Notes under the pieces: model-generated
What the model saw: only the letters and a program-made list of their open reading frames with translations
Told to the model about the DNA's origin: nothing
Database searches by the model: none
Shown here: positions 1-51,178 of the stretch, in pieces
How the letters are laid out: every line of letters begins with the position of its first letter
Numbering within the stretch: the first letter of the stretch is position 1
Translations under genes and position numbers: made by a program
From: Methanosarcinaceae archaeon
Lineage (GTDB): Archaea; Halobacteriota; Methanosarcinia; Methanosarcinales; Methanosarcinaceae
Direction of reading: 5' to 3'
Assembly: GCA_030611265.1 (NCBI GenBank)
Contig: JAUWQD010000016.1
Coordinates: forward strand, 1 to 51,178
Length of the DNA: 51,178 nt

Positions 1-143
1 AATAGGGACTATACTTATATAAGCTTTTTGTTATATTTCAAGAACAAGGTAACTTAATTGATGAATTAAAAAGTTAGGGACTAACAGCTTGAATGTGTGA
101 CCATGGCGTAGGATGCGGGTTTTTTCAAAAAATAGGGCGATTT

Positions 144-593
144 TCAGTTATCTTTGAAAGTCAAGAAGGAGTAGAGTTCAGAAAGGATATTTTCATAATT
201 TTTAGTTTTTATATCCGATTTAGTTAAAAATTCAATTATGTTTTGATATCCACTTAAGAATAATCCTCCTTTTAGGTTAGAAAAATCAAGTGAATTAACT
301 AAATCTAACCAATTGTTTCCAATACCATCCTTTACATTTTTAGAAACACTGTCGAAATTTATTAGTTTTTTTGATTCATTTCCTGAATCGCTAGAAAAAA
401 TCTCATCAATATCATCAAATACATCATAATTAATATTTTTATAATTTTTCAATTCTTTTTTCATATAGTAATATGAAAAATCATCAACTTGAGCTACTTT
501 GATTATTTGTTTGTTATTTCTTAAAAATTTTATTAAATAATAATATAACAAATCTTCTAATTCATTTTTTATTTCTTCGGTATACTCATTCAC
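144..593 (-). CDS. hypothetical protein (AT-rich, probably foreign)
   Basis: 149-aa ORF in a very AT-rich stretch. No recognisable motifs. Confidence 0.35.
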   Translation of the reverse strand: MNEYTEEIKNELEDLLYYYLIKFLRNNKQIIKVAQVDDFSYYYMKKELKNYKNINYDVFDDIDEIFSSDSGNESKKLINFDSVSKNVKDGIGNNWLDLVNSLDFSNLKGGLFLSGYQNIIEFLTKSDIKTKNYENILSELYSFLTFKDN

Positions 594-737
594 CCTATTT
601 TCCGCACATTTGATAAAGCTTAAAATCGATTTATTTTTAATAGAAAAAAATGATGTCTAGCCTTCGTTTTCGTCTCCCATAATAGATTGCCATTTCTTTC
701 ATTTCAGAGGTTATTCATATTCTTCACAGGTTGTAAA

Positions 738-1064
738 CTAATCTTTACATTTAGATAATACTTCTAGATCCTCTTCAAGCGGTATGATTTCTCTTACTTC
801 AACAATTGTATCCCATCCTTTTAAGAAATCCAATAGGGAATCAATATCCTCATCACGAACAAGAATTACACCACGATACAACTTGCGGTAAGGAATGGAC
901 TCCAGAAAACCAACCTTTCGATAACGGTATTTTCCTCCCCAAGAGCTGACTGCTTGTCCATACAGCTTCTGGGGGAACTTATTTCGTATTGATGGAAGTG
1001 TATTTGGAGGCAAGTAGAAAACTACAATCATTACTCTCATTGCGTGTTCAAACACACGCAACAT
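738..1064 (-). CDS. hypothetical protein
   Basis: 108-aa ORF abutting the IS region. No recognisable domain. Confidence 0.3.
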   Translation of the reverse strand: MLRVFEHAMRVMIVVFYLPPNTLPSIRNKFPQKLYGQAVSSWGGKYRYRKVGFLESIPYRKLYRGVILVRDEDIDSLLDFLKGWDTIVEVREIIPLEEDLEVLSKCKD

Positions 1065-1219
1065 TTATATAGTTATCGACCCAATACATAGAGCAATCAA
1101 GATGCCAAACGAACAGGCTCGTACATGGCAAAAACACACATGCCAGCAATTCAAGGCAGATGATGATATGATTAGAAAACCAAGAAGAGCAGAGTGCAAA
1201 ATGGAGGCAACAAGATAGC

Positions 1220-2929
1220 ATGAACGACGCTAAACAAGAATTCGGACTACAATCGAAGCAGTTCGGTGCACTACTAATTATTGACCACTTTCTTGAGCGA
1301 CTGAAACTCTCTAATCTTCTAAAGAACGCAATCAACTGTAGTGATAACAGCCATAAAATAGATCCATATGAGTGCCTCCTCCTCATGGTGATGAATTTAA
1401 TCGATGGGCGAAAGCCATTATATGAAATCAAAGAGTGGACTGCCGAATTCGCACCGCAAATTCTTCCTATAGGAGCCAACCAAATAGAGCATCTGAATGA
1501 TGATAGAATCGGACGAAATCTTGACAAATTATTCGATGCGGATCGAGCATCGCTCCAGACGAATATCGTACTCCAAGCAATCAAAGAATTTGGGATCAAT
1601 GTGGACGAGTTACACAACGACTCTACTACTATTACATTCACAGGGAAGTACAAAGATGCAAATGGAGATACCAAGCGTGGAAAGAAAACCATATTTATGA
1701 CAAATGGCCATAATAAAGATCATAGACCTGATCTGAAGCAAATATTATGGATACTTACAGTAACAGCTGATGGGGCCATACCAATACGATATGAAGCATG
1801 TGACGGGAATATAACTGATGATACCACACATGTTGAAACATGGAATACACTTTGTAAATTATTGGGACGGAGTGATTTCATATATATCGCAGACAGCAAG
1901 CTCTGTGTAAAAGATACATTGAAACATATTGCTGGAAATGATGGCTTTTTCATTACGATTTTACCTGCTACCAGAAAAGAGGAGCAAGACTTCAGGGATT
2001 ATGTCGTCACTAATAAAATAGAATGGCACGAAAAATGGGAGAAAGAAAAATCACGTTCTACTCAGAAATGGAAGATTCTTGAAAAATGGCGAATTGTCGA
2101 ATCCCACCTTCCATCAGCTGAAGGATTTCGTATTATTTGGGTTTGGAACTCAACCAAAGAGAAATGCGATCAGGAAAGTCGCTATAACTTGATTAAGAAG
2201 GCTCACAAACTATTCGAACAAATGGAGGAACGCCTACAAAACAAAAGGTCCCGCATACGAACACGAGAGGGGGTGGTCAAAGCTGCTGATAAAATAATCA
2301 CAGACACTGGCACGGGTCGCTGGGTGGACTATAGTATCAATGAGGATACTGAAAGGATAATTCGTCAAGTAGGTAAAGGTCGACCAGGCCTTAACACCAG
2401 TTATGTTTCTGAAACAAAAGTCCATTTTCATGTTTCTTGTAATATCGATAGTAACCTTGTCAAACATGACACCCATAGCGATGGAATGTTTCCACTAATA
2501 ACGAATTGTAAAGATATTAGCTGTAGAACTGTACTTGAAAAGTATAAGTATCAACCTCAATTGGAAAAGCGTCATGAACAGTTAAAAACAGTATACAATA
2601 TCACTCCCATCTGGTTGAACAGTATTACTCGTATCGAAGCCTTCTTGTTTTTGTATTTTGTGGCTCTATTGGTCCAGTCCATTATCGAGCGGGCTGTTCG
2701 ACAGAGTATGGAAAAGAATGGTTTAGAGAGCATCCCCATCTACCCTGAATCGAGGGAATGTCGTTACCCGACAACGGATCGAATTTTGGGTCTTTTTGAG
2801 AACGTTCACTACCATGACTTAATTAGAAATGGCACCATAGCCCAGACTTTTCAGCCTCAATTGAGCGAGATTCAACAGTTAGTTCTCAAATTATTGGATA
2901 TTCCTGTTGAGGTCTATAAGAAGATTTGA
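1220..2929 (+). CDS. DDE transposase, IS4 superfamily / IS1634-like
   Basis: 569-aa ORF. Size and motifs (HNDSTTITFTGKY, IYIADSKL) resemble IS1634-type transposases. Paralogous to the ORF at 2947..3882. Confidence 0.65.
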   Translation: MNDAKQEFGLQSKQFGALLIIDHFLERLKLSNLLKNAINCSDNSHKIDPYECLLLMVMNLIDGRKPLYEIKEWTAEFAPQILPIGANQIEHLNDDRIGRNLDKLFDADRASLQTNIVLQAIKEFGINVDELHNDSTTITFTGKYKDANGDTKRGKKTIFMTNGHNKDHRPDLKQILWILTVTADGAIPIRYEACDGNITDDTTHVETWNTLCKLLGRSDFIYIADSKLCVKDTLKHIAGNDGFFITILPATRKEEQDFRDYVVTNKIEWHEKWEKEKSRSTQKWKILEKWRIVESHLPSAEGFRIIWVWNSTKEKCDQESRYNLIKKAHKLFEQMEERLQNKRSRIRTREGVVKAADKIITDTGTGRWVDYSINEDTERIIRQVGKGRPGLNTSYVSETKVHFHVSCNIDSNLVKHDTHSDGMFPLITNCKDISCRTVLEKYKYQPQLEKRHEQLKTVYNITPIWLNSITRIEAFLFLYFVALLVQSIIERAVRQSMEKNGLESIPIYPESRECRYPTTDRILGLFENVHYHDLIRNGTIAQTFQPQLSEIQQLVLKLLDIPVEVYKKI

Positions 2930-2946
2930 TTTTTAAGTGCCATGAA

Positions 2947-3882
2947 TTAAATCGAAGATAAGACATTTGAGATGTGCGGAAAATAGGTTTTAATGTTGGT
3001 ATTAAATGTCTTTACCTGTCGTTTTTTAGTCGCTTTAGATTGAATCAATACCCATTTTTGTTCCATTCCACCATATGACGATGTCGTTTCATAATACGAG
3101 TATCGCTTATCTGTACAAAATTCTAATTCAACATCTGTATTCTGAAGATCTTTAACTTCATTTATTGTCGCAGGCGGTCTTGTGATCCAAAGAGTTTTTT
3201 TCCCTAACTCGGTGATGTTCTTATCACTGTAAATTGCACTATCAGCAATGTGGTACACTTTTTCATCCAATTCAAGACTATTCTGTATTTTCTTGACAGT
3301 TTTTACTAATGTTGTTTTATCAGGAGCATTTCCCGAAAGAGTTTCTACAAAAAGCGGTATACCTTCCTGATTACACACCATGCCCAGTACAAAACGTTTC
3401 AGATCCCATCGATAATCTTTAGGGTGGCCATAAGTAATCTCAATGGTATTGAGTTCAGGATCACGATTCTCGTAATTTCCATATAGGCTGAAATTGGTTG
3501 TGTCGTTGTGCAGAATATGGTTGTCAAGTGGAACGTTTTTCATAGCTTTGAGAACGATCTTGTTGAAAAGTTCAGTACAACCGTGTTCATATATTTTATC
3601 AAGTGTTCTTCCAAGAACGTCGTCGTTTATGTGTTCCGGGAGAATGCCTTCTCCCAATAATCGTTCTGTTGGGAGGTTTTCAAAATAGTCAGAATAAAGG
3701 TACAGGCGGCTTTCGTTGAAGCCTAAACCATTCAAACACATGGCTTTGATTACTGTGGAATGGGATAAATTGTATTTTCGACTTTTTGGGATGTTGGCAT
3801 CGATTACATCTGCAATATCAAGTTCGTCAAACGTTCCGCTAACTAATCCTAAATGTGATAGTGTTGTAGTTGTTATGTCCAT
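2947..3882 (-). pseudogene. truncated IS1634-like transposase (N-terminal 311 aa only)
   Basis: N-terminal region is homologous to the 1220..2929 product (HNDTTNFSLYGNY, IYHIADSAIY). The C-terminal half is missing. It ends 18 nt from the stop of the convergent intact transposase. Confidence 0.55.
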
Positions 3883-4017
3883 CAGTTGTTCATCCCCTCA
3901 GATGAGTTTACTGATGAAATGGAGGAAGTTGATTAAAAAGATTCACTTTTGTGATTTACCTGCGGAAAGTGCGGTGCATGTACAAGTTACTTTATCGGAA
4001 TCGAAGGGCGCAACATT

Positions 4018-4248
4018 TTGATAACAAAATACCTCAAAATTGGCGAACGTGAAATACAAAAATCAGAGCAAATGTTTACCAAATATGGACCATATGCACT
4101 ATTATTTACATGGCTTCCCGGAATTGGAGATGCGCTCACTGTTGTGAGTGGCATTCTCAAATATCGCTTTGATTTGTTCACGCTCTTTGTTTTCACAGGC
4201 AAATTTTTAAGATATTTTGCAGTTGCATACCTTGTGTATCTTTACTGA
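4018..4248 (+). pseudogene. 3' fragment of YqaA/DedA-family membrane protein gene
   Basis: Product aligns with the C-terminal half of E. coli YqaA (KYGPYALLFTWLPGIGDALTVVSGILKY...FLRYFAVA). The N-terminal half is absent and replaced by IS sequence. Confidence 0.5.
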
Positions 4249-4280
4249 GATATCTTGAGATTGCAGAGAATATATTTGCC

Positions 4281-6518
4281 TCACAACTTTGCTCCGCACT
4301 CAAGGCAAAACTTTTCATTAACATCTACATCTCTGCCGCAGTTCGGACACTTCTTCACATCCGTACCTGTGCCAATATTTGATCGCTGTACAAGCGAATC
4401 CTTCACCTGCGTTCCGATGTTGTCACCATAGTGATAGAAGTTCTGCACGATACTGTCATTAATGTATCCTTTGACCTGCACGCGCTTTTCCAGTTCATCC
4501 AGTATTCCGTGATAAAATCCAGTCAGTGCATCCTCACGCTCTGCCCATGCTTTGAGTATGAGTTTTGATCTCTTTGCACCGCCAACGACCTCGATCTGCG
4601 CGGCGTATTTCAATTCCTTGACACCTTCGCCGTAGAAGCGCGCCACGCCGTTGAACATCTGAGGTGTAGACGTGACCTCAGGTTCGAGTATGAACATATT
4701 CATATCCTCGATGACTCTTGACACCAAGTTGAATAACGTCTCGCTTGGCATTGAAATATCCTGCGTGGTCTCCTCGGTTTTAACAAGGTGGTTGACTATG
4801 TTTCTCCATTCGGTTTTGTTTATCTCTTTGACCCTGAGAAGTGGACAGACTATACTGAGGGACTTTATTTCAAGGTCGGTCTCCTGACGTTTCTTGGTGC
4901 TGTAATCATAATAGTTTACCCTGCCGGAAACATTACATTCGCCGCATTCGCCGGTAGGTCTTATCTCAAAGGTAACTGTCTTGCTCTCACCCGGCTCAAG
5001 CATAGAGATGGTTTTTTCCTTATTTTCCAGAAGGAAAACGTCAGGTACGAACAGATGGATTTTAATGTCGCCGATTGGGTCAGAGGTTGGGTTTTTGATC
5101 TTGATCTTGTGGATGATCGTTGCGCCTTTGTAGCCGAAGGCGGATGATGTGTTAATTCTGCTTTCTTCTTTTGATTTAATTGTGTCTACGGGCGTTGTAC
5201 TTTTTGTAGGAGCTTTCGTGATTTTAGCTGTGGTTTGAGATACTGTTTTGCTGGATGAAGATGCAGATTTTTTTTTCTTTCTTGCTACAACTACAACCAG
5301 AAAGAGCAGCAACAAGAACAAAATTCCACAAGCGGCTAATAAAATTGGATCAGGGGAGAGATTTGCAGAAACCGATGCAGTCATACCTGAACTCACGGTT
5401 ACTGTTTTAGATAAGTCAGTATAACCTGATTTTGTTAATTTGATGGTATATGAACCAACCGGGATATTTTTTAGAGTTATAGGTGTAATCCCTTTGGATG
5501 TTCCATCGAGGTAAACATTTGTGCCGCTTGGATTTGAAGATATACTGATAGAACCAGTTTGTGCAGTCAATGTTGTAGAAACCGATGCAGTCTTACCTGA
5601 ACTCACTGTTACTGATTTCGAGATGTCAGTGTAACCAGATTTTGTTAATTTGACTGTATGCGAACCTATTGGAACATTGTGTAACGTTATCGGTGTAGTT
5701 CCTTTGGATGTGCCATCAAGGTAAACATTTGCACCACTTGGATTTGAAGATACACTGATGGAACCAGTCTGAGCAATTAGTGATTCTGAAAACGAAATTG
5801 TTTGTCCTGAAATTATAGTTACTGTTTTTAAAATGTCATTGTAACCTGACTTTGTTAATTTAACAGTGTGTGAACCAATTGGAATATCTATTAGGGTAGA
5901 TGATGTAATTCCCTTGGATGTTCCGTCGAAATAGATATTTGCACCACTTGGATTCGACATAATCGAAATCGATCCTTCTGCAATTGTTGGTCTTTTATCA
6001 ACATCATCACGTTTACCATCACCATCTGTATCAGGGTTGTTAGGATCGGTTTTCAAATCTTCAACTTCTACATAATAGGGCAAGTTGTCATGATCGTAAT
6101 CAGACACTTCTTCTACTGAATAACAACGACGCGTTTCAATTACAGTATCAAGTAATTCATTAGTAGCTGGCCATGTCCAATCTATATAGAGACGGTAATA
6201 GAATGTTCTTGGACCTGAGTCACCCATCGTTGATGTATATGCAACCTTTTTAGTTTCTCCAGCTTCGAGCAAAAACTCTATTGTATGAACCAGTCCAGAT
6301 GAACTTTTAACATCGACCTGATAATTAAGTGAATTTGTTCCAGTATTTTTTACTGTAACTTCATATGTTACAGTTTGTCCACTTACTAAAATGTCTGGTT
6401 TTGAATTTGCACTGATAATTTCACCGTCGTTTTTTGCGGCTACTGGAGTACAGAACAGTAAAACTATAATTAGACAAGCTATTAATAATAGCATCCATTT
6501 CGTTTTTATTTTTGCCAT
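4281..6518 (-). CDS. surface protein with signal peptide, CARDB-like and thrombospondin-3-like segments and 3 PEGA repeats; single TM; cytoplasmic CARDB-like plus unknown domain; C-terminal zinc ribbon
   Basis: Signal peptide MAKIKTKWMLLLIACLIIVLL. Three PEGA-like repeats of about 69 aa. TM helix followed by RKKKK. C-terminus ends HYGDNIGTQVKDSLVQRSNIG...CPNCGRDVDVNEKFCLECGAKL. Confidence 0.8.
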   Translation of the reverse strand: MAKIKTKWMLLLIACLIIVLLFCTPVAAKNDGEIISANSKPDILVSGQTVTYEVTVKNTGTNSLNYQVDVKSSSGLVHTIEFLLEAGETKKVAYTSTMGDSGPRTFYYRLYIDWTWPATNELLDTVIETRRCYSVEEVSDYDHDNLPYYVEVEDLKTDPNNPDTDGDGKRDDVDKRPTIAEGSISIMSNPSGANIYFDGTSKGITSSTLIDIPIGSHTVKLTKSGYNDILKTVTIISGQTISFSESLIAQTGSISVSSNPSGANVYLDGTSKGTTPITLHNVPIGSHTVKLTKSGYTDISKSVTVSSGKTASVSTTLTAQTGSISISSNPSGTNVYLDGTSKGITPITLKNIPVGSYTIKLTKSGYTDLSKTVTVSSGMTASVSANLSPDPILLAACGILFLLLLFLVVVVARKKKKSASSSSKTVSQTTAKITKAPTKSTTPVDTIKSKEESRINTSSAFGYKGATIIHKIKIKNPTSDPIGDIKIHLFVPDVFLLENKEKTISMLEPGESKTVTFEIRPTGECGECNVSGRVNYYDYSTKKRQETDLEIKSLSIVCPLLRVKEINKTEWRNIVNHLVKTEETTQDISMPSETLFNLVSRVIEDMNMFILEPEVTSTPQMFNGVARFYGEGVKELKYAAQIEVVGGAKRSKLILKAWAEREDALTGFYHGILDELEKRVQVKGYINDSIVQNFYHYGDNIGTQVKDSLVQRSNIGTGTDVKKCPNCGRDVDVNEKFCLECGAKL
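5348..5978. repeat. three tandem ~207-bp intragenic repeats encoding PEGA domains
   Basis: DNA-level near-repeats (e.g. aaccgatgcagtc(a/t)tacctgaactcac(g/t)gttactg...) encoding the SIS(V/I)SSNPSG(A/T)NVYLDGTSKG repeats. Confidence 0.6.
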
Positions 6519-6562
6519 GTAATCAAGTATTCAAATACAGTTATTAGATATTATAATTTACC

Positions 6563-7855
6563 TCAAACCTTCATCCCACACTCCCCACAAAACTTAGCCC
6601 CACTCCGAACCGTCGCCCCGCACTCAGCACACTTCACAACATCAGCAGACACCTTACCCTGCGCCGCTCCCATCATCCCGGCATCCAGTTCCTGCCGCCT
6701 GTATGAATCAGCACGCTCCCTGTCCTCCACATCCATCATGAACTGTACCTTATCTTCCTTAGCTCGTGCCTCAGCTTCCTTCATCTTTGCGAGGGCTTCG
6801 ATCTGCTCAGAAGACATGCCGCTAAGTTCACGACCCTGCACAATCGTGTTGGCAACATCCGCGCCGCCTGTTTCGGTAACCGATTTCAGATACTCCATGT
6901 CGCGTCCATGTTTTCGATCACTCATATCTTCATCAAGTTCCATCTCTGCACGTTTTGCGTCCGTCTTGGAATCTTTCCATGACTTGAATGTATCAATAGC
7001 CTGCCGTGCTTCTGCTGCATCCGCTTCGTTTTCGATAGCCGATCTTTCAGCCTCATGGCGCGCATCCTTTACCATCTCGGCGCGGTCATGTTCGCTCATC
7101 GCAGATTCGGGTGCAATGCCGCTTCTGACCTTTGCAACATCTTCACGCCCCATGCGTTCATGATCGCCTTCAGCGGCAAGAGTGTCTATTTCCTTAAGCT
7201 CCTCTTCATTCTGGAATTTATTTGTTGCATCCAAAACGGAAACATAGTCGCCAAGGTCCCACTGTGCTGTATATCGAAGCAGTTCAAGTCCCCACATGGA
7301 AAGCGTTGTCTTGAGTTGCATCTCAAGTTCATTCTCCATCTTAAGCTGGAGGTCACGGTTGCCGTAGATATTATCCATGGTCACTTGCTTAATTTCAGGT
7401 TCCAGTACCCGTGAGATCGTCTCGCTCTCAAGGCGGCCATATATATCCTGAATAGAAAGCACTCGCCCTCCCTTTTCATCGGGAGTTGTGTAAGCAAAAA
7501 GCATCTGGAAGAAACGCTTTGGGTCTTGCATCTTGAAACGCATAATTCCGCTGCATCCGACCTTCTGGTTGTCGGCTGTCCACAGGTCGGCATGTTCCCA
7601 ATCGAGATCCTTTGGGGATGTGTCCATTAGTGCAACATCCACATCCTTTGCTATGTTGCCCGGTTTGAGCAAACCGCCAACGCGCAGTTTTCCGCTATCG
7701 ATGATCTCTTGAACCACACCGTTTCTGATTATCGCAGCTTTTTCGTTTGGAGATAGTATCACTGATTTAAAAAATACTCCACTGACGTCTTTTTTAGAGA
7801 TTACTCTTGCAATATCATCAATTTGTTTCTTCCATTTGAATACCATATTTACCAC
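6563..7855 (-). CDS. SPFH/band-7 (flotillin-like) protein with charged coiled-coil region and C-terminal zinc ribbon
   Basis: N-terminal SPFH-like motifs (AAIIRNGVVQEI, TADNQKVGCSGIMRFKMQDPKRFF, SMWGLELLRY). Long E/R/K/A-rich helical region. Ends KCAECGATVRSGAKFCGECGMKV. Confidence 0.7.
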   Translation of the reverse strand: MVNMVFKWKKQIDDIARVISKKDVSGVFFKSVILSPNEKAAIIRNGVVQEIIDSGKLRVGGLLKPGNIAKDVDVALMDTSPKDLDWEHADLWTADNQKVGCSGIMRFKMQDPKRFFQMLFAYTTPDEKGGRVLSIQDIYGRLESETISRVLEPEIKQVTMDNIYGNRDLQLKMENELEMQLKTTLSMWGLELLRYTAQWDLGDYVSVLDATNKFQNEEELKEIDTLAAEGDHERMGREDVAKVRSGIAPESAMSEHDRAEMVKDARHEAERSAIENEADAAEARQAIDTFKSWKDSKTDAKRAEMELDEDMSDRKHGRDMEYLKSVTETGGADVANTIVQGRELSGMSSEQIEALAKMKEAEARAKEDKVQFMMDVEDRERADSYRRQELDAGMMGAAQGKVSADVVKCAECGATVRSGAKFCGECGMKV

Positions 7856-7938
7856 ATCCGAACACTTTTATATTTACATAACTAATAGTTTTGTTGCTGT
7901 TACAATATATTAGTAAGTATTATATATATTGTTTTCCA

Positions 7939-7968
7939 TTGTATACAATCGTAATACATATTATGTAT
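7939..7968. promoter_or_regulatory. palindromic candidate operator in divergent promoter region (TTGTATACAA and ATACATA-t-TATGTAT)
   Basis: Perfect 10-bp palindrome at 7939-7948 and a 7-bp inverted repeat at 7954-7968, in the 129-bp AT-rich intergenic region between divergent genes. Confidence 0.4.
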
Positions 7969-7984
7969 ATTCGGCGGAGATTAA

Positions 7985-8140
7985 ATGAAACGATCCTATG
8001 CAGTTAGTGCACGAGTATCAGAAGATAGTAAATTATACCTTGATAAGTTGGTTGAGAGAGGGATAGCGATCAACAAATCTGAAGCATTGAAATTATGTAT
8101 AAGGTATGCCAAGCAAATGAAAATGGAGGAGGAGATATAA
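7985..8140 (+). CDS. small ribbon-helix-helix (CopG/Arc-like) DNA-binding protein
   Basis: 51-aa ORF MKRSYAVSARVSEDSKLYLDKLVERGIAINKSEALKLCIRYAKQMKMEEEI. N-terminal beta-strand then two helices, as in RHH proteins. Stop abuts the ATG of the next gene. Not in the ORF track because it is under 60 aa. Confidence 0.5.
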   Translation: MKRSYAVSARVSEDSKLYLDKLVERGIAINKSEALKLCIRYAKQMKMEEEI

Positions 8141-8704
8141 ATGGGACTAAGTAATCCATTCAAAAAAGTTTCACCGGATGAAATGAAGACAAAACTTTCT
8201 ATGTCCGAGCAGAGATTATCCACACGCGAGAGGGAACTTGATAAAAAACGCCAAAAAGCACGCGATCAGGCAAAGGAAGCGCTTGCAAACGGAAATGACC
8301 GCGAGTTTCGGGTCGCATCCCGCAGGCATTCTATGGTCGAGGGGCAGGTTAATACAATCAGCAGCATGGTTGAAATGGCGCAGTCCATGTCAGATGTTAT
8401 TGAGATGCAGAGCGGACTCAAAGAGGTTGTTGATATTGGAAATGACCTTGGCAAGTGGCAAAAACAACTCGGATTTGACACAAGCAAGTTAGAGGGCGCA
8501 GTTACCAACATCCGCACTTCGATGGAAAAAGTGAATACCGCAACCAACATGATGACCAGTTCAATGGATGCAGCCATGGGCGGCGGAACTGAACTCAGCG
8601 ACATGCAGGATTCCCTCAGGAGTGAACTGCTTGCAGAGCTTAGCAGTGACACAGTATCTGATGACAAGTTGTCAAAAAAGATCGAAGAAGAGATGGAAGA
8701 GTGA
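8141..8704 (+). CDS. ESCRT-III / Snf7-family (CHMP2-like) protein
   Basis: 187 aa. Aligns along its length with CHMP2A-type ESCRT-III (FKKVSPDEMKTKL...ERELDKKRQKARDQAKEALANGNDREFRVASRR...SSMDAAMGGG). C-terminal amphipathic acidic helix DMQDSLRSELLAELS is MIM1-like. GGAGG ribosome-binding site upstream. Confidence 0.75.
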   Translation: MGLSNPFKKVSPDEMKTKLSMSEQRLSTRERELDKKRQKARDQAKEALANGNDREFRVASRRHSMVEGQVNTISSMVEMAQSMSDVIEMQSGLKEVVDIGNDLGKWQKQLGFDTSKLEGAVTNIRTSMEKVNTATNMMTSSMDAAMGGGTELSDMQDSLRSELLAELSSDTVSDDKLSKKIEEEMEE

Positions 8705-8901
8705 ATTAGTGTTTTGGATGATTTGATTCATCCAATACTCTGCGGTTAATTAAAAAAAAATTGATCACTGGAATTTTGTCAATTTTCTTTGTGTCTTTCT
8801 TTGTTCTCTGTGTTTTTTCGAAAAGTTCACGACATAATAAAAATAAATTTGAATTCCAGCAATGATATTATGATTACTGTAGTAGATTAATGAGGAATCC
8901 C

Positions 8902-10077
8902 ATGCCATCAGCAACAACCCTTGCCGCACAAGCACGCGGGTATGCAAAAGCTGCCAGAACATTGGAAGATGAGAACAATCTCAAAAATGCCCGTGAACTC
9001 TACCTCAAGGCAGCCAAGTTATACAATGATGCATCCAAGATCTCAACCGATAAGACTGATACCAACACCCAGCGCGACCTTGCTGAGCATCTTCTCAACA
9101 AAGCACAATCGCTTAAACGTACCAGTGTCCACCAGTCAGGCTCTGGTGTGAGCAGTAGAGATGGTGGTGGAGGCAGTGAAACGGACGAGTCTTCACTGTC
9201 AAAGGACGACCTGATCTTAAAAGAGATCCCGAACATAGGGTTCGATGATATTGGCGGTCTTGAATCTGTGAAAGAGGAGATCAAAAAAGCGATCATCTAC
9301 CCGTTCACCCACAAAGACCTGTATAAGATGTATGGACAGAAAGCAGGCGAGGGAATTCTCCTCTACGGTCCACCGGGATGCGGCAAGACGATGATGGCAA
9401 AGGCTGCTGCAAAGGAATGCGGCGCGGATTTCATTAGCGTCAAGACAAGCAGCATTGTGAGTAAGTGGGTCGGTGCGTCCGAGAAGAACGTCAAACAGGT
9501 GTTTGAGACCGCACGCCAGTCCGAAAAAAGCATTGTCTTTTTCGATGAGATAGATTCCATTGCCGGACGGCGCAGTGAGAGTGAGGACTACGCCAAGCGC
9601 GTGGTAAACGAACTCCTCGCCCAGATGGACGGCGTTGATACAGCCGATGACGAACTCCTGATACTTGCAGCAACCAACGAGCCGTGGGCAATTGACCCTG
9701 CACTCCGCCGCCCCGGGAGGTTTAGTAAACTTGTGTACATTCCCGAACCTGATCTCGATGCCCGCGCTGCGATCTTCAAGATTAATATGAAAGGGCGCCC
9801 GATTGCTGATGATGTTAACGTGAACCGACTTGCCGAGATCACAGAATCCTATTCCGGTGCGGACATTTCCGCTATCTGCAAAGAGGCGGCGGATATCCCC
9901 CTTGGTGAGGCACTTCGCGGTGGCGAGGCTCGGAAGATCGAGGAGCGAGATTTTGTTAAGGTGCTGAAAGGGAGGAAGCCTTCAATTTTGAGCTGGTATG
10001 TTGAGGCTCGGAAGGAGGTTAAGAAGAGTGGGGAAGAAGCTGTGTTTGATGGGATTGTTAAAAGCAGGGTTGATTAG
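8902..10077 (+). CDS. Vps4/CdvC-like MIT-domain AAA+ ATPase
   Basis: N-terminal roughly 75-aa three-helix MIT-like region. Linker, then AAA domain with Walker A GPPGCGKT, Walker B VFFDEID and ATNEPWAIDPALRRPGRF. Start taken at the ATG at 8902 (GAGGA ribosome-binding site 5 nt upstream) rather than 8890. Confidence 0.8.
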   Translation: MPSATTLAAQARGYAKAARTLEDENNLKNARELYLKAAKLYNDASKISTDKTDTNTQRDLAEHLLNKAQSLKRTSVHQSGSGVSSRDGGGGSETDESSLSKDDLILKEIPNIGFDDIGGLESVKEEIKKAIIYPFTHKDLYKMYGQKAGEGILLYGPPGCGKTMMAKAAAKECGADFISVKTSSIVSKWVGASEKNVKQVFETARQSEKSIVFFDEIDSIAGRRSESEDYAKRVVNELLAQMDGVDTADDELLILAATNEPWAIDPALRRPGRFSKLVYIPEPDLDARAAIFKINMKGRPIADDVNVNRLAEITESYSGADISAICKEAADIPLGEALRGGEARKIEERDFVKVLKGRKPSILSWYVEARKEVKKSGEEAVFDGIVKSRVD

Positions 10078-10080
10078 AAG

Positions 10081-12531
10081 ATGGGAATTGATGTAAAAAA
10101 ATCGAAATCCGAAGAAAATTTGGGTATTGGTTTAAGCACTGGAGCAATTGTAGGATTTATTATTGGTTTTATTGTAAGAACAATTGCTTTTAAAATATCA
10201 GTTGGATTAATTGTAGGATTAATTTGTAGTATAATTGCTAGTAATATTAGTGTTGATAGAAAAAATAGTCCACTATACGGTTTGGTTTTTGGTTCAATAA
10301 TTGGCGCCGTTTTGGGTTTATTTTTTGGATTGATTTTAGGATCAGTTTTTGATGTCATATATAATTTCAATTCAATAGTGTTTACTAATCTAATTTTAGG
10401 AGGGATTGTTGGCGGATATACAATCTTTAAAATATTTTACGACGCTAAAAAAAGAACAATTGAATATGAAAATGAAATTAGTGACAATATTGACATAAAT
10501 ATTGACTCTCAAAATCCATTTATACTTGGTGTCAATAATTCATTTGAAATAACAGTAAATAATGGAACTGAAATCCCAATTACAAATATTAGTCTAATAT
10601 CAAATTTTCCAAATTCCTTGATTTGCAATGAAACTCTTAAACCAATAGACATAGTTCCTGCGAAATCATCAGAATCAAAAACTCTTTTATTAACTCCAAC
10701 AGTTGCTGAAGAAATCGATTTGGGCAACCTTGCAGTGACACTTGAAATTGACGGTTATACTTATGAAAAAGAACCTGTTAAAATCGGTATTTTTGATGTG
10801 ATTCCACCTGAAATTAACATTCAAATAAATGTCCCCAATCAACTTAAAGTCGGAATAGAAAATCCAGTTAAAATTACAGTGAAAAATCAATCGGATGTAC
10901 TTCTATCCAATGTTCAAATTGAAACCAACTTTTCAAGACTAATAACATGTGATGAAACTATAGTGCACACTGATGATATCCCTGCAAATTCATCTGAATA
11001 CACAGCCATATTCATAACTCCAAGAATTGCTGATAAAATTGATTTGGGCAACCTCAATTTATCATTTGACATTAATGAAACCACATACAAAAAAGAACCA
11101 ATCGCAATGGGAATTTATGAAGCAGTAGAAGTAACATCACATAAACCCACAAAATATTCAGATGACATCAATTCAGACCTTTCGATATCCCGCGAAACCG
11201 AATTCTATCAAGGTTTTATCCGCTTCAAAATGTCTGTCACCAACACTTCATCCTTTGTAGTGAACGATGTTGCTCTCGATTTTGATTATGATCACAACTT
11301 ATTGCGAATTGATAGACGTGAACCTGATTACCAGATCAAAAATGGTAGAACAATATTTGGAAACATCTCATCCAATTCATCAAAAACGATTGCAGTCTAC
11401 TTTGACCCAATGATGTGTTCTAAAAGTGCAGATATCAACTGTCAGGTAAATTACAAGGATGCAAAAGGACAACCTCAAACTACACACATGGAGCCAAAAA
11501 AGATCAGTGTTGTTTGTCCGATAATGGAAACTGAATCTGATATAAACATCGGACGGCTCAAAGAGTTTATTGAAAAACTGTCATATCGGGACAGTAAAGT
11601 GTACCAAATTCAGAATAGTTTTGATATTGATGTGCTAAAAAACATTTCCCGGGAAATTGTGCAAAAGCATGATGTTAAGCATATACGGACGCTTTTCACT
11701 AAAGATGGAAACACATGCGAAATATGGTATTATGGCAAGACAAAAGTGCATAGCCATGATATTGTCATAAAAATTACAATTTTAAGTGAAACACAAAACA
11801 TTGAACTTTTTGCTGCAACTCAAACCGTGGAATCACTGGCCGGACTTCTGGCAGAGGTTGGGCGTGAGTTGAAAGGTGCGATTGAAAGTAAGGTTACTGG
11901 CAATGTCCAGCAGGTAATCAATGTTTCAATCAAGGATTCAATTATCCAGCGAAGTAATCTTTTGAGTTATTGTGATATTAACGGTAATTGCAGTGGTGAT
12001 GTTGTAATTGAAGATAGTTTTGTGCAGCGTTCGGATGTAGGCACTGTTAAATCTGAAAATGAAGACGGAGTAAAAGATATGGATAAATCTAAAGTACACG
12101 AATATTTAGTTAGTATCGTAAAAGATGGATCAAATATTGAAGATATCAAGATCGAATACGGCCAAGTTATAGAGTATTTTAATCTTGATGAGAAAAAAGC
12201 TATTTTCCCATTGCTTACCATACTTGATGAAATTTGTAGCGAAAATCATCACAAAAATGAGCCCTTTTTATCTGCGATTGTAGTAAGTCAAAGCAAAAAA
12301 GGACTTGTACGCATTCCTGGACCAGGTTTTTTTAAAAAATGGATGGTACCACCATATAGAGATTATGATGGTCCGTCCGATGGTCCAGAAGCCCACAAAA
12401 TCCACGAACAAGAACTTGAACGTGTGTTTAACTACTGGCACAACGACAATAAAAACTCATGCCCTGCATGCGGTGAGATCGTGCCGGATGGTGCGAAGTT
12501 CTGCATGGAATGCGGTACAAAAATTGAATAA
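10081..12531 (+). CDS. polytopic membrane protein with glycine-zipper TM helices, two ~110-aa Ig-like repeats, CARDB-like plus unknown domain, C-terminal zinc ribbon
   Basis: Four predicted TM helices rich in GxxxG. Tandem repeats (ITVNNGTEIPITNISLISNF... / ITVKNQSDVLLSNVQIETNF...). The module VNYKD...ISVVCPIM is homologous to the cytoplasmic module of the 4281..6518 product. Ends CPACGEIVPDGAKFCMECGTKIE. Confidence 0.8.
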   Translation: MGIDVKKSKSEENLGIGLSTGAIVGFIIGFIVRTIAFKISVGLIVGLICSIIASNISVDRKNSPLYGLVFGSIIGAVLGLFFGLILGSVFDVIYNFNSIVFTNLILGGIVGGYTIFKIFYDAKKRTIEYENEISDNIDINIDSQNPFILGVNNSFEITVNNGTEIPITNISLISNFPNSLICNETLKPIDIVPAKSSESKTLLLTPTVAEEIDLGNLAVTLEIDGYTYEKEPVKIGIFDVIPPEINIQINVPNQLKVGIENPVKITVKNQSDVLLSNVQIETNFSRLITCDETIVHTDDIPANSSEYTAIFITPRIADKIDLGNLNLSFDINETTYKKEPIAMGIYEAVEVTSHKPTKYSDDINSDLSISRETEFYQGFIRFKMSVTNTSSFVVNDVALDFDYDHNLLRIDRREPDYQIKNGRTIFGNISSNSSKTIAVYFDPMMCSKSADINCQVNYKDAKGQPQTTHMEPKKISVVCPIMETESDINIGRLKEFIEKLSYRDSKVYQIQNSFDIDVLKNISREIVQKHDVKHIRTLFTKDGNTCEIWYYGKTKVHSHDIVIKITILSETQNIELFAATQTVESLAGLLAEVGRELKGAIESKVTGNVQQVINVSIKDSIIQRSNLLSYCDINGNCSGDVVIEDSFVQRSDVGTVKSENEDGVKDMDKSKVHEYLVSIVKDGSNIEDIKIEYGQVIEYFNLDEKKAIFPLLTILDEICSENHHKNEPFLSAIVVSQSKKGLVRIPGPGFFKKWMVPPYRDYDGPSDGPEAHKIHEQELERVFNYWHNDNKNSCPACGEIVPDGAKFCMECGTKIE

Positions 12532-12567
12532 TACAACGATTTATCAACGACAGTGGTGAGTGAAAAT

Positions 12568-13422
12568 ATGGCATATACCAACCAATCAAAAGTCAATAAA
12601 GACTTAAATGAGTTCTTGCGTGAACTGAGCAGTGGAAGTTACAGAACACGTACAAGCGCCGCAATAAATATGTCAGTACTTGCTAAAAAAGGTGTTTACC
12701 ATAATAATGCTATCCAACCACTTGTCGATTTGTTGTCTGATAAGTATAAATCGGTGCGAAAGCAGGCGGCTTTTGCACTTGGAGATATTGCAGAATGTGG
12801 AGTTTGGGACAAAAATGCGATAATACCATTAAAGGAACTATTATCTGACAAAGATCATGAAGTGCGATGGAGTGCGACTTTTGCACTAAGGACACTTGCT
12901 AAAAATGATATTTTTGAACGCAACGCAATACAATGCTTTGAAAAATTATTGTTTGACAGATATCACCGTGTACGCTATAATGCTGCATTTGCACTTGGTG
13001 CTCTTGCAGAGCATGAAATTTGTTCTAAGTCTACACTATACCCTTTAATCACTTTATTAGCTGACCGCAACAGTATGGTACGTAGAAGTGCTGCTTTTTC
13101 AATTGGTTGTCTTGCAAATAATGATATCTTTGATTGTGTTGCCGTCAAACCATTGACTTATTTGCTGTCAGATAAGAATCATGTTGTCCGCAAAAATGCT
13201 GCACAGGCACTTACAGTGCTGAACGAGAAGGGTGCAGGCAGGGTCAATGAAAAGAATATGGTGCAACACATTCACTACGGAGATAACATTGGTACGCAGG
13301 TAAAAGATAGTTTTGTCTATAAATCCAGCATTAATGATGCTGCCAAAACGTGTCCTTCATGCGGACGCGAAGTTGGAGAGGATGAGCAATTTTGTACGGA
13401 ATGCGGGGAGAGATTAATATGA
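12568..13422 (+). CDS. HEAT-repeat (PBS-lyase-like) protein with C-terminal zinc ribbon
   Basis: Six repeats of the type PLxxLLSDKxxxVRxxAAFALGxxA. Ends HYGDNIGTQVKDSFVYKSSI...CPSCGREVGEDEQFCTECGERLI. Start taken at the ATG at 12568 with a GGTGA ribosome-binding site. Confidence 0.75.
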   Translation: MAYTNQSKVNKDLNEFLRELSSGSYRTRTSAAINMSVLAKKGVYHNNAIQPLVDLLSDKYKSVRKQAAFALGDIAECGVWDKNAIIPLKELLSDKDHEVRWSATFALRTLAKNDIFERNAIQCFEKLLFDRYHRVRYNAAFALGALAEHEICSKSTLYPLITLLADRNSMVRRSAAFSIGCLANNDIFDCVAVKPLTYLLSDKNHVVRKNAAQALTVLNEKGAGRVNEKNMVQHIHYGDNIGTQVKDSFVYKSSINDAAKTCPSCGREVGEDEQFCTECGERLI

Positions 13423-14603
13423 CCGACAACGAAACCGACCCAACGACCCTCCAGCAAACAAACCGCCAGACCGCAATCAACAACCTGCGAGATACGCATG
13501 CTGCAATTGAAAGACTGATGAATAAAACCTATCAGCAGCAGGATGTAACTGCAAGTTCAGCACTCCGCCAGATCAGGACAAAGGTAACTGCGCTGCTTTC
13601 AGACATGGAGAACATAGATCTCGATACATTCAGCGGACGGGAGGGGACACTGGATGAGTTCTACAACAATGAGGGACGTTTCATCGAAAGCTCAACCGGA
13701 CTGCTAATAACAGCCGAAGATGCTTTGGAGTCAAGCGAATCAGTCGATACATATTCAATCGAAAGTTCAGTCGATTCACTGGAGAAGAACTTCAACAACC
13801 GTATCGTCATCACAAAAAAGCATTTACAAGAAGATGAAAAACGACAAACAGAATCCCAGTCCCGGAAAGAAACGCCGGACAAGGAACTGGGCAGCAGCGC
13901 GCCGGATGCAGAACCAAAAACCGAATCGCCCGCGTGGCTTGATGATACAACTAAAGATTACGCATCATTAATACCAAAACTCTACAACTATATCAACACC
14001 CTTGAACAAAAATACACTCACTGTCAGCCTGAAGTTTCAAACAACGGTGATTATCTTGGAAACAAGACATGGAAAGTCGATCTCCTTGATTACGGTATTC
14101 GCGGCACAGTCAAAGATGGGGCATTCAAAATACCGCTTGTTTTTGAAACATGCTGGTACCCATTAAACAGTGTGCTGGAAGCCGCACAGTTTGTGCAGTC
14201 GCAGGCGAATGCGGTTGGCAAAAGCCAGTACAAGAGCCTGTGTCTTATCAACGATGTATGGAACAATGAAATCAAGGAGTGGGCTAAAGATTTTGTTCAT
14301 CAGCGCATGTCGCTGTTCTTGTATGAACTGGAAAATGACACGCTCACCTATAAAGACAAATCAGAAATCACAGAACGGTTCGAGTTCTGGCATTCCAATA
14401 CTATATTTAAAGCACCTATTGAAGAGGAGATGAAAATTCTTATCGAGAAAATGGAATATCTCACGGTAAATGATGTCATGGGAATGTTTGGGTTCAATAC
14501 AAAAGGAGCAGAGGCGTATCTCTATGACCTGATGAAAAAAGGAGAGATCCTTGACGTTGGGCTTGACAGTCCAAAATATACGAAGGTTAAACATCGTGAA
14601 TAG
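13419..14603 (+). CDS. hypothetical protein: coiled-coil N-terminus, acidic disordered middle, C-terminal winged-helix-like region
   Basis: 395-aa product. ATGA overlap with the upstream gene stop implies translational coupling. The C-terminal roughly 55 aa have a helix-turn-helix plus wing pattern. Confidence 0.6.
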   Translation: MTDNETDPTTLQQTNRQTAINNLRDTHAAIERLMNKTYQQQDVTASSALRQIRTKVTALLSDMENIDLDTFSGREGTLDEFYNNEGRFIESSTGLLITAEDALESSESVDTYSIESSVDSLEKNFNNRIVITKKHLQEDEKRQTESQSRKETPDKELGSSAPDAEPKTESPAWLDDTTKDYASLIPKLYNYINTLEQKYTHCQPEVSNNGDYLGNKTWKVDLLDYGIRGTVKDGAFKIPLVFETCWYPLNSVLEAAQFVQSQANAVGKSQYKSLCLINDVWNNEIKEWAKDFVHQRMSLFLYELENDTLTYKDKSEITERFEFWHSNTIFKAPIEEEMKILIEKMEYLTVNDVMGMFGFNTKGAEAYLYDLMKKGEILDVGLDSPKYTKVKHRE

Positions 14604-14681
14604 TAGTGGAAAATCATGCAAGAATTCAATGACTAATGACTACACATAAAATAATATCATATTCACGTTTGGTAGAATATT

Positions 14682-14972
14682 ATGTCCCTCACTGTTAATA
14701 TCAAAAATGAATTTTCCATACAGGAAGTAAGCGAAGTAATACACTCAGCATTAGCATTATATGAGCAGATCACAAAACACAAAAAAGGAAAATATGCAAA
14801 TATTTGCAGTGGTTTTGAAACTAAATATGGGATGAGTTCAGACATTTTCATGGAAAAATTTGAAATCGGTCAATTAGATGACCGTGATGATTTTTTTGAT
14901 TGGCATGCATCCAAAAAAGGACTTGATAACTGGAGTGAAAAGTTACAAATTTTATCAGGGATTAGCACATGA
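14682..14972 (+). CDS. hypothetical small protein
   Basis: 96-aa ORF downstream of the cluster. No recognisable motifs. Confidence 0.4.
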   Translation: MSLTVNIKNEFSIQEVSEVIHSALALYEQITKHKKGKYANICSGFETKYGMSSDIFMEKFEIGQLDDRDDFFDWHASKKGLDNWSEKLQILSGIST

Positions 14973-15173
14973 CCGTCCGTGAATACTATTCTCAAATTGA
15001 AGAAACTATCAAGGATTTTCAATCATTTTTCCATTGATTTTGATGAAATTATAGACTGATTCTAATTGCATTCCAGAAATGCACCCACACAAACAATATA
15101 AGACCGTACCAACATAACTACATCAGTTGCATCAAACACAACATATCATTACCAACTTCAAGGATGTGAAACA

Positions 15174-15842
15174 ATCAAGATACTTGCCATTTCTGACGCT
15201 CATGGAGACTATTCCAAAGTTGGACCTACCTTAAAACTGAAGCAGGTCAACGACATTGACTTGATCCTTATAGCAGGTGATATCACAGACTTCGGTCCGG
15301 ATGAATATGCAAAAAAGTTGTTAAACATGTTTAAAACACCCATAATGGCAATACCCGGAAACTGTGATCCAAAAACCATGCTCAAGGTACTGGACAATTC
15401 AAAAGCCATCAACCTTCACAACACATCCGAACACATCGGCAATATCACATTCATCGGTCTTGGAGGCTCGAATCCGACACCATTCGACACACCATTTGAA
15501 TTACAGGAAGATGAGATCGAAAGTAATCTTGAAAAATTGATCACGGAAGCGGAAAATGATCCAGACAACAGCACGATCGTACTGCTAACCCATGCGCCGC
15601 CATTTGGCACCGTTGACGAGATACCAATTGGACATGTCGGAAGCACTGCCATTGAGAAGTTTTTAGGTAGAGTTGACCTGATTGTCTGCGGGCACATTCA
15701 TGAAGCAAGAGGCATAATGAAAGTTGGCAAAACCGTTGTCGTAAATCCGGGAATGGTCTCTGAAGGTAATGGGGCAATAATAACCATAGCCGATGCAGGC
15801 AATGGAAACGTACAGATGAATGCTGAACTGATAAAAGCGTAA
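15174..15842 (+). CDS. calcineurin-like metallophosphoesterase, apparently lacking a canonical start codon
   Basis: Motif I ILAISDAHGD and motif II LIAGDITD lie upstream of the first in-frame ATG, GTG or TTG (the TTG at 15261). The position where M is expected in MKILAISD reads ATC at 15174. An AGGATGTGA ribosome-binding-like sequence is upstream. Confidence 0.55.
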   Translation: MKILAISDAHGDYSKVGPTLKLKQVNDIDLILIAGDITDFGPDEYAKKLLNMFKTPIMAIPGNCDPKTMLKVLDNSKAINLHNTSEHIGNITFIGLGGSNPTPFDTPFELQEDEIESNLEKLITEAENDPDNSTIVLLTHAPPFGTVDEIPIGHVGSTAIEKFLGRVDLIVCGHIHEARGIMKVGKTVVVNPGMVSEGNGAIITIADAGNGNVQMNAELIKA

Positions 15843-15942
15843 GACGTATAAAATTGACAAAAAGAGGGTTTGGGGGACAAACACAACGAACTGGATAAAC
15901 TATATTGGGCTCGATCCTGTATCAATTGATTTTCTCCAGAAA

Positions 15943-17181
15943 TTGGGATTGTCGTTTCTGATTGGGATTTTAATCGGCATCGAGCGAGAGCATCAAAGAG
16001 TGAGTAAAAAAATATTCGCTGGTGTCAGGACATTTGCCCTCGCATGTATAATCGGTATGATCGCAACGTTTACATCAGAACTGGCAGGTATTGAGATCCT
16101 GATCATCACTGCAGTATTTTTTGCGTTTTTATGTGCTACAATCGCATATGCGGCGAACATTGTTTATGAACAACCTGGCATAACAAGTCCGATCGCCCTT
16201 TTTTGCACCTTCCTGCTTGGAATACTGGTAGCCATGGATTACTATCTATTTGCGATCGTTGGTGCAGTCGTACTGACATTCCTATTGATCGAAAAAAAGC
16301 CGCTACATTCTTTTGCAGAACATCTCTCGGACAAAGAGATACTAAACGCCGTTCAATTTCTTGCAGTAGCATTCATCCTGTATCCAATCATGCCGGATGA
16401 GACGTTTTTTGGAATTGTGAACCCAAGATCTGCAATTTTGATCGTAGTACTTGTGTCATTGATAAGCTTTTCCAGCTACGTTTCCCTGAAAAAGTTCGGG
16501 ACAAAGGGAGGAATATCCTATTCAGGGCTGCTTGGCGGTTTTGTGAATAGCGAAGCAACAACAGGCGCTCTTTCTTCCATGTCAAAAAATCGACCTAACC
16601 TGACAAATGCGACTTACACAGGGATATTATTGTCCAATACTGCAATGCTGATCAGGAATTTGGTAATTGCCTTAATTGTAGACCCAAGCGGCAGGTTTGC
16701 ACTTTTGATGCTGCCACCGCAATTAATAATCATACTTGCCTCGTCGTTTATCGCCCTGATCAAAAGAGAATCATTCGACATCACCAATGAAACGCTTCAG
16801 ATCAATTCACCATTTGCACTTGGTCCGGCTTTTAAGTTTGGTGCAGGTTTCACCATAATCCTGATCATTGCAACAATTGCAAACGATGTTGCAGGTCCGA
16901 TTGGAATATACGCAATGGCACTTGGAGGATTTGTCAGCAGTGCAGCTGTCACAGTATCAATGGCAACACTTGCAGTCAATGGTAGCATATCGTTTTCGAC
17001 CGCAGCACAGGCAGCTGTTCTTGCAAGCATAGTTAGCACGTCTGCAAAGGTAGCATTAATAAAGATGTCAGGTTCTAATGAATTGTTTGTGCGAGCAAGG
17101 AATACGTTTGTGCTACTTGTTCTCATCGGAGCGGTCGCACTTGCAGGATGGAGCTATTACAGGCATCTGGGCGTATTTTGA
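15943..17181 (+). CDS. MgtC/SapB-family membrane protein with DUF4010-like C-terminal domain
   Basis: N-terminal IGILIGIEREHQ motif typical of MgtC-family proteins. Hydrophobic over its whole length. TTG start. Confidence 0.6.
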   Translation: MGLSFLIGILIGIEREHQRVSKKIFAGVRTFALACIIGMIATFTSELAGIEILIITAVFFAFLCATIAYAANIVYEQPGITSPIALFCTFLLGILVAMDYYLFAIVGAVVLTFLLIEKKPLHSFAEHLSDKEILNAVQFLAVAFILYPIMPDETFFGIVNPRSAILIVVLVSLISFSSYVSLKKFGTKGGISYSGLLGGFVNSEATTGALSSMSKNRPNLTNATYTGILLSNTAMLIRNLVIALIVDPSGRFALLMLPPQLIIILASSFIALIKRESFDITNETLQINSPFALGPAFKFGAGFTIILIIATIANDVAGPIGIYAMALGGFVSSAAVTVSMATLAVNGSISFSTAAQAAVLASIVSTSAKVALIKMSGSNELFVRARNTFVLLVLIGAVALAGWSYYRHLGVF

Positions 17182-17219
17182 TGCTCTTGTGGGATTGTCG
17201 GGTTTGATCTAAGGAGGAT

Positions 17220-18266
17220 TTGGAAATTATGGATTTTCAACTTATCTGGTTTGATTCCATGGGTGCAAAATCATCTTCCACCCTTGTAACAACGCCTGAC
17301 ACAAGTATACTCATCGATCCGGGCGCAGCCATCATGCAACCAACCTTTCCATTGCAACCATTTGAAAAGTGGCAATATCTCGAAATGGCAAAAGAAAGTA
17401 TTAAAAATGCTTCCGCCAAAACGGAACACGTGGTAATCAGCCATTATCATTACGACCATTTCACAATCGGCGAAGATGCCAGTGTGTTATACAAAAACAA
17501 GACCCTCTGGATAAAGGACCCAAATCGCTGGATCAATATGTCCCAGTGGGACCGTTCGAGAGAGTTTCTGAAGTGGTTGGCAAAACTTGAAGGCAGGCGT
17601 TTGCAATATACAAGACCCAAACAGACAAACTTTGTTGACCCTATTGAAGATATTCCAATTGCAAGATCGAAAAACTATGGGAATTATCAGGATCGAAGAG
17701 AAGAATTGCTCAAAAAATGGCAAAAACGTTTTTTAAAAATGCGGGAACACTGGACAAAGTTCCCCTGGGTTGATGAAACTTTAGAAGGGATACATTTTGC
17801 AGACGGTGCTTCTTTTCAGACGGGTGATACGAAAATACGTTTCTCACGTCCGCTTTTTCACGGTATCGAATATGCAAACACCGGATGGGTCATTTCCACT
17901 ATTATTGAACACGGGGATGACAAACTCATTCATACATCTGATCTGCAGGGTCCCACGATCGAGGACCATGCCAAATGGATAATTGATGAGAATCCGAATA
18001 TATTGATAGCAGACGGACCCGCCACCTACCTGCTCGGGTACATGCTCAACACCACTAACTTGAATCGCAGTATCGAAAATGCAGTGCGGATCATTGAGGA
18101 ATGCGATCTTGATGTGATGATATATGACCATCATTTGCTGCGCGACCCACTGTATAAGCAACGGACATCTAAAATATGGGACTGTGCCGAAGACATGGGA
18201 GTAATGGTCACGACCGCCGCAGAATACAATGGCATTGAGCCTGTGGTTTTAAATGTATCAGTATGA
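17220..18266 (+). CDS. metallo-beta-lactamase-fold hydrolase
   Basis: HxHxDH motif (VISHYHYDHFT), with aspartate and histidine residues downstream. Confidence 0.7.
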   Translation: MEIMDFQLIWFDSMGAKSSSTLVTTPDTSILIDPGAAIMQPTFPLQPFEKWQYLEMAKESIKNASAKTEHVVISHYHYDHFTIGEDASVLYKNKTLWIKDPNRWINMSQWDRSREFLKWLAKLEGRRLQYTRPKQTNFVDPIEDIPIARSKNYGNYQDRREELLKKWQKRFLKMREHWTKFPWVDETLEGIHFADGASFQTGDTKIRFSRPLFHGIEYANTGWVISTIIEHGDDKLIHTSDLQGPTIEDHAKWIIDENPNILIADGPATYLLGYMLNTTNLNRSIENAVRIIEECDLDVMIYDHHLLRDPLYKQRTSKIWDCAEDMGVMVTTAAEYNGIEPVVLNVSV

Positions 18267-18326
18267 ATTCGATTGGCATCGATAACGTTATTAAATATTA
18301 AAGACCTTTATTATTATGGTGTCTGT

Positions 18327-18770
18327 ATGAGAATCAAGACTATTGTTGTACTTTTAATGTTAACATCCATTCTATTTGCAGGGTGTATAGGTAATGACGA
18401 ACCTGTTGTTATTGAACAGATTCCTGAAGATATCATAAATGAAACTCCCGAAGAAGTTGAAGAAATACCAGTCGAAGAACCAGAGGTTGTAGAAGAAGCG
18501 CCTGCGGTTGATCCACAAACATATTCGATACGACTTGAATATTATCAAGCCAGACCATCAACATTGGAAATAAATAGAGGCGACACTGTTGTCTGGAGAA
18601 ACAGTCAGGATCCAAAAAGACTGTTGACAATCGTAAGCGAAGATGGACTCTGGGAAAGTACAAATTTAGTCTATGGTAGAACACTTATTTACACGTTTAA
18701 TGAATCCGGCACATACAATTTCAGTGTGACAGGTCAACTAAGAATGAGTGGCTCAATTGTAGTCAACTGA
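18327..18770 (+). CDS. secreted or lipoprotein-like protein with acidic linker and C-terminal beta-sandwich (cupredoxin-like) domain
   Basis: Signal peptide with lipobox-like LFAGC. PEEVEEIPVEEPEVVEE linker. C-terminal domain lacks obvious copper ligands. Confidence 0.45.
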   Translation: MRIKTIVVLLMLTSILFAGCIGNDEPVVIEQIPEDIINETPEEVEEIPVEEPEVVEEAPAVDPQTYSIRLEYYQARPSTLEINRGDTVVWRNSQDPKRLLTIVSEDGLWESTNLVYGRTLIYTFNESGTYNFSVTGQLRMSGSIVVN

Positions 18771-18802
18771 TCCAAATACCAAATTTTACAAATATGATAT
18801 AA

Positions 18803-19984
18803 ATGAATACCAAAACCATAGTAGAAGGTACAACAAAGGTTTTGGTACCAATCCCACCGGAGGGAGTGTCATTCCCTCCATCTGCAGCACCTGTTTTTTA
18901 CAATCCTGAAATGGAACTTAATCGCGACATAAATGTCGCGGCTACTGCTGCTTTTGTGAATCGTCTGATTTTAAAATTACAATCACAGCGCGATATTGTA
19001 CCGGCAGACATCACCTATGTTGATGCATTATCAGCATCAGGTATTCGAGGGATCAGGGTTGCGAATGAGTTGGGGATTTCTGCTGTTTTGAATGACTGGA
19101 ATGAAGACGCATACAATTTGATTGTTCAGAACATAGAGGTGAACAATCTTTCTGAAACAACTACAGCATCCCGCAAAGACGCAAACGTTCTGCTTCATGA
19201 AAAAAGATACAATATCGTAGACCTTGATCCTTTCGGAACACCAACCCAGTTCTTGGATGCTGCCGCACGCTCAGCTGTGCATTTATTAGAGGTCACGGCA
19301 ACAGACACTGCACCCCTTTGCGGTGCACATTTGAATTCAGGTATCAGGAAATATGCTGCTGTGCCGCTCAACAATGAATATCACAGTGAGATGGGAATGC
19401 GCATACTTCTTGGCAAGATCGCACGAGAGCTTGCAAAGCACGAAAAGGCAATGATACCATTACTATCTCATGCAACACGCCACTATGTCCGCACATACGT
19501 GCAGGTACAAAAAGGTGCGAAGCGGACTGATAAGACTCTTAAAGAGATGGGATTCATCGCAAACTGTCCCGATTGCGGATATCGAAATCCAGTGTTTGGG
19601 CTGGCTGTTCATATCGACAAGGAATGTCCGATATGTGGCACAACAACTGAGATTGCAGGTCCGCTGTGGCTTGGGCAATTGCACGAAGTAAAGTTTTGTG
19701 ATGAGGTTCTGCTTGAACTCGAAAAACGACCCCTTAAAACGAAAGAGAAAGCTATGAAGATCATCACTCTTTGTAGGGACGAACTCAATATTCCAATGTT
19801 CTATGACCAACATGTGATCTGCAAACGTCTGGGAATCTCTGCATCCACCATAGATTCGCTAATAATTGCACTCAAAGAGCATGGATATGAAGCGTCAAGA
19901 ACACATTTTGATGGAATTTCTTTTAAGACCAACGCTGAAATTACCGATATTGAAAGAATAATGCTAAGCGAAAGATTGGGTTGA
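18803..19984 (+). CDS. trm1: tRNA (guanine(26)-N2)-dimethyltransferase Trm1
   Basis: 393 aa. Class I SAM methyltransferase core ([21 protein letters not shown]). Zn-finger insert CPDCG...CPICG typical of archaeal Trm1. Confidence 0.8.
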
Positions 19985-20132
19985 TTCGTTGACCATTGTC
20001 GTTTTTTTGCATTTCACCTTTAACCTTTTACTTCACCAATTACCACCATTACAGAAAGTAATATATAATAAAGTGTCTAATTCAACGTATATTACAACAT
20101 GATAAATTAACTAATGGAGATTAAAGCAAACC

Positions 20133-20723
20133 ATGGCTGAAGAATATGCAGAACAATTATTTTTACAGGAAAAACCCACACTTGCACTGCTAGCGATCAG
20201 TTCATTCAAAAAGACCTATGCATCTGTGATCACAAAGGAGATCAGTTCAACGTTTGCACATACAACCAAGATATTATCAAAAATGGAAGAGCACGGGCTT
20301 GTTGAATTTACAATAGAGGGGCGTGTCAAGTATGTAGAACTTACTGAACACGGTCTAAAAGTTGTTGATGTAATGAAAAATCTGATGATTGCATTCGGTG
20401 GAGAATCCAGTGGAGAGAACAGAAATGCATTCGGGCGATCTTTTTCACAATCACCTGAACCAACACCATCTAGTGCGCCAACCATATCCCAGACCATTCA
20501 GGAAAAAATTGACAATCTGCGCTCAAAGATAGAGAGAATTTATATTATAGAAAGTGAAAGTGGAGCAGATAAAGAAACGCTATACCGAAAACTTGGACCA
20601 TTCAATAGAGATATTAAAATAATAGAGAATTTGATCGAATCTTCAAAAGACCAGATCGATGAGTCCGTCGTAATATCACATAGTGATGTTCGTAGACGCC
20701 TTGGATCAATAATTAACAAATGA
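20133..20723 (+). CDS. winged-helix DNA-binding protein with C-terminal helical domain
   Basis: N-terminal wHTH-like segment (SVITKEISSTFAHTTKILSKMEEHGLVEF). Unknown family. Confidence 0.45.
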   Translation: MAEEYAEQLFLQEKPTLALLAISSFKKTYASVITKEISSTFAHTTKILSKMEEHGLVEFTIEGRVKYVELTEHGLKVVDVMKNLMIAFGGESSGENRNAFGRSFSQSPEPTPSSAPTISQTIQEKIDNLRSKIERIYIIESESGADKETLYRKLGPFNRDIKIIENLIESSKDQIDESVVISHSDVRRRLGSIINK

Positions 20724-20770
20724 TACTTATCGATTCTTTTGCACATACATTTTACACATTTTAGGTAATT

Positions 20771-21460
20771 ATGAAATCAATAATATTACTTTTAAAAATA
20801 TATGGCAGCCGTGACCGTGCTGTTCGTTCGTTTGAAGCTGTGATAGCCAATGACATCAAAAACATTGATGCATCAGCCCGAATCCATGTGACCAACGATG
20901 GCTGGGTGCAAATTGAAATCACAGGTGAAGACGATGAGTTCTGTGCAAATTATTTGTTGACAAAATACGGCGCACCAATCAAAGAAGCAGAGGTTGGAAA
21001 AGTCTACAAAGGATACATCCATTCAATAGACGAAGATGGAATCACTGTTGACATTGGAATTAAAGTTAACATAACCCTTGATGGACTTAAACCGCTGGGA
21101 ACAGGAGACGTTAAGCAGATTGCATCCCGTTTCAGCATCATACCACACCTTCCGGTTTCTATTGAAATTGTAAAGGTTGGTGATGATACAAAGGTTTGCT
21201 TTACAAAGAATCAGGTTGACCTATGGTGGAAATGGAAAAAATCAGGTACTGACAGGGTTATAGCAAATGCCACAACTCGCTCTGAATTAAAGGCTGCAAT
21301 AAAAAAGACAGGACACGCCAGGGATATTTATGGAATCGAACGCATTGGAATAATGGAGCATGCAATTGTTTGTCGTGAGAATACGGATGGACCTGGGATT
21401 GTAGCTGATATCGGTCCTTTGTTAAAATCTGAACTTGGAGTTATAATAAAACATGCATGA
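20771..21460 (+). CDS. conserved archaeal hypothetical protein
   Basis: 229-aa ORF. Possibly a DUF2110-type protein. Confidence 0.45.
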   Translation: MKSIILLLKIYGSRDRAVRSFEAVIANDIKNIDASARIHVTNDGWVQIEITGEDDEFCANYLLTKYGAPIKEAEVGKVYKGYIHSIDEDGITVDIGIKVNITLDGLKPLGTGDVKQIASRFSIIPHLPVSIEIVKVGDDTKVCFTKNQVDLWWKWKKSGTDRVIANATTRSELKAAIKKTGHARDIYGIERIGIMEHAIVCRENTDGPGIVADIGPLLKSELGVIIKHA

Positions 21461-21488
21461 TCTCGTCTGACGATTTTATGCAGATCGT

Positions 21489-22229
21489 TTATACCTGCAT
21501 CACAAACAGACAATGTTCATAACCATTTCCGAAACATTCTATTTCTTTGATGGTGCAGTTGAGCCCCAATTTCCCAAAAATAATTCCTTCCAGAAGCCCT
21601 TCATCAAAAGAGCAAAGTGTTTTACCAACAACAGGCATCAATTTGCAATCAAAGCAGTCATGGACAACAACTGTCAATGGGTCTGTTTTGATCACGGACA
21701 CATTCCCCATATTGTTTGTATCCCAAAAATTTGCTATATCCTTAAGCACACCATCAAGATCAGTTGATTTGAAGTTGGTGGATAAACTTTCACCTATATC
21801 TGCACCTATCTTTTTCATGATTGGTTCATGATTGATCCCATGTGCTTCAAAACCAAATCGCATAGCATGAAAAATAGACCTTAAGAAACTGCATTCATCA
21901 TCACTGGATAACGCAACTCTTTCTAATATGTTTTTGTAATGTTTGATAATAGGTTCTTGTGAACAAGCCATATATTGAGAATTTAGGAGATATGTTTTTT
22001 TTCGCTTGTCATTTGCATTAATGTGCTCTTCGAGCAGATCACATGATTTAAGATCAGTAATGTGCACTGAAATCGTTGATTTTGCTTTTCCGGTATGTTT
22101 GACAATTTCATCGAACGATTTTGAGCCGGTCTTTAAAAAATCCAATATTTTAAGTTTGACAGGACCATTTAATGCAATGAAACCATGGTTTGTAGAAAAT
22201 AATGCAGTGTGATTTCCAGCTCGTGCCAT
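21489..22229 (-). CDS. transcriptional regulator, N-terminal HTH plus C-terminal V4R-like domain
   Basis: ArsR-like HTH (LKILDFLKTGSKSFDEIVKHTGKAKSTISVHITDL). C-terminal region with conserved Cys and His (HDCFDCK...C...C). Confidence 0.5.
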   Translation of the reverse strand: MARAGNHTALFSTNHGFIALNGPVKLKILDFLKTGSKSFDEIVKHTGKAKSTISVHITDLKSCDLLEEHINANDKRKKTYLLNSQYMACSQEPIIKHYKNILERVALSSDDECSFLRSIFHAMRFGFEAHGINHEPIMKKIGADIGESLSTNFKSTDLDGVLKDIANFWDTNNMGNVSVIKTDPLTVVVHDCFDCKLMPVVGKTLCSFDEGLLEGIIFGKLGLNCTIKEIECFGNGYEHCLFVMQV

Positions 22230-22373
22230 AGTAATAAATGATAAGGTGCAATATATATATAAATGTTCGTTCGCAAATAACCGAATTGAATTTATGTGAA
22301 CGTTTCTATAGTTAAAGATAATCTGTTGTATACGTTGATCATTGGTTAAAAGTTATCGGATAAAATATATACT

Positions 22374-23390
22374 ATGAAAAAAGCAATCCTGATACCGGTT
22401 GAAGATGCAGAATCTGCAAGGTCTGACTTACTCAAAAATGAATTACTTGATGGAAGTAGGAAGATCAAATTGATTAGCTTAAAAGGCGAAAAGTTCCTTG
22501 AGATCCCTGTCAAAACGGATGTGAAAGGATACACAGTCATTGAGCAGGATGCCCCTGAATACTATGAAAAATTGCAGTCATTAAAAGATCGACTAATGAG
22601 CGTTCTTTCATCAGATGAACTCAAGCATGTACCTTCCAGATGGCAGATTCTCGGCGATATTATCATCGTCAACATACCACGGAAAATCGACAATAGAAAG
22701 ATCGTTATTGCAAAAGCTCTTCTTGGTATGTATCCGCGATGCAAAAGCGTTATTCAGGATTTTGGGATCAAGGGTCAGTTCCGTGAACCAAACCGGAAGA
22801 CCATTATTGGAGATAAGGTCGAGACCATCAATAAGGAGCACCGGTGCCTCTTTAAAATGGATGTTACAAAAATAATGTACTCAAAGGGCAACCTGCCCGA
22901 ACGAAAGCGAATGAGCAAGGTTGGCAGCGGCGAGATTGTTGTAGATATGTTTGCAGGTATCGGGTATTTTTCAATCCCGATGGCAGTACATGCAAAACCC
23001 CGACAGGTCATTGCTATTGAACTCAATCCTGTGTCGTTTGGTTATTTGTGCGAGAATATCAAGTTAAACCATGTTGAGAACATCATTAAACCAATAAACG
23101 GTGACTGTGCAGAGGTTACACCACAGGACGTAGCTGATAGGGTGATAATGGGATATGTTGGGGTTACGCATCACTATCTGGAGCAGGGGATCCGTGCAAT
23201 AAAAAAGAGCGGCGGCGTTTTGCATTACCATGAAACAACGCCGGAGAGTCTGTTGTTTGACCGCCCCGTGACTCGAATTGAGGATGCTGCGCACACGGTG
23301 GGGCGCAGGGTTGAGATTCTGGACTGCCGCCGGATCAAGAAATATTCACCGGGTGTGTGGCATGTGGTTGTGGATGCTCACGTTCAGTGA
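22374..23390 (+). CDS. Trm5/Taw2-family (Met-10+-like) tRNA methyltransferase
   Basis: RWQILGDIIIVNIP N-terminal motif. SAM-binding VVDMFAGIGYFSIP. NPxxx-like ELNP. The 338-aa size fits Trm5 with an N-terminal domain. Confidence 0.7.
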   Translation: MKKAILIPVEDAESARSDLLKNELLDGSRKIKLISLKGEKFLEIPVKTDVKGYTVIEQDAPEYYEKLQSLKDRLMSVLSSDELKHVPSRWQILGDIIIVNIPRKIDNRKIVIAKALLGMYPRCKSVIQDFGIKGQFREPNRKTIIGDKVETINKEHRCLFKMDVTKIMYSKGNLPERKRMSKVGSGEIVVDMFAGIGYFSIPMAVHAKPRQVIAIELNPVSFGYLCENIKLNHVENIIKPINGDCAEVTPQDVADRVIMGYVGVTHHYLEQGIRAIKKSGGVLHYHETTPESLLFDRPVTRIEDAAHTVGRRVEILDCRRIKKYSPGVWHVVVDAHVQ

Positions 23391-23399
23391 ACAAACAAC

Positions 23400-23918
23400 C
23401 TACATCTCGATTACATCAACGGAAAGGTCCGAGTCCACGATATAATCAAAATCAATGTACTCCGTCCATTTCTGTTCCTGGAATATTGACTGGAAACATA
23501 CGCCTATTATCAATTTCCGCTCGGCTCCTTCAAATACACGCTCAACCATTTCGTGCATAGCTTTTGGATCAATGCCAATTTTAGGCATTGCAAGCCCACC
23601 AAGTATAACTGCGGTATCTGCATGTGCATCGGTAATCTCGCCAAATTGCATACCATCACTTGTGGAAACTACGGATTTAGCAGAATCAAATTCCAAATTC
23701 GAAATAAACGCCATTTTTTTATCAGTTCCGCGAAGCACGTATCCCATAAGTTCTGCAAAAGGACTGCAAAAACCAGGGCTACCAATAAATGTTATCTTAT
23801 TTGATTCACTAACAAGCTGCCGAAATCCAGTGAGCTGACCGCCAATTCCTTTGGAACTACTTAAAACCTTCATAAAATCATCCTCTAAAAAAGTAAGCAT
23901 ACAGCCGATTGGCTGCAT
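23400..23918 (-). CDS. hypothetical protein (conserved archaeal, unknown function)
   Basis: 172-aa ORF immediately downstream of mch on the same strand. Confidence 0.45.
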   Translation of the reverse strand: MQPIGCMLTFLEDDFMKVLSSSKGIGGQLTGFRQLVSESNKITFIGSPGFCSPFAELMGYVLRGTDKKMAFISNLEFDSAKSVVSTSDGMQFGEITDAHADTAVILGGLAMPKIGIDPKAMHEMVERVFEGAERKLIIGVCFQSIFQEQKWTEYIDFDYIVDSDLSVDVIEM

Positions 23919-23946
23919 GCTATAAATAATGTTTTACATTTTATAT

Positions 23947-24909
23947 CTATACGTTCTTGATGCCAAATGACTCAAGCAAAATACCCGGGTTTATGCGACC
24001 GCTGGTAAATGATTTCTTGCTTGTTCTGTCATTGATAGTGATCTTTGCCGGTGCGAACATACCTGCATCGACTTTGAAGAAGTCGAAATCGGCTTCCTTG
24101 AATGTTGTGAAGAATGGCTTGCCGTAATCCTTTGATGTTATGGATGGTGCATTTTTAACGTGCTCTTCGAGTTTTTCCACATCATCGTATGCTACGGTAT
24201 AATAGGTCTCGCCACAGTAGATGATACAGTCATTGGTTGAACCCATGCATTTTGTGTCATCGCCAACAATAGGTGCAATAGGTGCAATTCCGAATCCGCT
24301 CTGGATCGTGTTGATGTCAAAGCCGATGGACTCCAACTTGTGAATTCCTGTTTCTACGATACGTGCAGATATCTGCACTGAACCTGCAATGGATGCAGTA
24401 GGTGCAACAGCGATGTAAACATTTTCAGTCTCAACATTGCTATGTTTTGCGATATATTCCACAACCTCTTCATCTGGAAGTGCGCTTGATTCCATAACAA
24501 GCACTGCACATTCGGAATCATCCTTGTAGCCGATCTTCTCATAGAGCTCCTTTGGTTTAAGACCAAGTGCTCTTGCCGGACCTGAACCCATACCGAAGTA
24601 TTTACCGACAGCGATTCTCCAGCCTGCATACTGTGAACCCATGCATGCGATGGTTGGATTGTCTGTGGAGACCTGAATTGCCGGCACAGGAAGACCATCG
24701 AGGTCGAACTTTGTGTAGCTTATCTCTGCAAGGTCTGCAAGGCACAGACGTGAGAGATACATTCCTGCATCGTAGCCACCGTCCATATTGACACCACAGT
24801 CAATAATGGTAGCACCGTTTGCAAGTTCCTTTGATTCTACCTTTAAATCTTCTTCCCAGTCGAGCATCTCATCAATTATACCTAATCCCTTTTCGTTGAC
24901 ACTTATCAT
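23947..24909 (-). CDS. mch: methenyltetrahydromethanopterin cyclohydrolase
   Basis: 320 aa. N-terminal MISVNEKGL...[24 protein letters not shown] matches the Mch family in length and motifs. Confidence 0.8.
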
Positions 24910-25436
24910 GTAATCACCATTAACTGATTAATAGTCTGTGATTTGGGATGATTCAGTTATATATTTGCCGATATTTATCGATTGGAAACTTAAGGTTGAG
25001 ACTTCTTTGATTGCAAATGGCTCTTTCATTTTTTGAGTGAATACATTCAGGAAAGATGGAATATTTGTATTTGTTTATTTATTCTTGACGCCGAGGCAAT
25101 CGCCGAATAAGAAAGAGCGATTACTCGCTCTCCCTCTTCTAAGAACCGGACTTGCGACTTCCACCACATCCGGCTCAAGCCTTTCATAACCCTTTTTGTA
25201 TCGGGCAGCAGTTAACAATTCAATGGCTGTATTGTTTTAACTTGACTTTTATTTTCAAATCGCATTGCATCAAGTGATATATTGAATTTTCAAATTTTTG
25301 TTGTATAGTGTATATACAGTACCCCCCAGTTTCCACTGCATTCAAAAACAACGATCAATCCATATGTATGCCGCAGCATATCGTTACATGTGATTTTTCA
25401 GAAAGATATAACAATACCAAAAACATATCCTATTTC

Positions 25437-26147
25437 ATGAAATTGCAAAAAATAGCCTGGGGAATTACAGGAGCTGGTCATTTTTTAAATGAGAGCTATG
25501 AGGTATTCAAAGAGATCAAATTAAAGGATCGAAATATTCGGATCAACACTTTTATTTCAAGTGCTTCGGAAGAGGTACTGCGTATGTACGGGCTTGAAAA
25601 TAAGCTTGTGAAATTATCGGGCGGAGATTATCTTGAAGAGATCTTCCTGGAAAGCGAACAGGGTAAGAGTTCGCCAAAAGCCGGCAGGTTCCTGCTTGGA
25701 AAATATGATGCCTTTTTTATCACTCCAGTGACATCCAATACTGCTTCAAAGATAGCATATGGGATTGCGGATTCACTGGTAACCAATGCAGTTGCACAGG
25801 CTGTAAAGGGAGGTGTGCCTGTATATGTTGTGCCGGTTGACGTTGCAGGTGTTGTGCGCTCAGAGATGCCGTATATGATCGACAGGGAATTTTGCAGGAA
25901 ATGTGAAGAGTGCATCCCAAGAGAAAAATGTCCGCATGGTGCTATCACAGACCAGATCGACCTGCTAAAGTGTAAGGGTTGCGGGATATGCAAGGAATGG
26001 TGCCCCTATGATGCGATCAAAGGCGGGGAGGTTGAACTCAGGGTGCGGGATGTGGATGAGAGGAATGTGCAGATAATTCGGGGTCTTGAGGGGATCACGG
26101 TACTTGAGAAGCCAGAACACATTTTGGAGTTATTTTTCCAGGATTGA
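25437..26147 (+). CDS. flavoprotein (AfpA/HFCD-like) fused to 2x[4Fe-4S] ferredoxin domain; DmrX-like dihydromethanopterin reductase candidate
   Basis: WGITGAGH flavin-binding motif. Two CxxCxxC...CP clusters near the C-terminus. Start taken at the internal ATG at 25437. Confidence 0.55.
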   Translation: MKLQKIAWGITGAGHFLNESYEVFKEIKLKDRNIRINTFISSASEEVLRMYGLENKLVKLSGGDYLEEIFLESEQGKSSPKAGRFLLGKYDAFFITPVTSNTASKIAYGIADSLVTNAVAQAVKGGVPVYVVPVDVAGVVRSEMPYMIDREFCRKCEECIPREKCPHGAITDQIDLLKCKGCGICKEWCPYDAIKGGEVELRVRDVDERNVQIIRGLEGITVLEKPEHILELFFQD

Positions 26148-26218
26148 TGACGATAGTGGGGTATGGTAGTAGCGGGTATGGTTATGATAGGTACATAAGG
26201 TGGGTAGTCAGTTCATCT

Positions 26219-26881
26219 TCAAAGTTGTCTGATGGTCTTTCTGCCAAACCCGACAAACATTTGTTTTATGACAAGGGACGTCGGAGTTTTTTTGCCTCCT
26301 GCGCGTACTTTTCCCTGTCGTATTGCCATAAGTACGGCATCGACCGTGTTTTCCTGTGCATCGATCTCTGTGTATGCCTGACCAACCATCTGCGGAGTGT
26401 GCGCATCGCTTCCACCGACCTGCGGCAGGTTGATCGATTCGGCAGCAATCTTTGCTTTTCTGTTAGAACGGTTGTCAAGGCAGCGTGAATTCAAGACCTC
26501 AACAGCATCAATATCAATCCCCTCTACAAATCCAATACCATGAGAGGAGAGTTTGAAAGGATGTGGTATGATGATCACTCCTCCAAGTTCCCTTGCTCGC
26601 TCGATGGTCTTTTCAGGTGAGAGGTGCGGTTCAATGTCCTCTTCGATCCCAAGGACAAGAATATGTCCTTTTGATGACGTTACTTCAATACCCGGGATGA
26701 CAATAAGGTCAGTACCAAGTTCTACTGCTCTTTTGGCGCATGCTATCCCGCCTTTAATCGTATCATGGTCGCAAACAGCGATACCGTCAAGACCATTCTT
26801 TTTAGCATGTGTGATTATGGAATCAATATCGGCATTGCTATCCTTTGAAAAATGGGAATGAACATGAAGATCAAATCGCAT
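26219..26881 (-). CDS. PHP-domain metal-dependent phosphoesterase
   Basis: MRFDLHVHSHFSKDS...DGIAVCDHD motifs of the polymerase/histidinol-phosphatase family. Confidence 0.7.
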   Translation of the reverse strand: MRFDLHVHSHFSKDSNADIDSIITHAKKNGLDGIAVCDHDTIKGGIACAKRAVELGTDLIVIPGIEVTSSKGHILVLGIEEDIEPHLSPEKTIERARELGGVIIIPHPFKLSSHGIGFVEGIDIDAVEVLNSRCLDNRSNRKAKIAAESINLPQVGGSDAHTPQMVGQAYTEIDAQENTVDAVLMAIRQGKVRAGGKKTPTSLVIKQMFVGFGRKTIRQL

Positions 26882-26971
26882 GCTAAAAAATAGCATTAGA
26901 ACTTAATATATATTTGGAATAGTTCTCACTTGAAAAAAGAAATGGTATTTGTATAGCTGTGTCAAGATAGT

Positions 26972-27041
26972 TGCGTAAATGAGATTATTCTATCTGAAAC
27001 TAAACCAATACAACTGCCGTAGGCGGCGCATTCCCATGCCA
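26972..27041. repeat. conserved ~70-nt intergenic element copy A, with GC hairpin CCGCC-gta-GGCGG
   Basis: About 76% identical to 38246..38315 (TGCGTAAATGA.AT..TTCTATCTGAAACTAAA..CAAT....C.GCCGTAGGCGGC). Confidence 0.5.
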
Positions 27042-27189
27042 TTGATTTGCTACAAAAATGTATGGTTCGATTCATTGGCCACAAAAAATGAGGTGGTTAT
27101 TGGTATGTGTTTGCAGTTTATTTTTGTATATGTCGGGATACATCGCCTGCGGCGGATTAACCCTTTGTTAAAAGTTGTTAAACAAACAC

Positions 27190-27816
27190 TCAATTTGTAT
27201 TCGGTTTTGCTTTCCGCCTTTCCTTAAAAATAAACCATGCTGCACCCAATACCTTCCAATTGGTCACGAACCTTAGAACTGCAAAAAGAAGTGAACTTAT
27301 CCTGAAACGAATGTTTGTGAAGACATGGAGGTCAAAGACCTCATCCTGAAATTGTGGACATATGGAAAAATTAAAAACGCTGCATCTTTTGATGAACAAA
27401 CCCTTCAAAGCATACAAAAAACCGGACAACATTCCGGTATCGGCAGGGTCAGAAAAACCATATTTGAGGTTGCAGGATATTTTCCTAAATTTAACGGCAC
27501 CAAAAACATCTTCGATGAATCTGATAATTGGTCTTTTTACGGTCTTCAAAACCCTTAACCAAACGGAAATGCCAATGCTGCTTGTTTTCTTTTTAGTTTT
27601 ATCTTTCTTTGGCTTTTCTTCTTTTTTCTCTTTTTTTGCCGCTTTTCCACTTCCAACCTTGAACTTATGCGACAATCCCATCCACTTGATGGTGATGTAT
27701 TGATCAACCCTGCCCCCTTCCGCCTTCAAATAAATGGTCACGTCAAATGCGGCAAACACCACTAACCCGAACAATAGAAGGATAATGGCTAACGCTACAT
27801 AAATAATAAGCAACAT
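27190..27816 (-). CDS. DUF2953/YtfI-like membrane protein
   Basis: N-terminal TM helix and lysine-rich linker. Adjacent to a GerW/YtfJ homolog, as in Bacillus ytfI-ytfJ. Confidence 0.45.
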   Translation of the reverse strand: MLLIIYVALAIILLLFGLVVFAAFDVTIYLKAEGGRVDQYITIKWMGLSHKFKVGSGKAAKKEKKEEKPKKDKTKKKTSSIGISVWLRVLKTVKRPIIRFIEDVFGAVKFRKISCNLKYGFSDPADTGMLSGFLYALKGLFIKRCSVFNFSICPQFQDEVFDLHVFTNIRFRISSLLFAVLRFVTNWKVLGAAWFIFKERRKAKPNTN

Positions 27817-27855
27817 GCATGTTGAAGTCTGATAGAGGCAGGATCGGTGGTTAGA

Positions 27856-28275
27856 TTATTCTTCTTCGCTCCCTTCGTGTTCCGCTTCTTCGGCGACTTC
27901 AGATTTCTCTTCCTTCTTCCCCATCTTGCTCTTGATCGATCTGATCTTATCGATGACCTCCGGCACGGATTCTATGATCTTGCCAAAATCGGTCTTGCCG
28001 GATATTGTGAGCAGGCGTGCTTCGTCTTCAGAGACCACAATGAATGCGATCGGCTCGATCTTCGCACCCGCACCGCCTCCGCCGCCAAAGCCCGTTTCAC
28101 CTTTGTCGCCTTTTCCTTCTCCGCCGCCGCTTCCAAATCCAAAGGACACTTTTGTGACCGGAATTATCGTCTTACCGGCAGCTTCCACAGGTTCACCGAT
28201 GACGGTCTTTGTGGTTACCAATCGTTCAAGTTCGCCTGTCACTTCTTTAATTATGTTCTCTACGCTCATATTCAC
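27856..28275 (-). CDS. GerW/YtfJ-family protein
   Basis: VTKVSFGFGSGGGEG glycine-rich core typical of YtfJ/GerW. Acidic C-terminal tail. Confidence 0.6.
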   Translation of the reverse strand: MNMSVENIIKEVTGELERLVTTKTVIGEPVEAAGKTIIPVTKVSFGFGSGGGEGKGDKGETGFGGGGGAGAKIEPIAFIVVSEDEARLLTISGKTDFGKIIESVPEVIDKIRSIKSKMGKKEEKSEVAEEAEHEGSEEE

Positions 28276-28333
28276 TCACTCCCATAGTTTGATGTAGATA
28301 CTATAACTATGAGATTTGTTCAGTAAAAAAAGT

Positions 28334-28440
28334 AACCCTCAAAAGTGAGGGTTTTAAAATATATGTAACGAACACTTTTCCAAAGTGTTCAAACGATCAC
28401 TTCTACGAAATGATCTAACGGATACTTCTACGAAGTATCC
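28334..28440. promoter_or_regulatory. cluster of four hairpins or palindromes between two minus-strand genes
   Basis: 28334-28353 is an 8-bp stem followed by a U-tract on the minus strand, terminator-like. 28370-28390 is GAACACTTT-tcc-AAAGTGTTC. 28395-28415 is a weaker hairpin. 28420-28440 is GGATACTTC-tac-GAAGTATCC. ACTTCTACGAA(A/G)T occurs twice. Confidence 0.45.
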
Positions 28441-28540
28441 TAATCAAACGCCTTCTTAAAAGGCTCAAGTTTCTCATGCAACTGCGCGATCATATCGCTG
28501 ATATCGTTATGCAGTTCATCTTGATTGATCGTGGTTTAAT

Positions 28541-28951
28541 TTAATCAATATGCTGTTCTATTATATTTTTAACTTGTACTGGATTTTTAACATGAAGCCA
28601 AATGAATTCAAAACCTGATCCTGTTCCAGAAGTATCTATGATGATATTTCCAAAATTGAATATTTTGCCGATTATTCCTTGCTGAACTCTCATCGAAGTT
28701 ATATGCTTAAAGGTTGAAGATTTAAAGTCTTCGGAAACAATACCTGTCCTGCCAATCACTCTTTTATCGGTTATTGCATATTTCATTGATGATTTATTTA
28801 GATATATTATTCCTATGACAATTATCGGTATTATTATTGTCCATATTGTAATTATGGCTAAAACTAAACCCCAAAAAAATCCAAGCCATGAGGGACTTCC
28901 TGTATATAGGATGTTTTCATCTTTTTGAATATGATTATCTATTGTCCACAA
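28541..28951 (-). CDS. membrane-anchored bacterial-type PH domain (bPH_2/YdbS-like) protein
   Basis: Two TM helices followed by a roughly 80-aa PH-like domain (YAITDKRVIGRTGIVSEDF...). Confidence 0.5.
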   Translation of the reverse strand: MWTIDNHIQKDENILYTGSPSWLGFFWGLVLAIITIWTIIIPIIVIGIIYLNKSSMKYAITDKRVIGRTGIVSEDFKSSTFKHITSMRVQQGIIGKIFNFGNIIIDTSGTGSGFEFIWLHVKNPVQVKNIIEQHID

Positions 28952-29376
28952 TTTAAATCACCTTTTTTATTAATTCAAGCATTTTATCAATTTATTTAAT
29001 ATATTAACTATTTTATATACCTTTTTATCTTAACAGTACTTTCGAACATCTCAACTTTTTATTGATTAAACAATTTGTAATTCAACTAAAAAATCAGAAT
29101 ATTCAATGTGCAATTGGAAGTACTGGCATTGGCTATGGAAAAAAACGATTCAAGTATTACTCCATACGGTATGGTCCCATTTTTTAGTTATCTTTTAAGT
29201 GCAGATGTTAGATGAAAATCGATTTTTTAAAAAAAGAAAATACATGGATTTGTAGTTTTATCAGTACCTTGCATATTCATTAAAATAATGCAATTTTAGG
29301 AAAATACGCCGCTTGCGGCGGTTGTTGCATCGGTTTTAGTTTTCCATAAACAAATATGATAATTGTAATCCAACAC

Positions 29377-31557
29377 TCACTGTGCATTGTCCATAAAGAA
29401 ATTCATAAGCGAATACTTCACCTTGCCAGGTTCAACATCAACAAACTCCGCCCTCTCATCCTCAGGAAATACTCCAAAAACAGAAAATTTCCCGAACTTC
29501 TTCTTCGAATCTGTCGAAAACCGACCATCAAGAAGTATCCGCACTCCATAATCGTCAGGCGAGCGCACTACTCTTCCCATTGCCTGCCTTATCTTGCGGA
29601 TTGTCGGTATCTGTATCGCATAATCCCATCCAGCGCCGTACTCGAACACATGGTCGTAGGCGGATTCCACTGCATTCATCCTGTCATTTAGTGCGGGATA
29701 TCCCACACCCACGATGATAACTGTACGCCCTCGTCCGTCACGGTAATCCACACCCTCGCTCAGCGTTCCCCACAGATACGAAACGAGGACAGCCTTGCCG
29801 CCGCTCTCTCCTATCCTGAAGAACTCTTCCCTGACATTCTGTGCGGACACCCCGACTTCGTCAAGGAACACAGGAACATCAACCTCTTTTTCCAGTTTAT
29901 TGAAATATCGCCTCGCTTCAAACGAACTCTGGAAAAAAATGATAACATTCCCATTTGACTGTTCAACGGAATCGAACAGCACCTGCTCGATGGCTTCCTT
30001 TGTCTGCGAATCGTCTCGGTTCTTTGCGAACAGCGGCGGAATGGCTGCTGCGATAGTTAGCCGTTTTTCCTCTGGAAATGATGTGGGGTACGCAATCTCG
30101 CATGTCTCACGTGTGATCCCAAGCGTGGCTTTGATCATATTGAAAGGTCGCAGGGTCGCCGACATCAGGATTGCCGAGAACACGGAATCAAACAACGGCT
30201 CTGTGACATTTTTCGGAATACAGGTGAACAGTTCGACCCGTCCGTATACCTCGTTGTTCATATCCCGCCTGACATTGAGGATCGGGTAGTAATTGAGATC
30301 ATTGGAAAGCACAAGGTATGATGAGAGAAAATCGGCGGAATAGCGGATATGCGACTTTTTCAAAATCTTGCTCAATCCTTTTTTATACTGGTCACGGTAG
30401 ATCTCATCGAGTTTTGCACCAAACTCACTTGCATTTGTCAGGAGTTCCTGAATTTCCTTTTCCTCTCCAAACCCCTTTTCCTTTGCCTGACGTAAAAATC
30501 GTGCGCGTACTATGTCATTACGTTCATACGGGTCGCTTATTCGTATATCGTACCATCTTTTTCCGACACGCTCTTTCTCTCCGAATTTAAACCTTGTATT
30601 ATATGTAGTCTGTATAACTTCCAGCAGAATCCTGAACAGGTTGTGCACACCTCCATCAGGCATTTCATCGATGTTCGCTTCAAGTTCTGCGATCGATTTT
30701 TCAACCGTGTGCTCGGTGATCGTTATGGAAGAATGCGAACGTGCTGCGGATTCGATATTGTGCGCTTCGTCGAGTATCAGTATTACATCCTGCGGGTCCC
30801 TGTCAAGCCATCCAAGAAATGTTGAAAATATATCGGCATTCAGGACATGGTGGTAATTGCATATCACGAGGTCTGCGTGTTTGATCTCACGTTTCATTAA
30901 CTCGTAGCCGCACATTCCAAGATCGAATGCATAATCGTTGACCTCTTCGGGTGAGCGGACATCTGCGAACAGCCATTTGCGGAATGTTTCGCTGTCCGAG
31001 CGCAGGACTTCATATAGTTCGTTACATGCCCGGTCGCGTACAGTCTTTATTTTCTCCTGCGAGGCGTTTATTTCACTGTTAAGTGCATCCCGAAGTGCGA
31101 TAAGCGACGGGTCATGTGTTCTTTTAAAATTTTCATTGGCAGATTTAATTTCCTGTCCTTTGAGATGAAGTTCACGCTCGATCTCAATGAGTTCAAAAGT
31201 ATTCTCGCGCTTGAGGCTACACTCCTCATAATCAACCTCGAGCGGACACATTGTGCTCTTGCCTTTGACAACAGCCACTTTCACGTCATTGGTCTTTTTG
31301 ATATCATGCGCTTCGTTTATGAACTGCACCATCTGCTGGTGAACATTGGTAGCGATCACAACGGTCTTTTTCAACTGTTTTCCCACATGCAGGGCCGGTG
31401 CGAGTGCACTTAGCGTTTTGCCTGTACCGCACGCTCCCTCAAAAAGTATCATCTCTTTTCGAAGCAGTGCTGAATGGATCGTATCCATCGCTTCTTCCTG
31501 ATTAGGGTAGCATGCTTCCTTTGTGAAATATTTGAAGTATCCGCTGTTTTTGCTCAT
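29377..31557 (-). CDS. XPD/Rad3-family DNA helicase (FeS-containing SF2 helicase)
   Basis: Walker A GACGTGKT. DEAH box LILDEAHNI. Cys-rich insert. C-terminal helicase motifs. Confidence 0.8.
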   Translation of the reverse strand: MSKNSGYFKYFTKEACYPNQEEAMDTIHSALLRKEMILFEGACGTGKTLSALAPALHVGKQLKKTVVIATNVHQQMVQFINEAHDIKKTNDVKVAVVKGKSTMCPLEVDYEECSLKRENTFELIEIERELHLKGQEIKSANENFKRTHDPSLIALRDALNSEINASQEKIKTVRDRACNELYEVLRSDSETFRKWLFADVRSPEEVNDYAFDLGMCGYELMKREIKHADLVICNYHHVLNADIFSTFLGWLDRDPQDVILILDEAHNIESAARSHSSITITEHTVEKSIAELEANIDEMPDGGVHNLFRILLEVIQTTYNTRFKFGEKERVGKRWYDIRISDPYERNDIVRARFLRQAKEKGFGEEKEIQELLTNASEFGAKLDEIYRDQYKKGLSKILKKSHIRYSADFLSSYLVLSNDLNYYPILNVRRDMNNEVYGRVELFTCIPKNVTEPLFDSVFSAILMSATLRPFNMIKATLGITRETCEIAYPTSFPEEKRLTIAAAIPPLFAKNRDDSQTKEAIEQVLFDSVEQSNGNVIIFFQSSFEARRYFNKLEKEVDVPVFLDEVGVSAQNVREEFFRIGESGGKAVLVSYLWGTLSEGVDYRDGRGRTVIIVGVGYPALNDRMNAVESAYDHVFEYGAGWDYAIQIPTIRKIRQAMGRVVRSPDDYGVRILLDGRFSTDSKKKFGKFSVFGVFPEDERAEFVDVEPGKVKYSLMNFFMDNAQ

Positions 31558-31610
31558 TGCAATACCTATGGTTTACGGCTACTTAAACAATGTTGATTGT
31601 CGGTATTCGT

Positions 31611-32282
31611 TCACTCGGCAGGTTTGACGACTGCCGTACCTTCCGCGATTATACGCTGTGTGGTTTTGTCGAATATCTTGATTGTTACGGTTGTGCCGGA
31701 CTTGAAGCCGTAGTTGTTTGAAGTGTTTGAAATGCCGTTCACAGATACGAATACGGATGAAGCATCAGTTCCATTTATACTATCATCACCGTTCAGGATA
31801 AGTTGTTCTCCGGTTGACCACAGACCATCATCAAGCGCAGCAGAGTTTGTTTTTATATATTTTTCATTAATTTTACCACTATATGCAAGGTTGGTGTATT
31901 TTACATTTGTATCTCCATTTTCCATCCAAGAGCTAACTCCTGCAACACCTACAATACCGATATGTGATTCTCCCTCTCCAGAAAGCACGATCATTGTAGA
32001 ATCAACTGCAAGCGAATCTCCTCCTTTATGCCGCAATTTGATATTAATATTATGATAATGTACAGGATTTGGAACTCCGCCAACCATCCCTTCAATCTCA
32101 ATAACCGCAGTAGGTGTTTTTGCAAAAGCGTTGTTGATACGTTCAACTGCATCATCATTATATACAGCAGCGACTGTTGCGACTGCCAGCACAAATGTCA
32201 ATAATACGATAAGCACCGCTCCAAATATTGGTGCAACCGCATTGTCGCTATCTCTGAATGTTGGTTTGCGCATGACTTTCAT
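31611..32282 (-). CDS. archaeal type IV pilin-like protein (DUF1628-type N-terminus)
   Basis: Class III signal-like N-terminus RDSDNAVAPIFGAVLIVLLTFVLAVA, then a Ser/Thr/Asn-rich beta domain. Confidence 0.55.
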   Translation of the reverse strand: MKVMRKPTFRDSDNAVAPIFGAVLIVLLTFVLAVATVAAVYNDDAVERINNAFAKTPTAVIEIEGMVGGVPNPVHYHNINIKLRHKGGDSLAVDSTMIVLSGEGESHIGIVGVAGVSSWMENGDTNVKYTNLAYSGKINEKYIKTNSAALDDGLWSTGEQLILNGDDSINGTDASSVFVSVNGISNTSNNYGFKSGTTVTIKIFDKTTQRIIAEGTAVVKPAE

Positions 32283-32426
32283 GGATGCGTAATCAGCGAC
32301 TTTGTATAAAAATAATTCGAATTGTGCATTAAAAAAACCACCGTGCTACATGCTGCACAATCAACCACATCTGCCGCAATATGCTGAAAAAACCATCATG
32401 AACAAAAGTTTTAGTTTCAATAAACA

Positions 32427-32511
32427 TCGATAGGTTTTTATCTAATTCGCATAATGCTATATTGAAAATTTCGGTAGATAATTTCGGTAGAAATTATCGA
32501 TATTATATCGA
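32427..32511. promoter_or_regulatory. tandem 12-bp direct repeat (AATTTCGGTAGA x2) and ATCGATA/TATCGA palindromes upstream of the ferredoxin gene
   Basis: Direct repeats at 32467-32478 and 32480-32491. Inverted repeat TCGATA-tta-TATCGA at 32497-32511. Confidence 0.35.
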
Positions 32512-32541
32512 ATAACATAATTACAAAAGGAGAATCTAATA

Positions 32542-32718
32542 ATGGTAGCAAAAGTAAACGCAGATGAATGTGTCGGATGTGGAACATGTGTGGACGAATG
32601 TCCAGCAGAAGCAATCTCAATGAACGATAACGACATCGCTGTTATAAACGCAGATGAATGTACCGACTGTGGTGCATGTGTAGATGCATGCCCAACCGAA
32701 GCAATCACAATGGAATAA
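32542..32718 (+). CDS. 2x[4Fe-4S] ferredoxin
   Basis: 58-aa product with two CxxCxxCxxxCP motifs. AAAGGAG ribosome-binding site. Not in the ORF track because it is under 60 aa. Confidence 0.75.
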
Positions 32719-32779
32719 GATCCTTATTCCATTTTATTTCTATTTTTAGTATCCATTCTTTTCTTTTTTTGAGGTAGCT

Positions 32780-33811
32780 ATGGCAAAGCCAATCAGAGCA
32801 GGTATATTAGGCGCCACCGGCGCAGTCGGACAGCGATTCATTCAGGCATTGGATAATCATCCATGGTTTGAGATAACATCACTTGCAGCATCAGAACGAA
32901 GTGCAGGAAAAACATACGACAATGCCGCAAACTGGAGGCTGGAGATCCCACTTCCGCAAAGTATAGCAGAAATGGATGTCGTTCCAGTTGACCCAACAAA
33001 AGTGGATGCCGATGTCGTGTTCTCGGCACTGCCATCAGAGAATGCCATGACTGTGGAAGCAGAGTTTGCAAAAGCAGGATTTGCAGTAGCAAGCAATGCA
33101 GCAGCATACCGTATGGAAGAAGATGTTCCTCTCGTTGTACCTGAAGTGAACGCCGACCATCTTGGTATGGTCGAAGTGCAGCAGGACAATCGCGGATGGG
33201 ATGGTTATATCATCACAAACCCGAACTGTTCGACAATAATGATGGTCATGTCACTCAAACCCCTCATGCAATTCGGGCTTGATAATGTCACAGTTGCGAC
33301 CATGCAGGCAATTTCAGGCGCGGGGTATGATGGTGTATCCTCAATGGCAATTCTTGATAACATCGTTCCCTACATAGGCGGCGAAGAAGAAAAAATGGAG
33401 ATCGAACCACAAAAACTCCTCGGGGAATTCGATGGTGCACAATTCATAGACGCCGATCTCACTGTAAGTGCAGCATGTCACAGGGTGCCTGTAATGGACG
33501 GGCACACCGAAGCGATATGGGCTACCATGAGTGATGATCCAACGCCCGAAGATGTAAGAAATGCATTCCTCAATTTCAATCCGAATCTTGGCGACCTGCC
33601 AACCGAACCTGAACAGGCATTGATAGTCCATGATCAACCGGACCGACCACAACCACGTCTTGACAGGAATTTAGGCGAAGGTATGAGTGTAAGTGTAGGA
33701 CGAATTCGTGAAGGCATACGCTATGTCGCAATGGGCCACAACACCGTTAGGGGTGCAGCAGGTGCAAGCGTACTCAATGCAGAACTCCTTCACAAGATGG
33801 GTAAATTGTGA
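32780..33811 (+). CDS. asd: aspartate-semialdehyde dehydrogenase
   Basis: N-terminal GILGATGAVGQRF NAD(P)-binding motif. Catalytic-cysteine region NPNCSTI. 343 aa. Confidence 0.85.
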   Translation: MAKPIRAGILGATGAVGQRFIQALDNHPWFEITSLAASERSAGKTYDNAANWRLEIPLPQSIAEMDVVPVDPTKVDADVVFSALPSENAMTVEAEFAKAGFAVASNAAAYRMEEDVPLVVPEVNADHLGMVEVQQDNRGWDGYIITNPNCSTIMMVMSLKPLMQFGLDNVTVATMQAISGAGYDGVSSMAILDNIVPYIGGEEEKMEIEPQKLLGEFDGAQFIDADLTVSAACHRVPVMDGHTEAIWATMSDDPTPEDVRNAFLNFNPNLGDLPTEPEQALIVHDQPDRPQPRLDRNLGEGMSVSVGRIREGIRYVAMGHNTVRGAAGASVLNAELLHKMGKL

Positions 33812-34587
33812 ACAAGGATAATAATAATATGAGGCTTACTGCTCTGTTGTTTGTTCTATTAATCACAGTTACGCTTATGACAAATACAGCAGTAGCCCAA
33901 GCCCCAGCCACAACAGCACCAATTACTATCTTTGAATTGGTGCTAATACCTCTTGAAGAACTGGATGCTGATCCGGTAACTTACGACGGGACGGTAGCCT
34001 ATCGCAAGATCAGTGTCACAGGAACACTTTCTGAATTGAGTTCCAATCGTGGAAAAATTACCCAGGATTCACATTCCCTGTTAATCGACACCACCGAAGA
34101 ACAGTTGTTTGCAGGATTTAATGTGGGCGATGGGATTAAACTAACAGGTGTCTTTTATCATAAACAGATAGGTGATGATCTATTCATCCCAAACTATGTT
34201 TTACACTATCCGGTCGAGGATCTGGATGATGTCGAAATAAGTGAAATTGTACAAGATCAAGAATCGTTCAATGGAAAAAAGGTCACTGTTATGGGCAACC
34301 TTTCAAGTATTGAGGAATCCATGGGGCGATATGTTCTCTATGTTGCAGACCCTGAAACAGACGATGAACTGAAGATTATGTTCTATGGCGTCTCTGACCT
34401 TGAATCCGGTACAATTATCGAAGTTTCCGGTCTTTACAATGGCGGTATCCTGCACAGTGAGGATATGGGGAGATATTATCCTCCGATGTCCCTGAAAACA
34501 ATTATTCCCGGATTTTCAGGATTTGCGGCATTGGCAGTGTTTGTCATACTTACGATACTTTTTAAACGTGAAAACCATAATGGATAG
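33808..34587 (+). CDS. secreted protein with PGF-CTERM archaeosortase sorting signal
   Basis: Signal peptide. C-terminal IIPGFSGFAALAVFVILTILFKRE (PGF motif, TM helix, basic tail). ATGA overlap with asd. Confidence 0.6.
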   Translation: MNKDNNNMRLTALLFVLLITVTLMTNTAVAQAPATTAPITIFELVLIPLEELDADPVTYDGTVAYRKISVTGTLSELSSNRGKITQDSHSLLIDTTEEQLFAGFNVGDGIKLTGVFYHKQIGDDLFIPNYVLHYPVEDLDDVEISEIVQDQESFNGKKVTVMGNLSSIEESMGRYVLYVADPETDDELKIMFYGVSDLESGTIIEVSGLYNGGILHSEDMGRYYPPMSLKTIIPGFSGFAALAVFVILTILFKRENHNG

Positions 34588-34595
34588 AGATTATT

Positions 34596-35300
34596 ATGTT
34601 AGTGGTTATATCAGTAGGCGGATCAATTCTCGCCAAAGACTTAAACTCTGATCGTTTTATCTCTTATGCAAATGCGCTTGTTGCTCTTGCAAAAGAGCAC
34701 AGGTTAGTGGTTGTAACGGGTGGCGGCGTGGCTGCAAGAGATTATATCAACGTAGCTCGCAGTGTGGGTGCCAATGAGGTTGCATGTGATTTTATAGGGA
34801 TCGAAGTGACAAGATTGAATGCACAATTGCTAATCTCAGCACTTGGGGACAATGCATTCCCCGAACCTCCCCGAACATACAAGGAAGCCGAAGCTGCACT
34901 CACAAGCGGTAAGATCGTGGTCATGGGGGGCGTAATTCCTGGACAGACTACGGACGCAGTATCTGCAATACTGGCAGAGTATATGGGTGCAGATCTGATG
35001 ATAATAGCAACATCCGTGGATGGTGTATACTCCGCAGACCCGACAACGGATCCTGATGCTGTCAAGTTCGAAAAAATGACTGCAAAGGAACTGGTCAATA
35101 TTGTAATGTCAACTGAAATGAAGGCTGGCTCCAAATCCCCTGTTGACCCGCTCGCAGCAAAGATCATTGAACGATGTAAGATCGAGACAATTGTCATGGA
35201 CGGCAACGACCCTGTGGCAGTTTCAGAAGTAATCATGCAAGAAGGAGTTGAATCCGAACCGGTAACAGGCGTTCATCTTGGAACGCGCATTATCGGTTAG
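34596..35300 (+). CDS. pyrH: UMP kinase (archaeal type)
   Basis: VVISVGGSIL...VVVTGGG amino-acid-kinase-family motifs. 234 aa. Confidence 0.85.
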   Translation: MLVVISVGGSILAKDLNSDRFISYANALVALAKEHRLVVVTGGGVAARDYINVARSVGANEVACDFIGIEVTRLNAQLLISALGDNAFPEPPRTYKEAEAALTSGKIVVMGGVIPGQTTDAVSAILAEYMGADLMIIATSVDGVYSADPTTDPDAVKFEKMTAKELVNIVMSTEMKAGSKSPVDPLAAKIIERCKIETIVMDGNDPVAVSEVIMQEGVESEPVTGVHLGTRIIG

Positions 35301-35332
35301 ATCATATTTCATTTTATGCCTGAGGATAAAAC

Positions 35333-36397
35333 ATGAAACATAAAACACGTCTTATAAGTCTTCTCACTTTGTCAATTCTTTTACTAACAACATCTGCCGT
35401 TGGTGCATCTCCAATGGATGTGCAGGTCACTGATATTTTCTCTGACGAAAAACTGTGCGATGCAACTATTCATTTCAACGAACCAACAGACAATGTTGAG
35501 TTGGTGTTTGAAATGCTATATCGCGGGGATGTTGTAGAATCGAGAACAGTAAAGTTAGATTCCGTATCTGCGGGAGGCACAACAAAGATGATTTTGTGGG
35601 AAAATGAACTGCAAGAGAAGTCATACACAGCAAACGTGAGTGTGTACAACAGCGACAAACTTCTCACACGTGATTCGTACCAATTTACTCACAACACTGT
35701 GGCAATGCCCAGATTCAAGATCGTGGATTTCAGTGCAGACAGTTCAAAATCATCAATATTGGTAAGTCCGGGAAGTGTAACCAATCCCGGTGTTGCGGAC
35801 ATTGATATTAAATTGTTCAAAAGCAGTGACCTTGTATACAGCGAAACTACCAATAATGTGGCAATACTGGCAACAAAAATTATTGATACAAACTGGCCGA
35901 TATTGTTGCAAAGCGGTTCCGATTACACTGCTGTTGCAAGGGTTTACTCACACGACCCTGAAATTACCACTGCGTACATGTCAAGATTCACTGCATTGGA
36001 AAACGTTGAGATAATTGATGCTGATATTGAATTGGATGAGTACGGTGCAAGCATCACGATAATCGGGATGTCGCAGGTTCCATTCGAAGGCACTGTGCGC
36101 ATTGTTTTATCAGGCAACGACGATCCAATTGTCTTTGAAGAAGATACAGAGATATTGACAATTGACAGAGAAGACACGGTAGGCATTATGTGGGATGGTA
36201 TGCCTGGTGGGGATTACAATATCAATGTTGATATTTTGACTTCAAAAGGCGTTGTACTTGATAGTTATGAAACCGTAATCCGTATGCCTGAGCCGTTTGT
36301 TGTAGGGATTGAACCGGAAAAGGAAACACCCGGCTTTGGCATCATTGGAGGACTGGCAGTCCTGATCACTGTTGGTTTATTTCTTCGCCGCAAGTAG
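35333..36397 (+). CDS. secreted protein with PGF-CTERM sorting signal
   Basis: Signal peptide. C-terminal ETPGFGIIGGLAVLITVGLFLRRK. Confidence 0.6.
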   Translation: MKHKTRLISLLTLSILLLTTSAVGASPMDVQVTDIFSDEKLCDATIHFNEPTDNVELVFEMLYRGDVVESRTVKLDSVSAGGTTKMILWENELQEKSYTANVSVYNSDKLLTRDSYQFTHNTVAMPRFKIVDFSADSSKSSILVSPGSVTNPGVADIDIKLFKSSDLVYSETTNNVAILATKIIDTNWPILLQSGSDYTAVARVYSHDPEITTAYMSRFTALENVEIIDADIELDEYGASITIIGMSQVPFEGTVRIVLSGNDDPIVFEEDTEILTIDREDTVGIMWDGMPGGDYNINVDILTSKGVVLDSYETVIRMPEPFVVGIEPEKETPGFGIIGGLAVLITVGLFLRRK

Positions 36398-36406
36398 GGG
36401 AATTGG

Positions 36407-37522
36407 ATGCTTGACATAATTATTCGCAATGCTACCCAGCGAAAAGTTAGAACAGGGCTTACAATTACAGGTATAGCACTTGGCATCTTCGCACTGGTGG
36501 TAATGGGTGCGATGTCAGAGAATTTCAATCAGACATTTGAAAAGTCCATGAGTCTTACGAGTGAGTCGATACGTGTTTTTCCTGAGATCGGGATGTTTGG
36601 GGGAGGTTTGACCACCGGTAAGGTTGCTGAGGTAAAACGGGTGCCGGGTGTCAGGGATGCGTATGGTTTGATAATGACATCGTTTGAGGAAGGTCATGGT
36701 TCGATGGGCGGGAAGCAGGTTATGGGAGTTCCACCTGAAAAATCCAAATTGGCTGTGAATCCTGTAAAACTTCAATCAGGAAGATTTTTGCAGCCCGGAG
36801 ATAAGTATCTCACAGTGGTGGGTACAAGCATAGCAGGCGAGTTCGATCTGCAGGTCGGCAGCAAGATCGAGATCCATGATAAGAATTTCACGGTTGTTGG
36901 GATACTGGAATATACCGGTTCATTTTTCGATAGTGTTGCAACAATACCGCTTGAAACTGCACAAGACCTTTATAATTTTGACAATTCGATCTCATATATA
37001 TTCGCGATTGCACAGGATGGTGTTGATGAGGATCTGCTTGCAAAGCGTATCGAATTCAGTGTGAAAGGTACAAGTACAATTTCACCAAGCGAACTGCGTG
37101 AACAGGCAAGCCAATCACTTTTGATCTTCAGTGTTATTACTATCAGTTCAGCCCTTCTTGCAGCGATCATTGGCGGGTTGAGTGTTATGAACACGATGCT
37201 CATGTCTGTTATTGAGAGGACGAGGGAGTTCGGTATACTAAAGGCAATGGGTGCCGAAACAAAAGATATCCTTCTAATGACGCTGGGCGAAGCGGCAATT
37301 ATGGGAGTTGCAGGCGGATTGTTCGGGATTGGTCTTGGCAGTGCATTGACCTATGCACTGAACAGTTGGCTATTGACAAAAGGTATTATCCTTTTCCTGA
37401 TAACGCCGCGTTTGATCGTGGTTGCGATGTTGTTTGCTACATTGATCGGAATGGTATCCGGTTTGTACCCTGCCTACCGTGCCGCGAAGATGAGTCCAAT
37501 GGAGGCGCTACGCCATGGATGA
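36407..37522 (+). CDS. ABC transporter permease, FtsX/MacB-like (DUF214)
   Basis: N-terminal TM helix, large extracytoplasmic domain, then three C-terminal TM helices. Confidence 0.75.
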   Translation: MLDIIIRNATQRKVRTGLTITGIALGIFALVVMGAMSENFNQTFEKSMSLTSESIRVFPEIGMFGGGLTTGKVAEVKRVPGVRDAYGLIMTSFEEGHGSMGGKQVMGVPPEKSKLAVNPVKLQSGRFLQPGDKYLTVVGTSIAGEFDLQVGSKIEIHDKNFTVVGILEYTGSFFDSVATIPLETAQDLYNFDNSISYIFAIAQDGVDEDLLAKRIEFSVKGTSTISPSELREQASQSLLIFSVITISSALLAAIIGGLSVMNTMLMSVIERTREFGILKAMGAETKDILLMTLGEAAIMGVAGGLFGIGLGSALTYALNSWLLTKGIILFLITPRLIVVAMLFATLIGMVSGLYPAYRAAKMSPMEALRHG

Positions 37523-38207
37523 TAGTATTATTCTAGAAGTGGAGGGCCTTTCCAAGACATATATGCAGGGCAAGATCCCTGTATATGCGCTGCGTAGTGT
37601 TTCACTATCCGTGAAAAAAGGGGAAATGGTTGCGATCATGGGTCCGAGCGGTTCCGGTAAATCTACCCTGATGGCTCTTATAGGCTGTCTGGAAAAAGCA
37701 ACGAGTGGCAAGATAGTTATTGACGGTGTGGATGTTACCTCCGTGCCTGACAGGCGGCTTCCGAGGATCAGGCGGGAAAAACTCGGTTTCGTGTTCCAGC
37801 ATTATAATCTCCTGACCGCGCTCTCGGCAATCGGTAATGTTGAACTCGCGATGCGATTTTCCAATGTTTCAAAACGAGAGCGTATTGAGCGCGCGGAAAG
37901 TCTTTTGGGAAAACTCGGACTTGGCGATCGTCTCAAACATAAACCAACTGAACTGTCAGGCGGGGAACAGCAGCGCGTTTCAATTGCAAGAGCAATAGCG
38001 AACAGACCTGCAATTGTTCTTGCGGACGAGCCGACAGGAGAGGTGGACAGTAAGACGCGTGATGCCATCATCGGGATATTCGAGAGCCTGCGCGCGCGTG
38101 GTCAGACTGTTATTATTGTAACACACGACCAGTATGTTGCAGATCATTGTGACAGGGTGATACGTATTGTTGATGGTGGGATTGCGGATGGTGGGGAAGG
38201 TGTGTAA
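37515..38207 (+). CDS. ABC transporter ATP-binding protein (MacB/LolD-like)
   Basis: Walker A GPSGSGKST. Signature LSGGEQQRV. Walker B VLADEPTG. Overlaps the permease stop. Confidence 0.85.
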   Translation: MDDSIILEVEGLSKTYMQGKIPVYALRSVSLSVKKGEMVAIMGPSGSGKSTLMALIGCLEKATSGKIVIDGVDVTSVPDRRLPRIRREKLGFVFQHYNLLTALSAIGNVELAMRFSNVSKRERIERAESLLGKLGLGDRLKHKPTELSGGEQQRVSIARAIANRPAIVLADEPTGEVDSKTRDAIIGIFESLRARGQTVIIVTHDQYVADHCDRVIRIVDGGIADGGEGV

Positions 38208-38245
38208 TTTAATAAATCTTATTTATATAGATATTGTAAAATGAC

Positions 38246-38315
38246 TGCGTAAATGAAATGGTTCTATCTGAAACTAAAAACAATGCGACCGCCGTAGGCG
38301 GCACGTTTCATGCAT
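38246..38315. repeat. conserved ~70-nt intergenic element copy B
   Basis: See copy A at 26972..27041. Contains the hairpin CCGCC-gta-GGCGG. Confidence 0.5.
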
Positions 38316-38422
38316 ACCAGTTTTAATAAGCTAAATTGTTGGCAAAGTGTTTTTCACACTTGCAGGATGTTTGTCGATGGCGTATTGATTCGCCATTAAA
38401 AATTATAAATAAATATGAAAAA

Positions 38423-38644
38423 TCACAACAGTTTGTTAAAATCTTCTACAGAAATCTCTGCTTGCTTGAGAATCTTTCGTAAAGTCCCTTTCTTTACGGG
38501 ATTATGAAGGGGCACGGAAAACACTCTGTAGTCTTTTTTGAGTACAACATGGTCGCCTTTTGCCATTCTGGCTTCGAATCCTATTTTTACAAGGGCTTTT
38601 ATGACCTTCTTTCCAGAAACAACAGGCAATTTATTATTATTCAC
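38423..38644 (-). CDS. hicA: HicA toxin (type II toxin-antitoxin system)
   Basis: GKKVIKALVKIGF...KGDHVVLKK...KKGTLRKILKQAEIS matches the HicA/YcfA family. Confidence 0.75.
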   Translation of the reverse strand: MNNNKLPVVSGKKVIKALVKIGFEARMAKGDHVVLKKDYRVFSVPLHNPVKKGTLRKILKQAEISVEDFNKLL

Positions 38645-38849
38645 TTACTTCCACCGCTGAAACTTCGGCGAAATTTGCCAATTCTCTTGCTTCTTCATTT
38701 ATAACTTCAAGCACCAGCCCGATTGCTTCTTTTATATTTGCAAGAGCATCCTCTTTTGTATCGCCTTGACTAATCGCTCCGGGAAGTTCCAAGCATTGAA
38801 CTGAATAGCCGCCCTCTTCTTCCTCTTCAAGTATTACGGTGTATTTCAT
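38637..38849 (-). CDS. hicB: HicB antitoxin
   Basis: MKYTVILEEEEEGGYSVQCLELPGAISQGDTKEDALANIKEAI matches the HicB family. Overlaps hicA by 8 nt. Confidence 0.7.
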   Translation of the reverse strand: MKYTVILEEEEEGGYSVQCLELPGAISQGDTKEDALANIKEAIGLVLEVINEEARELANFAEVSAVEVSE

Positions 38850-38954
38850 TATGATTCCTCATATTTATTGTACACAAAATTGGTGTATTTTTTTGTAATA
38901 ATTCCAATTAGAGTTTAAACAATTTAGTCATTTAAAATTGTTGGTGCCATGTTT

Positions 38955-39881
38955 TCACACCATCTCGCCAACATCCCACCCCAGATGCTCCTTAATAATG
39001 GTATAAGCCATCCCGGGTGGCACTGCGCCGACATCCGTAATTATCAGGTCAATGTATTCCGGTGGCGTAATATCGAAAGCAGGATTCCTGACATTCAGTT
39101 TTGGCAAACCTGCAAGTGTCTCCTTGTCAATAACCTCATCAATTGATCGCTCCTCAATTTCAATGAATTCTCCAAGTATTGTATTCGGACTGAATTTGTA
39201 AGTCTCGGCTGCTGTGAGGAAGTTCGTCCGCGCTTCGTGTGCTGCGAGTGCGAGTTGGGATGTCCCGATCTTGTTCACAAGCGCGCCGTTTACGGCAATA
39301 GCATCCGCACCGACTATAACGGTATCAACCTCTTTCATGCAGTACCGTGCGGCAGAGTCCACAATAAGTGTAGTTGGAATCCCATAGTCAAGAAGGTGTT
39401 TGCTGGTAAGAAGTCCCTGTCGTCTTGGTCGGGTCTCGGTAGCGATTACCGAGATGTCCTTGCCCTGGTCAAAAGCAGTTGTGATGACTGAAAGTGCTGC
39501 ATTGGAATTGCAGTGGGTCATAATCACATCACCGTCACGGATGCGTCTGGCACCGATCTCACCGATCTTTTGGAGTGCATCACCAGCCTGTTTGATGAAC
39601 CTCTCAGCGTTATTGATGATCTCTGCTCTTGCTTCTTCCACATCCGCAGAAGTGTATCGTGATGTCAGTCTGACCGCATTTGGAAGTGAAACTGCGGTCG
39701 GTCGGGTGTCCACAAGCAGTTTTGCGGCATTTTCGATCAGGCGGCTGAATTCCTTGATCGATCCCGCCTCAAGATTCTCTGCATAATCACGAAGTGCGAC
39801 CGCAGCGGCTGTTGCGATTCGACCTGCGCCGCGTATTTCCATGGTGTTGATCTTTTCTGCGGTTTCTTGTAACTGGTTCAT
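38955..39881 (-). CDS. eIF-2B alpha/beta/delta-family protein (ribose-1,5-bisphosphate isomerase / aIF-2BII-like)
   Basis: Family motifs IMTHCNS, GADAIAVNG and VGAVPPG. Confidence 0.7.
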   Translation of the reverse strand: MNQLQETAEKINTMEIRGAGRIATAAAVALRDYAENLEAGSIKEFSRLIENAAKLLVDTRPTAVSLPNAVRLTSRYTSADVEEARAEIINNAERFIKQAGDALQKIGEIGARRIRDGDVIMTHCNSNAALSVITTAFDQGKDISVIATETRPRRQGLLTSKHLLDYGIPTTLIVDSAARYCMKEVDTVIVGADAIAVNGALVNKIGTSQLALAAHEARTNFLTAAETYKFSPNTILGEFIEIEERSIDEVIDKETLAGLPKLNVRNPAFDITPPEYIDLIITDVGAVPPGMAYTIIKEHLGWDVGEMV

Positions 39882-40002
39882 GAATTATAGATTGGCGTTA
39901 GGGAATTTATAGATATCTTATTGGGCTGACAGATTGGCAGGAAAAATGTCAAGGGAAAGTATAAAATAATTTTAGAAATTAGTTAGTTTAAGGAGTGACC
40001 AT

Positions 40003-40911
40003 ATGAGAACCAATATTCTAATCGCACTACTAGTAAGTATCGCGGTATTGTCAAGTGGGTGTACACAGATTCCATCAGATGATACCAATGAAAAGACCAT
40101 TGTCATTGGGTCCAAGCAGTTTCAGGAATCATATATCCTGGCGCACATGACATCTCTTTTACTGGAGGACAGTGGGTACAAAACTGATGTAAAAGCAGGA
40201 CTTGGCGGAACATTTGTTAATTATGAAGCATTGAAGCAGGGCCAGATCAATGCTTATATCGAGTATACGGGAACCGCTTACAGCCAGATTCTCAAAAAAC
40301 CAGCACTGGATGTATGGGACCCAGAGGTGGTCTATGAAGAAGCCGAGAAGGGGTTACTTGAGCAGGATGGGGTTATCATAGTCAATAAATTGGGTTTTGA
40401 GGATGCTTATGCTATTGCAGTAAAAAAAGACTGGGCAGAAGCTAACAATGTATCAAAGATCAGTGACCTTGAGATGCATGCTATGGAAATGACCATTGGT
40501 ACAGACCCCGAATTCGCATCGCGCGAAGATGGTCTTCCGCAGATTGAAGAGGTGTATGGTTTTATATTTATGGATTACAAGCAGACTGTGGCCACCATCA
40601 TGTATGAAGCTATTAAAAATGATGAGGTGGATGCAATATCTGCTTACACCACTGATACCAGAAATGATTTGTTCGACCTGAAGATATTGAAGGATGACAA
40701 GAATGCTCTGCCTCCATATGATGCAATTCTCATTGTAACAGAAGAATTTGCATCTGAAAACCCGGACGTTATTACCGTACTCAACAAACTTGATGGCAAG
40801 ATCGATCAGGATACTATGAGAAGCATGAACTACCAATACGATGTGGATAAAAAGGATGCAAGGGACATTGCAAGGGAATTCCTTGTTGAGCAGGGATTGA
40901 TCGAGGGCTAG
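40003..40911 (+). CDS. glycine betaine/choline/carnitine ABC transporter substrate-binding lipoprotein (OpuCC/OpuBC-like)
   Basis: Signal peptide plus SSGC lipobox. [14 protein letters not shown] motif typical of OpuAC-fold binding proteins. Confidence 0.75.
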
Positions 40912-41063
40912 GGTTAAGGGCTAAATTCCCTCTTCATTTTCCACCTTTTACCGTTTGCCGTTTACACTCATTTCCAGAGTGAATTCACAAGTGCCTGTCC
41001 AGATATGTAGAACAGGTATAGGTTTTAGGCTTAGTGTACATTATATAGTGCAATAGTGGTGCA

Positions 41064-42209
41064 GTGAGAAGAGTGAAAACAACACAAACCCAAAGACTGT
41101 TTGATCGTATCGAGTCGATCCGGCTGGCGAATGTTACAAAAAAGTATGATGACCGTTTTGCAGTTGATGACCTGAACCTAGAGATCAAGGGTGGGGAATT
41201 ATTGATATTGATCGGTCAGAGCGGTTCCGGGAAAACAACGACCTTGAGGATGATCAACCGTTTAATAGAACTGGATGAGGGGCACATCACCATTAACGGT
41301 CAGGACATCATGGGTTTTGATCCTGTGAAACTGAGGCGGAATATCGGTTACGTTATCCAGAATATCGGTCTTTTTCCACACATGGATATTCATGATAACA
41401 TTGGGCTTGTCCCAAAGCTGGAAGGTTGGTCAGAGGGGGAAATATCAGGGAGGGTCGAGCATCTTTTGGATTTTGTCGCATTGCCGCATGAGACGTTCAT
41501 AAACAGATACCCAAGACAATTGAGCGGGGGTCAGCAGCAGAGGGTTGGACTTGCCAGGGCACTTGCTATGGATCCGCCACTTTTGTTGATGGACGAACCC
41601 TTTGGTGCGCTTGATCCCCTGTTGAGAAGACAACTTCAGGATGAATTCGTCAGGATAAAACATGAAATAGGAAGGACCATTGTTTTTGTTACCCACGATA
41701 TTGATGAGGCGTTCAAGCTTGGTGACCGTATTGGAATAATGGACGGCGGGAAGCTTGTTCAGGTTGGAACCCCGGAAGAGTTGATACTTGCGCCGGAAAA
41801 TGAATTGGTGGCAAGTATTGTGGATGCCGATAAGAAATTCAAGCATATGGATACTCTCAGGGTAAAGGATATGCTGTCTCATCTTGATGATAAATACATA
41901 TTTGAATCCGGGATGGGGGTGGACCAGGCTCTGGATAGGATGGCAGTGAACAATGTGGAGATCGGGATCGTGTGCGATGGGTCGGGACTTGCAGGACAGG
42001 TTGAGATGGCAGACCTGCTGCGATCAAGGGATGAGGGTAAAACACTTGAAGATATTGCAGAGTCATCAATTGTGTTCTCACCCCATGATTCTGTTGCTAT
42101 GGCATTGGGGGAATTAAAAGATAGGGGGCGGTCTGTGGCAATTGTTATGGAAAATGAGCGTCCTTTCGGACTTTTCTTTTCTGATGAAGTGCTTTTGAAA
42201 CTCATATAG
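41064..42209 (+). CDS. osmoprotectant ABC transporter ATP-binding protein with tandem CBS domains (OpuCA-like)
   Basis: Walker A GQSGSGKTT. Signature LSGGQQQRV. C-terminal CBS pair. GTG start. Confidence 0.8.
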   Translation: MRRVKTTQTQRLFDRIESIRLANVTKKYDDRFAVDDLNLEIKGGELLILIGQSGSGKTTTLRMINRLIELDEGHITINGQDIMGFDPVKLRRNIGYVIQNIGLFPHMDIHDNIGLVPKLEGWSEGEISGRVEHLLDFVALPHETFINRYPRQLSGGQQQRVGLARALAMDPPLLLMDEPFGALDPLLRRQLQDEFVRIKHEIGRTIVFVTHDIDEAFKLGDRIGIMDGGKLVQVGTPEELILAPENELVASIVDADKKFKHMDTLRVKDMLSHLDDKYIFESGMGVDQALDRMAVNNVEIGIVCDGSGLAGQVEMADLLRSRDEGKTLEDIAESSIVFSPHDSVAMALGELKDRGRSVAIVMENERPFGLFFSDEVLLKLI

Positions 42210-42266
42210 GTTGATGTAATTTTTATTTTAAAATTTACAATATTATCGAAATTCAAGGTGGTTTAA

Positions 42267-42911
42267 GTGGTTGCGATACTGTACAATATTATGGATGTCT
42301 GGGATACGCACCTGTTAACATTGCGGACGTTCGAGCATCTGTATATGTTTAGTATTGCACTGTTCATAGCCACGATCATCGGTATCAGTCTGGGGATATT
42401 TATTTATTCCCGGCCCGGACTTGCGAATCCTGTTTTGAACATACTCAATATTGTTGAAACAATTCCTGACATTGCACTGCTGGTACTGTTGCTTCCTTTT
42501 TTTGGACTTGGTGCAGGGCCCACCATTGTTGCATCGATCCTCTACTCCATACTTCCGATCGCAAGGAACACGTACACCGGTTTGAAGGATGTGGATCATG
42601 AATATATCTATATTGCAGAGGGAATTGGCCTGTCACCAAAAGAAATATTGTATAGGGTACGGATCCCGATGTCATTGCCGCTTATCGCAGGGGGTGTCAG
42701 GATTGCACTTGTGTTTACTATGGGTGTGGTCACTCTGGGCGGTTTGATTGCAGCGGGGGGTCTTGGGACTGCACTTCAGACAGGTATCTATCTTTATGAG
42801 ATCGATACAATTCTGGTTGCCGGAATATGGACTGGAATTCTGGCAGTCATCCTTGACGGGTTTGCGGGTATTGCTGAGAAAAAGATCACAGCGAGGTTTG
42901 GGTCATGGTAA
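42267..42911 (+). CDS. osmoprotectant ABC transporter permease (OpuCB-like)
   Basis: Six TM helices. EAA-like motif region. GTG start. Confidence 0.75.
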   Translation: MVAILYNIMDVWDTHLLTLRTFEHLYMFSIALFIATIIGISLGIFIYSRPGLANPVLNILNIVETIPDIALLVLLLPFFGLGAGPTIVASILYSILPIARNTYTGLKDVDHEYIYIAEGIGLSPKEILYRVRIPMSLPLIAGGVRIALVFTMGVVTLGGLIAAGGLGTALQTGIYLYEIDTILVAGIWTGILAVILDGFAGIAEKKITARFGSW

Positions 42912-43516
42912 CGCTTGACGTAATTGCAGCAGCCACTGTTGAGCATCTGGTTCTTGTATATACCACCTTATTTTTGAGCATTGCTATTGCGATCCCTCTT
43001 GCTTTCGCTTCCCTCTATAGCGAAAGACTGGCATTTGTGATTATGAGATTTGCCAATCTGGCTCAGGCAGTACCCAGTTTTGCAGTTGTTGCGATCGTGG
43101 TACCCCTGATCGGGATCGGTTTCACTCCTGCTGTGATAGCGATCATGCTGCGGGCTTTGTTGCCGATCGTGAAGAATACGTACATTGGATTGTCGAGCAT
43201 TGACCCCCAGTTGATAGATTATGCAAAAGGCATCGGCCTGACGGACTGGCAGATAAACCGTCATATAAGATTGCCAAACGCTTACCCTCCAATGTTCGCA
43301 GGAATTAAATTTGCAGCCATCCTGGCTAACAGTATTGCAGTACTGACTGCAATTATCGGAAGCGGAGGCTTGGGTGAACTGGTCTTTGAAGGACTTATCA
43401 GTTTTAGTACGGAAAGGCTTTTGGCAGGGGCATTGCCGGCTATTGGGCTTGCTTTGTTTTTGGATATGTCATTTACAGCATTGGAGAAGAGGTTGACTTC
43501 GGGGCAGCCACGATAG
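42905..43516 (+). CDS. osmoprotectant ABC transporter permease (OpuCD-like)
   Basis: Paralogous permease overlapping the upstream gene. Its last ~250 nt recur twice downstream. Confidence 0.75.
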   Translation: MVTLDVIAAATVEHLVLVYTTLFLSIAIAIPLAFASLYSERLAFVIMRFANLAQAVPSFAVVAIVVPLIGIGFTPAVIAIMLRALLPIVKNTYIGLSSIDPQLIDYAKGIGLTDWQINRHIRLPNAYPPMFAGIKFAAILANSIAVLTAIIGSGGLGELVFEGLISFSTERLLAGALPAIGLALFLDMSFTALEKRLTSGQPR

Positions 43517-43527
43517 ATGATATTGCT

Positions 43528-43824
43528 TTAAATCTCATTTTTATTTGTAAGCAATTCAATATAATCTTCTTGAGACATTGGACAATTAATTAAATCCAGT
43601 AATTCATTTTTTGAATTCAATTTTAGTTGTTTCTGCATTGCAGATAGTAAACTATCACTATATTCATTCGAACCATGGCTTATCTTTGTTTTAATGTGAG
43701 TCCTCTGATCGTTATAATAAAACCAGAAATAAGTATGATGAGTTTCCTCAACTTCAAATCCTTTATTTTGAAGAGAAGAAGCGATTTTCCTAGTTTTGAC
43801 CTTCAACTGAAACACCTTTAACAA
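43528..43824 (-). CDS. HicA/YcfA-like domain protein (tentative)
   Basis: KIASSLQNKGFEVEETHHTYF...HIKTKISHGSNE...LLSAMQKQLKL resembles the HicA pattern. First gene-distal member of a three-gene minus-strand cassette. Confidence 0.3.
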   Translation of the reverse strand: MLKVFQLKVKTRKIASSLQNKGFEVEETHHTYFWFYYNDQRTHIKTKISHGSNEYSDSLLSAMQKQLKLNSKNELLDLINCPMSQEDYIELLTNKNEI

Positions 43825-44356
43825 AACTAAGAATATTATATTTTATTTGTCTTGCTTTTTCAGTGAGGTTATCATCAGATTCTTTTGAATAGACATCCCA
43901 CATGACAAAAAATTCTTCCTCAAAATCCTCTTTTAGTTGTTCAATATCAGAAGCTACCAAAAAAATATCCAATTCTTCATAAAAACATTCCCATAAATCG
44001 CCAACAAAATTCAAAGTAATTTCAATTGGGTGATTAAGTTGAATTTTATGATCTCCCCATTTGATTCTATCAAATATGTGCGAACTATTATGAGCATGCA
44101 CATCTTTTTTCGATAATTTCAAAAAAGAAGTGATACTGTCATCTGTATATCTATATACAGAGCCTAAAGCCGGTGCAATTTTCGAGATTGCATTAATGTC
44201 AATGACTTCATGATGGTAAAGATTTTGAGTACGTGTATTCAACACTTTTAAACTTGATTCATTTACTGAAAACATGGATTGATGAGCTTTTTGAATCGTT
44301 GAAGATTCATATCCATTTGTAGGACTCAATAATTGAAATGAACTGGTACTATTCAC
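43790..44356 (-). CDS. hypothetical protein
   Basis: 188-aa ORF in the AT-rich cassette. Confidence 0.4.
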   Translation of the reverse strand: MNSTSSFQLLSPTNGYESSTIQKAHQSMFSVNESSLKVLNTRTQNLYHHEVIDINAISKIAPALGSVYRYTDDSITSFLKLSKKDVHAHNSSHIFDRIKWGDHKIQLNHPIEITLNFVGDLWECFYEELDIFLVASDIEQLKEDFEEEFFVMWDVYSKESDDNLTEKARQIKYNILSFVKGVSVEGQN

Positions 44357-44945
44357 TGATTAATCCCTCTAAAATATTTTCAGATTCTTTCATTGCATCG
44401 CTGTGTCTCTCAATAATGTTAGAAATTTGTTTTGTTTCATCTAATTGGCAATGGAAATTGAAATCTGCTTTCATTTCGTCGCTAGTATCTGGTTCAAGGA
44501 TTAACCGTACAATCATTTCATCAAACTTATATTTTATGATGCCACCTAATTGATAATCTTTATGAAATAACGACTCCAACTTTTCGATATTATGGCCATA
44601 TATATTTTCAAGCGTACTTTTTCCCATTTTAATATTGTACACAAAATTAAATCCAATGCTGGTGTATGGTGTTTCAGGAAGTGCATCAACATAAGATAAT
44701 ATCATTTGTGGCAACAAATCTACTTTATTTGGAATGTCAACTTTTGCATTTAATTGGAGCCGATCGGGATCGGCAAAAAAAGAGAAGTTCTCAGTTTCAA
44801 CAACCGAAAATGCAGGTGTATGAGTAAAAGAAACTACTTCATCCTCAATTATTCCTTTTTGGGATAGCCATTCCTTAGAAACAATTGATGGATTATGATT
44901 TTTAGCTAAAATAACAATATTTGCCCCTATTAAAGATATATCCAT
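44349..44945 (-). CDS. hypothetical protein
   Basis: 198-aa ORF in the AT-rich cassette. 8-nt overlap with the downstream gene. Confidence 0.45.
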   Translation of the reverse strand: MDISLIGANIVILAKNHNPSIVSKEWLSQKGIIEDEVVSFTHTPAFSVVETENFSFFADPDRLQLNAKVDIPNKVDLLPQMILSYVDALPETPYTSIGFNFVYNIKMGKSTLENIYGHNIEKLESLFHKDYQLGGIIKYKFDEMIVRLILEPDTSDEMKADFNFHCQLDETKQISNIIERHSDAMKESENILEGLISE

Positions 44946-45061
44946 AAATTCACCTCAAATTCAAAAATTGGTTGTTGCCAAGTCATATAATCTATAGCAT
45001 TTAATCATTTTCATATTATTTCAATTTGTGTATAGTTCCAAATTCACATATTTCTTGAATT

Positions 45062-45313
45062 GCCACGCCAAACGCTTACTCCCCAATGTTTGCAAAAATA
45101 AAATTTGCAGCCATCCTGACTAACAGTATTGCAGTACTGACTGCAATTATCGGAAGCGGAGGATTGGGTGCACTGGTCTTTGAAGGACTTATCAGTTTTA
45201 GCACAGAAAAGGTCATGGCAGGGGCACTGCCGGCGATTGGGTTTGCCTTGTTTTTGGATATGTCATTTACGGCACTGGAGAAGAGGTTGACTTCGAGGCA
45301 GGGTGGGGAGTGA
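45062..45313 (+). repeat. duplicated 3' fragment (~250 nt) of the opuCD-like permease gene; attachment-site-like repeat, copy 2
   Basis: About 90% DNA identity to 43268..43516. Encodes MFAKIKFAAILTNSIAVLTAIIGSGGLGALVFEGLISFSTEK...LEKRLTSRQGGE. No upstream gene body. Confidence 0.75.
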
Positions 45314-45336
45314 TAATTAGACGGTGGTTCTGGCTT

Positions 45337-46131
45337 TCACCTTTTTACGATTATTGAAACATTGGGAAAAGTACGGTCTATACCTTCTTTAATCTCTTGA
45401 AAATTCCTGTCGGTAAAAGAAGGCTCAAATAATACACAAATAATATTTGTATAATACTTTGAATATTTTAGACATTTTGTAGTCAACGTATTTAGTGCTT
45501 GAGAGTCTGTGGGTCCTTTTACCTCAATTGCGATATGATCTATTATTATATCTGGTCTTGATGCACCAGTTTGTATCTCAACTTTTGCACTTGGAAAATG
45601 GGCTTTTAACCATCCTTGAAGTTCTGTATGATAACCAAATTCATTTTTATATCTTCTTGAAGGTTTAAAATTTTCTATAGATTCGGACACTTTGTAGAGT
45701 AAAGATTCCTTCTTTTTTTCTTCTTCATCACGCCTTTTCCACTGTTCTATTTCTTCAAGTGACCCCCACTTTTCATTTCCAAATCTATCTGAAAATTTAA
45801 CTAAACCCTTTGCTGTTTGTTCTTCTATGTATTTTCTTCTTTCGAAATCTTTTTGTTCTTCTTCATATTGTTTTTTAAAATCTCTCTGTTTTTTTTCATG
45901 TTGTCTTTTTCTTATCCAGATTGCTAACAATATAATTGCAAATAAAATAACAATGATTATTATAACTGTGTTTTGATTTATCCAATTAATAATTTGATTT
46001 CCTACATAAATAATCCAATCAATAATAGGTTTAATTATGTGCTTCCAAACAAAATAAATACATCCAATTATGATAATAATTAAAGCTGCTAAAGGATTAA
46101 TTTCATCATCGTATCTCTTTCTTCTTGCCAT
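45337..46131 (-). CDS. membrane-anchored protein with coiled-coil linker and C-terminal PD-(D/E)xK nuclease-like domain
   Basis: Two N-terminal TM helices. KR/E-rich coiled coil. C-terminal domain with the ordered motifs E (GYHTELQ), D (RPDIIID) and ExK (IAIEVKG). Confidence 0.5.
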   Translation of the reverse strand: MARRKRYDDEINPLAALIIIIIGCIYFVWKHIIKPIIDWIIYVGNQIINWINQNTVIIIIVILFAIILLAIWIRKRQHEKKQRDFKKQYEEEQKDFERRKYIEEQTAKGLVKFSDRFGNEKWGSLEEIEQWKRRDEEEKKKESLLYKVSESIENFKPSRRYKNEFGYHTELQGWLKAHFPSAKVEIQTGASRPDIIIDHIAIEVKGPTDSQALNTLTTKCLKYSKYYTNIICVLFEPSFTDRNFQEIKEGIDRTFPNVSIIVKR

Positions 46132-46261
46132 AATTGAAAACCCATTAAATATATTGTTAATAAGATATTATAATTTTACTATAGATATTTTTGCATTTGA
46201 TAGGCTTTGTGTATAAAGTCAAATTATGCTCCACTTTATGGGCAAAGTTCTACACTACGGG

Positions 46262-46403
46262 AACTGATCTTTGAATGACTTATCAGTTTTAGTACGGAAA
46301 GGCTTCTCGCAGGTGCACTGCCGGCTATTGGGCTTGCCCTCTTTTTGGATATGTCGTTTACGGCACTGGAGAAGAGGTTGACTTCGGGGCAGGGTGGGGA
46401 ATG
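46262..46403 (+). repeat. duplicated 3' fragment (~140 nt) of the opuCD-like permease gene; copy 3
   Basis: Matches 43378..43516 and 45172..45313. Ends ...gacttcggggcagggtggggaatga, like copy 2. Confidence 0.7.
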
Positions 46404-46643
46404 ATGATTATGGGGGTTGTATTTTTAATCAAAGGTCTACAATTATTTGATGGGTAAGGGCGGAGTGTAATTCCAAAATGCTATACAGGGGTGGTACAAT
46501 TTGTATGGGGTATACTGTGACTGCAAACGATGGAATTTGTGTGCATCCTTGTAAAATAAAAGATCAAAATAACAATTATGGAATTAAAAATGGGCACGGT
46601 ATAACCATATGATGAGAACTTTTTAAAAGTTGTATGAAAATTT

Positions 46644-48089
46644 TTAATTATTTTTAATATTTTCTAATAAGTTCAATAATTGCTTCCGATAATATTTATC
46701 CTTTTCATAATCTAAGGCTTTTTTAATATATACTTTAGCGTTAACGAAATCCTCTTTGTTAATCAACAAGCGACTATAACTTGTACTTACCATAGTAATC
46801 CCTTTTTGATCATTCATTGTTTCTAACAATTCCAGACTATTTTTAAAAGCGTTTTCAGCTTCTCCCCATCGTGAACGTTTCTTGCTTAAAAGATTTCCAA
46901 GACTGTGATAAACCTGAGCTTTGTGATGCAATTTATCCTTTCCCAATTCCAGACTATTTTTAAAAGCGTTTTCAGCCTCTTCCCATCGTGAACGTTCCTT
47001 GCTTAAAAGAATTCCAAAACTGTGATAAACTTGAGCCTGTCCAAAAAAATCATCTACTTCTCTTAATCTCAGGCTTTGTTTATAAGCTTCTTCAGCCTCT
47101 TCCCATCGTGAACGTTTCTTGCTCAAAAGATTTCCAAGACTGTGATAAACCTGAGCTTGTCCAAAAGGATTATTTAATTTTTTGAGCAATTCCAGACTAT
47201 TTTTAAAAGCGTTTTCAGCCTCTCCCCATCGTGAACGTTCCTTGCTCAAAAGATTTCCAAGACTGTGATAAACCTGAGCTTGTCCAAAAGGATTATCTAT
47301 CTTTTCTTCTAATTCCAGGCTTTCTTTAAAAGCTTTTTCAGCTTTTTCCCAGTGCGATCGTTTCTTACTCCAAATTAGACCTACCAAATGAGCCGAAATA
47401 GCTGCATCTTTCATACTTTCGTCTGATTCACTCCTTTTTTTCCAAACGAGTGCTAAAAAAGAAATAGCTTTACCAAAATTGTTATTTTTATAGGCATATA
47501 AACCACGCATGAAATAAACATTACTTAGTTCTTCAGTCAGTGGTTTATCGGAAGGAGAAGATTTAGGAAATTTTTCTTCTATATATAAATCAATAACTCT
47601 TTCGGTTTCTTGCAGATTATATCTATTAGCCGTATCAAAAATTTGCCTGAATTTTTGAATTCCGTCTTTTTTGCTTTCTTCCATACCAATTGATAAACGT
47701 GCTATTTGAAGATCGAAATCCTCTATATCCAATGTGGGAACATTTTCCAATTCTTTCCTATGTCCTTTCATTGTTGCTAATACTTTTTGGCGAATCTCAA
47801 TTCCTGAACCATTCAGTTCTTCTAATGCATATTCTCTTATATCATCGTCAAATACCCAAGTCTTTATTGTCCTATCATGCCATATCGGAAAAGATTGAAG
47901 TTCTTCAATAAGTTTTTGAGAATTTCCATTTGCTTTTCCTGTATTATGTAATATTTTTTCTGCTAAATGATTGTTTAATAGATTTGGTACAGAAAGGACA
48001 TACAAAGATTCTCTTAATTCAGGCGAAAGTACATTTAACATATAGCCTATATCGAATTTATTTGTCATTTCAACTGACACTTGCACCAA
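46644..48089 (-). CDS. TPR-repeat protein with six near-identical ~40-aa repeats
   Basis: Repeats FGQAQVYHSLGNLLSKKRSRWEEAENAFKNSLEL. Distinct N-terminal roughly 250 aa. Overlaps the upstream gene by 20 nt. Confidence 0.7.
   Translation of the reverse strand: MVQVSVEMTNKFDIGYMLNVLSPELRESLYVLSVPNLLNNHLAEKILHNTGKANGNSQKLIEELQSFPIWHDRTIKTWVFDDDIREYALEELNGSGIEIRQKVLATMKGHRKELENVPTLDIEDFDLQIARLSIGMEESKKDGIQKFRQIFDTANRYNLQETERVIDLYIEEKFPKSSPSDKPLTEELSNVYFMRGLYAYKNNNFGKAISFLALVWKKRSESDESMKDAAISAHLVGLIWSKKRSHWEKAEKAFKESLELEEKIDNPFGQAQVYHSLGNLLSKERSRWGEAENAFKNSLELLKKLNNPFGQAQVYHSLGNLLSKKRSRWEEAEEAYKQSLRLREVDDFFGQAQVYHSFGILLSKERSRWEEAENAFKNSLELGKDKLHHKAQVYHSLGNLLSKKRSRWGEAENAFKNSLELLETMNDQKGITMVSTSYSRLLINKEDFVNAKVYIKKALDYEKDKYYRKQLLNLLENIKNN
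46829..47330. repeat. tandem ~120-bp DNA repeats inside the TPR gene
   Basis: Repeated blocks such as tctccccatcgtgaacgtt(c/t)cttgct(c/t)aaaagatttccaagactgtgataaacctgagc, at least four times. Confidence 0.6.
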
Positions 48090-48930
48090 ACTCCCTTATG
48101 TAAGGCAACAATTTTCTCTTGAATTCAGAATATCGAACTCCATCATTTATTGGATCTATCATACCTTTACAGAAATGGATATGATTTTGATTTGAACTTT
48201 CCATATATATTTTAGTTTCTTCAACAATATCATTAAATTCAAGGTATTCAGGAATATTTTGATCATAATCACTAAAATCTTTGAATTCATCGGCATTTCC
48301 TTGATTTAGAATACATATTTTTATATTTTCTAATAATGCCATTCTTCTACAAAAAAAATGTAAAAACCACTGATTAAAATCATTACTCAAACCATTAAAA
48401 CTTTTTTTCCCAAAACCAATTATAAATAAAAACGACATATCTCCGTTTAAGCTTTTAATGTCATTTATAAATTCAGTGAAAATGTAATCTATTTGTCTTT
48501 CTTTGGAAACATCTGGTGGCATTGATTCATTTAGAGATCCATATATATTTACGCTCTGACTAATACCTCCAAAGTCGATTGATCCTTCAGATGATGCTTG
48601 ATTTCCAATTTCCTGTATAATAGGTAATGGTAATTTATCATATTTTGCTTCTATGTCACGGAGAGAGTTATAAAATTTTTTAAATGTCTCCCCTTCACCT
48701 AAATTAATTGTTAATTCTTCCAGAAAAGTATATTTTTTGATTTGAACATCTGAGTCATAATGCACCCATCCGATTGAATAATCTTGAGCATTATTACTTA
48801 TCCATTCCCGAACATCCTTCAATTCCTGGGAATCAGAAATACCAAGAGCTGAAAATTTTTCATCACCTTCAAGCCATTTTTGAATGGATATTTTATAATA
48901 TCCCCGATCACACCAGAGAATTTCAGCCAT
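48070..48930 (-). CDS. hypothetical protein (middle gene of three-gene cassette operon)
   Basis: 286-aa ORF. Contains EGSIDFGGISQSVNI, the same motif as the C-terminus of the upstream small membrane protein. Confidence 0.55.
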   Translation of the reverse strand: MAEILWCDRGYYKISIQKWLEGDEKFSALGISDSQELKDVREWISNNAQDYSIGWVHYDSDVQIKKYTFLEELTINLGEGETFKKFYNSLRDIEAKYDKLPLPIIQEIGNQASSEGSIDFGGISQSVNIYGSLNESMPPDVSKERQIDYIFTEFINDIKSLNGDMSFLFIIGFGKKSFNGLSNDFNQWFLHFFCRRMALLENIKICILNQGNADEFKDFSDYDQNIPEYLEFNDIVEETKIYMESSNQNHIHFCKGMIDPINDGVRYSEFKRKLLPYIREFGASVS

Positions 48931-49226
48931 TATTTCTCACATTTATCTAAATTAAGGTCAACATTTTGGGTTATGCCTTTAAATGATATATTTCCTTTTG
49001 CTGTTGCCCCATTTCCGATAGATTGACTAATTGATTTTTTTTGTTCAAAATCATTCTTTTTTTTGTTTATTACTAAATATTTCAATATAATGCCAGCAAT
49101 AATTGTAGATATTATTACAATTAGTCCCACTTTTAATTCCAAGTTTTTAATTATAAGAATCGTATATGCAACAATCATTAAACTATATCCAACATATTCT
49201 ATTGTTTTCATATTATTTTCCTTCAT
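48930..49226 (-). CDS. small membrane protein (two TM helices) with C-terminal GNISFKGITQNVDLN motif
   Basis: 98-aa ORF whose start overlaps the stop of the next gene. Two hydrophobic helices. Confidence 0.5.
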   Translation of the reverse strand: MKENNMKTIEYVGYSLMIVAYTILIIKNLELKVGLIVIISTIIAGIILKYLVINKKKNDFEQKKSISQSIGNGATAKGNISFKGITQNVDLNLDKCEK

Positions 49227-49508
49227 AAATACCTAGGACAATGTGGCAGTGTTTCCCCTATAATTTATTAAAATTTAAAAAGATCACTTCACCCGATTAA
49301 TAATAATTTATATTATTTTGTCATCTTATATATAACTTATTTAAAAATTGAGTTTGATTATAAAGAAATCCTTATGCACCCGTTATCTGCCCCGGATTTT
49401 AGCGAAGCGGAGTCCAAGGTAGTGACGAAATATACAATATGTTCCATAAACCAACAAAAAATCCCACAAACACAGCTTTTATCACCCAAAAAACCAACAT
49501 AACCCGAT

Positions 49509-49640
49509 ATGAACCTCCGAGACCAGATGAACGGCACAATCCCTGCTCCACTTTTACACCTCACCCCAAAACGTTTCGATATCATCGGGGATGTGGCTGT
49601 CATCTCGATCCCGCCTGAACTTGATGATTTCAAGTTAAGA
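49509..49640 (+). pseudogene. 5' fragment of a Trm5/Taw2-family methyltransferase gene
   Basis: Encodes ...KRFDIIGDVAVISIPPELDDFK, homologous to RWQILGDIIIVNIPRKIDNRK in the intact gene at 22374..23390. Homology stops after about 40 residues. Confidence 0.4.
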
Positions 49641-49762
49641 TATATCATTTTTCGTAATAATATATGGTTTTGTGCAGTTTTTTCATTGTACTGCACAAAA
49701 ATAACACATTTTGTTCAATACAGTGCATAAACATTTAAACTATTGTGCAGTATACAATATTT

Positions 49763-51022
49763 ATGAGACAAAGTATACAACGACAAAAACTGGAAAAGGA
49801 ACGGGTAGCAGGTTCTGATCTTGTTAAAAGAGATGTTGCCGAGAACATAGAATCATATTTGCGCCATGACATCATAAAAGTTGTAACCGGGATAAGACGA
49901 AGTGGCAAATCCATATTTTGCTTTATGGTGCTTGATGATGTTGATTTTGGATATGTCAATTTCGATGAAAAGGAAATTGCAGAGCTGGATAATTATGACG
50001 AGATATTGAGATATGTTCAGGAATTTTATGGCGATGTTGAATTTCTTTTCCTTGATGAAATCCAGAATCTTAATAACTGGGAACTGTGGGTCAACAGCCT
50101 GCACAGAAGAGGGTACAATCTGCTCATCACAGGCTCCAATGCAAAATTACTCAGCCGTGAGCTGGCAACACATTTGACAGGCAGACACATATCTGTGGAA
50201 CTTTTTCCATTTTCATTCAAGGAATATCTGGATGCAGTTGGGTTTGACATCAAAGATGAATATATCGAAGAAGAAATTGGCATTATTCTCAATTATCTCA
50301 AAAAATATATGGAAATAGGTGGTTTTCCGGAAGTTGTAGTAAAAGGATACGATCACAAATACCTCCAGACGCTTTTCGATAGCATCATTCTCAAAGACGT
50401 TGTCCAGCGGCACAATGTGCGATATGCAGATGACCTGTATAATCTTGCCAAATTCCTTATGTCATCTTTTTCAAACGAAATATCCTACACTAAATTGAAA
50501 AATACACTGAACTTTCGGAGTGTAAATACTGTTCAGAGCTATGTCAGATACCTTGAAGACACGTATCTCATATTCCATCTGGACATGTTTTCATTCAAAC
50601 AAAGAGAGCAGATTAAATCTCCAAAAAAGATGTATGTCATAGATACCGGAATGGCAAATGCCGTATCATTCAAATTTTCGGAGGACATCGGAAATATGAT
50701 GGAGAATACCGTTGCAGTGGAACTCTTAAGACAAAAATCGAACTCAATTTCACGTATTGAGGTATATTACTGGAAAGATACACAGCACCGCGAAATTGAT
50801 TTTGTCATCAAGGAAGGACCGGACATATCACAATTGATACAAGTATGTTATAATATTAATGATCTAAAGACAAGAGAACGGGAATTGAGATCGCTTGTCG
50901 GGGCAGCAAAAGAATTGAATTGCAATAATCTTCTTGTAATTACATGGGATTATGATAATACAGAAGAATACAATGGCAACAGTATCCGATATGTGCCGCT
51001 TTGGAAATGGTTGCAAAAATAG
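49763..51022 (+). CDS. COG1373-type AAA ATPase (AAA_14 plus DUF4143-like C-terminal domain)
   Basis: Walker A VVTGIRRSGKS. Walker B FLFLDEIQ. C-terminal domain of the kind found in archaeal COG1373 proteins. Start taken at the internal ATG. Confidence 0.65.
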   Translation: MRQSIQRQKLEKERVAGSDLVKRDVAENIESYLRHDIIKVVTGIRRSGKSIFCFMVLDDVDFGYVNFDEKEIAELDNYDEILRYVQEFYGDVEFLFLDEIQNLNNWELWVNSLHRRGYNLLITGSNAKLLSRELATHLTGRHISVELFPFSFKEYLDAVGFDIKDEYIEEEIGIILNYLKKYMEIGGFPEVVVKGYDHKYLQTLFDSIILKDVVQRHNVRYADDLYNLAKFLMSSFSNEISYTKLKNTLNFRSVNTVQSYVRYLEDTYLIFHLDMFSFKQREQIKSPKKMYVIDTGMANAVSFKFSEDIGNMMENTVAVELLRQKSNSISRIEVYYWKDTQHREIDFVIKEGPDISQLIQVCYNINDLKTRERELRSLVGAAKELNCNNLLVITWDYDNTEEYNGNSIRYVPLWKWLQK

Positions 51023-51024
51023 AT

Positions 51025-51178
51025 GTTTCTATATGCAACGCACTTTCCGCAGGTAAATCTCAAAAGTGAATCTTTTTCTTAAATAAAAAATGATGCCGCA
51101 TGAGTACGGTTTTTAAAATATGCTCACAACTGGTTTAGAATGATATATATCAATTTTCTACCGAAGTTTGCAAATTAT
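51025..51178 (+). mobile_element. probable end of another IS copy (shared 45-nt subterminal segment) running off the window
   Basis: 51033..51077 (ATGCAACGCACTTTCCGCAGGTAAATCTCAAAAGTGAATCTTTTT) matches the reverse complement of 3936..3980, beside the truncated transposase, with 2 mismatches in 45. Confidence 0.35.

Follow-up and report, generated by a model that had tools for sequence, protein, structure and literature searches.

A new Meth_adaptin ESCRT-like locus in a relative of the methane-oxidising ANME-3 archaea

Results

Gene layout and conservation

The earlier note listed nine ORFs between positions 4281 and 14972 of the window (the whole 51,178-nucleotide stretch of DNA analysed here), and all nine were present, with small differences in start codon only; for the ATPase a start at 8902 is favoured, and others have alternative starts, given below. 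Two divergent arms start from one 129-bp region: an SPFH gene followed by a PEGA/CARDB gene on the minus strand, and on the plus strand an operon that runs from a ribbon-helix-helix (RHH)-like gene to a winged-helix (wH) gene. Related loci (n = 43, nearly all from Methanosarcinales) were collected with an ESCRT-III profile, the matches of which were patchy and restricted to some genera of that order. As the same arrangement, SPFH divergent from RHH, ESCRT-III, ATPase, (TM adaptor) and wH, was kept in approximately 35 of the 43 loci, from different species, the co-localisation is not due to chance, and the suspicion that homologues in related genomes might never lie together can be set aside. 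In Methanoperedens-type loci, the ATPase gene is not adjacent to that of ESCRT-III. Eight of the nine ORFs form the conserved system. The ninth, a 96-aa plus-strand ORF at 14682-14972, had been counted as a member of the cluster; it was found in none of the 43 related loci and is unrelated to the system.

The RHH-like gene and its upstream element

The first gene of the operon (7985-8140, plus strand) encodes a 51-aa protein, and its stop codon (8138-8140) directly adjoins the ESCRT-III ATG at 8141, as previously described. Its 17 orthologues share a mean identity of 83% and all lie 0-3 nt upstream of the ESCRT-III gene. The window protein matched Pfam RHH_1 with an E-value of 0.008, below the Pfam threshold; among the 17 orthologues RHH_1 was the top match in 10 (best E 0.0016) and RelB in 6, all sub-threshold, and a PDB profile search with the family returned no RHH match. 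The protein is probably a ribbon-helix-helix protein and a candidate autoregulator of the operon. The gene is not mentioned by Makarova et al. (2024, mBio, PMC10936438), nor does it appear in the two locus tables checked.

Approximately 40-65 nt upstream of the RHH start codon, on the plus strand, lies the element TATTATATATATTGTTTTCCATTGTATACA(A) (7918-7948), composed of a TATA box (ca. 7920-7928) and a perfect palindrome, TTGTATACAA, at 7939-7948, the inverted repeat being centred at 7943/7944. Of 31 loci from Methanosarcinaceae and Methanoperedenaceae, 28 keep at least 25 of the 30 element positions identical, with flanks that have diverged; the 51-kb window contains a single copy. The element is a putative promoter combined with a repressor site.

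The ESCRT-III-like protein and the MIT-AAA ATPase

The 187-aa product of 8141-8704 (plus strand) is predicted to form five helices, carries the conserved motif MGLxNPFKK at its N-terminus and ends in an acidic tail; it is described as ESCRT-III-like on the basis of profile, structure model and synteny. A Snf7 match, the check proposed for it, was indeed obtained, at a level below the Pfam threshold (E 2.7e-4, 21.1 bits). Snf7 was likewise matched by 14 of 22 orthologues, consistently but sub-threshold, and by 3 of 25 more distant relatives from the family profile (best 1.2e-15). The top Foldseek matches of the five-helix model were CdvB, Asgard ESCRT-IIIB, Vipp1 and CHMP1B. The locus holds one ESCRT-III paralogue only; well-studied scission machines employ several. 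In the 185-nt gap before the ATPase gene, a plus-strand hairpin with T-rich tracts can be read from the sequence (8714-8820; 8714-8721 pairs with 8728-8735). A scan for bacterial-type terminators made no call there; the hairpin could possibly tune subunit stoichiometry by partial termination or attenuation.

The 391-aa ATPase (8902-10077, plus strand) was characterised by Pfam, NCBIfam and PDB profile matches. Its longest ORF begins at 8890, but 8902 is the start supported by an alignment of the orthologues and by the gene call of the source contig. The protein consists of a divergent three-helix MIT domain, a Ser/Gly-rich linker, a single AAA cassette with lid and a C-terminal helix. At full length it matched Pfam AAA (4.6e-45) and AAA_lid_3, but neither MIT nor Vps4_C, two of the models by which it was to be checked. 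The isolated N-terminal domain, on the other hand, matched MIT in 12 of 12 orthologues (window protein 1.4e-3; best orthologue 1.6e-6; profile positions 3-65 of 66), and its profile matched the MIT domains of calpain-7 (2e-3) and VPS4B/SKD1 (0.12-0.85) in the PDB. The NCBIfam CdvC model spans residues 7-373, that is, the full length, at 245 bits, and is outscored by CDC48 (TIGR01243; 280.6 bits, residues 109-364) and PAN (251 bits). The best PDB matches, headed by CDC48/p97 D2, are all p97/CDC48/VAT. The SRH motif RRPGRF, of classic-clade type, is invariant among the orthologues, whereas that of Vps4 is of the RRRFE type. The description of this protein as Vps4-like is thus retained for its domain architecture and its context, and not for its cassette, which is nearer to CDC48-D2 and PAN than to CdvC. 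In the tree of Makarova et al. (PMC10936438) the orthologous ATPases fall inside Vps4, with Cdc48 as outgroup; the sister "Halo_adaptin" ATPases bear a VAT-type N-domain (PMC10936438).

The SPFH protein

The minus-strand gene at 6563-7855 encodes an SPFH (Band 7) domain, a long charged coiled coil and a C-terminal Zn ribbon, as identified by Pfam and synteny. It may start at GTG 7855 (430 aa) or, more likely, at ATG 7846 (427 aa, the source contig's gene call). Both Band_7 (E 1.3e-8; 35.5 bits, threshold 23.6) and Zn_Ribbon_1 were matched, and no TM segment was detected by hydropathy (maximum 1.0). In approximately 35 loci the gene is present and divergent from the ESCRT operon, and in all of these it encodes the Zn ribbon; the orthologous family is arCOG15283 (Makarova et al. 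2024, PMC10936438).

Membrane proteins with appendage-like regions and a common tail

The accessory genes had for the most part been regarded as unassignable. That view no longer holds: two encode adaptin/COPI appendage-like regions, and a third a coiled-coil/winged-helix protein. The 745-aa PEGA/CARDB protein (4281-6518, minus strand), a type-I membrane adaptor or receptor by Pfam, hydropathy and AF2/Foldseek, begins with a signal peptide followed by extracellular CARDB (2e-8) and three PEGA repeats (5.5e-56). Hydropathy supports the signal peptide and one TM segment (residues ca. 386-410, nt 5289-5363). Beyond it lie, in agreement with the cytoplasmic tail proposed earlier, an S/T/K-rich linker, an appendage-like region (residues ca. 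455-690, nt 4449-5156) and a C-terminal KDS motif with Zn ribbon (residues ca. 700-745, nt 4284-4421; Zn_Ribbon_1 2e-6). Residues 455-700 were modelled by AF2 with a pLDDT of 87, and the top 18 Foldseek PDB matches of the cytoplasmic model were COPI gamma/beta and AP2 alpha/beta2 appendages and BBS9 (E 3.9e-10 to 2.4e-5, approximately 235 aligned columns). The cytoplasmic part is therefore predicted by the model to adopt an adaptin/COPI appendage fold; it is conserved in approximately 30 loci, and the ectodomain is variable.

Three nt beyond the ATPase stop starts the gene of an 816-aa protein (10081-12531, plus strand), a membrane-anchored cytoplasmic adaptor by hydropathy, BLASTP and Pfam. 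Hydropathy gave 3-4 N-terminal TM segments, in keeping with the four suggested before. These are followed by two Ig-like repeats (a weak match) and an appendage-like region (residues ca. 370-620), and then by two KDS motifs, a domain of approximately 130 aa and a Zn ribbon (Zn_Ribbon_1 2.6e-7). Residues 415-647 align with the appendage region of the PEGA protein (BLASTP E 2e-8). In Methanolobus loci, shorter orthologues (approximately 580 and 420 aa) occupy this position. In both membrane proteins a two-subdomain, appendage-like platform thus faces the cytoplasm; the outer or membrane parts differ from one species to another.

The appendage proteins and the HEAT protein share a tail with the consensus [IV]xDSx[IV]QRSxIG followed by CPxCG...KFCxxCGxKL; the tails of the HEAT and PEGA proteins are 52% identical over 62 residues (E 4e-18). 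The SPFH protein shares the Zn ribbon but not the KDS part. C-terminal Zn ribbons were assigned by Pfam to these four locus proteins, and within the 51-kb window the Zn-ribbon tail was found in them only.

The HEAT and winged-helix proteins

The 289-aa HEAT-repeat protein (12553-13422, plus strand; start at GTG 12553 or ATG 12568) matched Pfam HEAT (5.9e-32) and Zn_Ribbon_1, as well as Adaptin_N at 49 bits (threshold 37), a match to be read with the caution that HEAT families cross-match. Full-length orthologues were found in only three of the 43 related loci (L001, L031 and L033).

The last gene of the operon (13419-14603, plus strand, 394 aa), defined by orthologues and profile search, may start at TTG 13392 or ATG 13419; with the latter it overlaps the HEAT stop as ATGA. 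The protein has a helical/coiled-coil N-terminus, a conserved globular middle and a C-terminal winged helix, with orthologues in approximately 30 loci. As anticipated in the note, the profile of its 63 C-terminal residues matched winged-helix domains only, although weakly (SelB, AsnC, MarR and, from one orthologue, EAP30/Vps36). By hhalign, the N-terminus shows no likeness to ESCRT-III (probability 0.2%). The M. zhilinae orthologue is labelled "coiled-coil and C-terminal wHTH" in Table S2 of Makarova et al. (2024), who also draw a comparison with Vps22/ESCRT-II for the wH domain of arCOG09748, a main-clade protein of similar build (PMC10936438).

Class and host of the locus

The cluster is a new example of a known ESCRT-like class, "Meth_adaptin" (Makarova et al. 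2024, PMC10936438), the tables of which include loci with these genes from Methanosalsum, Methanolobus and Methanococcoides; gene content and order agree with the published loci of M. zhilinae and M. methylutens. This kind of locus has been described by comparative genomics alone, that is, by computation only; our literature search yielded only the 2024 paper and no experimental work on any Meth_adaptin member. The claim that ESCRT-III and Vps4 are uncharacterised in Methanosarcinales-type methanogens consequently stands for experiment, and not for recognition, as the class was named in 2024 and euryarchaeal ESCRT-III, according to a citation in PMC8281802, has been on record since 2010. The nearest genome to the host is an ANME-3 methanotroph MAG; the host, a relative of these methane-oxidising archaea, is therefore not necessarily the methanogen it was taken for.

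Discussion

Profiles, structure prediction and synteny support the earlier proposal of a dedicated membrane-remodelling machine built of ESCRT-III-like, MIT-AAA, SPFH and membrane proteins, and we consider it very probable that this Meth_adaptin locus encodes a chromosomally conserved, self-regulated machine that remodels the cytoplasmic membrane. In the proposed mechanism, the RHH protein would repress the operon by occupying the palindrome, downstream of the TATA box and ahead of the transcription start. Upon expression, the ESCRT-III protein would polymerise at the inner membrane face, and an ATPase hexamer would bind its C-terminal tail through the MIT domains, leading to filament turnover and scission. 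The SPFH oligomer may mark off a membrane patch, to which the appendage and HEAT proteins, as adaptors or receptors, would be recruited via the common Zn-ribbon tail; the winged-helix protein may bridge adaptors and ESCRT-III in an ESCRT-II-like manner. The roles of the tail, the RHH and the wH protein are inferred. The machine would most likely bud vesicles outward or sort selected surface proteins into them, and less likely divide cells. Against this reading stand the closer likeness of the AAA cassette to CDC48 and PAN, its RRPGRF motif and the missing Vps4_C match, the lone ESCRT-III paralogue, the absence of ProX and GOLD, and the separation of the ATPase and ESCRT-III genes in Methanoperedens-type loci.

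A possible but doubtful explanation is a membrane-stress or repair system, similar to PspA/Vipp1 with an SPFH partner, that involves neither vesicles nor cargo sorting. In it, an ESCRT-III-like coat, recruited by the SPFH and Zn-ribbon proteins and recycled by the ATPase, would seal damaged membrane, and the RHH repressor would keep the operon silent until stress. B. subtilis encodes PspA together with a Band-7 protein bearing a C-terminal Zn ribbon and a membrane protein with two Zn ribbons (PMC11237479), and its membrane localisation requires the SPFH protein YdjI (PMC10936438); this triad equals that of the locus (ESCRT-III-superfamily, SPFH-Zn-ribbon and Zn-ribbon membrane proteins). The sole ESCRT-III paralogue fits as well, and the operator-like palindrome, which lies over the promoter and is strongly conserved, points to an operon under tight and inducible control. 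However, the 187-aa protein matches Snf7 and not PspA_IM30 profiles, and simple repair would need neither the MIT-AAA ATPase nor the wH protein nor the appendage platforms with their variable ectodomains, all of them typical of ESCRT systems of the sorting type. The cassette scores, PDB matches and SRH motif of the ATPase, together with the VAT-type N-domain of its Halo_adaptin sisters, would also suit a CDC48/VAT-like unfoldase for membrane-protein extraction or quality control, in which the 187-aa and Zn-ribbon proteins serve as substrate adaptors and no filament is formed. This is unlikely, given a single cassette behind an MIT domain instead of a double-psi barrel N-domain with D1 and D2, full-length coverage by CdvC, constant pairing with a Snf7-like gene and the published placement within Vps4.

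ESCRT-III and Vps4 (CdvB/CdvC) divide TACK archaea, and in haloarchaea a small RHH regulator lies upstream of a division gene (cdrS-ftsZ2). With these precedents, a Cdv-like machine for cytokinesis or abscission may be envisaged, but it is very unlikely: no CdvA or PRC-barrel gene was found in the locus, the distribution is patchy, adaptors or receptors with variable ectodomains suit sorting better, and hosts of complex euryarchaeal ESCRT systems retain a mostly complete FtsZ machinery (PMC10936438). It is scarcely plausible that the cluster is an anti-phage or mobile island joining an AAA ATPase and Zn-ribbon proteins by chance. Two DUF4277 transposase-like ORFs do lie on one flank, two downstream genes match the PADLOC candidate-defence models PDC-M44A and PDC-S10, and the ATPase matches IetA at 150 bits. 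Yet this match is below those of CDC48, PAN and CdvC, and the IetS protease is missing; of the other seven system proteins none has a specific defence-model match, the two PADLOC matches of the HEAT protein being generic HEAT-repeat models. The two defence-like genes occur in none of the 43 related loci, chromosomal synteny is conserved between genera, and no defence-system signature was found in the cluster.

Compared with the Meth_adaptin loci described by Makarova et al. (2024), the present one lacks ProX and GOLD. Beyond that description, the present analysis adds the RHH-like gene adjoining ESCRT-III, the 30-nt TATA-plus-palindrome element that is almost invariant between genera, the "KDS motif + Zn-ribbon" tail common to the adaptor proteins, the HEAT-Zn-ribbon subunit, and the occurrence of the system in ANME-3-like and Methanoperedens lineages.

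Gene content and conservation of the locus

The outline reading of the earlier note, an ESCRT-like membrane-remodelling cluster, proved to be real and is supported by domain matches, a structure model and synteny. The view that such a cluster had gone unrecognised in methanogens had to be given up, since the class has already been described by comparative genomics as Meth_adaptin (Makarova et al. 2024, mBio; PMC10936438). The locus is a further member of this known class; some of its accessories are particular to its lineage, and a number of its minor features had not been described.

All of the ORFs named beforehand were found in the window, start codons being the sole differences. The minus strand carries the genes of a PEGA/CARDB protein (4281-6518) and an SPFH protein (6563-7855), the latter probably starting at the ATG at 7846. 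On the plus strand lie a small ribbon-helix-helix (RHH)-like gene (7985-8140), whose stop codon directly abuts the ATG of the ESCRT-III-like gene (8141-8704); the MIT-AAA ATPase gene (8902-10077); 3 nt further on, the gene of an 816-aa protein with 3-4 transmembrane (TM) segments, called the 4-TM protein (10081-12531); a HEAT gene (possible starts 12553 or 12568, end 13422); and the gene of a winged-helix (wH) protein (possible starts 13392 or 13419, end 14603), with an ATGA overlap between the last two. For the ATPase, the orthologue alignment and the gene call of the source metagenome contig make 8902 the most likely start. The domain check supported three PEGA domains, CARDB, Band_7, AAA with its lid and HEAT in Pfam, and C-terminal Zn ribbons were matched on four of the locus proteins.

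A scan with the family alignment, taking one genome per species, yielded 43 loci, the arrangements of which were compared by tblastn and ORF mapping. The neighbourhood was kept in about 35 of them: appendage-Zn-ribbon and SPFH-Zn-ribbon genes on one side and, divergently, the RHH, ESCRT-III, ATPase, in some cases TM adaptor, and wH genes. The ESCRT-III gene lies directly upstream of the ATPase gene on the same strand in the window and in some 33 related loci; in loci of the Methanoperedens type, the genes for wH and HEAT accompany that for SPFH on its side, while the ATPase gene is distant or outside the fetched stretch. [quoted passage not shown] The window protein is 73-84% identical to named proteins of Methanosalsum, Methanolobus, Methanococcoides and Methanohalophilus, and the entire locus is collinear with those of Methanolobus and Methanococcoides. 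The nearest genome is the ANME-3 MAG 'Methanovorans sp. HMMV2' (PMC12180501), at 84-91% nucleotide identity across the locus. As the window also encodes Mch, the host is taken to be a member of the Methanosarcinaceae with a methanogenesis or reverse-methanogenesis pathway, and is quite possibly a methanotroph. In this closest genome (locus L001) the HEAT and wH genes, overlapping in the window, are separated by ~4.4 kb with several small ORFs (6900-11326).

The ESCRT-III-like protein

The window protein matched Snf7 (PF03357) at 21.1 bits (E 2.7e-4), under the 27.3-bit threshold, over profile positions 3-157 of 171. Snf7 was matched by 14 of 22 orthologues, and also by three of the 25 distant relatives retrieved with the family profile (best 1.2e-15), which would provide a transitive link to Snf7. 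Searched as a profile against PDB sequences, the family alignment matched no ESCRT-III and gave only chance-level matches to MakA/NheA-type toxins. An hhalign comparison of two alignments, one of which included the window protein, was circular and does not count towards the evidence. An N-terminal MGLxNPFKK is conserved, as are C-terminal amphipathic or acidic segments. Membership of the ESCRT-III superfamily is probable on sequence evidence that is consistent but weak; we accept it because the Snf7 evidence is joined by the invariant pairing with an MIT-AAA ATPase.

The gap between the ESCRT-III and ATPase genes is long in the window (185 nt; ~50-80 nt elsewhere) and contains a hairpin and T-rich tracts (8714-8820). 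It is a matter of speculation that these lower read-through, giving more filament subunits than ATPase. A 53-codon ORF occupies the corresponding position in L001. In three loci of one Methanosarcinales MAG lineage (L030 10608-11622, L032 1441-2476 and L037 10609-11629) a conserved ORF pair of 159 aa and 185-192 aa lies between the two genes. The larger is nucleotidyltransferase-like by eye, and the pair is probably a toxin-antitoxin-type insertion; extra ESCRT-III paralogues were considered here and rejected, the two ORFs appearing by eye to be an unrelated pair.

The ATPase

Neither MIT nor Vps4_C was matched by Pfam on the full-length ATPase (Vps4_C none at E <= 0.1). When the N-terminal 80 residues were isolated, MIT (PF04212) was matched in 12 of 12 orthologues with full model coverage; the best orthologue gave an E-value of 1.6e-6, and the window protein, at 1.4e-3, fell under Pfam's 30-bit threshold. 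The N-terminal profile also matched the MIT domain of calpain-7 in the PDB (2e-3) and those of VPS4B/SKD1 (0.12-0.85), and the NCBIfam CdvC model spans residues 7-373. By the MIT matches and this alignment, the ATPase is laid out like Vps4, and it is predicted to work in a Vps4-like manner.

The AAA cassette itself leans elsewhere. Bit scores were higher for CDC48 (280.6) and PAN (251) than for CdvC (245, the equivalog threshold being 650), and the best PDB matches of the cassette were all p97/CDC48/VAT (p97/VAT D2). The meiotic clade (Vps4/CdvC) is marked by an RRRFE-type second region of homology (SRH) and a Vps4_C domain; in every orthologue this region reads RRPGRFSK, which we take to be the classic-clade form and not the RRRFE form of Vps4. 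With higher CDC48/PAN scores, RRPGRFSK in the SRH and no Vps4_C, strict membership of Vps4/CdvC was not found at the level of the cassette. The earlier designation as a Vps4-like ATPase stands for the MIT domain and the layout, and falls for the cassette, which is nearer to CDC48/PAN than to CdvC. In the AAA+ tree of Makarova et al., rooted with Cdc48, the Meth_adaptin ATPases (arCOG01307) lie inside the Vps4 clade and form a basal clade adjoining the VAT-N-bearing Halo_adaptin ATPases (PMC10936438); the CDC48-leaning cassette fits this basal position.

Appendage-like adaptors and the shared tail

Residues 455-700 of the PEGA protein were modelled (AF2) with 34 homologues, at a pLDDT of 87. 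The model of this cytoplasmic region has strands at model residues 2-102 and then an alpha/beta unit at 114-223, so that region ~455-690 is, as modelled, a beta-sandwich followed by an alpha/beta platform resembling the adaptin/COPI appendage. The top 18 Foldseek matches in the PDB were the appendages of gamma-COP, beta-COP and AP2 alpha/beta2, and BBS9 (E 3.9e-10 to 2.4e-5). Alignments to 9qpq_H, 1pzd, 1e42 and 1w80 extended over ~235 columns with a probability of 1.00 and TM-scores of 0.30-0.39, low values that reflect a different relative orientation of the two subdomains. Pfam gave a faint Coatomer_g_Cpla match at residues 563-645 (E 0.065).

The 816-aa protein is homologous to this appendage region (BLASTP E 2e-8); its own copy comes after a stretch of 3-4 TM segments and a pair of Ig-like repeats, and is therefore cytoplasmic as well. 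Across the loci the cytoplasmic cassette is kept, and it is the N-terminal part that changes: it may be a beta-propeller, an S-layer domain, a multi-TM DUF975 domain, a run of 1-4 PEGA repeats or of no known type. This looks like a modular receptor design. In L030 (12589-15045) the adaptor N-terminus is a beta-propeller (PQQ/WD40-like) replacing the TM/Ig module, recalling the propeller-Ig adaptors of haloarchaeal Halo_adaptin systems (PMC10936438). In the 816-aa protein a ~130-aa domain (residues ~655-790; 12043-12450) containing FLSAIVVSQSKKGLVRIPGPGFFKKW separates the KDS motifs from the Zn ribbon; it had no Pfam match in an isolated scan, is shared with L001 and is missing from the shorter orthologues of Methanolobus. 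Pfam scans of isolated segments, namely this domain and the Ig-like repeats, the N-terminal and middle parts of the wH protein and the SPFH coiled coil, gave a weak Ig-like match only.

The final 62-residue segments of the PEGA and HEAT proteins are 52% identical (E 4e-18) and read HYGDNIGTQVKDSxVxxSxI and then CPxCGxxV...KFCxECGxKL. This ribbon recurs in the 4-TM protein, there with two KDS motifs, and in the SPFH protein, there without any; within the 51-kb window a C-terminus of this kind occurs on these four proteins only. The tail was kept in all related loci examined, and we infer a putative common docking or address module. In addition to its C-terminal Zn_Ribbon_1, the SPFH protein has a Band_7 domain over the Pfam threshold, and its gene diverges from the operon in ~35 loci.

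Full-length HEAT-Zn-ribbon orthologues were found among the related loci in L001, L031 and L033 only. The HEAT protein is an accessory subunit of ANME-3-like and Methanoperedens-like lineages, and is absent from the Meth_adaptin loci in the available part of the tables of Makarova et al. (PMC10936438). The wH protein has orthologues in ~30 loci; it begins with a helical part, continues with a globular domain that is conserved, and ends in the wH domain, where the profile of the C-terminal 63 residues gave weak matches, all of them to winged-helix domains. In this layout it resembles arCOG09748, a component of the 'main' clade (PMC10936438). The N-terminus was also considered as a second ESCRT-III, as in CdvB, and rejected (hhalign probability 0.2%).

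The RHH-like gene and its probable promoter element

A 51-aa gene lies 0-3 nt upstream of the ESCRT-III gene in essentially every locus. At a mean identity of 83%, its product is conserved above the ATPase and the SPFH protein. The window protein matched RHH_1 with an E-value of 0.008 (16.6 bits; threshold 20.5), and the top Pfam matches of 17 orthologues were RHH_1 in ten and RelB in six, all sub-threshold; a PDB profile search with the alignment gave weak NF-YB histone-fold matches only. Both this protein (7985-8140) and the ESCRT-III-like protein (8141-8704) might be ligands of the MIT domain.

Upstream of the gene, at 7918-7948, lies a 30-nt element, TATTATATATA[AT]TGTTTTCCATTGTATACA, with corresponding sites in L001-L037. 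It consists of an archaeal TATA box and a perfect palindrome at the expected transcription start, and occurs once in the window. At least 25 of its 30 positions match in 28 of 31 loci from two families (Methanosarcinaceae and Methanoperedenaceae), whereas the flanking intergenic DNA diverges. The TTGTATACAA element is a candidate site for the RHH protein, and the whole may constitute the operon promoter with an autorepressor site. The Methanomethylovorans loci L023, L024 and L027 carry a variant. In L022 (~6250-7333), ~1 kb with 63-aa and 207-aa ORFs is found between the SPFH and RHH genes, and the promoter/operator motif is duplicated on both sides. A scan for bacterial sigma-70 promoters and terminators, uninformative for an archaeon, gave counts near shuffle expectation. 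The RHH-like gene goes unmentioned by Makarova et al. (PMC10936438), whose tables leave the corresponding gaps in M. zhilinae and M. methylutens empty; the conserved putative promoter/operator is likewise undescribed in that work.

Surroundings of the locus

A 96-aa ORF (14682-14972), counted earlier as a system member, was absent from all related loci, as was the downstream phosphoesterase; this absence and the defence- or antitoxin-type matches place both outside the system. The ORF (14682-15060 region) matched the TumA antitoxin model of NCBIfam (E 3e-5) and the PADLOC candidate model PDC-M44A, and is followed, with an ATGA overlap, by a 22-codon stub; the two look like a degraded toxin-antitoxin or defence-candidate pair. 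The metallophosphoesterase (15177-15842) matched PADLOC PDC-S10 (E 2e-16). Its ISDAHGD metal-binding motif lies in frame upstream of the first canonical start (TTG 15261), which points to damage at the 5' end or to the use of a non-canonical start.

At the left edge of the cluster, two convergent DUF4277 ORFs (1220-3882) adjoin the PEGA gene; DUF4277 is presumably the N-terminal domain of IS-type transposases. The stretch 43000-51178 is low in GC (31-35%, compared to ~42% elsewhere), encodes a TPR protein (46644-48089) and an AAA_14/DUF4143 ATPase (49745-51022), and is possibly a foreign island.

Function and significance

An ESCRT-like sorting or vesicle machine is the best-supported prediction for the locus. 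A serious rival is a PspA-like role in repair: an ESCRT-III-superfamily protein, an SPFH-Zn-ribbon protein and Zn-ribbon membrane proteins are also combined in Bacillus subtilis pspA-ydjGHI (PMC11237479), and the operon looks tightly repressed. The similarity of the AAA cassette to CDC48 has suggested a CDC48-like unfoldase, a role against which the MIT domain and the Snf7 pairing argue. Cell division is unlikely, given the lack of CdvA, the patchy distribution and the retention of FtsZ by the hosts of complex euryarchaeal ESCRT systems (PMC10936438); nor does a defence role find support, a PADLOC scan of the system having given generic AAA (IetA, TRIP13) and HEAT matches only.

A more elaborate scheme can be drawn, to which we would give a low probability: a 'split proto-adaptin' coat, with HEAT trunk and appendages on separate polypeptides that the shared tail docks with receptors of variable ectodomain. 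The KDS and Zn-ribbon tail would serve as a common address tag to an SPFH-bounded membrane patch, at which the single ESCRT-III and the MIT-AAA ATPase would pinch off vesicles, and a dedicated RHH repressor at the near-invariant operator would switch the module. If true, this would be a genetically compact prokaryotic forerunner of cargo selection of the adaptor/COPI type, linked to scission by ESCRT, and at work in archaea of the methane cycle (relatives of ANME-3 and ANME-2d) whose way of life is in tight consortia.

[quoted passage not shown] It is a case, outside eukaryotes and Asgard archaea, of ESCRT-III/Vps4 being joined to SPFH and adaptin-appendage modules. To this class the window adds a lineage, relatives of ANME-3 methanotrophs, and several experimental handles: a probable repressor and operator for inducible expression and reporter assays, the Zn-ribbon tail as a candidate recruitment signal, modular receptors in which the ectodomain varies and the appendage-tail cassette stays constant, and the HEAT subunit. 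Cultured strains of Methanolobus and Methanococcoides possess orthologous loci, so that they may lend themselves to knockouts, localisation studies and proteomics of vesicles.

Comparison with known systems

Makarova et al. described five euryarchaeal Vps4 clades, one of which is Meth_adaptin; to its loci they assign Vps4 and ESCRT-III, ProX, an SPFH/coiled-coil/Zn-ribbon protein and a pair of adaptin-appendage proteins, of which the first bears a Zn ribbon and the second GOLD (PMC10936438). The type locus is MZHIL_RS06480-06510 of Methanosalsum zhilinae (mBio 15:e00335-24). Table S2 shows it with a 428-aa SPFH protein encoded divergently from a 190-aa ESCRT-III, after which come Vps4 of 393 aa, a protein of 399 aa labelled 'coiled-coil + C-terminal wHTH' and a 469-aa appendage protein; further listed members are from Methanolobus, Methanococcoides and Methanohalophilus; the text speaks of 'Methanobacteriales', whereas the genomes listed are Methanosarcinales (PMC10936438). 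A literature search found no follow-up on Meth_adaptin and no ESCRT in ANME-3 papers.

The window shares with Meth_adaptin its taxon, Methanosarcinales, and closely similar gene sizes and order (SPFH/coiled-coil/Zn-ribbon divergent from ESCRT-III, then the ATPase, then coiled-coil plus wHTH), as well as two appendage-like proteins, at least one with a Zn ribbon. It differs in the ectodomain (CARDB and three PEGA), in an appendage C-terminal and not N-terminal to the TM segment, in a second appendage protein with 3-4 TM segments and extra Ig-like and unassigned domains, in the added HEAT-Zn-ribbon subunit and in a host related to ANME-3. ProX/OpuAC and GOLD/EMP24 were unmatched in Pfam scans of the principal non-overlapping ORFs of 144-19984; they would seem to be accessories of the M. 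zhilinae locus, not universal parts.

With the crenarchaeal Cdv system (CdvA/CdvB/CdvC) and eukaryotic or Asgard ESCRT-III-Vps4 the window has in common an ESCRT-III gene beside that of an MIT and single-AAA ATPase. It is without CdvA, ESCRT-I, ESCRT-II and ubiquitin components, has one ESCRT-III paralogue and a cassette nearer to CDC48-D2/PAN with RRPGRF in the SRH, and possesses SPFH and appendage proteins; the winged-helix module, in those systems the CdvB wH domain or ESCRT-II, is here a separate protein. Bacillus subtilis pspA-ydjGHI likewise combines an ESCRT-III-superfamily protein, a Band-7/SPFH protein with a C-terminal Zn ribbon and Zn-ribbon membrane proteins (PMC11237479). There PspA acts with the SPFH protein YdjI and the Zn-ribbon protein YdjG, the SPFH protein recruiting the polymer to the membrane (PMC10936438); however, PspA_IM30 is not of the Snf7 type, and that operon is without the MIT-AAA ATPase and the appendage, HEAT and wH proteins. 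Compared to the large subunits of adaptor complexes and COPI (HEAT trunk, hinge and appendage), the window has no clathrin, mu or sigma subunits; it shares the appendage architecture and encodes a HEAT protein in the same operon, but here HEAT and appendage are on separate polypeptides, the appendage forming part of membrane proteins that also carry a Zn ribbon.

What the first reader, a model, noticed from the sequence alone, without database searches (positions are those of the whole stretch)
4281..13422. Four unrelated proteins in the cluster share a near-identical C-terminal zinc-ribbon tail, and two share an identical 13-residue pre-ribbon linker
The C-termini are as follows.

- PEGA surface protein: ...KCPNCGRDVDVNEKFCLECGAKL.
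- SPFH protein: ...KCAECGATVRSGAKFCGECGMKV.
- Polytopic membrane protein: ...CPACGEIVPDGAKFCMECGTKIE.
- HEAT protein: ...CPSCGREVGEDEQFCTECGERLI.

All four fit CPxCG-x(7-9)-KFCxECG at the extreme C-terminus, and all are predicted cytoplasmic. The PEGA and HEAT proteins also share the exact peptide HYGDNIGTQVKDS, with about 80% DNA identity over that stretch, immediately upstream. The membrane protein carries two degenerate copies of the following (I/V)(K/E)DS(I/F)(I/V)QRS(N/D) element. A common tail grafted onto an extracellular-domain protein, a flotillin-like scaffold, a multi-TM protein and a HEAT solenoid suggests a shared docking tag. Candidate partners are the ESCRT-III polymer, the Vps4 MIT domain or the unknown 13419-14603 protein.
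Basis: seen in the sequence. Interest (0 to 1): 0.8.

Follow-up and report, generated by a model that had tools for sequence, protein, structure and literature searches.

The report
Shared zinc-ribbon tails in archaeal ESCRT cluster
Four proteins in a known archaeal membrane-remodelling (ESCRT) gene cluster really do end in the same kind of small zinc-binding tail, which is confined to this cluster across about 40 related genomes, so it is probably a docking handle, though its binding partner is still unknown.

Summary
Four ORFs end in a CxxC-x10-CxxC zinc ribbon (Pfam PF13240), and these are the only such tails in the 51 kb window. In 42 related loci the tail sits on 90 of 199 core-cluster ORFs and on 0 of 433 flanking ORFs.

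Two claims are overstated. The ribbons are only 44-61% identical, close to the generic Pfam consensus. Two of the four proteins are paralogues that share an adaptin-appendage domain.

The cluster is the published 'Meth_adaptin' ESCRT system (Makarova 2024). That paper noted zinc ribbons on two components but did not describe a shared tail.

New here:
- A strongly conserved pre-ribbon motif (TxVKDShhQRSNIG) that AlphaFold predicts to be disordered.
- The motif belongs to the appendage family even where no ribbon follows.
- Motif plus ribbon behave as a portable cassette, also found on a HEAT protein and on other non-appendage proteins.
- The identical 13-residue peptide differs at 10 of 39 bases, all synonymous, which indicates selection and not recent copying.

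Best reading: flexibly tethered docking modules that bring the SPFH scaffold, receptor-like appendage proteins and accessory proteins together at the ESCRT-III/Vps4 site. The partner could not be tested.

The parts
4281..6518 (-). 745-aa receptor-like protein: signal peptide, CARDB and three PEGA ectodomains, TM helix (aa 385-417), cytoplasmic adaptin-appendage domain (about aa 455-680), disordered conserved motif, zinc ribbon
   Evidence: Pfam PEGA 5.5e-56, CARDB, Zn_Ribbon_1. AF2 model of aa 447-745 has mean pLDDT 87.6. Foldseek top hits are COPI gamma and AP2 alpha/beta2 appendages, E 6e-11.
4374..4433 (-). Pre-ribbon motif of the PEGA protein, HYGDNIGTQVKDSLVQRSNI (aa 696-715)
   Evidence: D and S are invariant, and T, S, Q, R are at least 90% conserved, in 31 orthologues. 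pLDDT is below 50 in two AF2 models.
4284..4349 (-). C-terminal zinc ribbon of the PEGA protein, CPNCGRDVDVNEKFCLECGAKL (aa 724-745)
   Evidence: PF13240 27.8 bits. Ribbon pLDDT is 91-93.
6563..7855 (-). 430-aa soluble SPFH/Band-7 protein with coiled coil and C-terminal zinc ribbon (arCOG15283 type)
   Evidence: Band_7 1.3e-8 and Zn_Ribbon_1 26.1 bits. 50% identical to the M. zhilinae SPFH component. No hydrophobic segment.
6566..6631 (-). C-terminal zinc ribbon of the SPFH protein, CAECGATVRSGAKFCGECGMKV (aa 409-430)
   Evidence: Four Cys kept in 72 of 75 orthologues.
8141..8704 (+). ESCRT-III (Snf7-like) protein, 187 aa, no ribbon
   Evidence: Snf7 Pfam hit below cut-off (21.1 bits). 76% identical to the M. 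zhilinae ESCRT-III.
8890..10077 (+). Vps4-like AAA ATPase with N-terminal MIT-like helices, 395 aa, no ribbon
   Evidence: AAA 4.6e-45. MIT covers the full profile but is below cut-off, E 0.0034. 66% identical to M. zhilinae Vps4.
10081..12531 (+). 816-aa polytopic membrane protein: N-terminal TM helices, Ig-like repeats, adaptin-appendage region (aa 349-660), two motif copies, an extra unassigned domain of about 140 aa, zinc ribbon
   Evidence: 52% identical over aa 349-660 to WP_013898571, the published appendage component. Homologous to the PEGA cytoplasmic part, E 2e-9. Zn_Ribbon_1 30.7 bits.
11923..12039 (+). Two copies of the motif in the membrane protein: VSIKDSIIQRSNL (aa 615-627) and VVIEDSFVQRSDV (aa 641-653)
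   Evidence: The same two-copy arrangement occurs in the M. zhilinae appendage proteins.
12460..12528 (+). C-terminal zinc ribbon of the membrane protein, CPACGEIVPDGAKFCMECGTKIE (aa 794-816)
12553..13422 (+). 289-aa soluble HEAT-repeat protein carrying the motif-plus-ribbon cassette
   Evidence: HEAT 5.9e-32, Adaptin_N 49.2 bits (cut-off 37), Zn_Ribbon_1 28.1 bits. Present only in the window and in L001 among 42 loci.
13273..13332 (+). Pre-ribbon motif of the HEAT protein, HYGDNIGTQVKDSFVYKSSI (aa 241-260)
   Evidence: Nearly the same tail sits on the appendage paralogue P0227.
13351..13419 (+). C-terminal zinc ribbon of the HEAT protein, CPSCGREVGEDEQFCTECGERLI (aa 267-289)
13392..14603 (+).
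   Evidence: [quoted passage not shown]

Best explanation
The region is a member of the 'Meth_adaptin' archaeal ESCRT system: ESCRT-III, Vps4, an SPFH scaffold, adaptin-appendage receptor-like proteins and a coiled-coil/winged-helix protein.

Four of its seven proteins end in a small C4 zinc ribbon of the generic PF13240 type. In three of the four the ribbon follows a strongly conserved but intrinsically disordered motif, TxVKDShhQRSNIG.

The tails have three origins:
- An ancient SPFH-ribbon fusion, kept from Methanosarcinaceae to Methanoperedens.
- Common descent of an appendage-motif-ribbon unit in the PEGA and polytopic membrane proteins.
- Transfer of a motif-plus-ribbon cassette from an appendage paralogue onto the HEAT protein.

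Proposed mechanism (inferred, not shown): each tail is a weak docking module held on a flexible tether. Together the tails bring soluble components (the SPFH scaffold and the HEAT protein) and membrane-embedded receptor-like appendage proteins into one assembly where ESCRT-III and Vps4 act. The ribbon would supply a generic protein-protein contact, as the ArnA ribbon does on ArnB. The disordered motif would supply the system-specific contact, for example by adding a beta-strand to the winged-helix protein or by binding an appendage domain in trans.
For: Identity of the system:
- Orthology to the published M. zhilinae locus: Vps4 66%, ESCRT-III 76%, SPFH 50%, coiled-coil/wH 32%, appendage protein 52% (paper).
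- The appendage fold was tested directly. AF2 gave pLDDT 87.6. Foldseek top 15 hits are COPI and AP2 appendages.

Enrichment:
- Ribbon tails are on SPFH 36/39, the appendage (PEGA-like) family 38/39, the membrane family 13/32 and HEAT 3/3.
- They are absent from Vps4 (0/29), ESCRT-III (0/27), coiled-coil/wH (0/30) and 433 flanking ORFs in 223 families. Fisher p is 2e-53 by ORF and 3e-7 by family.

Selection:
- 72 of 75 SPFH orthologues keep the four Cys.
- The 13 identical residues carry 10 synonymous DNA differences.
- Motif D and S are invariant across 31 orthologues.

Disorder plus conservation:
- The motif has pLDDT below 50 in two models, while the ribbon reaches 80-93.

The motif belongs to the appendage family:
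- It is present after the appendage domain in M. zhilinae proteins that continue into TM+GOLD or TM+ProX and have no ribbon.

The cassette is mobile:
- It occurs on P0324, P0330, P0337, P0342 and HEAT, all without an appendage domain.
- P0227 carries a tail almost identical to the HEAT tail.
- P0342 sits in a cluster with five consecutive tailed genes.

Precedents:
- The ArnA CxxC-x10-CxxC ribbon on a disordered linker docks on ArnB in a co-crystal.
- The B. subtilis PspA operon pairs an SPFH protein bearing a C-terminal ribbon with a membrane protein bearing two ribbons. The soluble SPFH protein needs the operon's two membrane proteins (YdjG, which carries the ribbons, and YdjH) to reach the membrane.
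Against: - No interaction was tested or predicted, so the partner is unknown.
- The ribbon is a ubiquitous fold found in bacteria and archaea without ESCRT.
- Its shared residues are the fold-determining ones. The variable residues are family-specific, and there is no same-genome co-variation between families. A single common binding site is therefore not indicated.
- In M. zhilinae only the SPFH protein keeps a PF13240 ribbon, so ribbons on the appendage proteins are dispensable for the system.
- The background rate comes from locus flanks that are partly syntenic, not from whole genomes.
- The loci were found through the SPFH protein, so its tail counts are not independent of the search.
Confidence: 0.5

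Rival explanations
1. The ribbons are generic, independently useful end-caps, for example for stability, zinc or redox sensing, or lipid or nucleic-acid contact. They have no shared partner, and their co-occurrence reflects common ancestry and local domain shuffling only.
For: - The ribbon matches the generic PF13240 consensus and occurs widely in unrelated bacteria and archaea.
- Two of the four proteins are paralogues.
- Ribbon surfaces are family-specific, with no same-locus co-variation.
- The M. zhilinae appendage proteins lack it.
Against: - 0 of 433 flanking ORFs carry it, against four of seven core families.
- It is retained in SPFH over 50% sequence divergence.
- The cassette was repeatedly acquired by non-homologous proteins that sit in the same cluster.
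- The same ESCRT-III/SPFH/ribbon association occurs in Firmicutes.
Confidence: 0.2
2. The functional docking element is the disordered motif TxVKDShhQRSNIG, a short linear motif recognised by a folded domain of the system (an appendage ear in trans, or the winged helix). The ribbon is only an accessory cap that some lineages replace with a TM segment or an acidic D(V/I)DWE tail.
For: - The motif is conserved and disordered.
- It is present in all appendage-family proteins, with or without a ribbon.
- 15 of 147 homologues end right at the motif and 6 end in D(V/I)DWE instead of a ribbon.
- Eukaryotic appendage domains are solved in complex with short linear peptides; many such complexes are among the top fold hits.
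Against: - SPFH carries the ribbon without the motif in all orthologues.
- In the window membrane protein the ribbon is separated from the motif by an extra domain yet is retained.
- No binding test was done.
Confidence: 0.2
3. The tails are handles or degrons for the Vps4 AAA ATPase, marking these proteins as substrates to be extracted or recycled rather than as assembly partners.
For: - All tails are at the extreme C-terminus on flexible linkers, next to a Vps4 gene.
- Vps4-type unfoldases engage unstructured termini (general knowledge of AAA+ mechanism).
Against: - Methanoperedens-type loci keep several tailed proteins without an adjacent Vps4 gene (L028, L029, L044).
- A folded zinc ribbon is a poor threading start.
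- There is no direct evidence.
Confidence: 0.07

Closest known systems
'Meth_adaptin' ESCRT system of Methanosarcinales (Makarova et al. 2024, mBio, PMC10936438), type locus in Methanosalsum zhilinae
   Same: - Same core genes: Vps4, ESCRT-III, SPFH with coiled coil and zinc ribbon, adaptin-appendage proteins (arCOG15284) and a coiled-coil/wH protein.
- Orthology is 32-76% identity.
- The paper already notes a zinc ribbon on the SPFH protein and on one appendage protein.
   Different: - The window has PEGA/CARDB ectodomains instead of GOLD or ProX.
- It has an extra HEAT-ribbon gene.
- It has PF13240 ribbons on four proteins, whereas in M. zhilinae only SPFH has that type. The 'Zn-ribbon' of WP_013898571 is a different Cys/His-rich C-terminus.
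- In the parts of the paper read here, there is no mention of the shared tail cassette or the conserved disordered motif.
Bacillus subtilis pspA-ydjGHI operon (PMC11237479, PMC8581546)
   Same: - An ESCRT-III-superfamily protein (PspA) is encoded with a soluble SPFH protein that has a C-terminal zinc ribbon and with a membrane protein that carries two zinc ribbons.
- The SPFH protein depends on the membrane partners for localisation.
   Different: - It is bacterial, with no Vps4, no appendage domain and no pre-ribbon motif.
- The ribbons of YdjG are N-terminal.
- The role of the ribbons there has not been mapped.
- Sequence relationship to the window proteins was not tested.
ArnA zinc-ribbon domain of Sulfolobus acidocaldarius (PMC12852372)
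   Same: - A terminal CxxC-x10-CxxC ribbon on a disordered linker.
- Shown by co-crystal to dock weakly (about 500-570 square angstroms) on a partner protein.
- The tail profile hits ArnA at E 0.019.
   Different: - The ribbon is N-terminal and the protein belongs to an FHA/vWA signalling pair unrelated to ESCRT.
- It is classed as RanBP2-type, whereas the window ribbons do not hit the RanBP2 Pfam model.
Zinc-binding modules of eukaryotic and Asgard ESCRT (Vps36 NZF fingers, Asgard Znr_CC_PH_SB and triple-ribbon-PH proteins)
   Same: Small zinc ribbons serve as, or are proposed to be, connectors between ESCRT sub-complexes. The Asgard ribbon proteins are listed in the ESCRT neighbourhoods of PMC10936438. 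The role of Vps36 NZF is from general knowledge.
   Different: - The NZF signature (W before the first Cys, N, and the TF ubiquitin-binding pair) is absent.
- No ubiquitin system is present in the cluster.
- Homology beyond the ribbon fold is not shown.
Eukaryotic adaptin/COPI appendage ('ear') domains and their linear-motif ligands
   Same: - The cytoplasmic domain of the PEGA protein has the two-subdomain appendage fold.
- It is followed by a conserved disordered motif, recalling ear and linear-motif networks.
   Different: - Here the motif is in cis, C-terminal to the ear.
- Its sequence is unrelated to FxDxF, DPW or WxxF.
- No binding has been shown.

Membership tests
Pfam PF13240 Zn_Ribbon_1 | HMM score at or above the gathering cut-off (25 bits) | tested here: met
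   27.8, 26.1, 30.7 and 28.1 bits for the four proteins
Pfam PF13240 Zn_Ribbon_1 | Four Cys in two CxxC knuckles about 10 residues apart | tested here: met
   CxxC-x10-CxxC in all four. 61 of 66 ribbon-tailed homologues have the same spacing.
Meth_adaptin ESCRT system (Makarova 2024) | Vps4 ATPase of that clade, with a MIT domain | tested here: met
   AAA 4.6e-45. 66% identity to M. zhilinae Vps4. The MIT hit covers the full profile but is below cut-off (17.9 vs 30 bits). No phylogeny was made.
Meth_adaptin ESCRT system (Makarova 2024) | ESCRT-III gene upstream of Vps4 | tested here: met
   8141-8704. 76% identical to the M. zhilinae ESCRT-III. The Snf7 Pfam hit is below cut-off.
Meth_adaptin ESCRT system (Makarova 2024) | Two proteins with an adaptin-appendage region (Ig-like plus platform) | tested here: met
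   Membrane protein is 52% identical to WP_013898571. PEGA protein AF2 model matches COPI/AP2 appendages at E 6e-11.
Meth_adaptin ESCRT system (Makarova 2024) | SPFH protein with coiled coil and zinc ribbon | tested here: met
   Band_7 plus Zn_Ribbon_1. 50% identical to WP_013898576.
Meth_adaptin ESCRT system (Makarova 2024) | GOLD domain and ProX protein in the locus | tested here: not met
   No GOLD or OpuAC hit in the cluster proteins. The ectodomain is PEGA/CARDB instead. A periplasmic-binding-protein-like ORF at 40003-40911 lies 26 kb away next to apparent ABC-transporter genes (not scanned with Pfam). These parts also vary among the 42 loci, so they look accessory.
RanBP2/NZF-type zinc finger | W-x-C-x2-C-x3-N-x6-C-x2-C signature, or a hit to Pfam zf-RanBP | tested here: not met
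   The spacing matches, but there is no W or N at the signature positions and no zf-RanBP hit at E up to 0.1.
YdjI-type SPFH-ribbon proteins of PspA operons | Sequence orthology to B. subtilis YdjI | not tested
   Only the architecture was compared, from the literature.
Shared docking tag (functional class) | Direct binding of the tail to a common partner | not testable with these tools
No multimer prediction or binding assay was available.

The most novel reading that the evidence does not exclude
The motif-plus-ribbon cassette is a portable assembly signal of an archaeal coat-like system. Any protein that acquires it (HEAT solenoid, polytopic membrane protein, ectodomain receptor) would be recruited into an adaptin-ear/SPFH/ESCRT-III assembly. 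The disordered TxVKDShhQRSNIG motif would be read by an ear or winged-helix domain. That would mean ear and linear-motif recruitment networks, and possibly a split adaptin (a HEAT 'trunk' and an appendage 'ear' as separate proteins joined through the same tail), existed in archaea outside Asgard.
Probability: 0.15. Interest if true: 0.8.

Novelty: new variant of a known kind. Interest (0 to 1): 0.5.

Why it matters
How the components of the euryarchaeal adaptin-like ESCRT systems find each other is unknown. The describing paper says their interactions remain to be elucidated.

A tail that is restricted to the cluster, under selection and portable gives a concrete handle: a module of about 50 residues that can be deleted, mutated or used as bait. 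If the tail or its motif binds a specific component, it would define the wiring of a system proposed to resemble the ancestral archaeal protein-sorting machinery.

If it binds nothing, the result is still useful. It would show that the ribbon is a generic cap and that the disordered motif deserves the attention.

Tried and rejected
- Word-indexed protein searches with the 66-aa tail and with a tail profile returned only proteins of 114 aa or fewer, many of them gene fragments or generic multi-ribbon proteins. They did not show the range of architectures. The exhaustive search with the 299-aa cytoplasmic region did.
- The exact look-up of the HEAT protein found nothing, so the source genome is not in that collection.
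Co-folding the tail with ESCRT-III, Vps4-MIT or the coiled-coil/wH protein was therefore impossible.
- The top hits of the PDB profile search were C2H2 finger linkers (QRTHTGEKPYKCPECGK). This is a spurious resemblance to QRSNIGxGxxKCPxCG.
- Recent gene conversion as the source of the identical 13-mer was rejected: 10 of 39 bases differ, all synonymous.
- Concerted evolution of tails within a genome was rejected: same-locus ribbon identity (0.44, 0.43, 0.36) is not higher than different-locus identity (0.43, 0.42, 0.40).
- Classification as NZF/RanBP2 was rejected because the signature residues are absent.
- Context look-ups for P0324, P0330, P0337, P0260 and P0263 gave contigs of 1.2-5 kb, too short to judge.
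- The P0088 locus is probably a gene fragment next to a different SPFH protein with several ribbons. It is only weakly informative.

Full report

- 4281-6518(-), 745 aa.
- 6563-7855(-), 430 aa.
- 10081-12531(+), 816 aa.
- 12553-13422(+), 289 aa.

Each ends in CxxC-x10-CxxC-G-x-K/R followed by 1-3 residues. Each scores above the Pfam gathering cut-off for PF13240 Zn_Ribbon_1.

A six-frame scan of the whole window found no other C-terminal ribbon in a real ORF. The only other CxxC...CxxC matches lie inside a Trm1-like ORF, inside a ferredoxin-type ORF, or in short spurious frames.

The peptide HYGDNIGTQVKDS is identical in the PEGA and HEAT proteins. The membrane protein has two copies of the following element.

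Three details need correction:
- The ribbons are not near-identical. They share 8-11 of 18 residues, and these are the positions of the generic Pfam consensus.
- DNA identity over the 13-mer is 29/39 (74%), and all ten differences are synonymous. This is the signature of purifying selection on an old duplication, not of a recent copy.
- The PEGA and membrane proteins are not unrelated. Their cytoplasmic parts align over 249 residues at E 2e-9.

**2. What the cluster is**

The literature search led to Makarova et al. 2024 (PMC10936438). That paper describes a 'Meth_adaptin' ESCRT system with these parts:
- Vps4 and ESCRT-III.
- An SPFH protein with coiled coil and zinc ribbon.
- Two adaptin-appendage proteins (arCOG15284), one of them with a zinc ribbon.
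- A coiled-coil/winged-helix protein.
- ProX.

I fetched the type locus from Methanosalsum zhilinae (L042) and compared it directly:

| Component | Identity to M. zhilinae |
|---|---|
| Vps4 | 66% |
| ESCRT-III | 76% |
| SPFH | 50% |
| Coiled-coil/wH protein | 32% |
| WP_013898571 vs membrane protein aa 349-660 | 52% |

I also tested the fold of the PEGA protein's cytoplasmic part. An AF2 model built on 61 homologues has mean pLDDT 87.6. Its best PDB matches are COPI gamma/beta and AP2 alpha/beta2 appendage domains, at E down to 6e-11.

The window therefore holds a member of a known system. Its accessory parts differ: PEGA/CARDB ectodomains instead of GOLD or ProX, and an added HEAT-repeat gene.

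The closest relatives are uncultured Methanosarcinaceae. SPFH is 86-91% identical to theirs, and L001 comes from isolate HMMV2.

**3. Is the tail enriched near ESCRT-III/Vps4?**

A scan of one genome per species with an SPFH alignment returned 41 loci from these groups:
- Methanolobus.
- Methanococcoides.
- Methanomethylovorans.
- Methanoperedens.
- Unclassified Methanosarcinales.

I called ORFs in these loci and assigned them to the window's families by BLASTP. The counts also include the window itself, 42 sources in all.

| Family | ORFs with ribbon tail |
|---|---|
| SPFH | 36 of 39 |
| PEGA-like appendage family | 38 of 39 |
| Membrane/appendage family | 13 of 32 |
| HEAT | 3 of 3 |
| Vps4 | 0 of 29 |
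| ESCRT-III | 0 of 27 |
| Coiled-coil/wH | 0 of 30 |
| Flanking ORFs (223 families) | 0 of 433 |

Fisher p is 2e-53 by ORF and 3e-7 by family. Thirty-five of the 42 sources carry two to four tailed genes.

Two caveats apply. The loci were found through the SPFH protein, so its own counts are not independent. The flanks are partly syntenic. The counts for the other three families are independent of the search.

Among 75 SPFH orthologues at 50-91% identity, 72 keep the four Cys. Of the other three, at least two are truncated or incomplete sequences.

The ribbon fold itself is not ESCRT-specific. The tail profile also finds generic ribbon proteins in Lachnospiraceae, Gammaproteobacteria, Anaerolineae and Promethearchaeota. 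Within these genomes, however, the tail is sharply enriched.

**4. Anatomy of the tail**

Alignments show a larger conserved unit in the appendage family:
- The last helix of the platform subdomain (LTGFYHxILDEIEKR).
- Then IVQxxxHxGDxIGTQVKDShhQRSNIG.
- Then K/R-K-CPxCG...KFCxxCGxKL.

D and the second S of the motif are invariant in 31 orthologues, and T, S, Q and R are at least 90% conserved.

Both AF2 models place this stretch at pLDDT 33-49. The ribbon reaches 80-93 and the appendage about 96. A segment this conserved yet predicted disordered is what a short linear binding motif looks like.

The motif does not depend on the ribbon. In M. zhilinae it follows the appendage domain, in one or two copies, in the proteins that continue into TM+GOLD or TM+ProX. 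It also occurs in WP_013898571, whose C-terminal zinc-binding region is of a different Cys/His-rich kind.

An exhaustive search with the 299-residue cytoplasmic region found 655 cluster representatives. Of the best 147:
- 66 end in a ribbon, 61 of them with x10 spacing.
- 15 end right at the motif.
- 6 end in an acidic D(V/I)DWE tail.

**5. Is the tail grafted?**

Yes, in part.
- The HEAT gene occurs only in the window and in L001. Its DSFVYKSSIN...CPSCGREVGEDEQFCTECGERLI tail is almost the same as the tail of an appendage paralogue, P0227, and close to the L039 and L002 paralogues.
- The cassette also sits on proteins with no appendage domain: P0324 (polytopic membrane protein), P0330 (N-terminal ribbon plus helical region), P0342 (extracellular repeats plus TM) and P0337.
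- P0342 lies directly after an SPFH-ribbon gene and an ESCRT-III gene. It is followed by three more tailed appendage proteins and then a coiled-coil/wH gene, so five consecutive genes carry the tail.
- The other look-ups hit contigs too short to judge.
- The SPFH ribbon has no motif and follows a Gly/Ala-rich linker after the coiled coil. It is an older, separate fusion.

**6. One shared binding surface?**

Ribbon consensus sequences are family-specific:
- SPFH: VRKCPGCGsTVPaEASFCsQCGkKL.
- Appendage family: KrkCPxCGREvexxEKFCxxCGxKL.
- Membrane family: aNfCPSCGsKvxxGANFCxECGTKi.

Within-family identity is 0.53-0.68 and between-family identity is 0.39-0.43. Only HEAT versus the appendage family is higher (0.56), as expected for a transfer. 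Ribbons from the same genome are not more alike than ribbons from different genomes.

The residues shared across families are the Cys, the Gly after each knuckle and the aromatic residue before the third Cys. These are fold-determining residues. This does not exclude a common partner, but it gives no positive sign of one identical interface.

**7. Mechanism**

What is shown:
- The tails are cytoplasmic, flexibly tethered, selected, restricted to the cluster and portable.

What is inferred:
- They act as weak docking modules that gather the components.

Two precedents support the inference:
- The Sulfolobus ArnA ribbon has the same CxxC-x10-CxxC spacing and sits on a disordered linker. It docks on ArnB in a co-crystal with a small, weak interface (PMC12852372). 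The tail profile hits ArnA at E 0.019.
- In Firmicutes, the ESCRT-III relative PspA is encoded with an SPFH protein that has a C-terminal ribbon and with a membrane protein that has two ribbons (PMC11237479). That soluble SPFH protein needs the membrane partners to reach the membrane (PMC8581546).

The window has the same logic. Two components are soluble (SPFH and HEAT) and two are membrane-embedded, and all four carry tails.

Candidate readers of the motif are the winged helix of the 13392-14603 protein or an appendage domain in trans. The winged-helix idea rests on analogy with the CdvA peptide that completes the CdvB winged helix, which I recall and did not test here.

**8. Novelty and verdict**

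The system is known, and zinc ribbons on two of its components are mentioned in print.

What appears new, at least relative to the text and supplements I could read:
- The tail recurs on up to five proteins per locus and nowhere in the flanks.
- A conserved disordered motif precedes it and marks the whole appendage family.
- Motif plus ribbon form a mobile cassette.

This is a modest but concrete advance that turns the question of how the parts connect into a testable one. I rate it a new variant of a known kind, with interest 0.5.

Noticed in passing
window 1220-2929 (+) and 2947-3882 (-): Two transposase-like ORFs with DUF4277 N-termini (569 aa and a shorter 311 aa) lie about 400 bp from the 3' end of the PEGA gene. 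The cluster border on this side coincides with insertion-sequence remnants.
   Followed up: partly
window 12031-12459 (+), membrane protein aa about 651-793: An extra domain of about 140 aa sits between the motif repeats and the ribbon and has no Pfam hit. It includes the sequence ...EPFLSAIVVSQSKKGLVRIPGPGFFKKW.... The same domain ends P0226, P0245 and L023_6. In L023_6 the ribbon comes before it rather than after.
   Followed up: partly
window about 43800-51178: A low-GC stretch (0.31-0.34, against about 0.42 elsewhere) holds unknown ORFs, a TPR protein (46644-48089) and an AAA_14/DUF4143 ATPase (49745-51022). It is possibly an integrated element or defence island.
   Followed up: no
P0252, P0260, P0266, P0269, P0276, P0297 (homologues): More distant appendage-family proteins keep the DSVVQRS motif but end in an acidic D(V/I)DWE/D tail instead of a ribbon. 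Several others (P0260, P0263, P0287, P0282, P0306, P0326) carry two or three ribbons in the N-terminal part instead.
   Followed up: partly
L044 2081-14417: A metagenomic Methanoperedens-like locus has ESCRT-III, then five consecutive genes ending in the ribbon tail: SPFH, an ectodomain protein without appendage, and three appendage proteins (one with NHL repeats, one with PEGA domains). A coiled-coil/wH gene follows. No Vps4 gene lies within the stretch shown.
   Followed up: yes
L039 (same MAG as L001): Three or four PEGA/appendage paralogues with ribbon tails lie in tandem next to an SPFH fragment. This shows local expansion of the tailed family.
   Followed up: no
L042 5249-6658 (M. zhilinae WP_013898571): The 'Zn-ribbon' cited in the paper for this protein is a different Cys/His-rich C-terminus (CNPNCPCW...CPICNH...HYKAKH), not the PF13240 type. 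Its two DSxxQ(R/H)(S/T) motif copies are intact.
   Followed up: partly
window 12553-13422 (+): The HEAT protein passes the Pfam cut-off for Adaptin_N (49.2 bits, cut-off 37), alongside stronger generic HEAT hits. An adaptin-trunk-like protein and appendage proteins in one operon sharing a tail is suggestive. It may only reflect generic HEAT-repeat similarity.
   Followed up: no
window 14682-14972 (+) and 15261-15842 (+): A 96-aa ORF with no family hit and a calcineurin-like metallophosphoesterase follow the coiled-coil/wH gene. The 96-aa ORF had no BLASTP match in the other loci; the phosphoesterase was not used as a query. A link to the two invariant Ser residues of the motif was not examined.
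   Followed up: no
L029_20 (256 aa): This is the only flanking ORF with a strict PF13240-like ribbon. The ribbon is N-terminal (CPNCGNQMSDNAKFCVECG at aa 8), and the ORF lies a few genes from the Methanoperedens cluster.
   Followed up: no

What the first reader, a model, noticed from the sequence alone, without database searches (positions are those of the whole stretch)
8141..10077. ESCRT-III protein carries a C-terminal MIM1-like helix matched by an N-terminal MIT domain in the adjacent Vps4-like ATPase
The 187-aa product aligns end to end with CHMP2-type ESCRT-III. Its N-terminal basic helix is FKKVSPDEMKTKLSMSEQRLSTRERELDKKRQKARDQAKEALANGNDREF, and a SSMDAAMGGG segment corresponds to DAIDDAMG of CHMP2A. 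It finishes with an acidic amphipathic helix, DMQDSLRSELLAELS, resembling the MIM1 consensus (D/E)xxLxxRLxxL. The next gene opens with a roughly 75-aa three-helix MIT-like segment before a meiotic-clade AAA domain. This is the canonical ESCRT-III to Vps4 recruitment pair. The 8890 versus 8902 start ambiguity of the ATPase matters for the first MIT helix.
Basis: partly seen in the sequence, partly recalled or inferred. Interest (0 to 1): 0.75.

Follow-up and report, generated by a model that had tools for sequence, protein, structure and literature searches.

The report
Known archaeal ESCRT-III/Vps4 pair, MIM helix misassigned
The two genes are an ESCRT-III-like protein and a Vps4-like ATPase of a membrane-remodelling system already described in 2024 in related methane archaea; the helix proposed as the ATPase docking site is more likely an internal helix, and a better candidate sits at the very end of the protein.

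Summary
The ORFs and quoted sequences are real. The 187-aa protein (8141-8704) belongs to the ESCRT-III/Snf7 superfamily. Its direct Pfam match is below threshold, but a transitive profile link, the predicted fold, the charge asymmetry and conserved linkage to the ATPase all agree. The next gene encodes a three-helix MIT-like domain, a disordered linker, one AAA domain and a C-terminal helix, which is the Vps4/CdvC architecture. Its conserved start is 8902, not 8890, and the choice does not touch the first MIT helix. Raw similarity of the AAA domain is highest to CDC48 D2. A neighbour-joining tree nevertheless groups it with Vps4/CdvC/spastin/katanin (180/200 bootstraps). The whole locus matches the 'Meth_adaptin' ESCRT system of Makarova et al. 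2024 (mBio), whose tables already list Methanosarcinales orthologues of both genes. The MIM1 claim is weak. The protein does not end with DMQDSLRSELLAELS; 19 residues follow. That helix lies inside the Snf7 profile match (alpha5 position). An invariant Glu replaces the MIM1 Arg, and the helix is weakly amphipathic. The last residues (DDKLSKKIEEEM; family ExxLxxKIxxE[KR]) fit MIM1 better and sit where the terminal helix of a related protein aligns. No complex prediction could be run. Verdict: ordinary, already described system with one refined detail.

The parts
4281..6518 (-). Membrane protein. It has a signal/TM segment, extracellular CARDB and three PEGA domains, a TM segment, a cytoplasmic Ig-like/appendage-like region, a 'HYGDNIGTQVKDSLVQRS' motif and a C-terminal zinc ribbon. 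It probably corresponds to one of the two 'adaptin appendage' proteins of the Meth_adaptin system.
   Evidence: Pfam PEGA 5.5e-56, CARDB 2.1e-8, Zn_Ribbon_1 2.1e-6, NPCBM_assoc 1.4e-5, weak Coatomer_g_Cpla E=0.065. Conserved on the same side of the locus in most of the 38 loci. The published system is described in PMC10936438.
6563..7855 (-). SPFH/Band-7 protein with a coiled-coil region and a C-terminal zinc ribbon, transcribed divergently from the ESCRT operon.
   Evidence: Pfam Band_7 1.3e-8 (35.5 bits, cut-off 23.6) and Zn_Ribbon_1 7.1e-6. Present next to the RHH gene in 33 of the 38 loci; four of the other five have too little sequence upstream to show it. It corresponds to the SPFH-CC-Znr component in PMC10936438.
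7921..7947 (+). Conserved promoter/operator-like element TATATATATTGTTTTCCATTGTATACA. It holds a TATA-box-like run and the palindrome TTGTATACAA, and lies upstream of the RHH-ESCRT-III operon.
   Evidence: Unique in the window, 0 expected by chance. The 16-mer core GTTTTCYATTGTATAC occurs exactly once in 32 of 38 related loci, always on the + strand upstream of the RHH gene. Function is inferred.
7985..8140 (+). 51-aa ribbon-helix-helix protein. Its stop codon abuts the ESCRT-III start codon. It is probably the operon's transcriptional regulator.
   Evidence: Pfam RHH_1 E=0.0079, sub-threshold. A cluster member is named 'Arc/MetJ-type RHH transcriptional regulator' by JGI. It is 71-90% identical in 37 of 38 loci. 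GGCGGAG lies upstream and TAA abuts ATG 8141. It is absent from the M. zhilinae rows retrieved from the published neighbourhood table, which leave a 266-bp gap at that position.
8141..8704 (+). ESCRT-III/Snf7-superfamily protein, 187 aa. Predicted helices are alpha1 12-49, alpha2/3 53-110, alpha4 115-146 and a C-terminal helical region 149-186.
   Evidence: Pfam Snf7 sub-threshold but near full length. The family profile hits P0353 at E=3.6e-5 in 1.84e9 proteins, and P0353 has Snf7 at 58 bits against a cut-off of 27.3. hhalign to P0353 gives 89.8%. AF2 pLDDT is 72.9. Foldseek top hits are CdvB, Asgard ESCRT-IIIB, CHMP2A/3, Vipp1, CHMP1B and Snf7. Residues 1-62 have net charge +7 and residues 63-187 have -14.
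8600..8644 (+). The family motif is Q[ED]SL[KR]xEL[ML]AE[LIM] (residues 156-167). It is most likely alpha5, the acidic packing/autoinhibitory helix, not the MIM.
   Evidence: L159, E162, L163 and E166 are invariant in 71 sequences. The helix lies inside the Snf7 profile match 16-167. It aligns with CHMP2A alpha5 (not significant) and with alpha5 of P0359 (53%). Hydrophobic moment is 0.07-0.44.
8660..8695 (+). Terminal motif, residues 174-185, DDKLSKKIEEEM. The family pattern is ExxLxxKIxxE[KR]. It is the better MIM1-like candidate for MIT binding.
   Evidence: L177 is L in 57/71 sequences, K180 in 61/71, I181 in 67/71. The family consensus fits 5 of the 6 specified MIM1 positions and the window sequence fits 4. 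Hydrophobic moment is 0.45-0.59. It aligns with the start of the terminal helix KIKELEEELNRLKND of P0359. Binding is inferred, not shown.
8902..10077 (+). Vps4/CdvC-like AAA ATPase, 391 aa from the conserved start. It has an MIT-like three-helix bundle, a disordered linker, an AAA domain with lid and a C-terminal helix. It has no beta-domain.
   Evidence: AF2 pLDDT is 81.5. Helices are 8-27, 31-51 and 55-78; the linker 78-103 has pLDDT 26; the C-terminal helix is 365-380 (8890 numbering). AAA 4.6e-45 and lid 2e-11. The NCBIfam CdvC alignment covers 7-373. NJ tree: with the meiotic clade in 180/200 replicates, with CDC48 D2 in 2/200. Start.
8911..9123 (+). MIT-like domain of the ATPase (residues 8-78 in 8890 numbering).
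   Evidence: Pfam MIT E=0.0041, full profile length but sub-threshold. The family profile hits the calpain-7 MIT at E=0.0071. Three orthologues carry precomputed PF04212. pLDDT is about 85-90.
9463..9474 (+). Pore loop 1, KWVG, within SIVSKWVGASEKNVKQVF. It is Vps4/CdvC-like; compare SKWLGEAEKNV in M. sedula and A. hospitalis CdvC.
   Evidence: K192, W193, V194 and G195 are invariant in the 22-sequence alignment. The CdvC sequences were printed by the PDB search.
10081..12531 (+). 816-aa membrane protein with repeated Ig-like regions, two '[KE]DSxxQRS' motifs and a C-terminal zinc ribbon. It starts 3 nt after the ATPase stop. It is a paralogue of the cytoplasmic part of the 745-aa protein.
   Evidence: Zn_Ribbon_1 2.6e-7. 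Junction sequence. tblastn cross-hits with PEGA745 at 22-25% identity, and variable presence among loci.
12553..13422 (+). HEAT-repeat protein with the same 'HYGDNIGTQVKDSFV' motif and a C-terminal zinc ribbon.
   Evidence: HEAT 5.9e-32, Zn_Ribbon_1 1.6e-6. Found with this window's query in only 3 of the 38 loci (L001, L031, L033).
13419..14603 (+). Protein of about 395 aa with no Pfam hit. It is probably the counterpart of the published 'coiled-coil + C-terminal wHTH' protein (WP_013898572). Its ATG overlaps the HEAT gene stop codon (ATGA).
   Evidence: No Pfam hit. Conserved immediately downstream of the ATPase in most loci. Overlap and GGGGAGAG upstream. Published annotation.

Best explanation
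The region is the core of a 'Meth_adaptin'-type archaeal ESCRT system in a Methanosarcinaceae chromosome. One + strand gene run encodes a small RHH regulator, an ESCRT-III-like filament protein, a Vps4-like AAA ATPase, a membrane Ig/zinc-ribbon protein, a HEAT/zinc-ribbon protein and a coiled-coil/wHTH protein. A 185-bp AT-rich spacer with T-runs separates the ESCRT-III and ATPase genes, so a single transcript is not shown. An SPFH/zinc-ribbon protein and a PEGA/zinc-ribbon membrane protein are encoded divergently. Inferred mechanism: the ESCRT-III protein binds membrane through its basic N-terminal helix and short hydrophobic-basic N-terminus and polymerises. Its invariant acidic helix 156-167 acts as alpha5, giving intramolecular autoinhibition in the monomer or inter-subunit packing in the polymer. 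The short amphipathic terminal helix 174-185 (ExxLxxKIxxE[KR]) is exposed and recruits the MIT domain of the hexameric ATPase. The ATPase then pulls subunits through its KWVG pore to remodel or disassemble the polymer. Shown here: fold and family assignments, domain architecture, the conserved start at 8902, conserved synteny and motif conservation. Inferred: polymerisation, which helix contacts MIT, and the cellular role. The role is probably vesicle formation, protein sorting or membrane maintenance rather than division. That rests on established knowledge that Methanosarcinales divide with FtsZ, which PMC10936438 argues for these systems.
For: ESCRT-III: Pfam Snf7 covers 16-167 and 18/22 members hit it. 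There is a transitive link through P0353. AF2 plus Foldseek give top hits that are all ESCRT-III superfamily. The charge asymmetry fits. Vps4-like: MIT evidence, architecture, CdvC profile coverage 7-373, tree with 180/200, and a pore loop like CdvC. System identity: synteny in 38 loci. The published Meth_adaptin description and tables list M. zhilinae, Methanococcoides and Methanohalophilus orthologues as ESCRT-III (arCOG00454) and Vps4 (arCOG01307). Hits in my searches come from the same genera. Alpha5 versus MIM assignment. No proline-rich MIM2 is present, since the last 50 residues hold at most one Pro. Start codon: GAGG lies 6 nt upstream of 8902 and overlaps the 8890 ATG. Nineteen of 21 homologues start at the 8902-equivalent. 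That position is ATG or TTG in 26 of the 34 loci examined. The 391-aa product is in the public collection and the 395-aa one is not.
Confidence: 0.85

Rival explanations
1. One reading: helix 154-168 (DMQDSLRSELLAELS) is the MIM1 that docks into the alpha2/alpha3 groove of the MIT domain.
For: It is the most conserved stretch of the C-terminal half (L159, E162, L163 and E166 invariant; Q156 and A165 nearly so). It has the Lxx(x)L spacing of MIM1. Two related ESCRT-III-like proteins, P0353 and P0359, have C-terminal LxxE[IL]xxLK motifs, so Glu at the 'Arg' position may be tolerated.
Against: It is not terminal, since 19 residues follow. It lies inside the Snf7 profile match and aligns with alpha5 of CHMP2A and P0359. 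Invariant Glu occupies both the Arg and the third-Leu positions. Its hydrophobic moment is low. It stays invariant between clades whose MIT helix 3 differs markedly.
Confidence: 0.2
2. The ATPase is not a Vps4 relative. It is a single-domain CDC48/VAT-D2 derivative that acquired a TPR/MIT-like helical N-domain. The pair would then work like a PspA/Vipp1-type membrane-repair filament with a generic unfoldase.
For: The best sequence and structure matches of the AAA module are p97/CDC48 D2. NCBIfam scores are CDC48 281 > PAN 251 > CdvC 227 for the AAA part. The SRH reads RRPGRF, as in classic-clade AAA proteins. There is no Vps4_C hit and no beta-domain. The N-terminal profile also hits a TPR-like protein at 3e-4. 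SPFH-PspA links are known in bacteria (cited in PMC10936438).
Against: Grouping with CDC48 D2 occurs in only 2/200 bootstraps, against 180/200 with the meiotic clade. M. sedula CdvC scores about as well against archaeal CDC48 D2 (171-184 bits) as against eukaryotic Vps4 (177-181 bits), so high similarity to CDC48 D2 is not diagnostic. The pore loop SKWVGxSEKNV and the 'ATNxPW' motif are CdvC/Vps4-like. The N-terminus aligns in register with CdvC and VPS4B MIT.
Confidence: 0.1
3. The MIT domain does not recognise the ESCRT-III C-terminus at all. Recruitment goes through another locus protein, such as the CC-wHTH protein, the RHH protein (whose KKMEEE[LI] tail resembles the ESCRT-III tail) or the shared zinc-ribbon modules.
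For: In several Methanoperedens loci the ATPase gene is not adjacent to the ESCRT-III gene. Four locus proteins share a C-terminal zinc ribbon that could be a common docking tag. The RHH tail resembles the ESCRT-III tail.
Against: MIT to ESCRT-III C-terminal motif recognition is the conserved rule in eukaryotes, Asgard and Crenarchaeota (established knowledge; PMC10936438). Both C-terminal motifs of the ESCRT-III protein are under strong conservation. The RHH protein sits next to a conserved palindromic promoter element, which fits a DNA-binding role.
Confidence: 0.1

Closest known systems
'Meth_adaptin' ESCRT system (Makarova et al. 2024, mBio 15:e00335-24; PMC10936438), exemplified by Methanosalsum zhilinae WP_013898571-578
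   Same: The gene set and order match: ESCRT-III (arCOG00454) directly upstream of Vps4 (arCOG01307), a divergent SPFH-coiled-coil-zinc-ribbon gene, a coiled-coil/wHTH protein downstream of Vps4, and Ig/appendage-type membrane proteins with zinc ribbons. A M. zhilinae ATPase (P0141) is 66% identical to the window's.
   Different: This window adds a HEAT-repeat/zinc-ribbon gene and an 816-aa membrane paralogue between the ATPase and the CC-wHTH gene. No ProX was seen in the stretch examined. The 51-aa RHH gene and the conserved promoter element were not found in the passages and table rows of the paper that I retrieved. The paper does not name a MIM for this clade.
Crenarchaeal CdvB/CdvC (Sulfolobales, Metallosphaera, Acidianus; PDB 4LCB, 4D80)
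   Same: An ESCRT-III-like gene lies next to a MIT-linker-AAA ATPase. The pore loop is SKW[LV]GxxEKNV, the 'ATNxPW' motif is shared, and the size is similar (367-391 aa). The N-terminal domain aligns in register.
   Different: CdvB carries a wH domain and is reported to use a proline-rich MIM2 (established knowledge). Here there is no wH and no proline motif. The SRH reads RRPGRF rather than RRFQKR. The NCBIfam CdvC equivalog threshold is not met. There is no CdvA.
Eukaryotic Vps2/CHMP2-Vps4 MIM1-MIT recruitment
   Same: A basic N-terminal hairpin and an acidic C-terminal half. A short C-terminal amphipathic helix has acidic-xx-L-xx-basic-hydrophobic spacing (D174xxL177xxK180I181). The ATPase has an N-terminal three-helix domain and a flexible linker.
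   Different: The third MIM1 Leu is Glu, and Lys replaces Arg. The protein is shorter (187 against about 220 aa) with a 7-residue alpha5-to-tail linker. The ATPase lacks the beta-domain (Vta1 site). No CHMP2-specific similarity could be shown.
Bacterial PspA/Vipp1 with SPFH partner (e.g. B. subtilis PspA-YdjI)
   Same: An ESCRT-III-superfamily filament protein is genomically linked to an SPFH protein. Vipp1 structures are among the fold hits.
   Different: PspA systems have no MIT-AAA disassembly ATPase. This protein hits Snf7, not the PspA_IM30 family, in Pfam.
CDC48/VAT/p97 D2 AAA module
   Same: It gives the highest raw sequence and structural similarity of the AAA domain (39-40% identity over about 280 columns). 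GPPGCGKT and RPGRF motifs are shared.
   Different: This protein has a single AAA domain and a MIT-like rather than a double-psi-barrel N-domain. It groups with CDC48 D2 in 2/200 bootstraps only.

Membership tests
ESCRT-III / Snf7 superfamily (PF03357; arCOG00454) | Sequence-profile match to the Snf7 family | tested here: inconclusive
   The direct hit is sub-threshold (21.1 bits against 27.3, E=2.7e-4) but spans 16-167 and profile positions 3-157 of 171. Eighteen of 22 members hit, best 3.1e-5. A transitive link meets the threshold: the family profile hits P0353 at E=3.6e-5 in 1.84e9 proteins, and P0353 has Snf7 at 58 bits. hhalign to P0353 gives 89.8%. A profile search of PDB sequences found no ESCRT-III.
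ESCRT-III / Snf7 superfamily (PF03357; arCOG00454) | Fold: a long alpha1-alpha2 hairpin followed by alpha3-alpha5 | tested here: met
ESCRT-III / Snf7 superfamily (PF03357; arCOG00454) | Basic N-terminal part and acidic C-terminal part | tested here: met
   Residues 1-62 have net charge +7 (pI 10.4). Residues 63-187 have net charge -14 (pI 4.3).
ESCRT-III / Snf7 superfamily (PF03357; arCOG00454) | Membrane-bound polymerisation | not testable with these tools
   Needs biochemistry or EM.
   Q156xxL159xxE162L163xxE166L167: the Arg position and the third Leu position are invariant Glu (71/71). Nineteen residues follow the helix. It lies inside the Snf7 domain match and aligns to alpha5.
MIM1: terminal motif 174-185 | Consensus (D/E)xxLxxRLxxL(K/R) in a helix at the extreme C-terminus | tested here: inconclusive
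   The family pattern ExxLxxKIxxE[KR] fits 5 of the 6 specified positions when Lys stands for Arg and Ile for Leu. The third Leu is Glu or Ala. The window sequence D174xxL177xxK180I181xxE184M185 fits 4. The motif is terminal and amphipathic (hydrophobic moment 0.45-0.59). Binding was not tested.
MIM2 | Proline-rich strand motif, (L/V)Px(V/L)P-like, in the C-terminal region | tested here: not met
   The window protein has no proline after residue 12. Family members have at most one Pro in the last 50 residues.
MIT domain (PF04212) | N-terminal three-helix bundle matching the MIT profile | tested here: inconclusive
   The Pfam match is sub-threshold (17.6 bits against 30) but spans profile positions 3-65 of 66. 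Three orthologues carry precomputed PF04212. The calpain-7 MIT is hit at E=0.0071. hhalign gives 71% to CdvC MIT and 67% to VPS4B MIT, in register. AF2 gives three helices with pLDDT about 85-90. A TPR-like protein is also hit.
MIT-MIM recruitment pair | Physical MIT-helix interface | not testable with these tools
No multimer tool was available.
Vps4/CdvC (arCOG01307; NCBIfam NF041006) | Architecture: MIT, flexible linker, single AAA with lid, C-terminal helix | tested here: met
   AF2 shows this architecture. The CdvC HMM aligns residues 7-373 to model positions 3-360 of 370.
Vps4/CdvC (arCOG01307; NCBIfam NF041006) | Curated equivalog score | tested here: not met
   245 bits against a cut-off of 650. 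Typed human VPS4B AAA also scores only 225 on this crenarchaeal model, so the cut-off defines CdvC orthologues narrowly.
Vps4/CdvC (arCOG01307; NCBIfam NF041006) | Beta-domain / Vps4_C (PF09336) | tested here: not met
   The C-terminal 94 residues have no PF09336 hit. There is no insertion between lid helices 323-342 and 352-360.
Meiotic clade of AAA ATPases (Vps4, katanin, spastin) | Phylogenetic grouping of the AAA module | tested here: met
   NJ tree on 261 columns with 21 modules: with the meiotic clade in 180/200 replicates, with CdvC in 100/200, with CDC48 D2 in 2/200. The M. sedula CdvC AAA region was verified against PDB and the A. hospitalis sequence was copied from the PDB output.
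Meth_adaptin ESCRT system (PMC10936438) | Vps4 and ESCRT-III with an SPFH-CC-Znr protein and a CC-wHTH protein in one neighbourhood, in Methanosarcinales | tested here: met
   The nearest genomes are Methanosarcinaceae.
Meth_adaptin ESCRT system (PMC10936438) | Two adaptin-appendage (Ig + TBP) proteins; ProX | tested here: inconclusive
   Two paralogous Ig-rich zinc-ribbon membrane proteins are present. The only direct signal is a weak Coatomer_g_Cpla hit at E=0.065. Appendage/TBP fold and GOLD were not tested. ProX was not found among the ORFs scanned.

The most novel reading that the evidence does not exclude
This euryarchaeal ESCRT-III family may use a non-canonical, bipartite MIT-binding module. 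One part is the family-invariant acidic helix Q-x-S-L-[KR]-x-E-L-x-A-E-[LIM], a charge-reversed MIM1-like element. The other part is a truncated terminal MIM1-like motif LxxKIxxE. The machinery may also be wired to osmotic or membrane-stress signalling. Two observations point that way: the Methanoperedens orthologues of the ATPase are fused to a diadenylate cyclase domain, and glycine-betaine-binding ProX genes occur in published loci.
Probability: 0.15. Interest if true: 0.55.

Novelty: already known. Interest (0 to 1): 0.25.

Why it matters
As found, it matters little. The ESCRT-III/Vps4 pair of Methanosarcinales and its neighbourhood were catalogued in 2024, and a MIT-MIM pairing is the textbook expectation. 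The useful residue is practical. This small, closed family (84 hits at E<=0.001 among 1.84 billion cluster representatives) has two sharply conserved C-terminal motifs. That makes the question of which helix recruits Vps4 in a euryarchaeal ESCRT system directly testable with two peptides and a handful of point mutants. The conserved RHH gene with its promoter palindrome gives a handle on how the system is regulated. If the Vps4-diadenylate-cyclase fusion in Methanoperedens is functional, it would link archaeal ESCRT to c-di-AMP/osmotic signalling, which would be new.

Tried and rejected
1. Complex prediction.

2. Sequence-profile searches of PDB with the ESCRT-III family profiles found only spurious coiled-coil or BAR hits and marginal IST1 hits. 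This gave no direct link.

The 'CHMP2-type' label is dropped.

5. Foldseek and phmmer of the ATPase put p97/CDC48 D2 first. I considered reclassifying the ATPase as CDC48-like. I rejected this after calibration: M. sedula CdvC scores about as well against archaeal CDC48 D2 (171-184 bits) as against eukaryotic Vps4 (177-181 bits). The bootstrap tree also argues against it.

6. Covariation between MIT helix 3 and the tail. The MIT 'LAEHL' Glu changes to Lys together with tail K180 to Gln in one Methanoperedenaceae-like clade. A further clade has Gln with Lys retained. This amounts to one event, so it is anecdotal and not used as evidence.

7. Eight contig look-ups for distant family members yielded four more ESCRT-III + AAA pairs. 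Three other contigs showed the ESCRT-III gene without an adjacent AAA gene, and in the eighth the downstream gene has no Pfam hit on record and no DNA was held.

8. The whole-library HMMER search did not merge the family with mainstream Snf7. Only a few weak bridging hits appeared.

Full report
THE OBSERVATION

The two ORFs exist as described. 8141-8704 (+) encodes a 187-aa protein containing every quoted segment, and 8890-10077 (+) encodes an AAA ATPase. The 187-aa protein hits Pfam Snf7 over residues 16-167, which is profile positions 3-157 of 171. The score is below the curated threshold (21.1 bits against 27.3; E=2.7e-4). The ATPase has a strong AAA domain (4.6e-45) and lid. Scanned alone, its first 120 residues hit Pfam MIT over the whole profile (positions 3-65 of 66), again sub-threshold (17.6 bits against 30; E=0.004). 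More evidence was needed.

IS THE 187-AA PROTEIN AN ESCRT-III?

- The homologues form a small, closed family of proteins about 185-190 aa long. They come from Methanosarcinaceae (Methanolobus, Methanococcoides, Methanohalophilus, Methanosalsum, Methanomethylovorans), Methanoperedens and some Thermoplasmatota.
- A profile search that reads all 1.84 billion cluster representatives found only 84 hits at E<=0.001.
- Eighteen of 22 members give the same sub-threshold, full-length Snf7 hit.
- One distant hit of the family profile, P0353 (E=3.6e-5 library-wide), carries a bona fide Snf7 domain at 58 bits against 27.3. It aligns to the family with 89.8% hhalign probability over alpha1-alpha4. This closes the homology argument transitively.
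- An AlphaFold2 model built on 71 sequences (pLDDT 72.9) has helices 12-49, 53-110, 115-146 and 149-186.
- Foldseek's best PDB hits are S. islandicus CdvB, Asgard ESCRT-IIIB, CHMP2A/CHMP3, Vipp1, CHMP1B/IST1 and the Snf7 core (TMt 0.84, rmsd 2.1 Å). The E-values are weak (at least 0.066).
- The charge split is classical. Residues 1-62 have net charge +7 and residues 63-187 have -14.
- 'CHMP2-type' could not be shown.

IS THE ATPASE VPS4-LIKE?

The AlphaFold2 model (pLDDT 81.5) shows a three-helix bundle at 8-27, 31-51 and 55-78 with pLDDT about 85-90. A disordered linker follows at 78-103 (pLDDT 26), then one AAA domain with lid and a C-terminal helix at 365-380. There is no beta-domain insertion.

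Evidence for the MIT domain:
- The N-terminal family profile hits the calpain-7 MIT domain in PDB at E=0.007.
- It aligns in register with the MIT of A. hospitalis CdvC (hhalign 71%) and of human VPS4B (67%).
- Three orthologues carry a precomputed PF04212 hit.
- The NCBIfam CdvC model aligns residues 7-373, although far below its equivalog cut-off.

Evidence on the AAA clade:
- By raw similarity the AAA module is closest to CDC48/p97 D2. phmmer per-domain scores are 256-259 bits for archaeal CDC48 D2, 236 for p97 D2, 194-207 for eukaryotic Vps4 and 183-190 for CdvC.
- I treated this as a serious rival and then calibrated it. M. sedula CdvC (AAA region verified against PDB 4D80) scores about as well against archaeal CDC48 D2 (171-184 bits) as against eukaryotic Vps4 (177-181 bits).
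- Typed VPS4B scores CDC48 about equal to CdvC on the NCBIfam models.
- In a neighbour-joining tree of 21 AAA modules (261 columns, 200 bootstraps), this family groups with Vps4/CdvC/spastin/katanin in 180 replicates, with CdvC specifically in 100, and with CDC48 D2 in 2.
- The pore loop SKWVGASEKNV and the 'ATNEPW' motif match CdvC.

THE START CODON

Nineteen of 21 homologues begin at the position of the 8902 ATG. In 26 of the 34 related loci examined, that codon is ATG or TTG and is preceded by a purine-rich stretch. In the window, GAGG (8892-8895) lies 6 nt upstream of 8902 and overlaps the 8890 ATG. The 391-aa product is in the public collection and the 395-aa one is not. The first helix starts at residue 8 in 8890 numbering, so the choice is irrelevant to the MIT fold.

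THE MIM CLAIM

This is the weak part.

The protein does not end with DMQDSLRSELLAELS (residues 154-168). Residues 169-187 follow. In 71 sequences the C-terminal region holds two conserved motifs:
- Motif A, residues 156-167: Q[ED]SL[KR]xEL[ML]AE[LIM]. L159, E162, L163 and E166 are invariant.
- Motif B, residues 174-185: ExxLxxKIxxE[KR]. L177 is L in 57/71 sequences, K180 in 61/71 and I181 in 67/71.

Motif A compared with MIM1, (D/E)xxLxxRLxxL(K/R):
- It matches only two leucines.
- It has invariant Glu where MIM1 has Arg and where it has the third Leu.
- It lies inside the Snf7 profile match.
- It aligns with alpha5 of CHMP2A (not significant) and of P0359 (53%).
- Its helical hydrophobic moment is low, 0.07-0.44.

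Motif B compared with MIM1:
- It is terminal and strongly amphipathic (0.45-0.59).
- The family consensus fits 5 of 6 consensus positions and the window sequence 4, with Lys standing for Arg and Ile for Leu.
- It aligns with the beginning of the terminal helix KIKELEEELNRLKND of P0359. I did not scan P0359 itself against Pfam. It resembles P0353, which has a bona fide Snf7 domain.

There is no proline-rich MIM2.

My reading is that motif A is alpha5 and motif B is the MIM1-like element. I hold it at roughly 40% for motif B alone, 20% for motif A, and the rest for both or neither. A hint of covariation amounts to a single event and is not relied on. The MIT helix-3 Glu changes to Lys together with tail K180 to Gln in one clade.

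CONTEXT AND IDENTITY OF THE SYSTEM

Across 38 loci from GTDB genomes the arrangement is conserved:
- PEGA/Ig zinc-ribbon membrane protein (-)
- SPFH zinc-ribbon protein (-)
- then, divergently: RHH (+), ESCRT-III (+), ATPase (+), variable Ig/zinc-ribbon or HEAT proteins, and a protein of about 400 aa (+)

In the window the junctions are tight:
- The RHH stop codon abuts ATG 8141.
- The ATPase stop codon is 3 nt from ATG 10081.
- The HEAT stop codon overlaps ATG 13419.

This is the 'Meth_adaptin' ESCRT system of Makarova et al. 2024 (PMC10936438). Their text and tables describe Vps4 (arCOG01307), ESCRT-III (arCOG00454), SPFH-CC-Znr, two adaptin-appendage proteins, a coiled-coil/wHTH protein and ProX in Methanosalsum zhilinae. 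They list Methanococcoides and Methanohalophilus orthologues. The paper selects Vps4 by the presence of MIT or by context, and does not name a MIM for this clade. The window itself is an ordinary methanogen/ANME-type chromosome segment with Mch, Trm1, Trm5 and an XPD-like helicase. It is closest to 'Methanosarcinaceae archaeon HMMV2'.

MECHANISM (INFERRED)

The ESCRT-III protein polymerises on membrane. Alpha5 (motif A) packs on the hairpin. The terminal helix recruits the MIT domain of the hexameric ATPase. The ATPase threads subunits through the KWVG pore.

The zinc-ribbon, SPFH, HEAT and Ig proteins presumably define the site or the cargo. Methanosarcinales use FtsZ for division (established knowledge, and argued in PMC10936438). 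The role is therefore probably vesicle formation, protein sorting or membrane maintenance.

VERDICT

The pair is correctly recognised, but it is an already published system. The specific helix proposed as MIM1 is probably alpha5. The start-codon concern is moot.

Side observations worth keeping:
- a conserved 51-aa RHH gene with a highly conserved TATA/palindrome element;
- a shared C-terminal zinc-ribbon tag on four locus proteins;
- Methanoperedens orthologues of the ATPase fused to a diadenylate cyclase domain. I found no mention of this fusion in the searchable literature.

Noticed in passing
related proteins P0169, P0153 and about ten other Methanoperedens-type orthologues of about 560 aa; not in the window: Methanoperedens orthologues of this Vps4-like ATPase carry a C-terminal diadenylate cyclase (DAC/DisA_N, PF02457) domain. 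In P0169 it scores 59 bits against a cut-off of 27, at residues 434-555, after MIT-AAA-lid. No paper in the searchable library links diadenylate cyclase with Vps4 in a relevant way: the two hits are unrelated. Together with ProX in published loci, this hints at a c-di-AMP/osmotic-stress link.
   Followed up: partly
window 7985-8140 (+): A 51-aa ribbon-helix-helix protein is encoded immediately upstream of the ESCRT-III gene (TAA abuts ATG 8141). It is conserved at 71-90% identity in 37 of 38 related loci. It is absent from the M. zhilinae rows retrieved from the 2024 paper's neighbourhood table, which leave a 266-bp gap at that position. Its C-terminus KKMEEE[LI] resembles the ESCRT-III tail KKIE(E/S)EM.
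   Followed up: partly
window 7921-7947 (+); also L001-L037 upstream of the RHH gene: The element TATATATWWKGTTTTCYATTGTATACA is conserved at nucleotide level. It holds a TATA-like box and the palindrome TTGTATACAA. It is unique in the window. Its 16-mer core occurs exactly once in 32 of 38 loci, always upstream of the RHH gene. It is likely the operon promoter and an RHH operator.
   Followed up: partly
window 4281-6518 (-), 6563-7855 (-), 10081-12531 (+), 12553-13422 (+): Four proteins of the locus end with the same zinc ribbon, CPxCG...FCxECG. The 745-aa and HEAT proteins also share 'HYGDNIGTQVKDS[LF]V' just before it, and the 816-aa protein has two '[KE]DSxxQRS' copies. This looks like a common C-terminal docking module. 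Its partner is unknown.
   Followed up: no
window 8705-8901: A 185-bp AT-rich spacer separates the ESCRT-III and ATPase genes. It has T-runs (tgtgttttttcg) followed by an A/T-rich TATA-like stretch (ataataaaaataaattt). Most relatives have only 60-120 bp here. It could be a partial terminator plus an internal promoter that sets the ESCRT-III:ATPase ratio.
   Followed up: no
L034, L036, L035, L037 (Methanoperedens-type loci); L040, L042, L044: In several Methanoperedens and more distant contigs the ESCRT-III gene is not followed by the ATPase gene. In L030 the ATPase lies about 5 kb downstream. In L040, L042 and L044 no AAA gene is seen within 5-6 kb. Adjacency of the pair is therefore not universal in the family.
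   Followed up: partly
window 1220-2929 (+) and 2947-3882 (-): Two ORFs with DUF4277 domains (7.7e-18 and 5.2e-43) lie just left of the ESCRT locus. DUF4277 is typical of IS/transposase-associated proteins, which suggests mobile-element remnants at the locus border. That link is from my own recollection and was not checked.
   Followed up: no
window 13419-13422: The likely start of the coiled-coil/wHTH-type gene is ATG 13419, which overlaps the HEAT gene stop codon (ATGA) and has GGGGAGAG upstream. It is not the TTG at 13392 listed by the ORF finder.
   Followed up: yes

Follow-up and report, generated by a model that had tools for sequence, protein, structure and literature searches.

The window analysed here, 51,178 nucleotides of DNA from a Methanosarcinaceae archaeon, carries two similar non-coding sequences that each contain a GC-rich hairpin, and the question they raise is whether they represent a small-RNA gene family, a terminator or attenuator module, or a miniature mobile element, the three candidate roles named in a sequence-only reading of this locus. 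The host is related to ANME-3 and has a G+C content of ~41%; genes in the window, among them those for methenyl-H4MPT cyclohydrolase, Trm5, Trm1, an aIF-2B family protein and an archaeal pilin, suggest a methanogen-type archaeon, and the flanking proteins have their closest named relatives in uncultured Methanosarcinaceae, followed by Methanococcoides at 69%.

We find the two sequences exactly where they had been placed, at 26972-27041 and 38246-38315, and their likeness is far above chance both in a repeat search and with a family HMM. The repeat search of the window pairs 26937-27004 with 38211-38278 at 76% identity and 27002-27032 with 38277-38307 at 81%, the offset between the two pairings amounting to one indel of one base, and the family HMM scores the copies, hereafter w1 and w2, at E=8e-32 and E=8e-27, respectively. 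Within the window the 17-mer TTCTATCTGAAACTAAA occurs only in w1 and w2. The proposed length of ~70 nt falls short: similarity begins ~27-35 nt further upstream, and the unit spans ~100 nt from an upstream end, TATTTGTATAG, located at 26946 in w1 and 38220 in w2, to an end near CCATTGA. The full extents are 26945-27045 (w1) and 38219-38320 (w2), both on the plus strand and both of a long form that we call A-type. In w1 the TATTTGTATAG end is followed by a 45-nt insert with an ATG at 26979, an ATACAAC box, the hairpin GCCG-TAGG-CGGC (27016-27027) and the tail GCATTCCCATGCCATTGA; the hairpin of w2 lies at 38291-38302. Two folding registers are possible, CCGCC-GTA-GGCGG or GCCG-TAGG-CGGC. w1 is 83-84% identical to copies on contigs L038 and L040 (ANME-3-like MAG). 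It lies between the start of a PHP-domain gene (minus strand), whose protein has no exact match on record, and the end of a DUF2953 gene (minus strand), and w2 follows an ABC ATPase gene (plus strand) and faces the end of hicA (minus strand); no plus-strand gene lies downstream of either. A hicAB toxin-antitoxin pair, 38423-38849 on the minus strand, adjoins w2.

The element had been described as present twice, and the window in fact holds five to six related copies, all within 25-38.4 kb, as judged from profile searches and alignments. The additional members are shorter. w3 (29299-29357, minus strand) is a short variant reading ATATTTGTTTATGG-AAAACTAAAACCGATGCAAC-AA-CGCCG-CAAG-CGGCG-TATTTTCC, found by nhmmer both with the full model (E=1e-4) and with the hairpin module (E=4e-6), and it lies directly after an XPD-like helicase gene, ~20 nt (29358-29376) past the stop. 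w4 (27135-27189, minus strand) is a short B-type copy, inverted, ~90 nt after w1, with the hairpin CGCC-TGCG-GCGG at 27144-27155; it is 72% identical to the B-type copy of L042 over 60 nt, its HMM match is weak and its orientation is assigned with moderate confidence; w1 and w4 form a tail-to-tail doublet. w5 (25059-25101, plus strand) comprises a B-type 5' module (TATTTGTATTTGTTTA...GACGCCGAGGCAATC) whose hairpin half has given way to the 3' end of an opposite-strand group II intron, and was assigned by alignment with the intact B-type copies L032:2470-2580(-) and L042:3650-3760(-). A remnant beside w2 (38380-38416, minus strand) is likewise a B-type 5' module (GCGTATTGATTCGCCATTAAAAATTATAAATAAATAT), 81% identical over 37 nt to the B-type copy of L042, and is also present in L064 and L065, both without w2. 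Doublets of this kind occur at five loci (w1/w4, w2/remnant, L042, L046 and L064), an A-type copy being followed 60-190 nt on by an inverted short copy. All copies of the family are intergenic, in either orientation.

What the family shares is a set of modules rather than a fixed sequence. The GC hairpin had been called invariant, which holds between w1 and w2 but not across the family, where the loop (TAGG, CAGG, CAAG, CATA) and the stem flanks differ; a GC stem of 5-6 bp is found in every copy. The block TTCTATCTGAAACT, taken to be shared unchanged, reads TTTTACCTGAAACT in L054 and TTCTATTCAAAACT in L064, variants seen in copies that were found without searching for that block. Most of the extra copies came from exact-pattern or protein-word searches, so conservation of the searched blocks looks inflated, and the apparent invariance of TTCTATCTGAAACT is due to how the copies were found. 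Common to all variants are the TATTTGTWTA end, an A(C/T)(A/G)CAA(C/T) box, a CGCCG-loop-CGGCG hairpin and an ATTCC tail, which in the family takes the form ATTCC(C)A...CAYYGA. The long A-type form carries an extra insert of ~45 nt, GCTGTGGTAAGATAGCTGCGTAAATGAGATTGTTCTATCTGAAACT, that is missing from the short variants, and the length variants overall have conserved termini and a variable middle, giving a modular unit of 45-110 nt. A single unit has no terminal inverted repeats (TIRs), its ends TATTTGTATAG and CCATTGA not being inverted; in A(+)/B(-) doublets the 10-nt TATTTGTWTA stands at both outer ends, and nothing else is shared there. The hairpin loops at 27016-27027 and 38291-38302 (CCGTAGGCGG) have a T in w1 and w2 where copies from ANME-3 MAGs have a C, and this T creates a TAG in the frame of a short open reading frame, MRLFYLKLK; TAG can encode pyrrolysine in Methanosarcinaceae.

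Outside the window, a genome scan with an exact two-block pattern, one genome per species, matched L031, L032, L033, L038, L040 and L042, which come from Methanosarcinaceae MAG HMMV2, Ca. Methanovorans (ANME-3) HMMV and MAG E21. Nine further matches lie in bacterial genomes, ~5 chance matches being estimated for the pattern. A scan of JGI metagenomes gave one contig, L046, and the 30 exact matches to the 17-mer in viral contigs all lack the hairpin (30/30) and are ascribed to chance. Among the matches inspected, the repeat was found only in ANME-3-like genomes and metagenomes, to which it appears to be restricted, and literature searches found no published description of it.

Comparison of close relatives reveals that copies come and go. 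Presence or absence at the same site is seen among relatives whose flanking protein is 92-99% identical. w2 lies in a 186-nt block (38190-38375) that is missing at the orthologous site of L064 and L065 (flanking ATPase 92% identical) and is bordered by an imperfect direct repeat, GATGGTGGGATTGCGGAT (38172-38189) and GATGGCGTATTGAT (38376-38389), single-copy in L064; this direct repeat, the sole candidate for a target-site duplication, is unusually long at 14-18 nt and encloses ~85 nt of non-family sequence. L064 in turn has an insert of ~310 nt between its helicase and pilin genes where the window has an empty 54 nt (31557-31611), consisting of an A-type copy without the ATG, reading TTCTATTCAAAACT, and an inverted hairpin module, with ambiguous insert ends. 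w3 is found in L056, whereas the corresponding gene end of L058 and L064 has no copy, and the sequence past this site is different from genome to genome. At the orthologous PHP loci of related genera (~80% nucleotide identity) the PHP promoter is kept and w1 is missing, homology ending at ~26941, which is the edge of w1. In L060 and L062 the 3' half of w2 has been lost together with hicA via an 8-nt microhomology, CTGAAACT, and hicB is left alone.

Copies of the repeat sit at synteny breakpoints, a coincidence that makes them probable drivers of rearrangement at the local scale in uncultured methane-cycling archaea; recombination between repeat copies, and between copies of the intron, would reshuffle the neighbourhood. 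Assemblies of the ANME-3-like lineage fragment at these points because of the repeats. The near-identical metagenome contigs L052 and L053 start inside w1, as expected if the repeat defeats assembly; together with L032 they start in, or no more than ~45 nt from, a copy, and in L040, L042 and L054 a copy lies ~100-560 nt from the contig end.

Among the proposed roles, these findings favour the miniature mobile element: the repeat is multi-copy, confined to one lineage and present or absent between relatives, and it has sharp ends, length variants and a habit of breaking assemblies, to be set against the lack of classical TIRs and of a partner transposase. We consider it probable that w1, w2 and their kin are a lineage-specific dispersed repeat of the MITE/REP kind in ANME-3-like Methanosarcinaceae that serves as a landing site for an intron. 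With MITEs, and with the Correia elements of Neisseria and the BOX elements of Streptococcus, it shares a non-coding sequence of ~100 nt, presence or absence among strains, modular length variants, a possible promoter-like sequence and the breaking of assemblies; it differs from them in that a single unit has no TIRs and no short, regular target duplication. As in MITEs, multiple copies go together with presence or absence between close relatives; no autonomous element with matching ends turned up in the window or the fetched loci, and no partner transposase or other enzyme is linked to the repeat there. The IS1634-like elements (DUF4277) of the window, with their inverted repeats, have ends unrelated to it. 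The resemblance to bacterial REP and REPIN sequences, which are mobilised by RAYT, is a short GC-rich palindrome with conserved flanks at multiple intergenic or gene-end sites, either orientation, frequent inverted doublets and service as a specific insertion target for other mobile elements. Unlike these, however, the present repeat is longer (45-110 nt), modular and archaeal, has a conserved AT-rich far end, and is linked to no RAYT or IS200/IS605 TnpA gene; no RAYT (Y1 HUH) transposase was found among the window ORFs scanned with Pfam.

Two further identities were considered. An integron attC site is rejected, as a single unit forms no long hairpin and the scanned ORFs include no tyrosine recombinase; there is no cassette array, and ATACAAC and GTTGTAT bear only a loose likeness to attC core sites. 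Decay of one gene, or of an insertion-sequence end, is hardly credible as the origin of the copies. The start codon and first nine codons are common to all A-type copies, as such a history would predict, but a profile search of 5.8 billion proteins yielded only two ORFs of 34-39 aa and no longer family, similarity stops sharply ~100 nt from the start in unrelated flanks, and neither the insertion-sequence ends of the window nor the intron resembles the repeat. The scenario of a shared degraded gene, which the sequence-only reading had named among the outcomes that would undo it, is not supported, the protein search having turned up no larger gene family.

A classical 111-nt MITE, quite different in appearance from the present repeat, is found at L061:1950-2060 inside the w2 orthologue of one strain; it has TIRs GAGGCTGTCTAACAATT and AATTGTTGGACAGCCTC, is flanked by TAGA and has no copy in the window.

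The hairpin of the repeat is where the intron enters. In L032 (ANME-3 HMMV) a full-length 2.2-kb group II intron sits exactly at the hairpin base, on the opposite strand of the element: the A-type 5' module runs up to ...CAAC, where the reverse complement of the intron 3' end begins, and the hairpin module GCCGCAGGCGGCGCATTTCA (L032:2339-2362) lies beyond the ~2.2-kb intron. The intron ORF encodes a 516-aa RT/maturase with RVT_N, RVT_1 and GIIM domains. Read on the intron strand, the 5' exon ends ...GCGCCGCCTGCGGCG and the 3' exon begins GTTGAAGTGGTTTTAGTTTCAG..., colinear with uninterrupted copies, so that the hairpin terminates the 5' exon and the remainder of the repeat forms the 3' exon. 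The same colinear junction is occupied three times: by the full-length intron in the A-type copy of L032, by a truncated intron in the A-type copy of L033, and by a truncated intron in the B-type w5 (25101/25102). The window fragment (25102-25249, minus strand) is 5'-truncated, retains the post-ORF region and domains V and VI, with ~70 nt besides these two domains, abuts w5 and lies just upstream of the mch gene. Its domains V-VI match Rfam RF00029 at 25102-25178 on the minus strand (50.5 bits, E=5e-7), and the 3'-terminal 140 nt of the L032 intron match it at 97% identity (window 25101-25240), the last base of the intron falling at 25102. The ~143-nt fragment of L033 has the same 5' break as the window fragment and a different upstream flank. 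The window fragment is missing from L051 (flanking protein 92% identical), and contig L053 ends at the fragment start.

Base pairing between intron and target supports the hairpin base as the insertion junction. IBS1 corresponds to the 3' arm of the hairpin, GCGGCG, and pairs 6/6 with the EBS1 loop CGCCGC (intron nt 272-277), which is closed by a conserved stem; within the first ~500 nt of the intron, nothing else complements the last six exon nucleotides perfectly. A second intron, in L055, is 74% identical; its 5' exon finishes with GCGCG, which belongs to another GC hairpin (CGCGCTATGCGCG), and the same loop reads CGTGCT and pairs 5/6 with its own exon end, so that the EBS1 loop follows the target sequence in two related introns. 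For EBS2-IBS2, GGGTGG (nt 93-98) can pair with CCGCCT with two wobbles, unusually far from EBS1, and has no match in L055. The closest PDB relative of the intron protein is the T.el4h CL1/IIB maturase (6ME0), at E=1e-153 versus 8e-29 for GsI-IIC, and domain V reads GAGCCGG..., with an AGC triad. From these sequence features we conclude that the hairpin junction is the insertion site, and on the best-supported reading the homing site, of a CL1/IIB-like group II intron. The element itself is not part of the intron, the two having no similarity. Both full-length introns begin with a base other than G (L032:2336, CUGUGAC; L055:12528, UUACGAC; canonical GUGYG), which calls their splicing competence into question.

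RmInt1 of Sinorhizobium reportedly homes into a multi-copy insertion sequence, ISRm2011-2. The present intron is like RmInt1 in having an intron protein without an endonuclease domain, a natural target in a repeated non-essential element and EBS/IBS recognition; the target of RmInt1, however, is an insertion sequence with a transposase gene, whereas the target here is a ~100-nt non-coding repeat whose 5' exon is a stem-loop. RmInt1 as a group II intron is described in PMC4615759. Class C (IIC) introns take as targets either terminator stem-loops, behind which they insert, or integron attC sites (PMC4424553), and the intron described here likewise lies immediately 3' of a GC stem-loop, but it differs in its AGC triad, CL1/IIB-like protein, full 6-nt EBS1 pairing and lack of integron context; assignment to class C is thus rejected, the triad being AGC rather than CGC. 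A preference of this intron family for stem-loops is possible, since the L055 intron follows a different GC hairpin. The nested group II introns of Methanosarcina acetivorans home into other introns (PMC4424553). These are also CL-type introns of archaeal Methanosarcinaceae, with non-coding 'exons' and with truncated or ORF-less derivatives present, but they target introns, whereas the target here is a separate small repeat dissimilar to the intron. Among archaea, this pair is a clear example of a small dispersed repeat being the target of a group II intron; copies of the repeat would offer the intron many harmless landing sites, and via such targets it can multiply without damage to genes.

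An intron lying directly after the hairpin, in the hairpin-first direction, is also what one would expect if the stem-loop were a terminator. The terminator or attenuator role is at best weakly supported, with copies in both orientations relative to their neighbours and the T-run after the stem mostly missing. In its most explicit form, the opposite-strand GC hairpin followed by U-rich GGUUUUAGUUUCAG would end transcription of the upstream gene, as a gene-end terminator or insulator, which we judge quite improbable; equally improbable is the corollary that the intron inserts after the hairpin as class C introns, which target terminator stem-loops, do in bacteria (PMC4424553). On the minus strand w1 and w2 do lie 110-165 nt downstream of the DUF2953 and HicA genes, and w3, just past the helicase stop, has TATTTTCC after its stem. 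Copies nevertheless occur in both orientations, the co-oriented upstream gene being on the other strand at w2, L038 and L046; w5 and w1 adjoin gene starts; conservation over ~100 nt is more than termination needs; the T-tracts are only 3-5 nt long and 10-15 nt from the stem; the module is missing at the orthologous gene ends of relatives; and the intron is not of class C. Archaeal termination depends on oligo-T rather than on hairpins, which counts further against this role. A separate hairpin-plus-T-run motif, AAAAAAGTAACCCTCAAAAGTGAGGGTTTTAAAATAT, is found at two gene ends, 28326-28362 and 51085-51121, and looks like a terminator.

A resident intron with a reverse transcriptase raises another way in which the repeat could spread, namely as a SINE-like non-autonomous retroelement copied via RNA by the intron enzyme, and we regard this as very unlikely. 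Reverse-transcriptase copying would account for a long target duplication and for variably shortened copies: the w2 insert is flanked by its 14-18 nt direct repeat, the hairpin end is kept and the other end progressively lost in L042, w3, L055:10229-10247 and L064:3915-3936, and elements co-occur with the intron and its 5'-truncated fragments. The ends of element and intron, however, share no sequence; a self-transcribed RNA would leave out the putative promoter, yet the copies contain it; the short variants resemble internal deletions with both ends kept rather than truncations; and the candidate duplication is the only one.

The promoter-like end of the repeat is central to the remaining alternative, in which the copies are small transcription units: a TATA box, TTTGTATA, would drive a leaderless transcript of ~70-110 nt starting at or near the AUG, either a trans-acting sRNA with an unstructured UUCUAUCUGAAACUAAA seed and the GC hairpin as 3' stabiliser, or the mRNA of a micro-protein, MRLFYLKLK...QPPQAAD (34-40 aa). 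In A-type copies the first T of the TATA-like sequence lies 31 nt upstream of the ATG, a spacing that, by the usual rule for archaeal promoters, fits a leaderless start. The reading frame is open for 34-40 codons in L038, L040, L042, L046 and L054; codon 3 is TTA, TTG or CTG, all Leu, L054 has two synonymous changes (TTT, TAC), and a 6-nt insertion in L046 preserves the frame. Both w1 and w2 face the 3' end of a convergent gene, so an antisense RNA is possible. The TATA motif is, however, degenerate in L033 and L038 and absent from L042, an oligo-T terminator after the hairpin is missing in most copies, and the element is non-syntenic among relatives. w1 is frameshifted, in w2 the loop change places a TAG at codon 15, the L064 copy is without the ATG, and w3, w4 and w5 lack the whole segment. 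L040 and L046 differ by ~6 non-synonymous and 2 synonymous changes, with no synonymous excess; the synonymous-looking changes elsewhere stem from searches that required those residues or bases; and the two matches returned from the 5.8 billion proteins are both these same ORFs. As a protein gene the forward micro-ORF is accordingly rejected, on the frameshift in w1, the stop in w2 and the missing ATG in L064, as is a reverse-strand micro-ORF (M.WE.AACGGC..FSFR), which is broken in L038 and L042 and frameshifted in w1.

Nor do we find the signature of a structured RNA, and the small-RNA gene family put forward for w1 and w2 is not borne out. Rfam 15, searched at the gathering score and at E<=10 over 24500-39500, gives no match on the element, and a scan for tRNA and tmRNA genes gave none. 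Single sequences fold no better than shuffled ones on either strand (z -0.9 to +0.3), and apart from a weak helix of 5 bp the RNAalifold consensus contains only the GC hairpin and has 0 compensatory pairs; across ~15 copies no covariation of stem bases is seen, so that the compensatory changes which would have marked a conserved stem are missing. Long-hairpin folding of doublets is suggestive at most, with z=-2.8 in L042 and only -1.4 for the window doublet. A C/D box was rejected by eye, AAUGAGA not being RUGAUGA and the spacing being wrong. With no structure signal, no covariation and no conservation at orthologous sites, small transcription units are an unlikely reading of these copies; transcription from the TATA-like end of the repeat is nonetheless conceivable. 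The repeat is most likely selfish, non-autonomous DNA rather than a small-RNA gene, and annotation of ANME-3-like genomes should treat it as a repeat family to be masked instead of calling sRNA or micro-protein genes at its copies.

Beyond a dispersed repeat of the MITE/REP kind that happens to receive an intron, repeat and intron might together form a two-level parasitic system, in which the element spreads by a mechanism undescribed in archaea and the intron has specialised on its hairpin; we hold this stronger proposal to be rather unlikely. Spread would then proceed either by hairpin-directed single-strand transposition, as for REPINs, or by copying with the intron reverse transcriptase, as for SINEs, and the TATA box of the element would also seed new antisense or leaderless transcripts at gene ends.

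Several other repeats were noted in the course of this analysis. At two unrelated loci, L040:440-560(-) and L046:4595-4690, the element is followed by an extra block of ~95 nt bracketed by the direct repeat CCAYGAAAAT, for which L042 has a single site; this block may be another small insertion family. Two DUF4277 ORFs of the window (IS1634/IS4-type transposase N-terminal domain) lie at 1220-2929 on the plus strand and 2947-3882 on the minus strand, with inverted repeats at 594-636/2945-2987 and a 51-nt, 92% identical inverted repeat at 3935-3985/51027-51077, and the segments 594-3985 and 51027-51077 look like nested or neighbouring insertion sequences. Finally, a 235-nt direct repeat occurs three times, at 43273-43507, 45067-45301 and 46158-46392 (the latter two 91% and 60% identical to the first), lying where a low-GC block (44-51 kb, GC 0.31-0.34) starts and inside it; the ORFs of this block have no Pfam match, and it may be a foreign or defence island.
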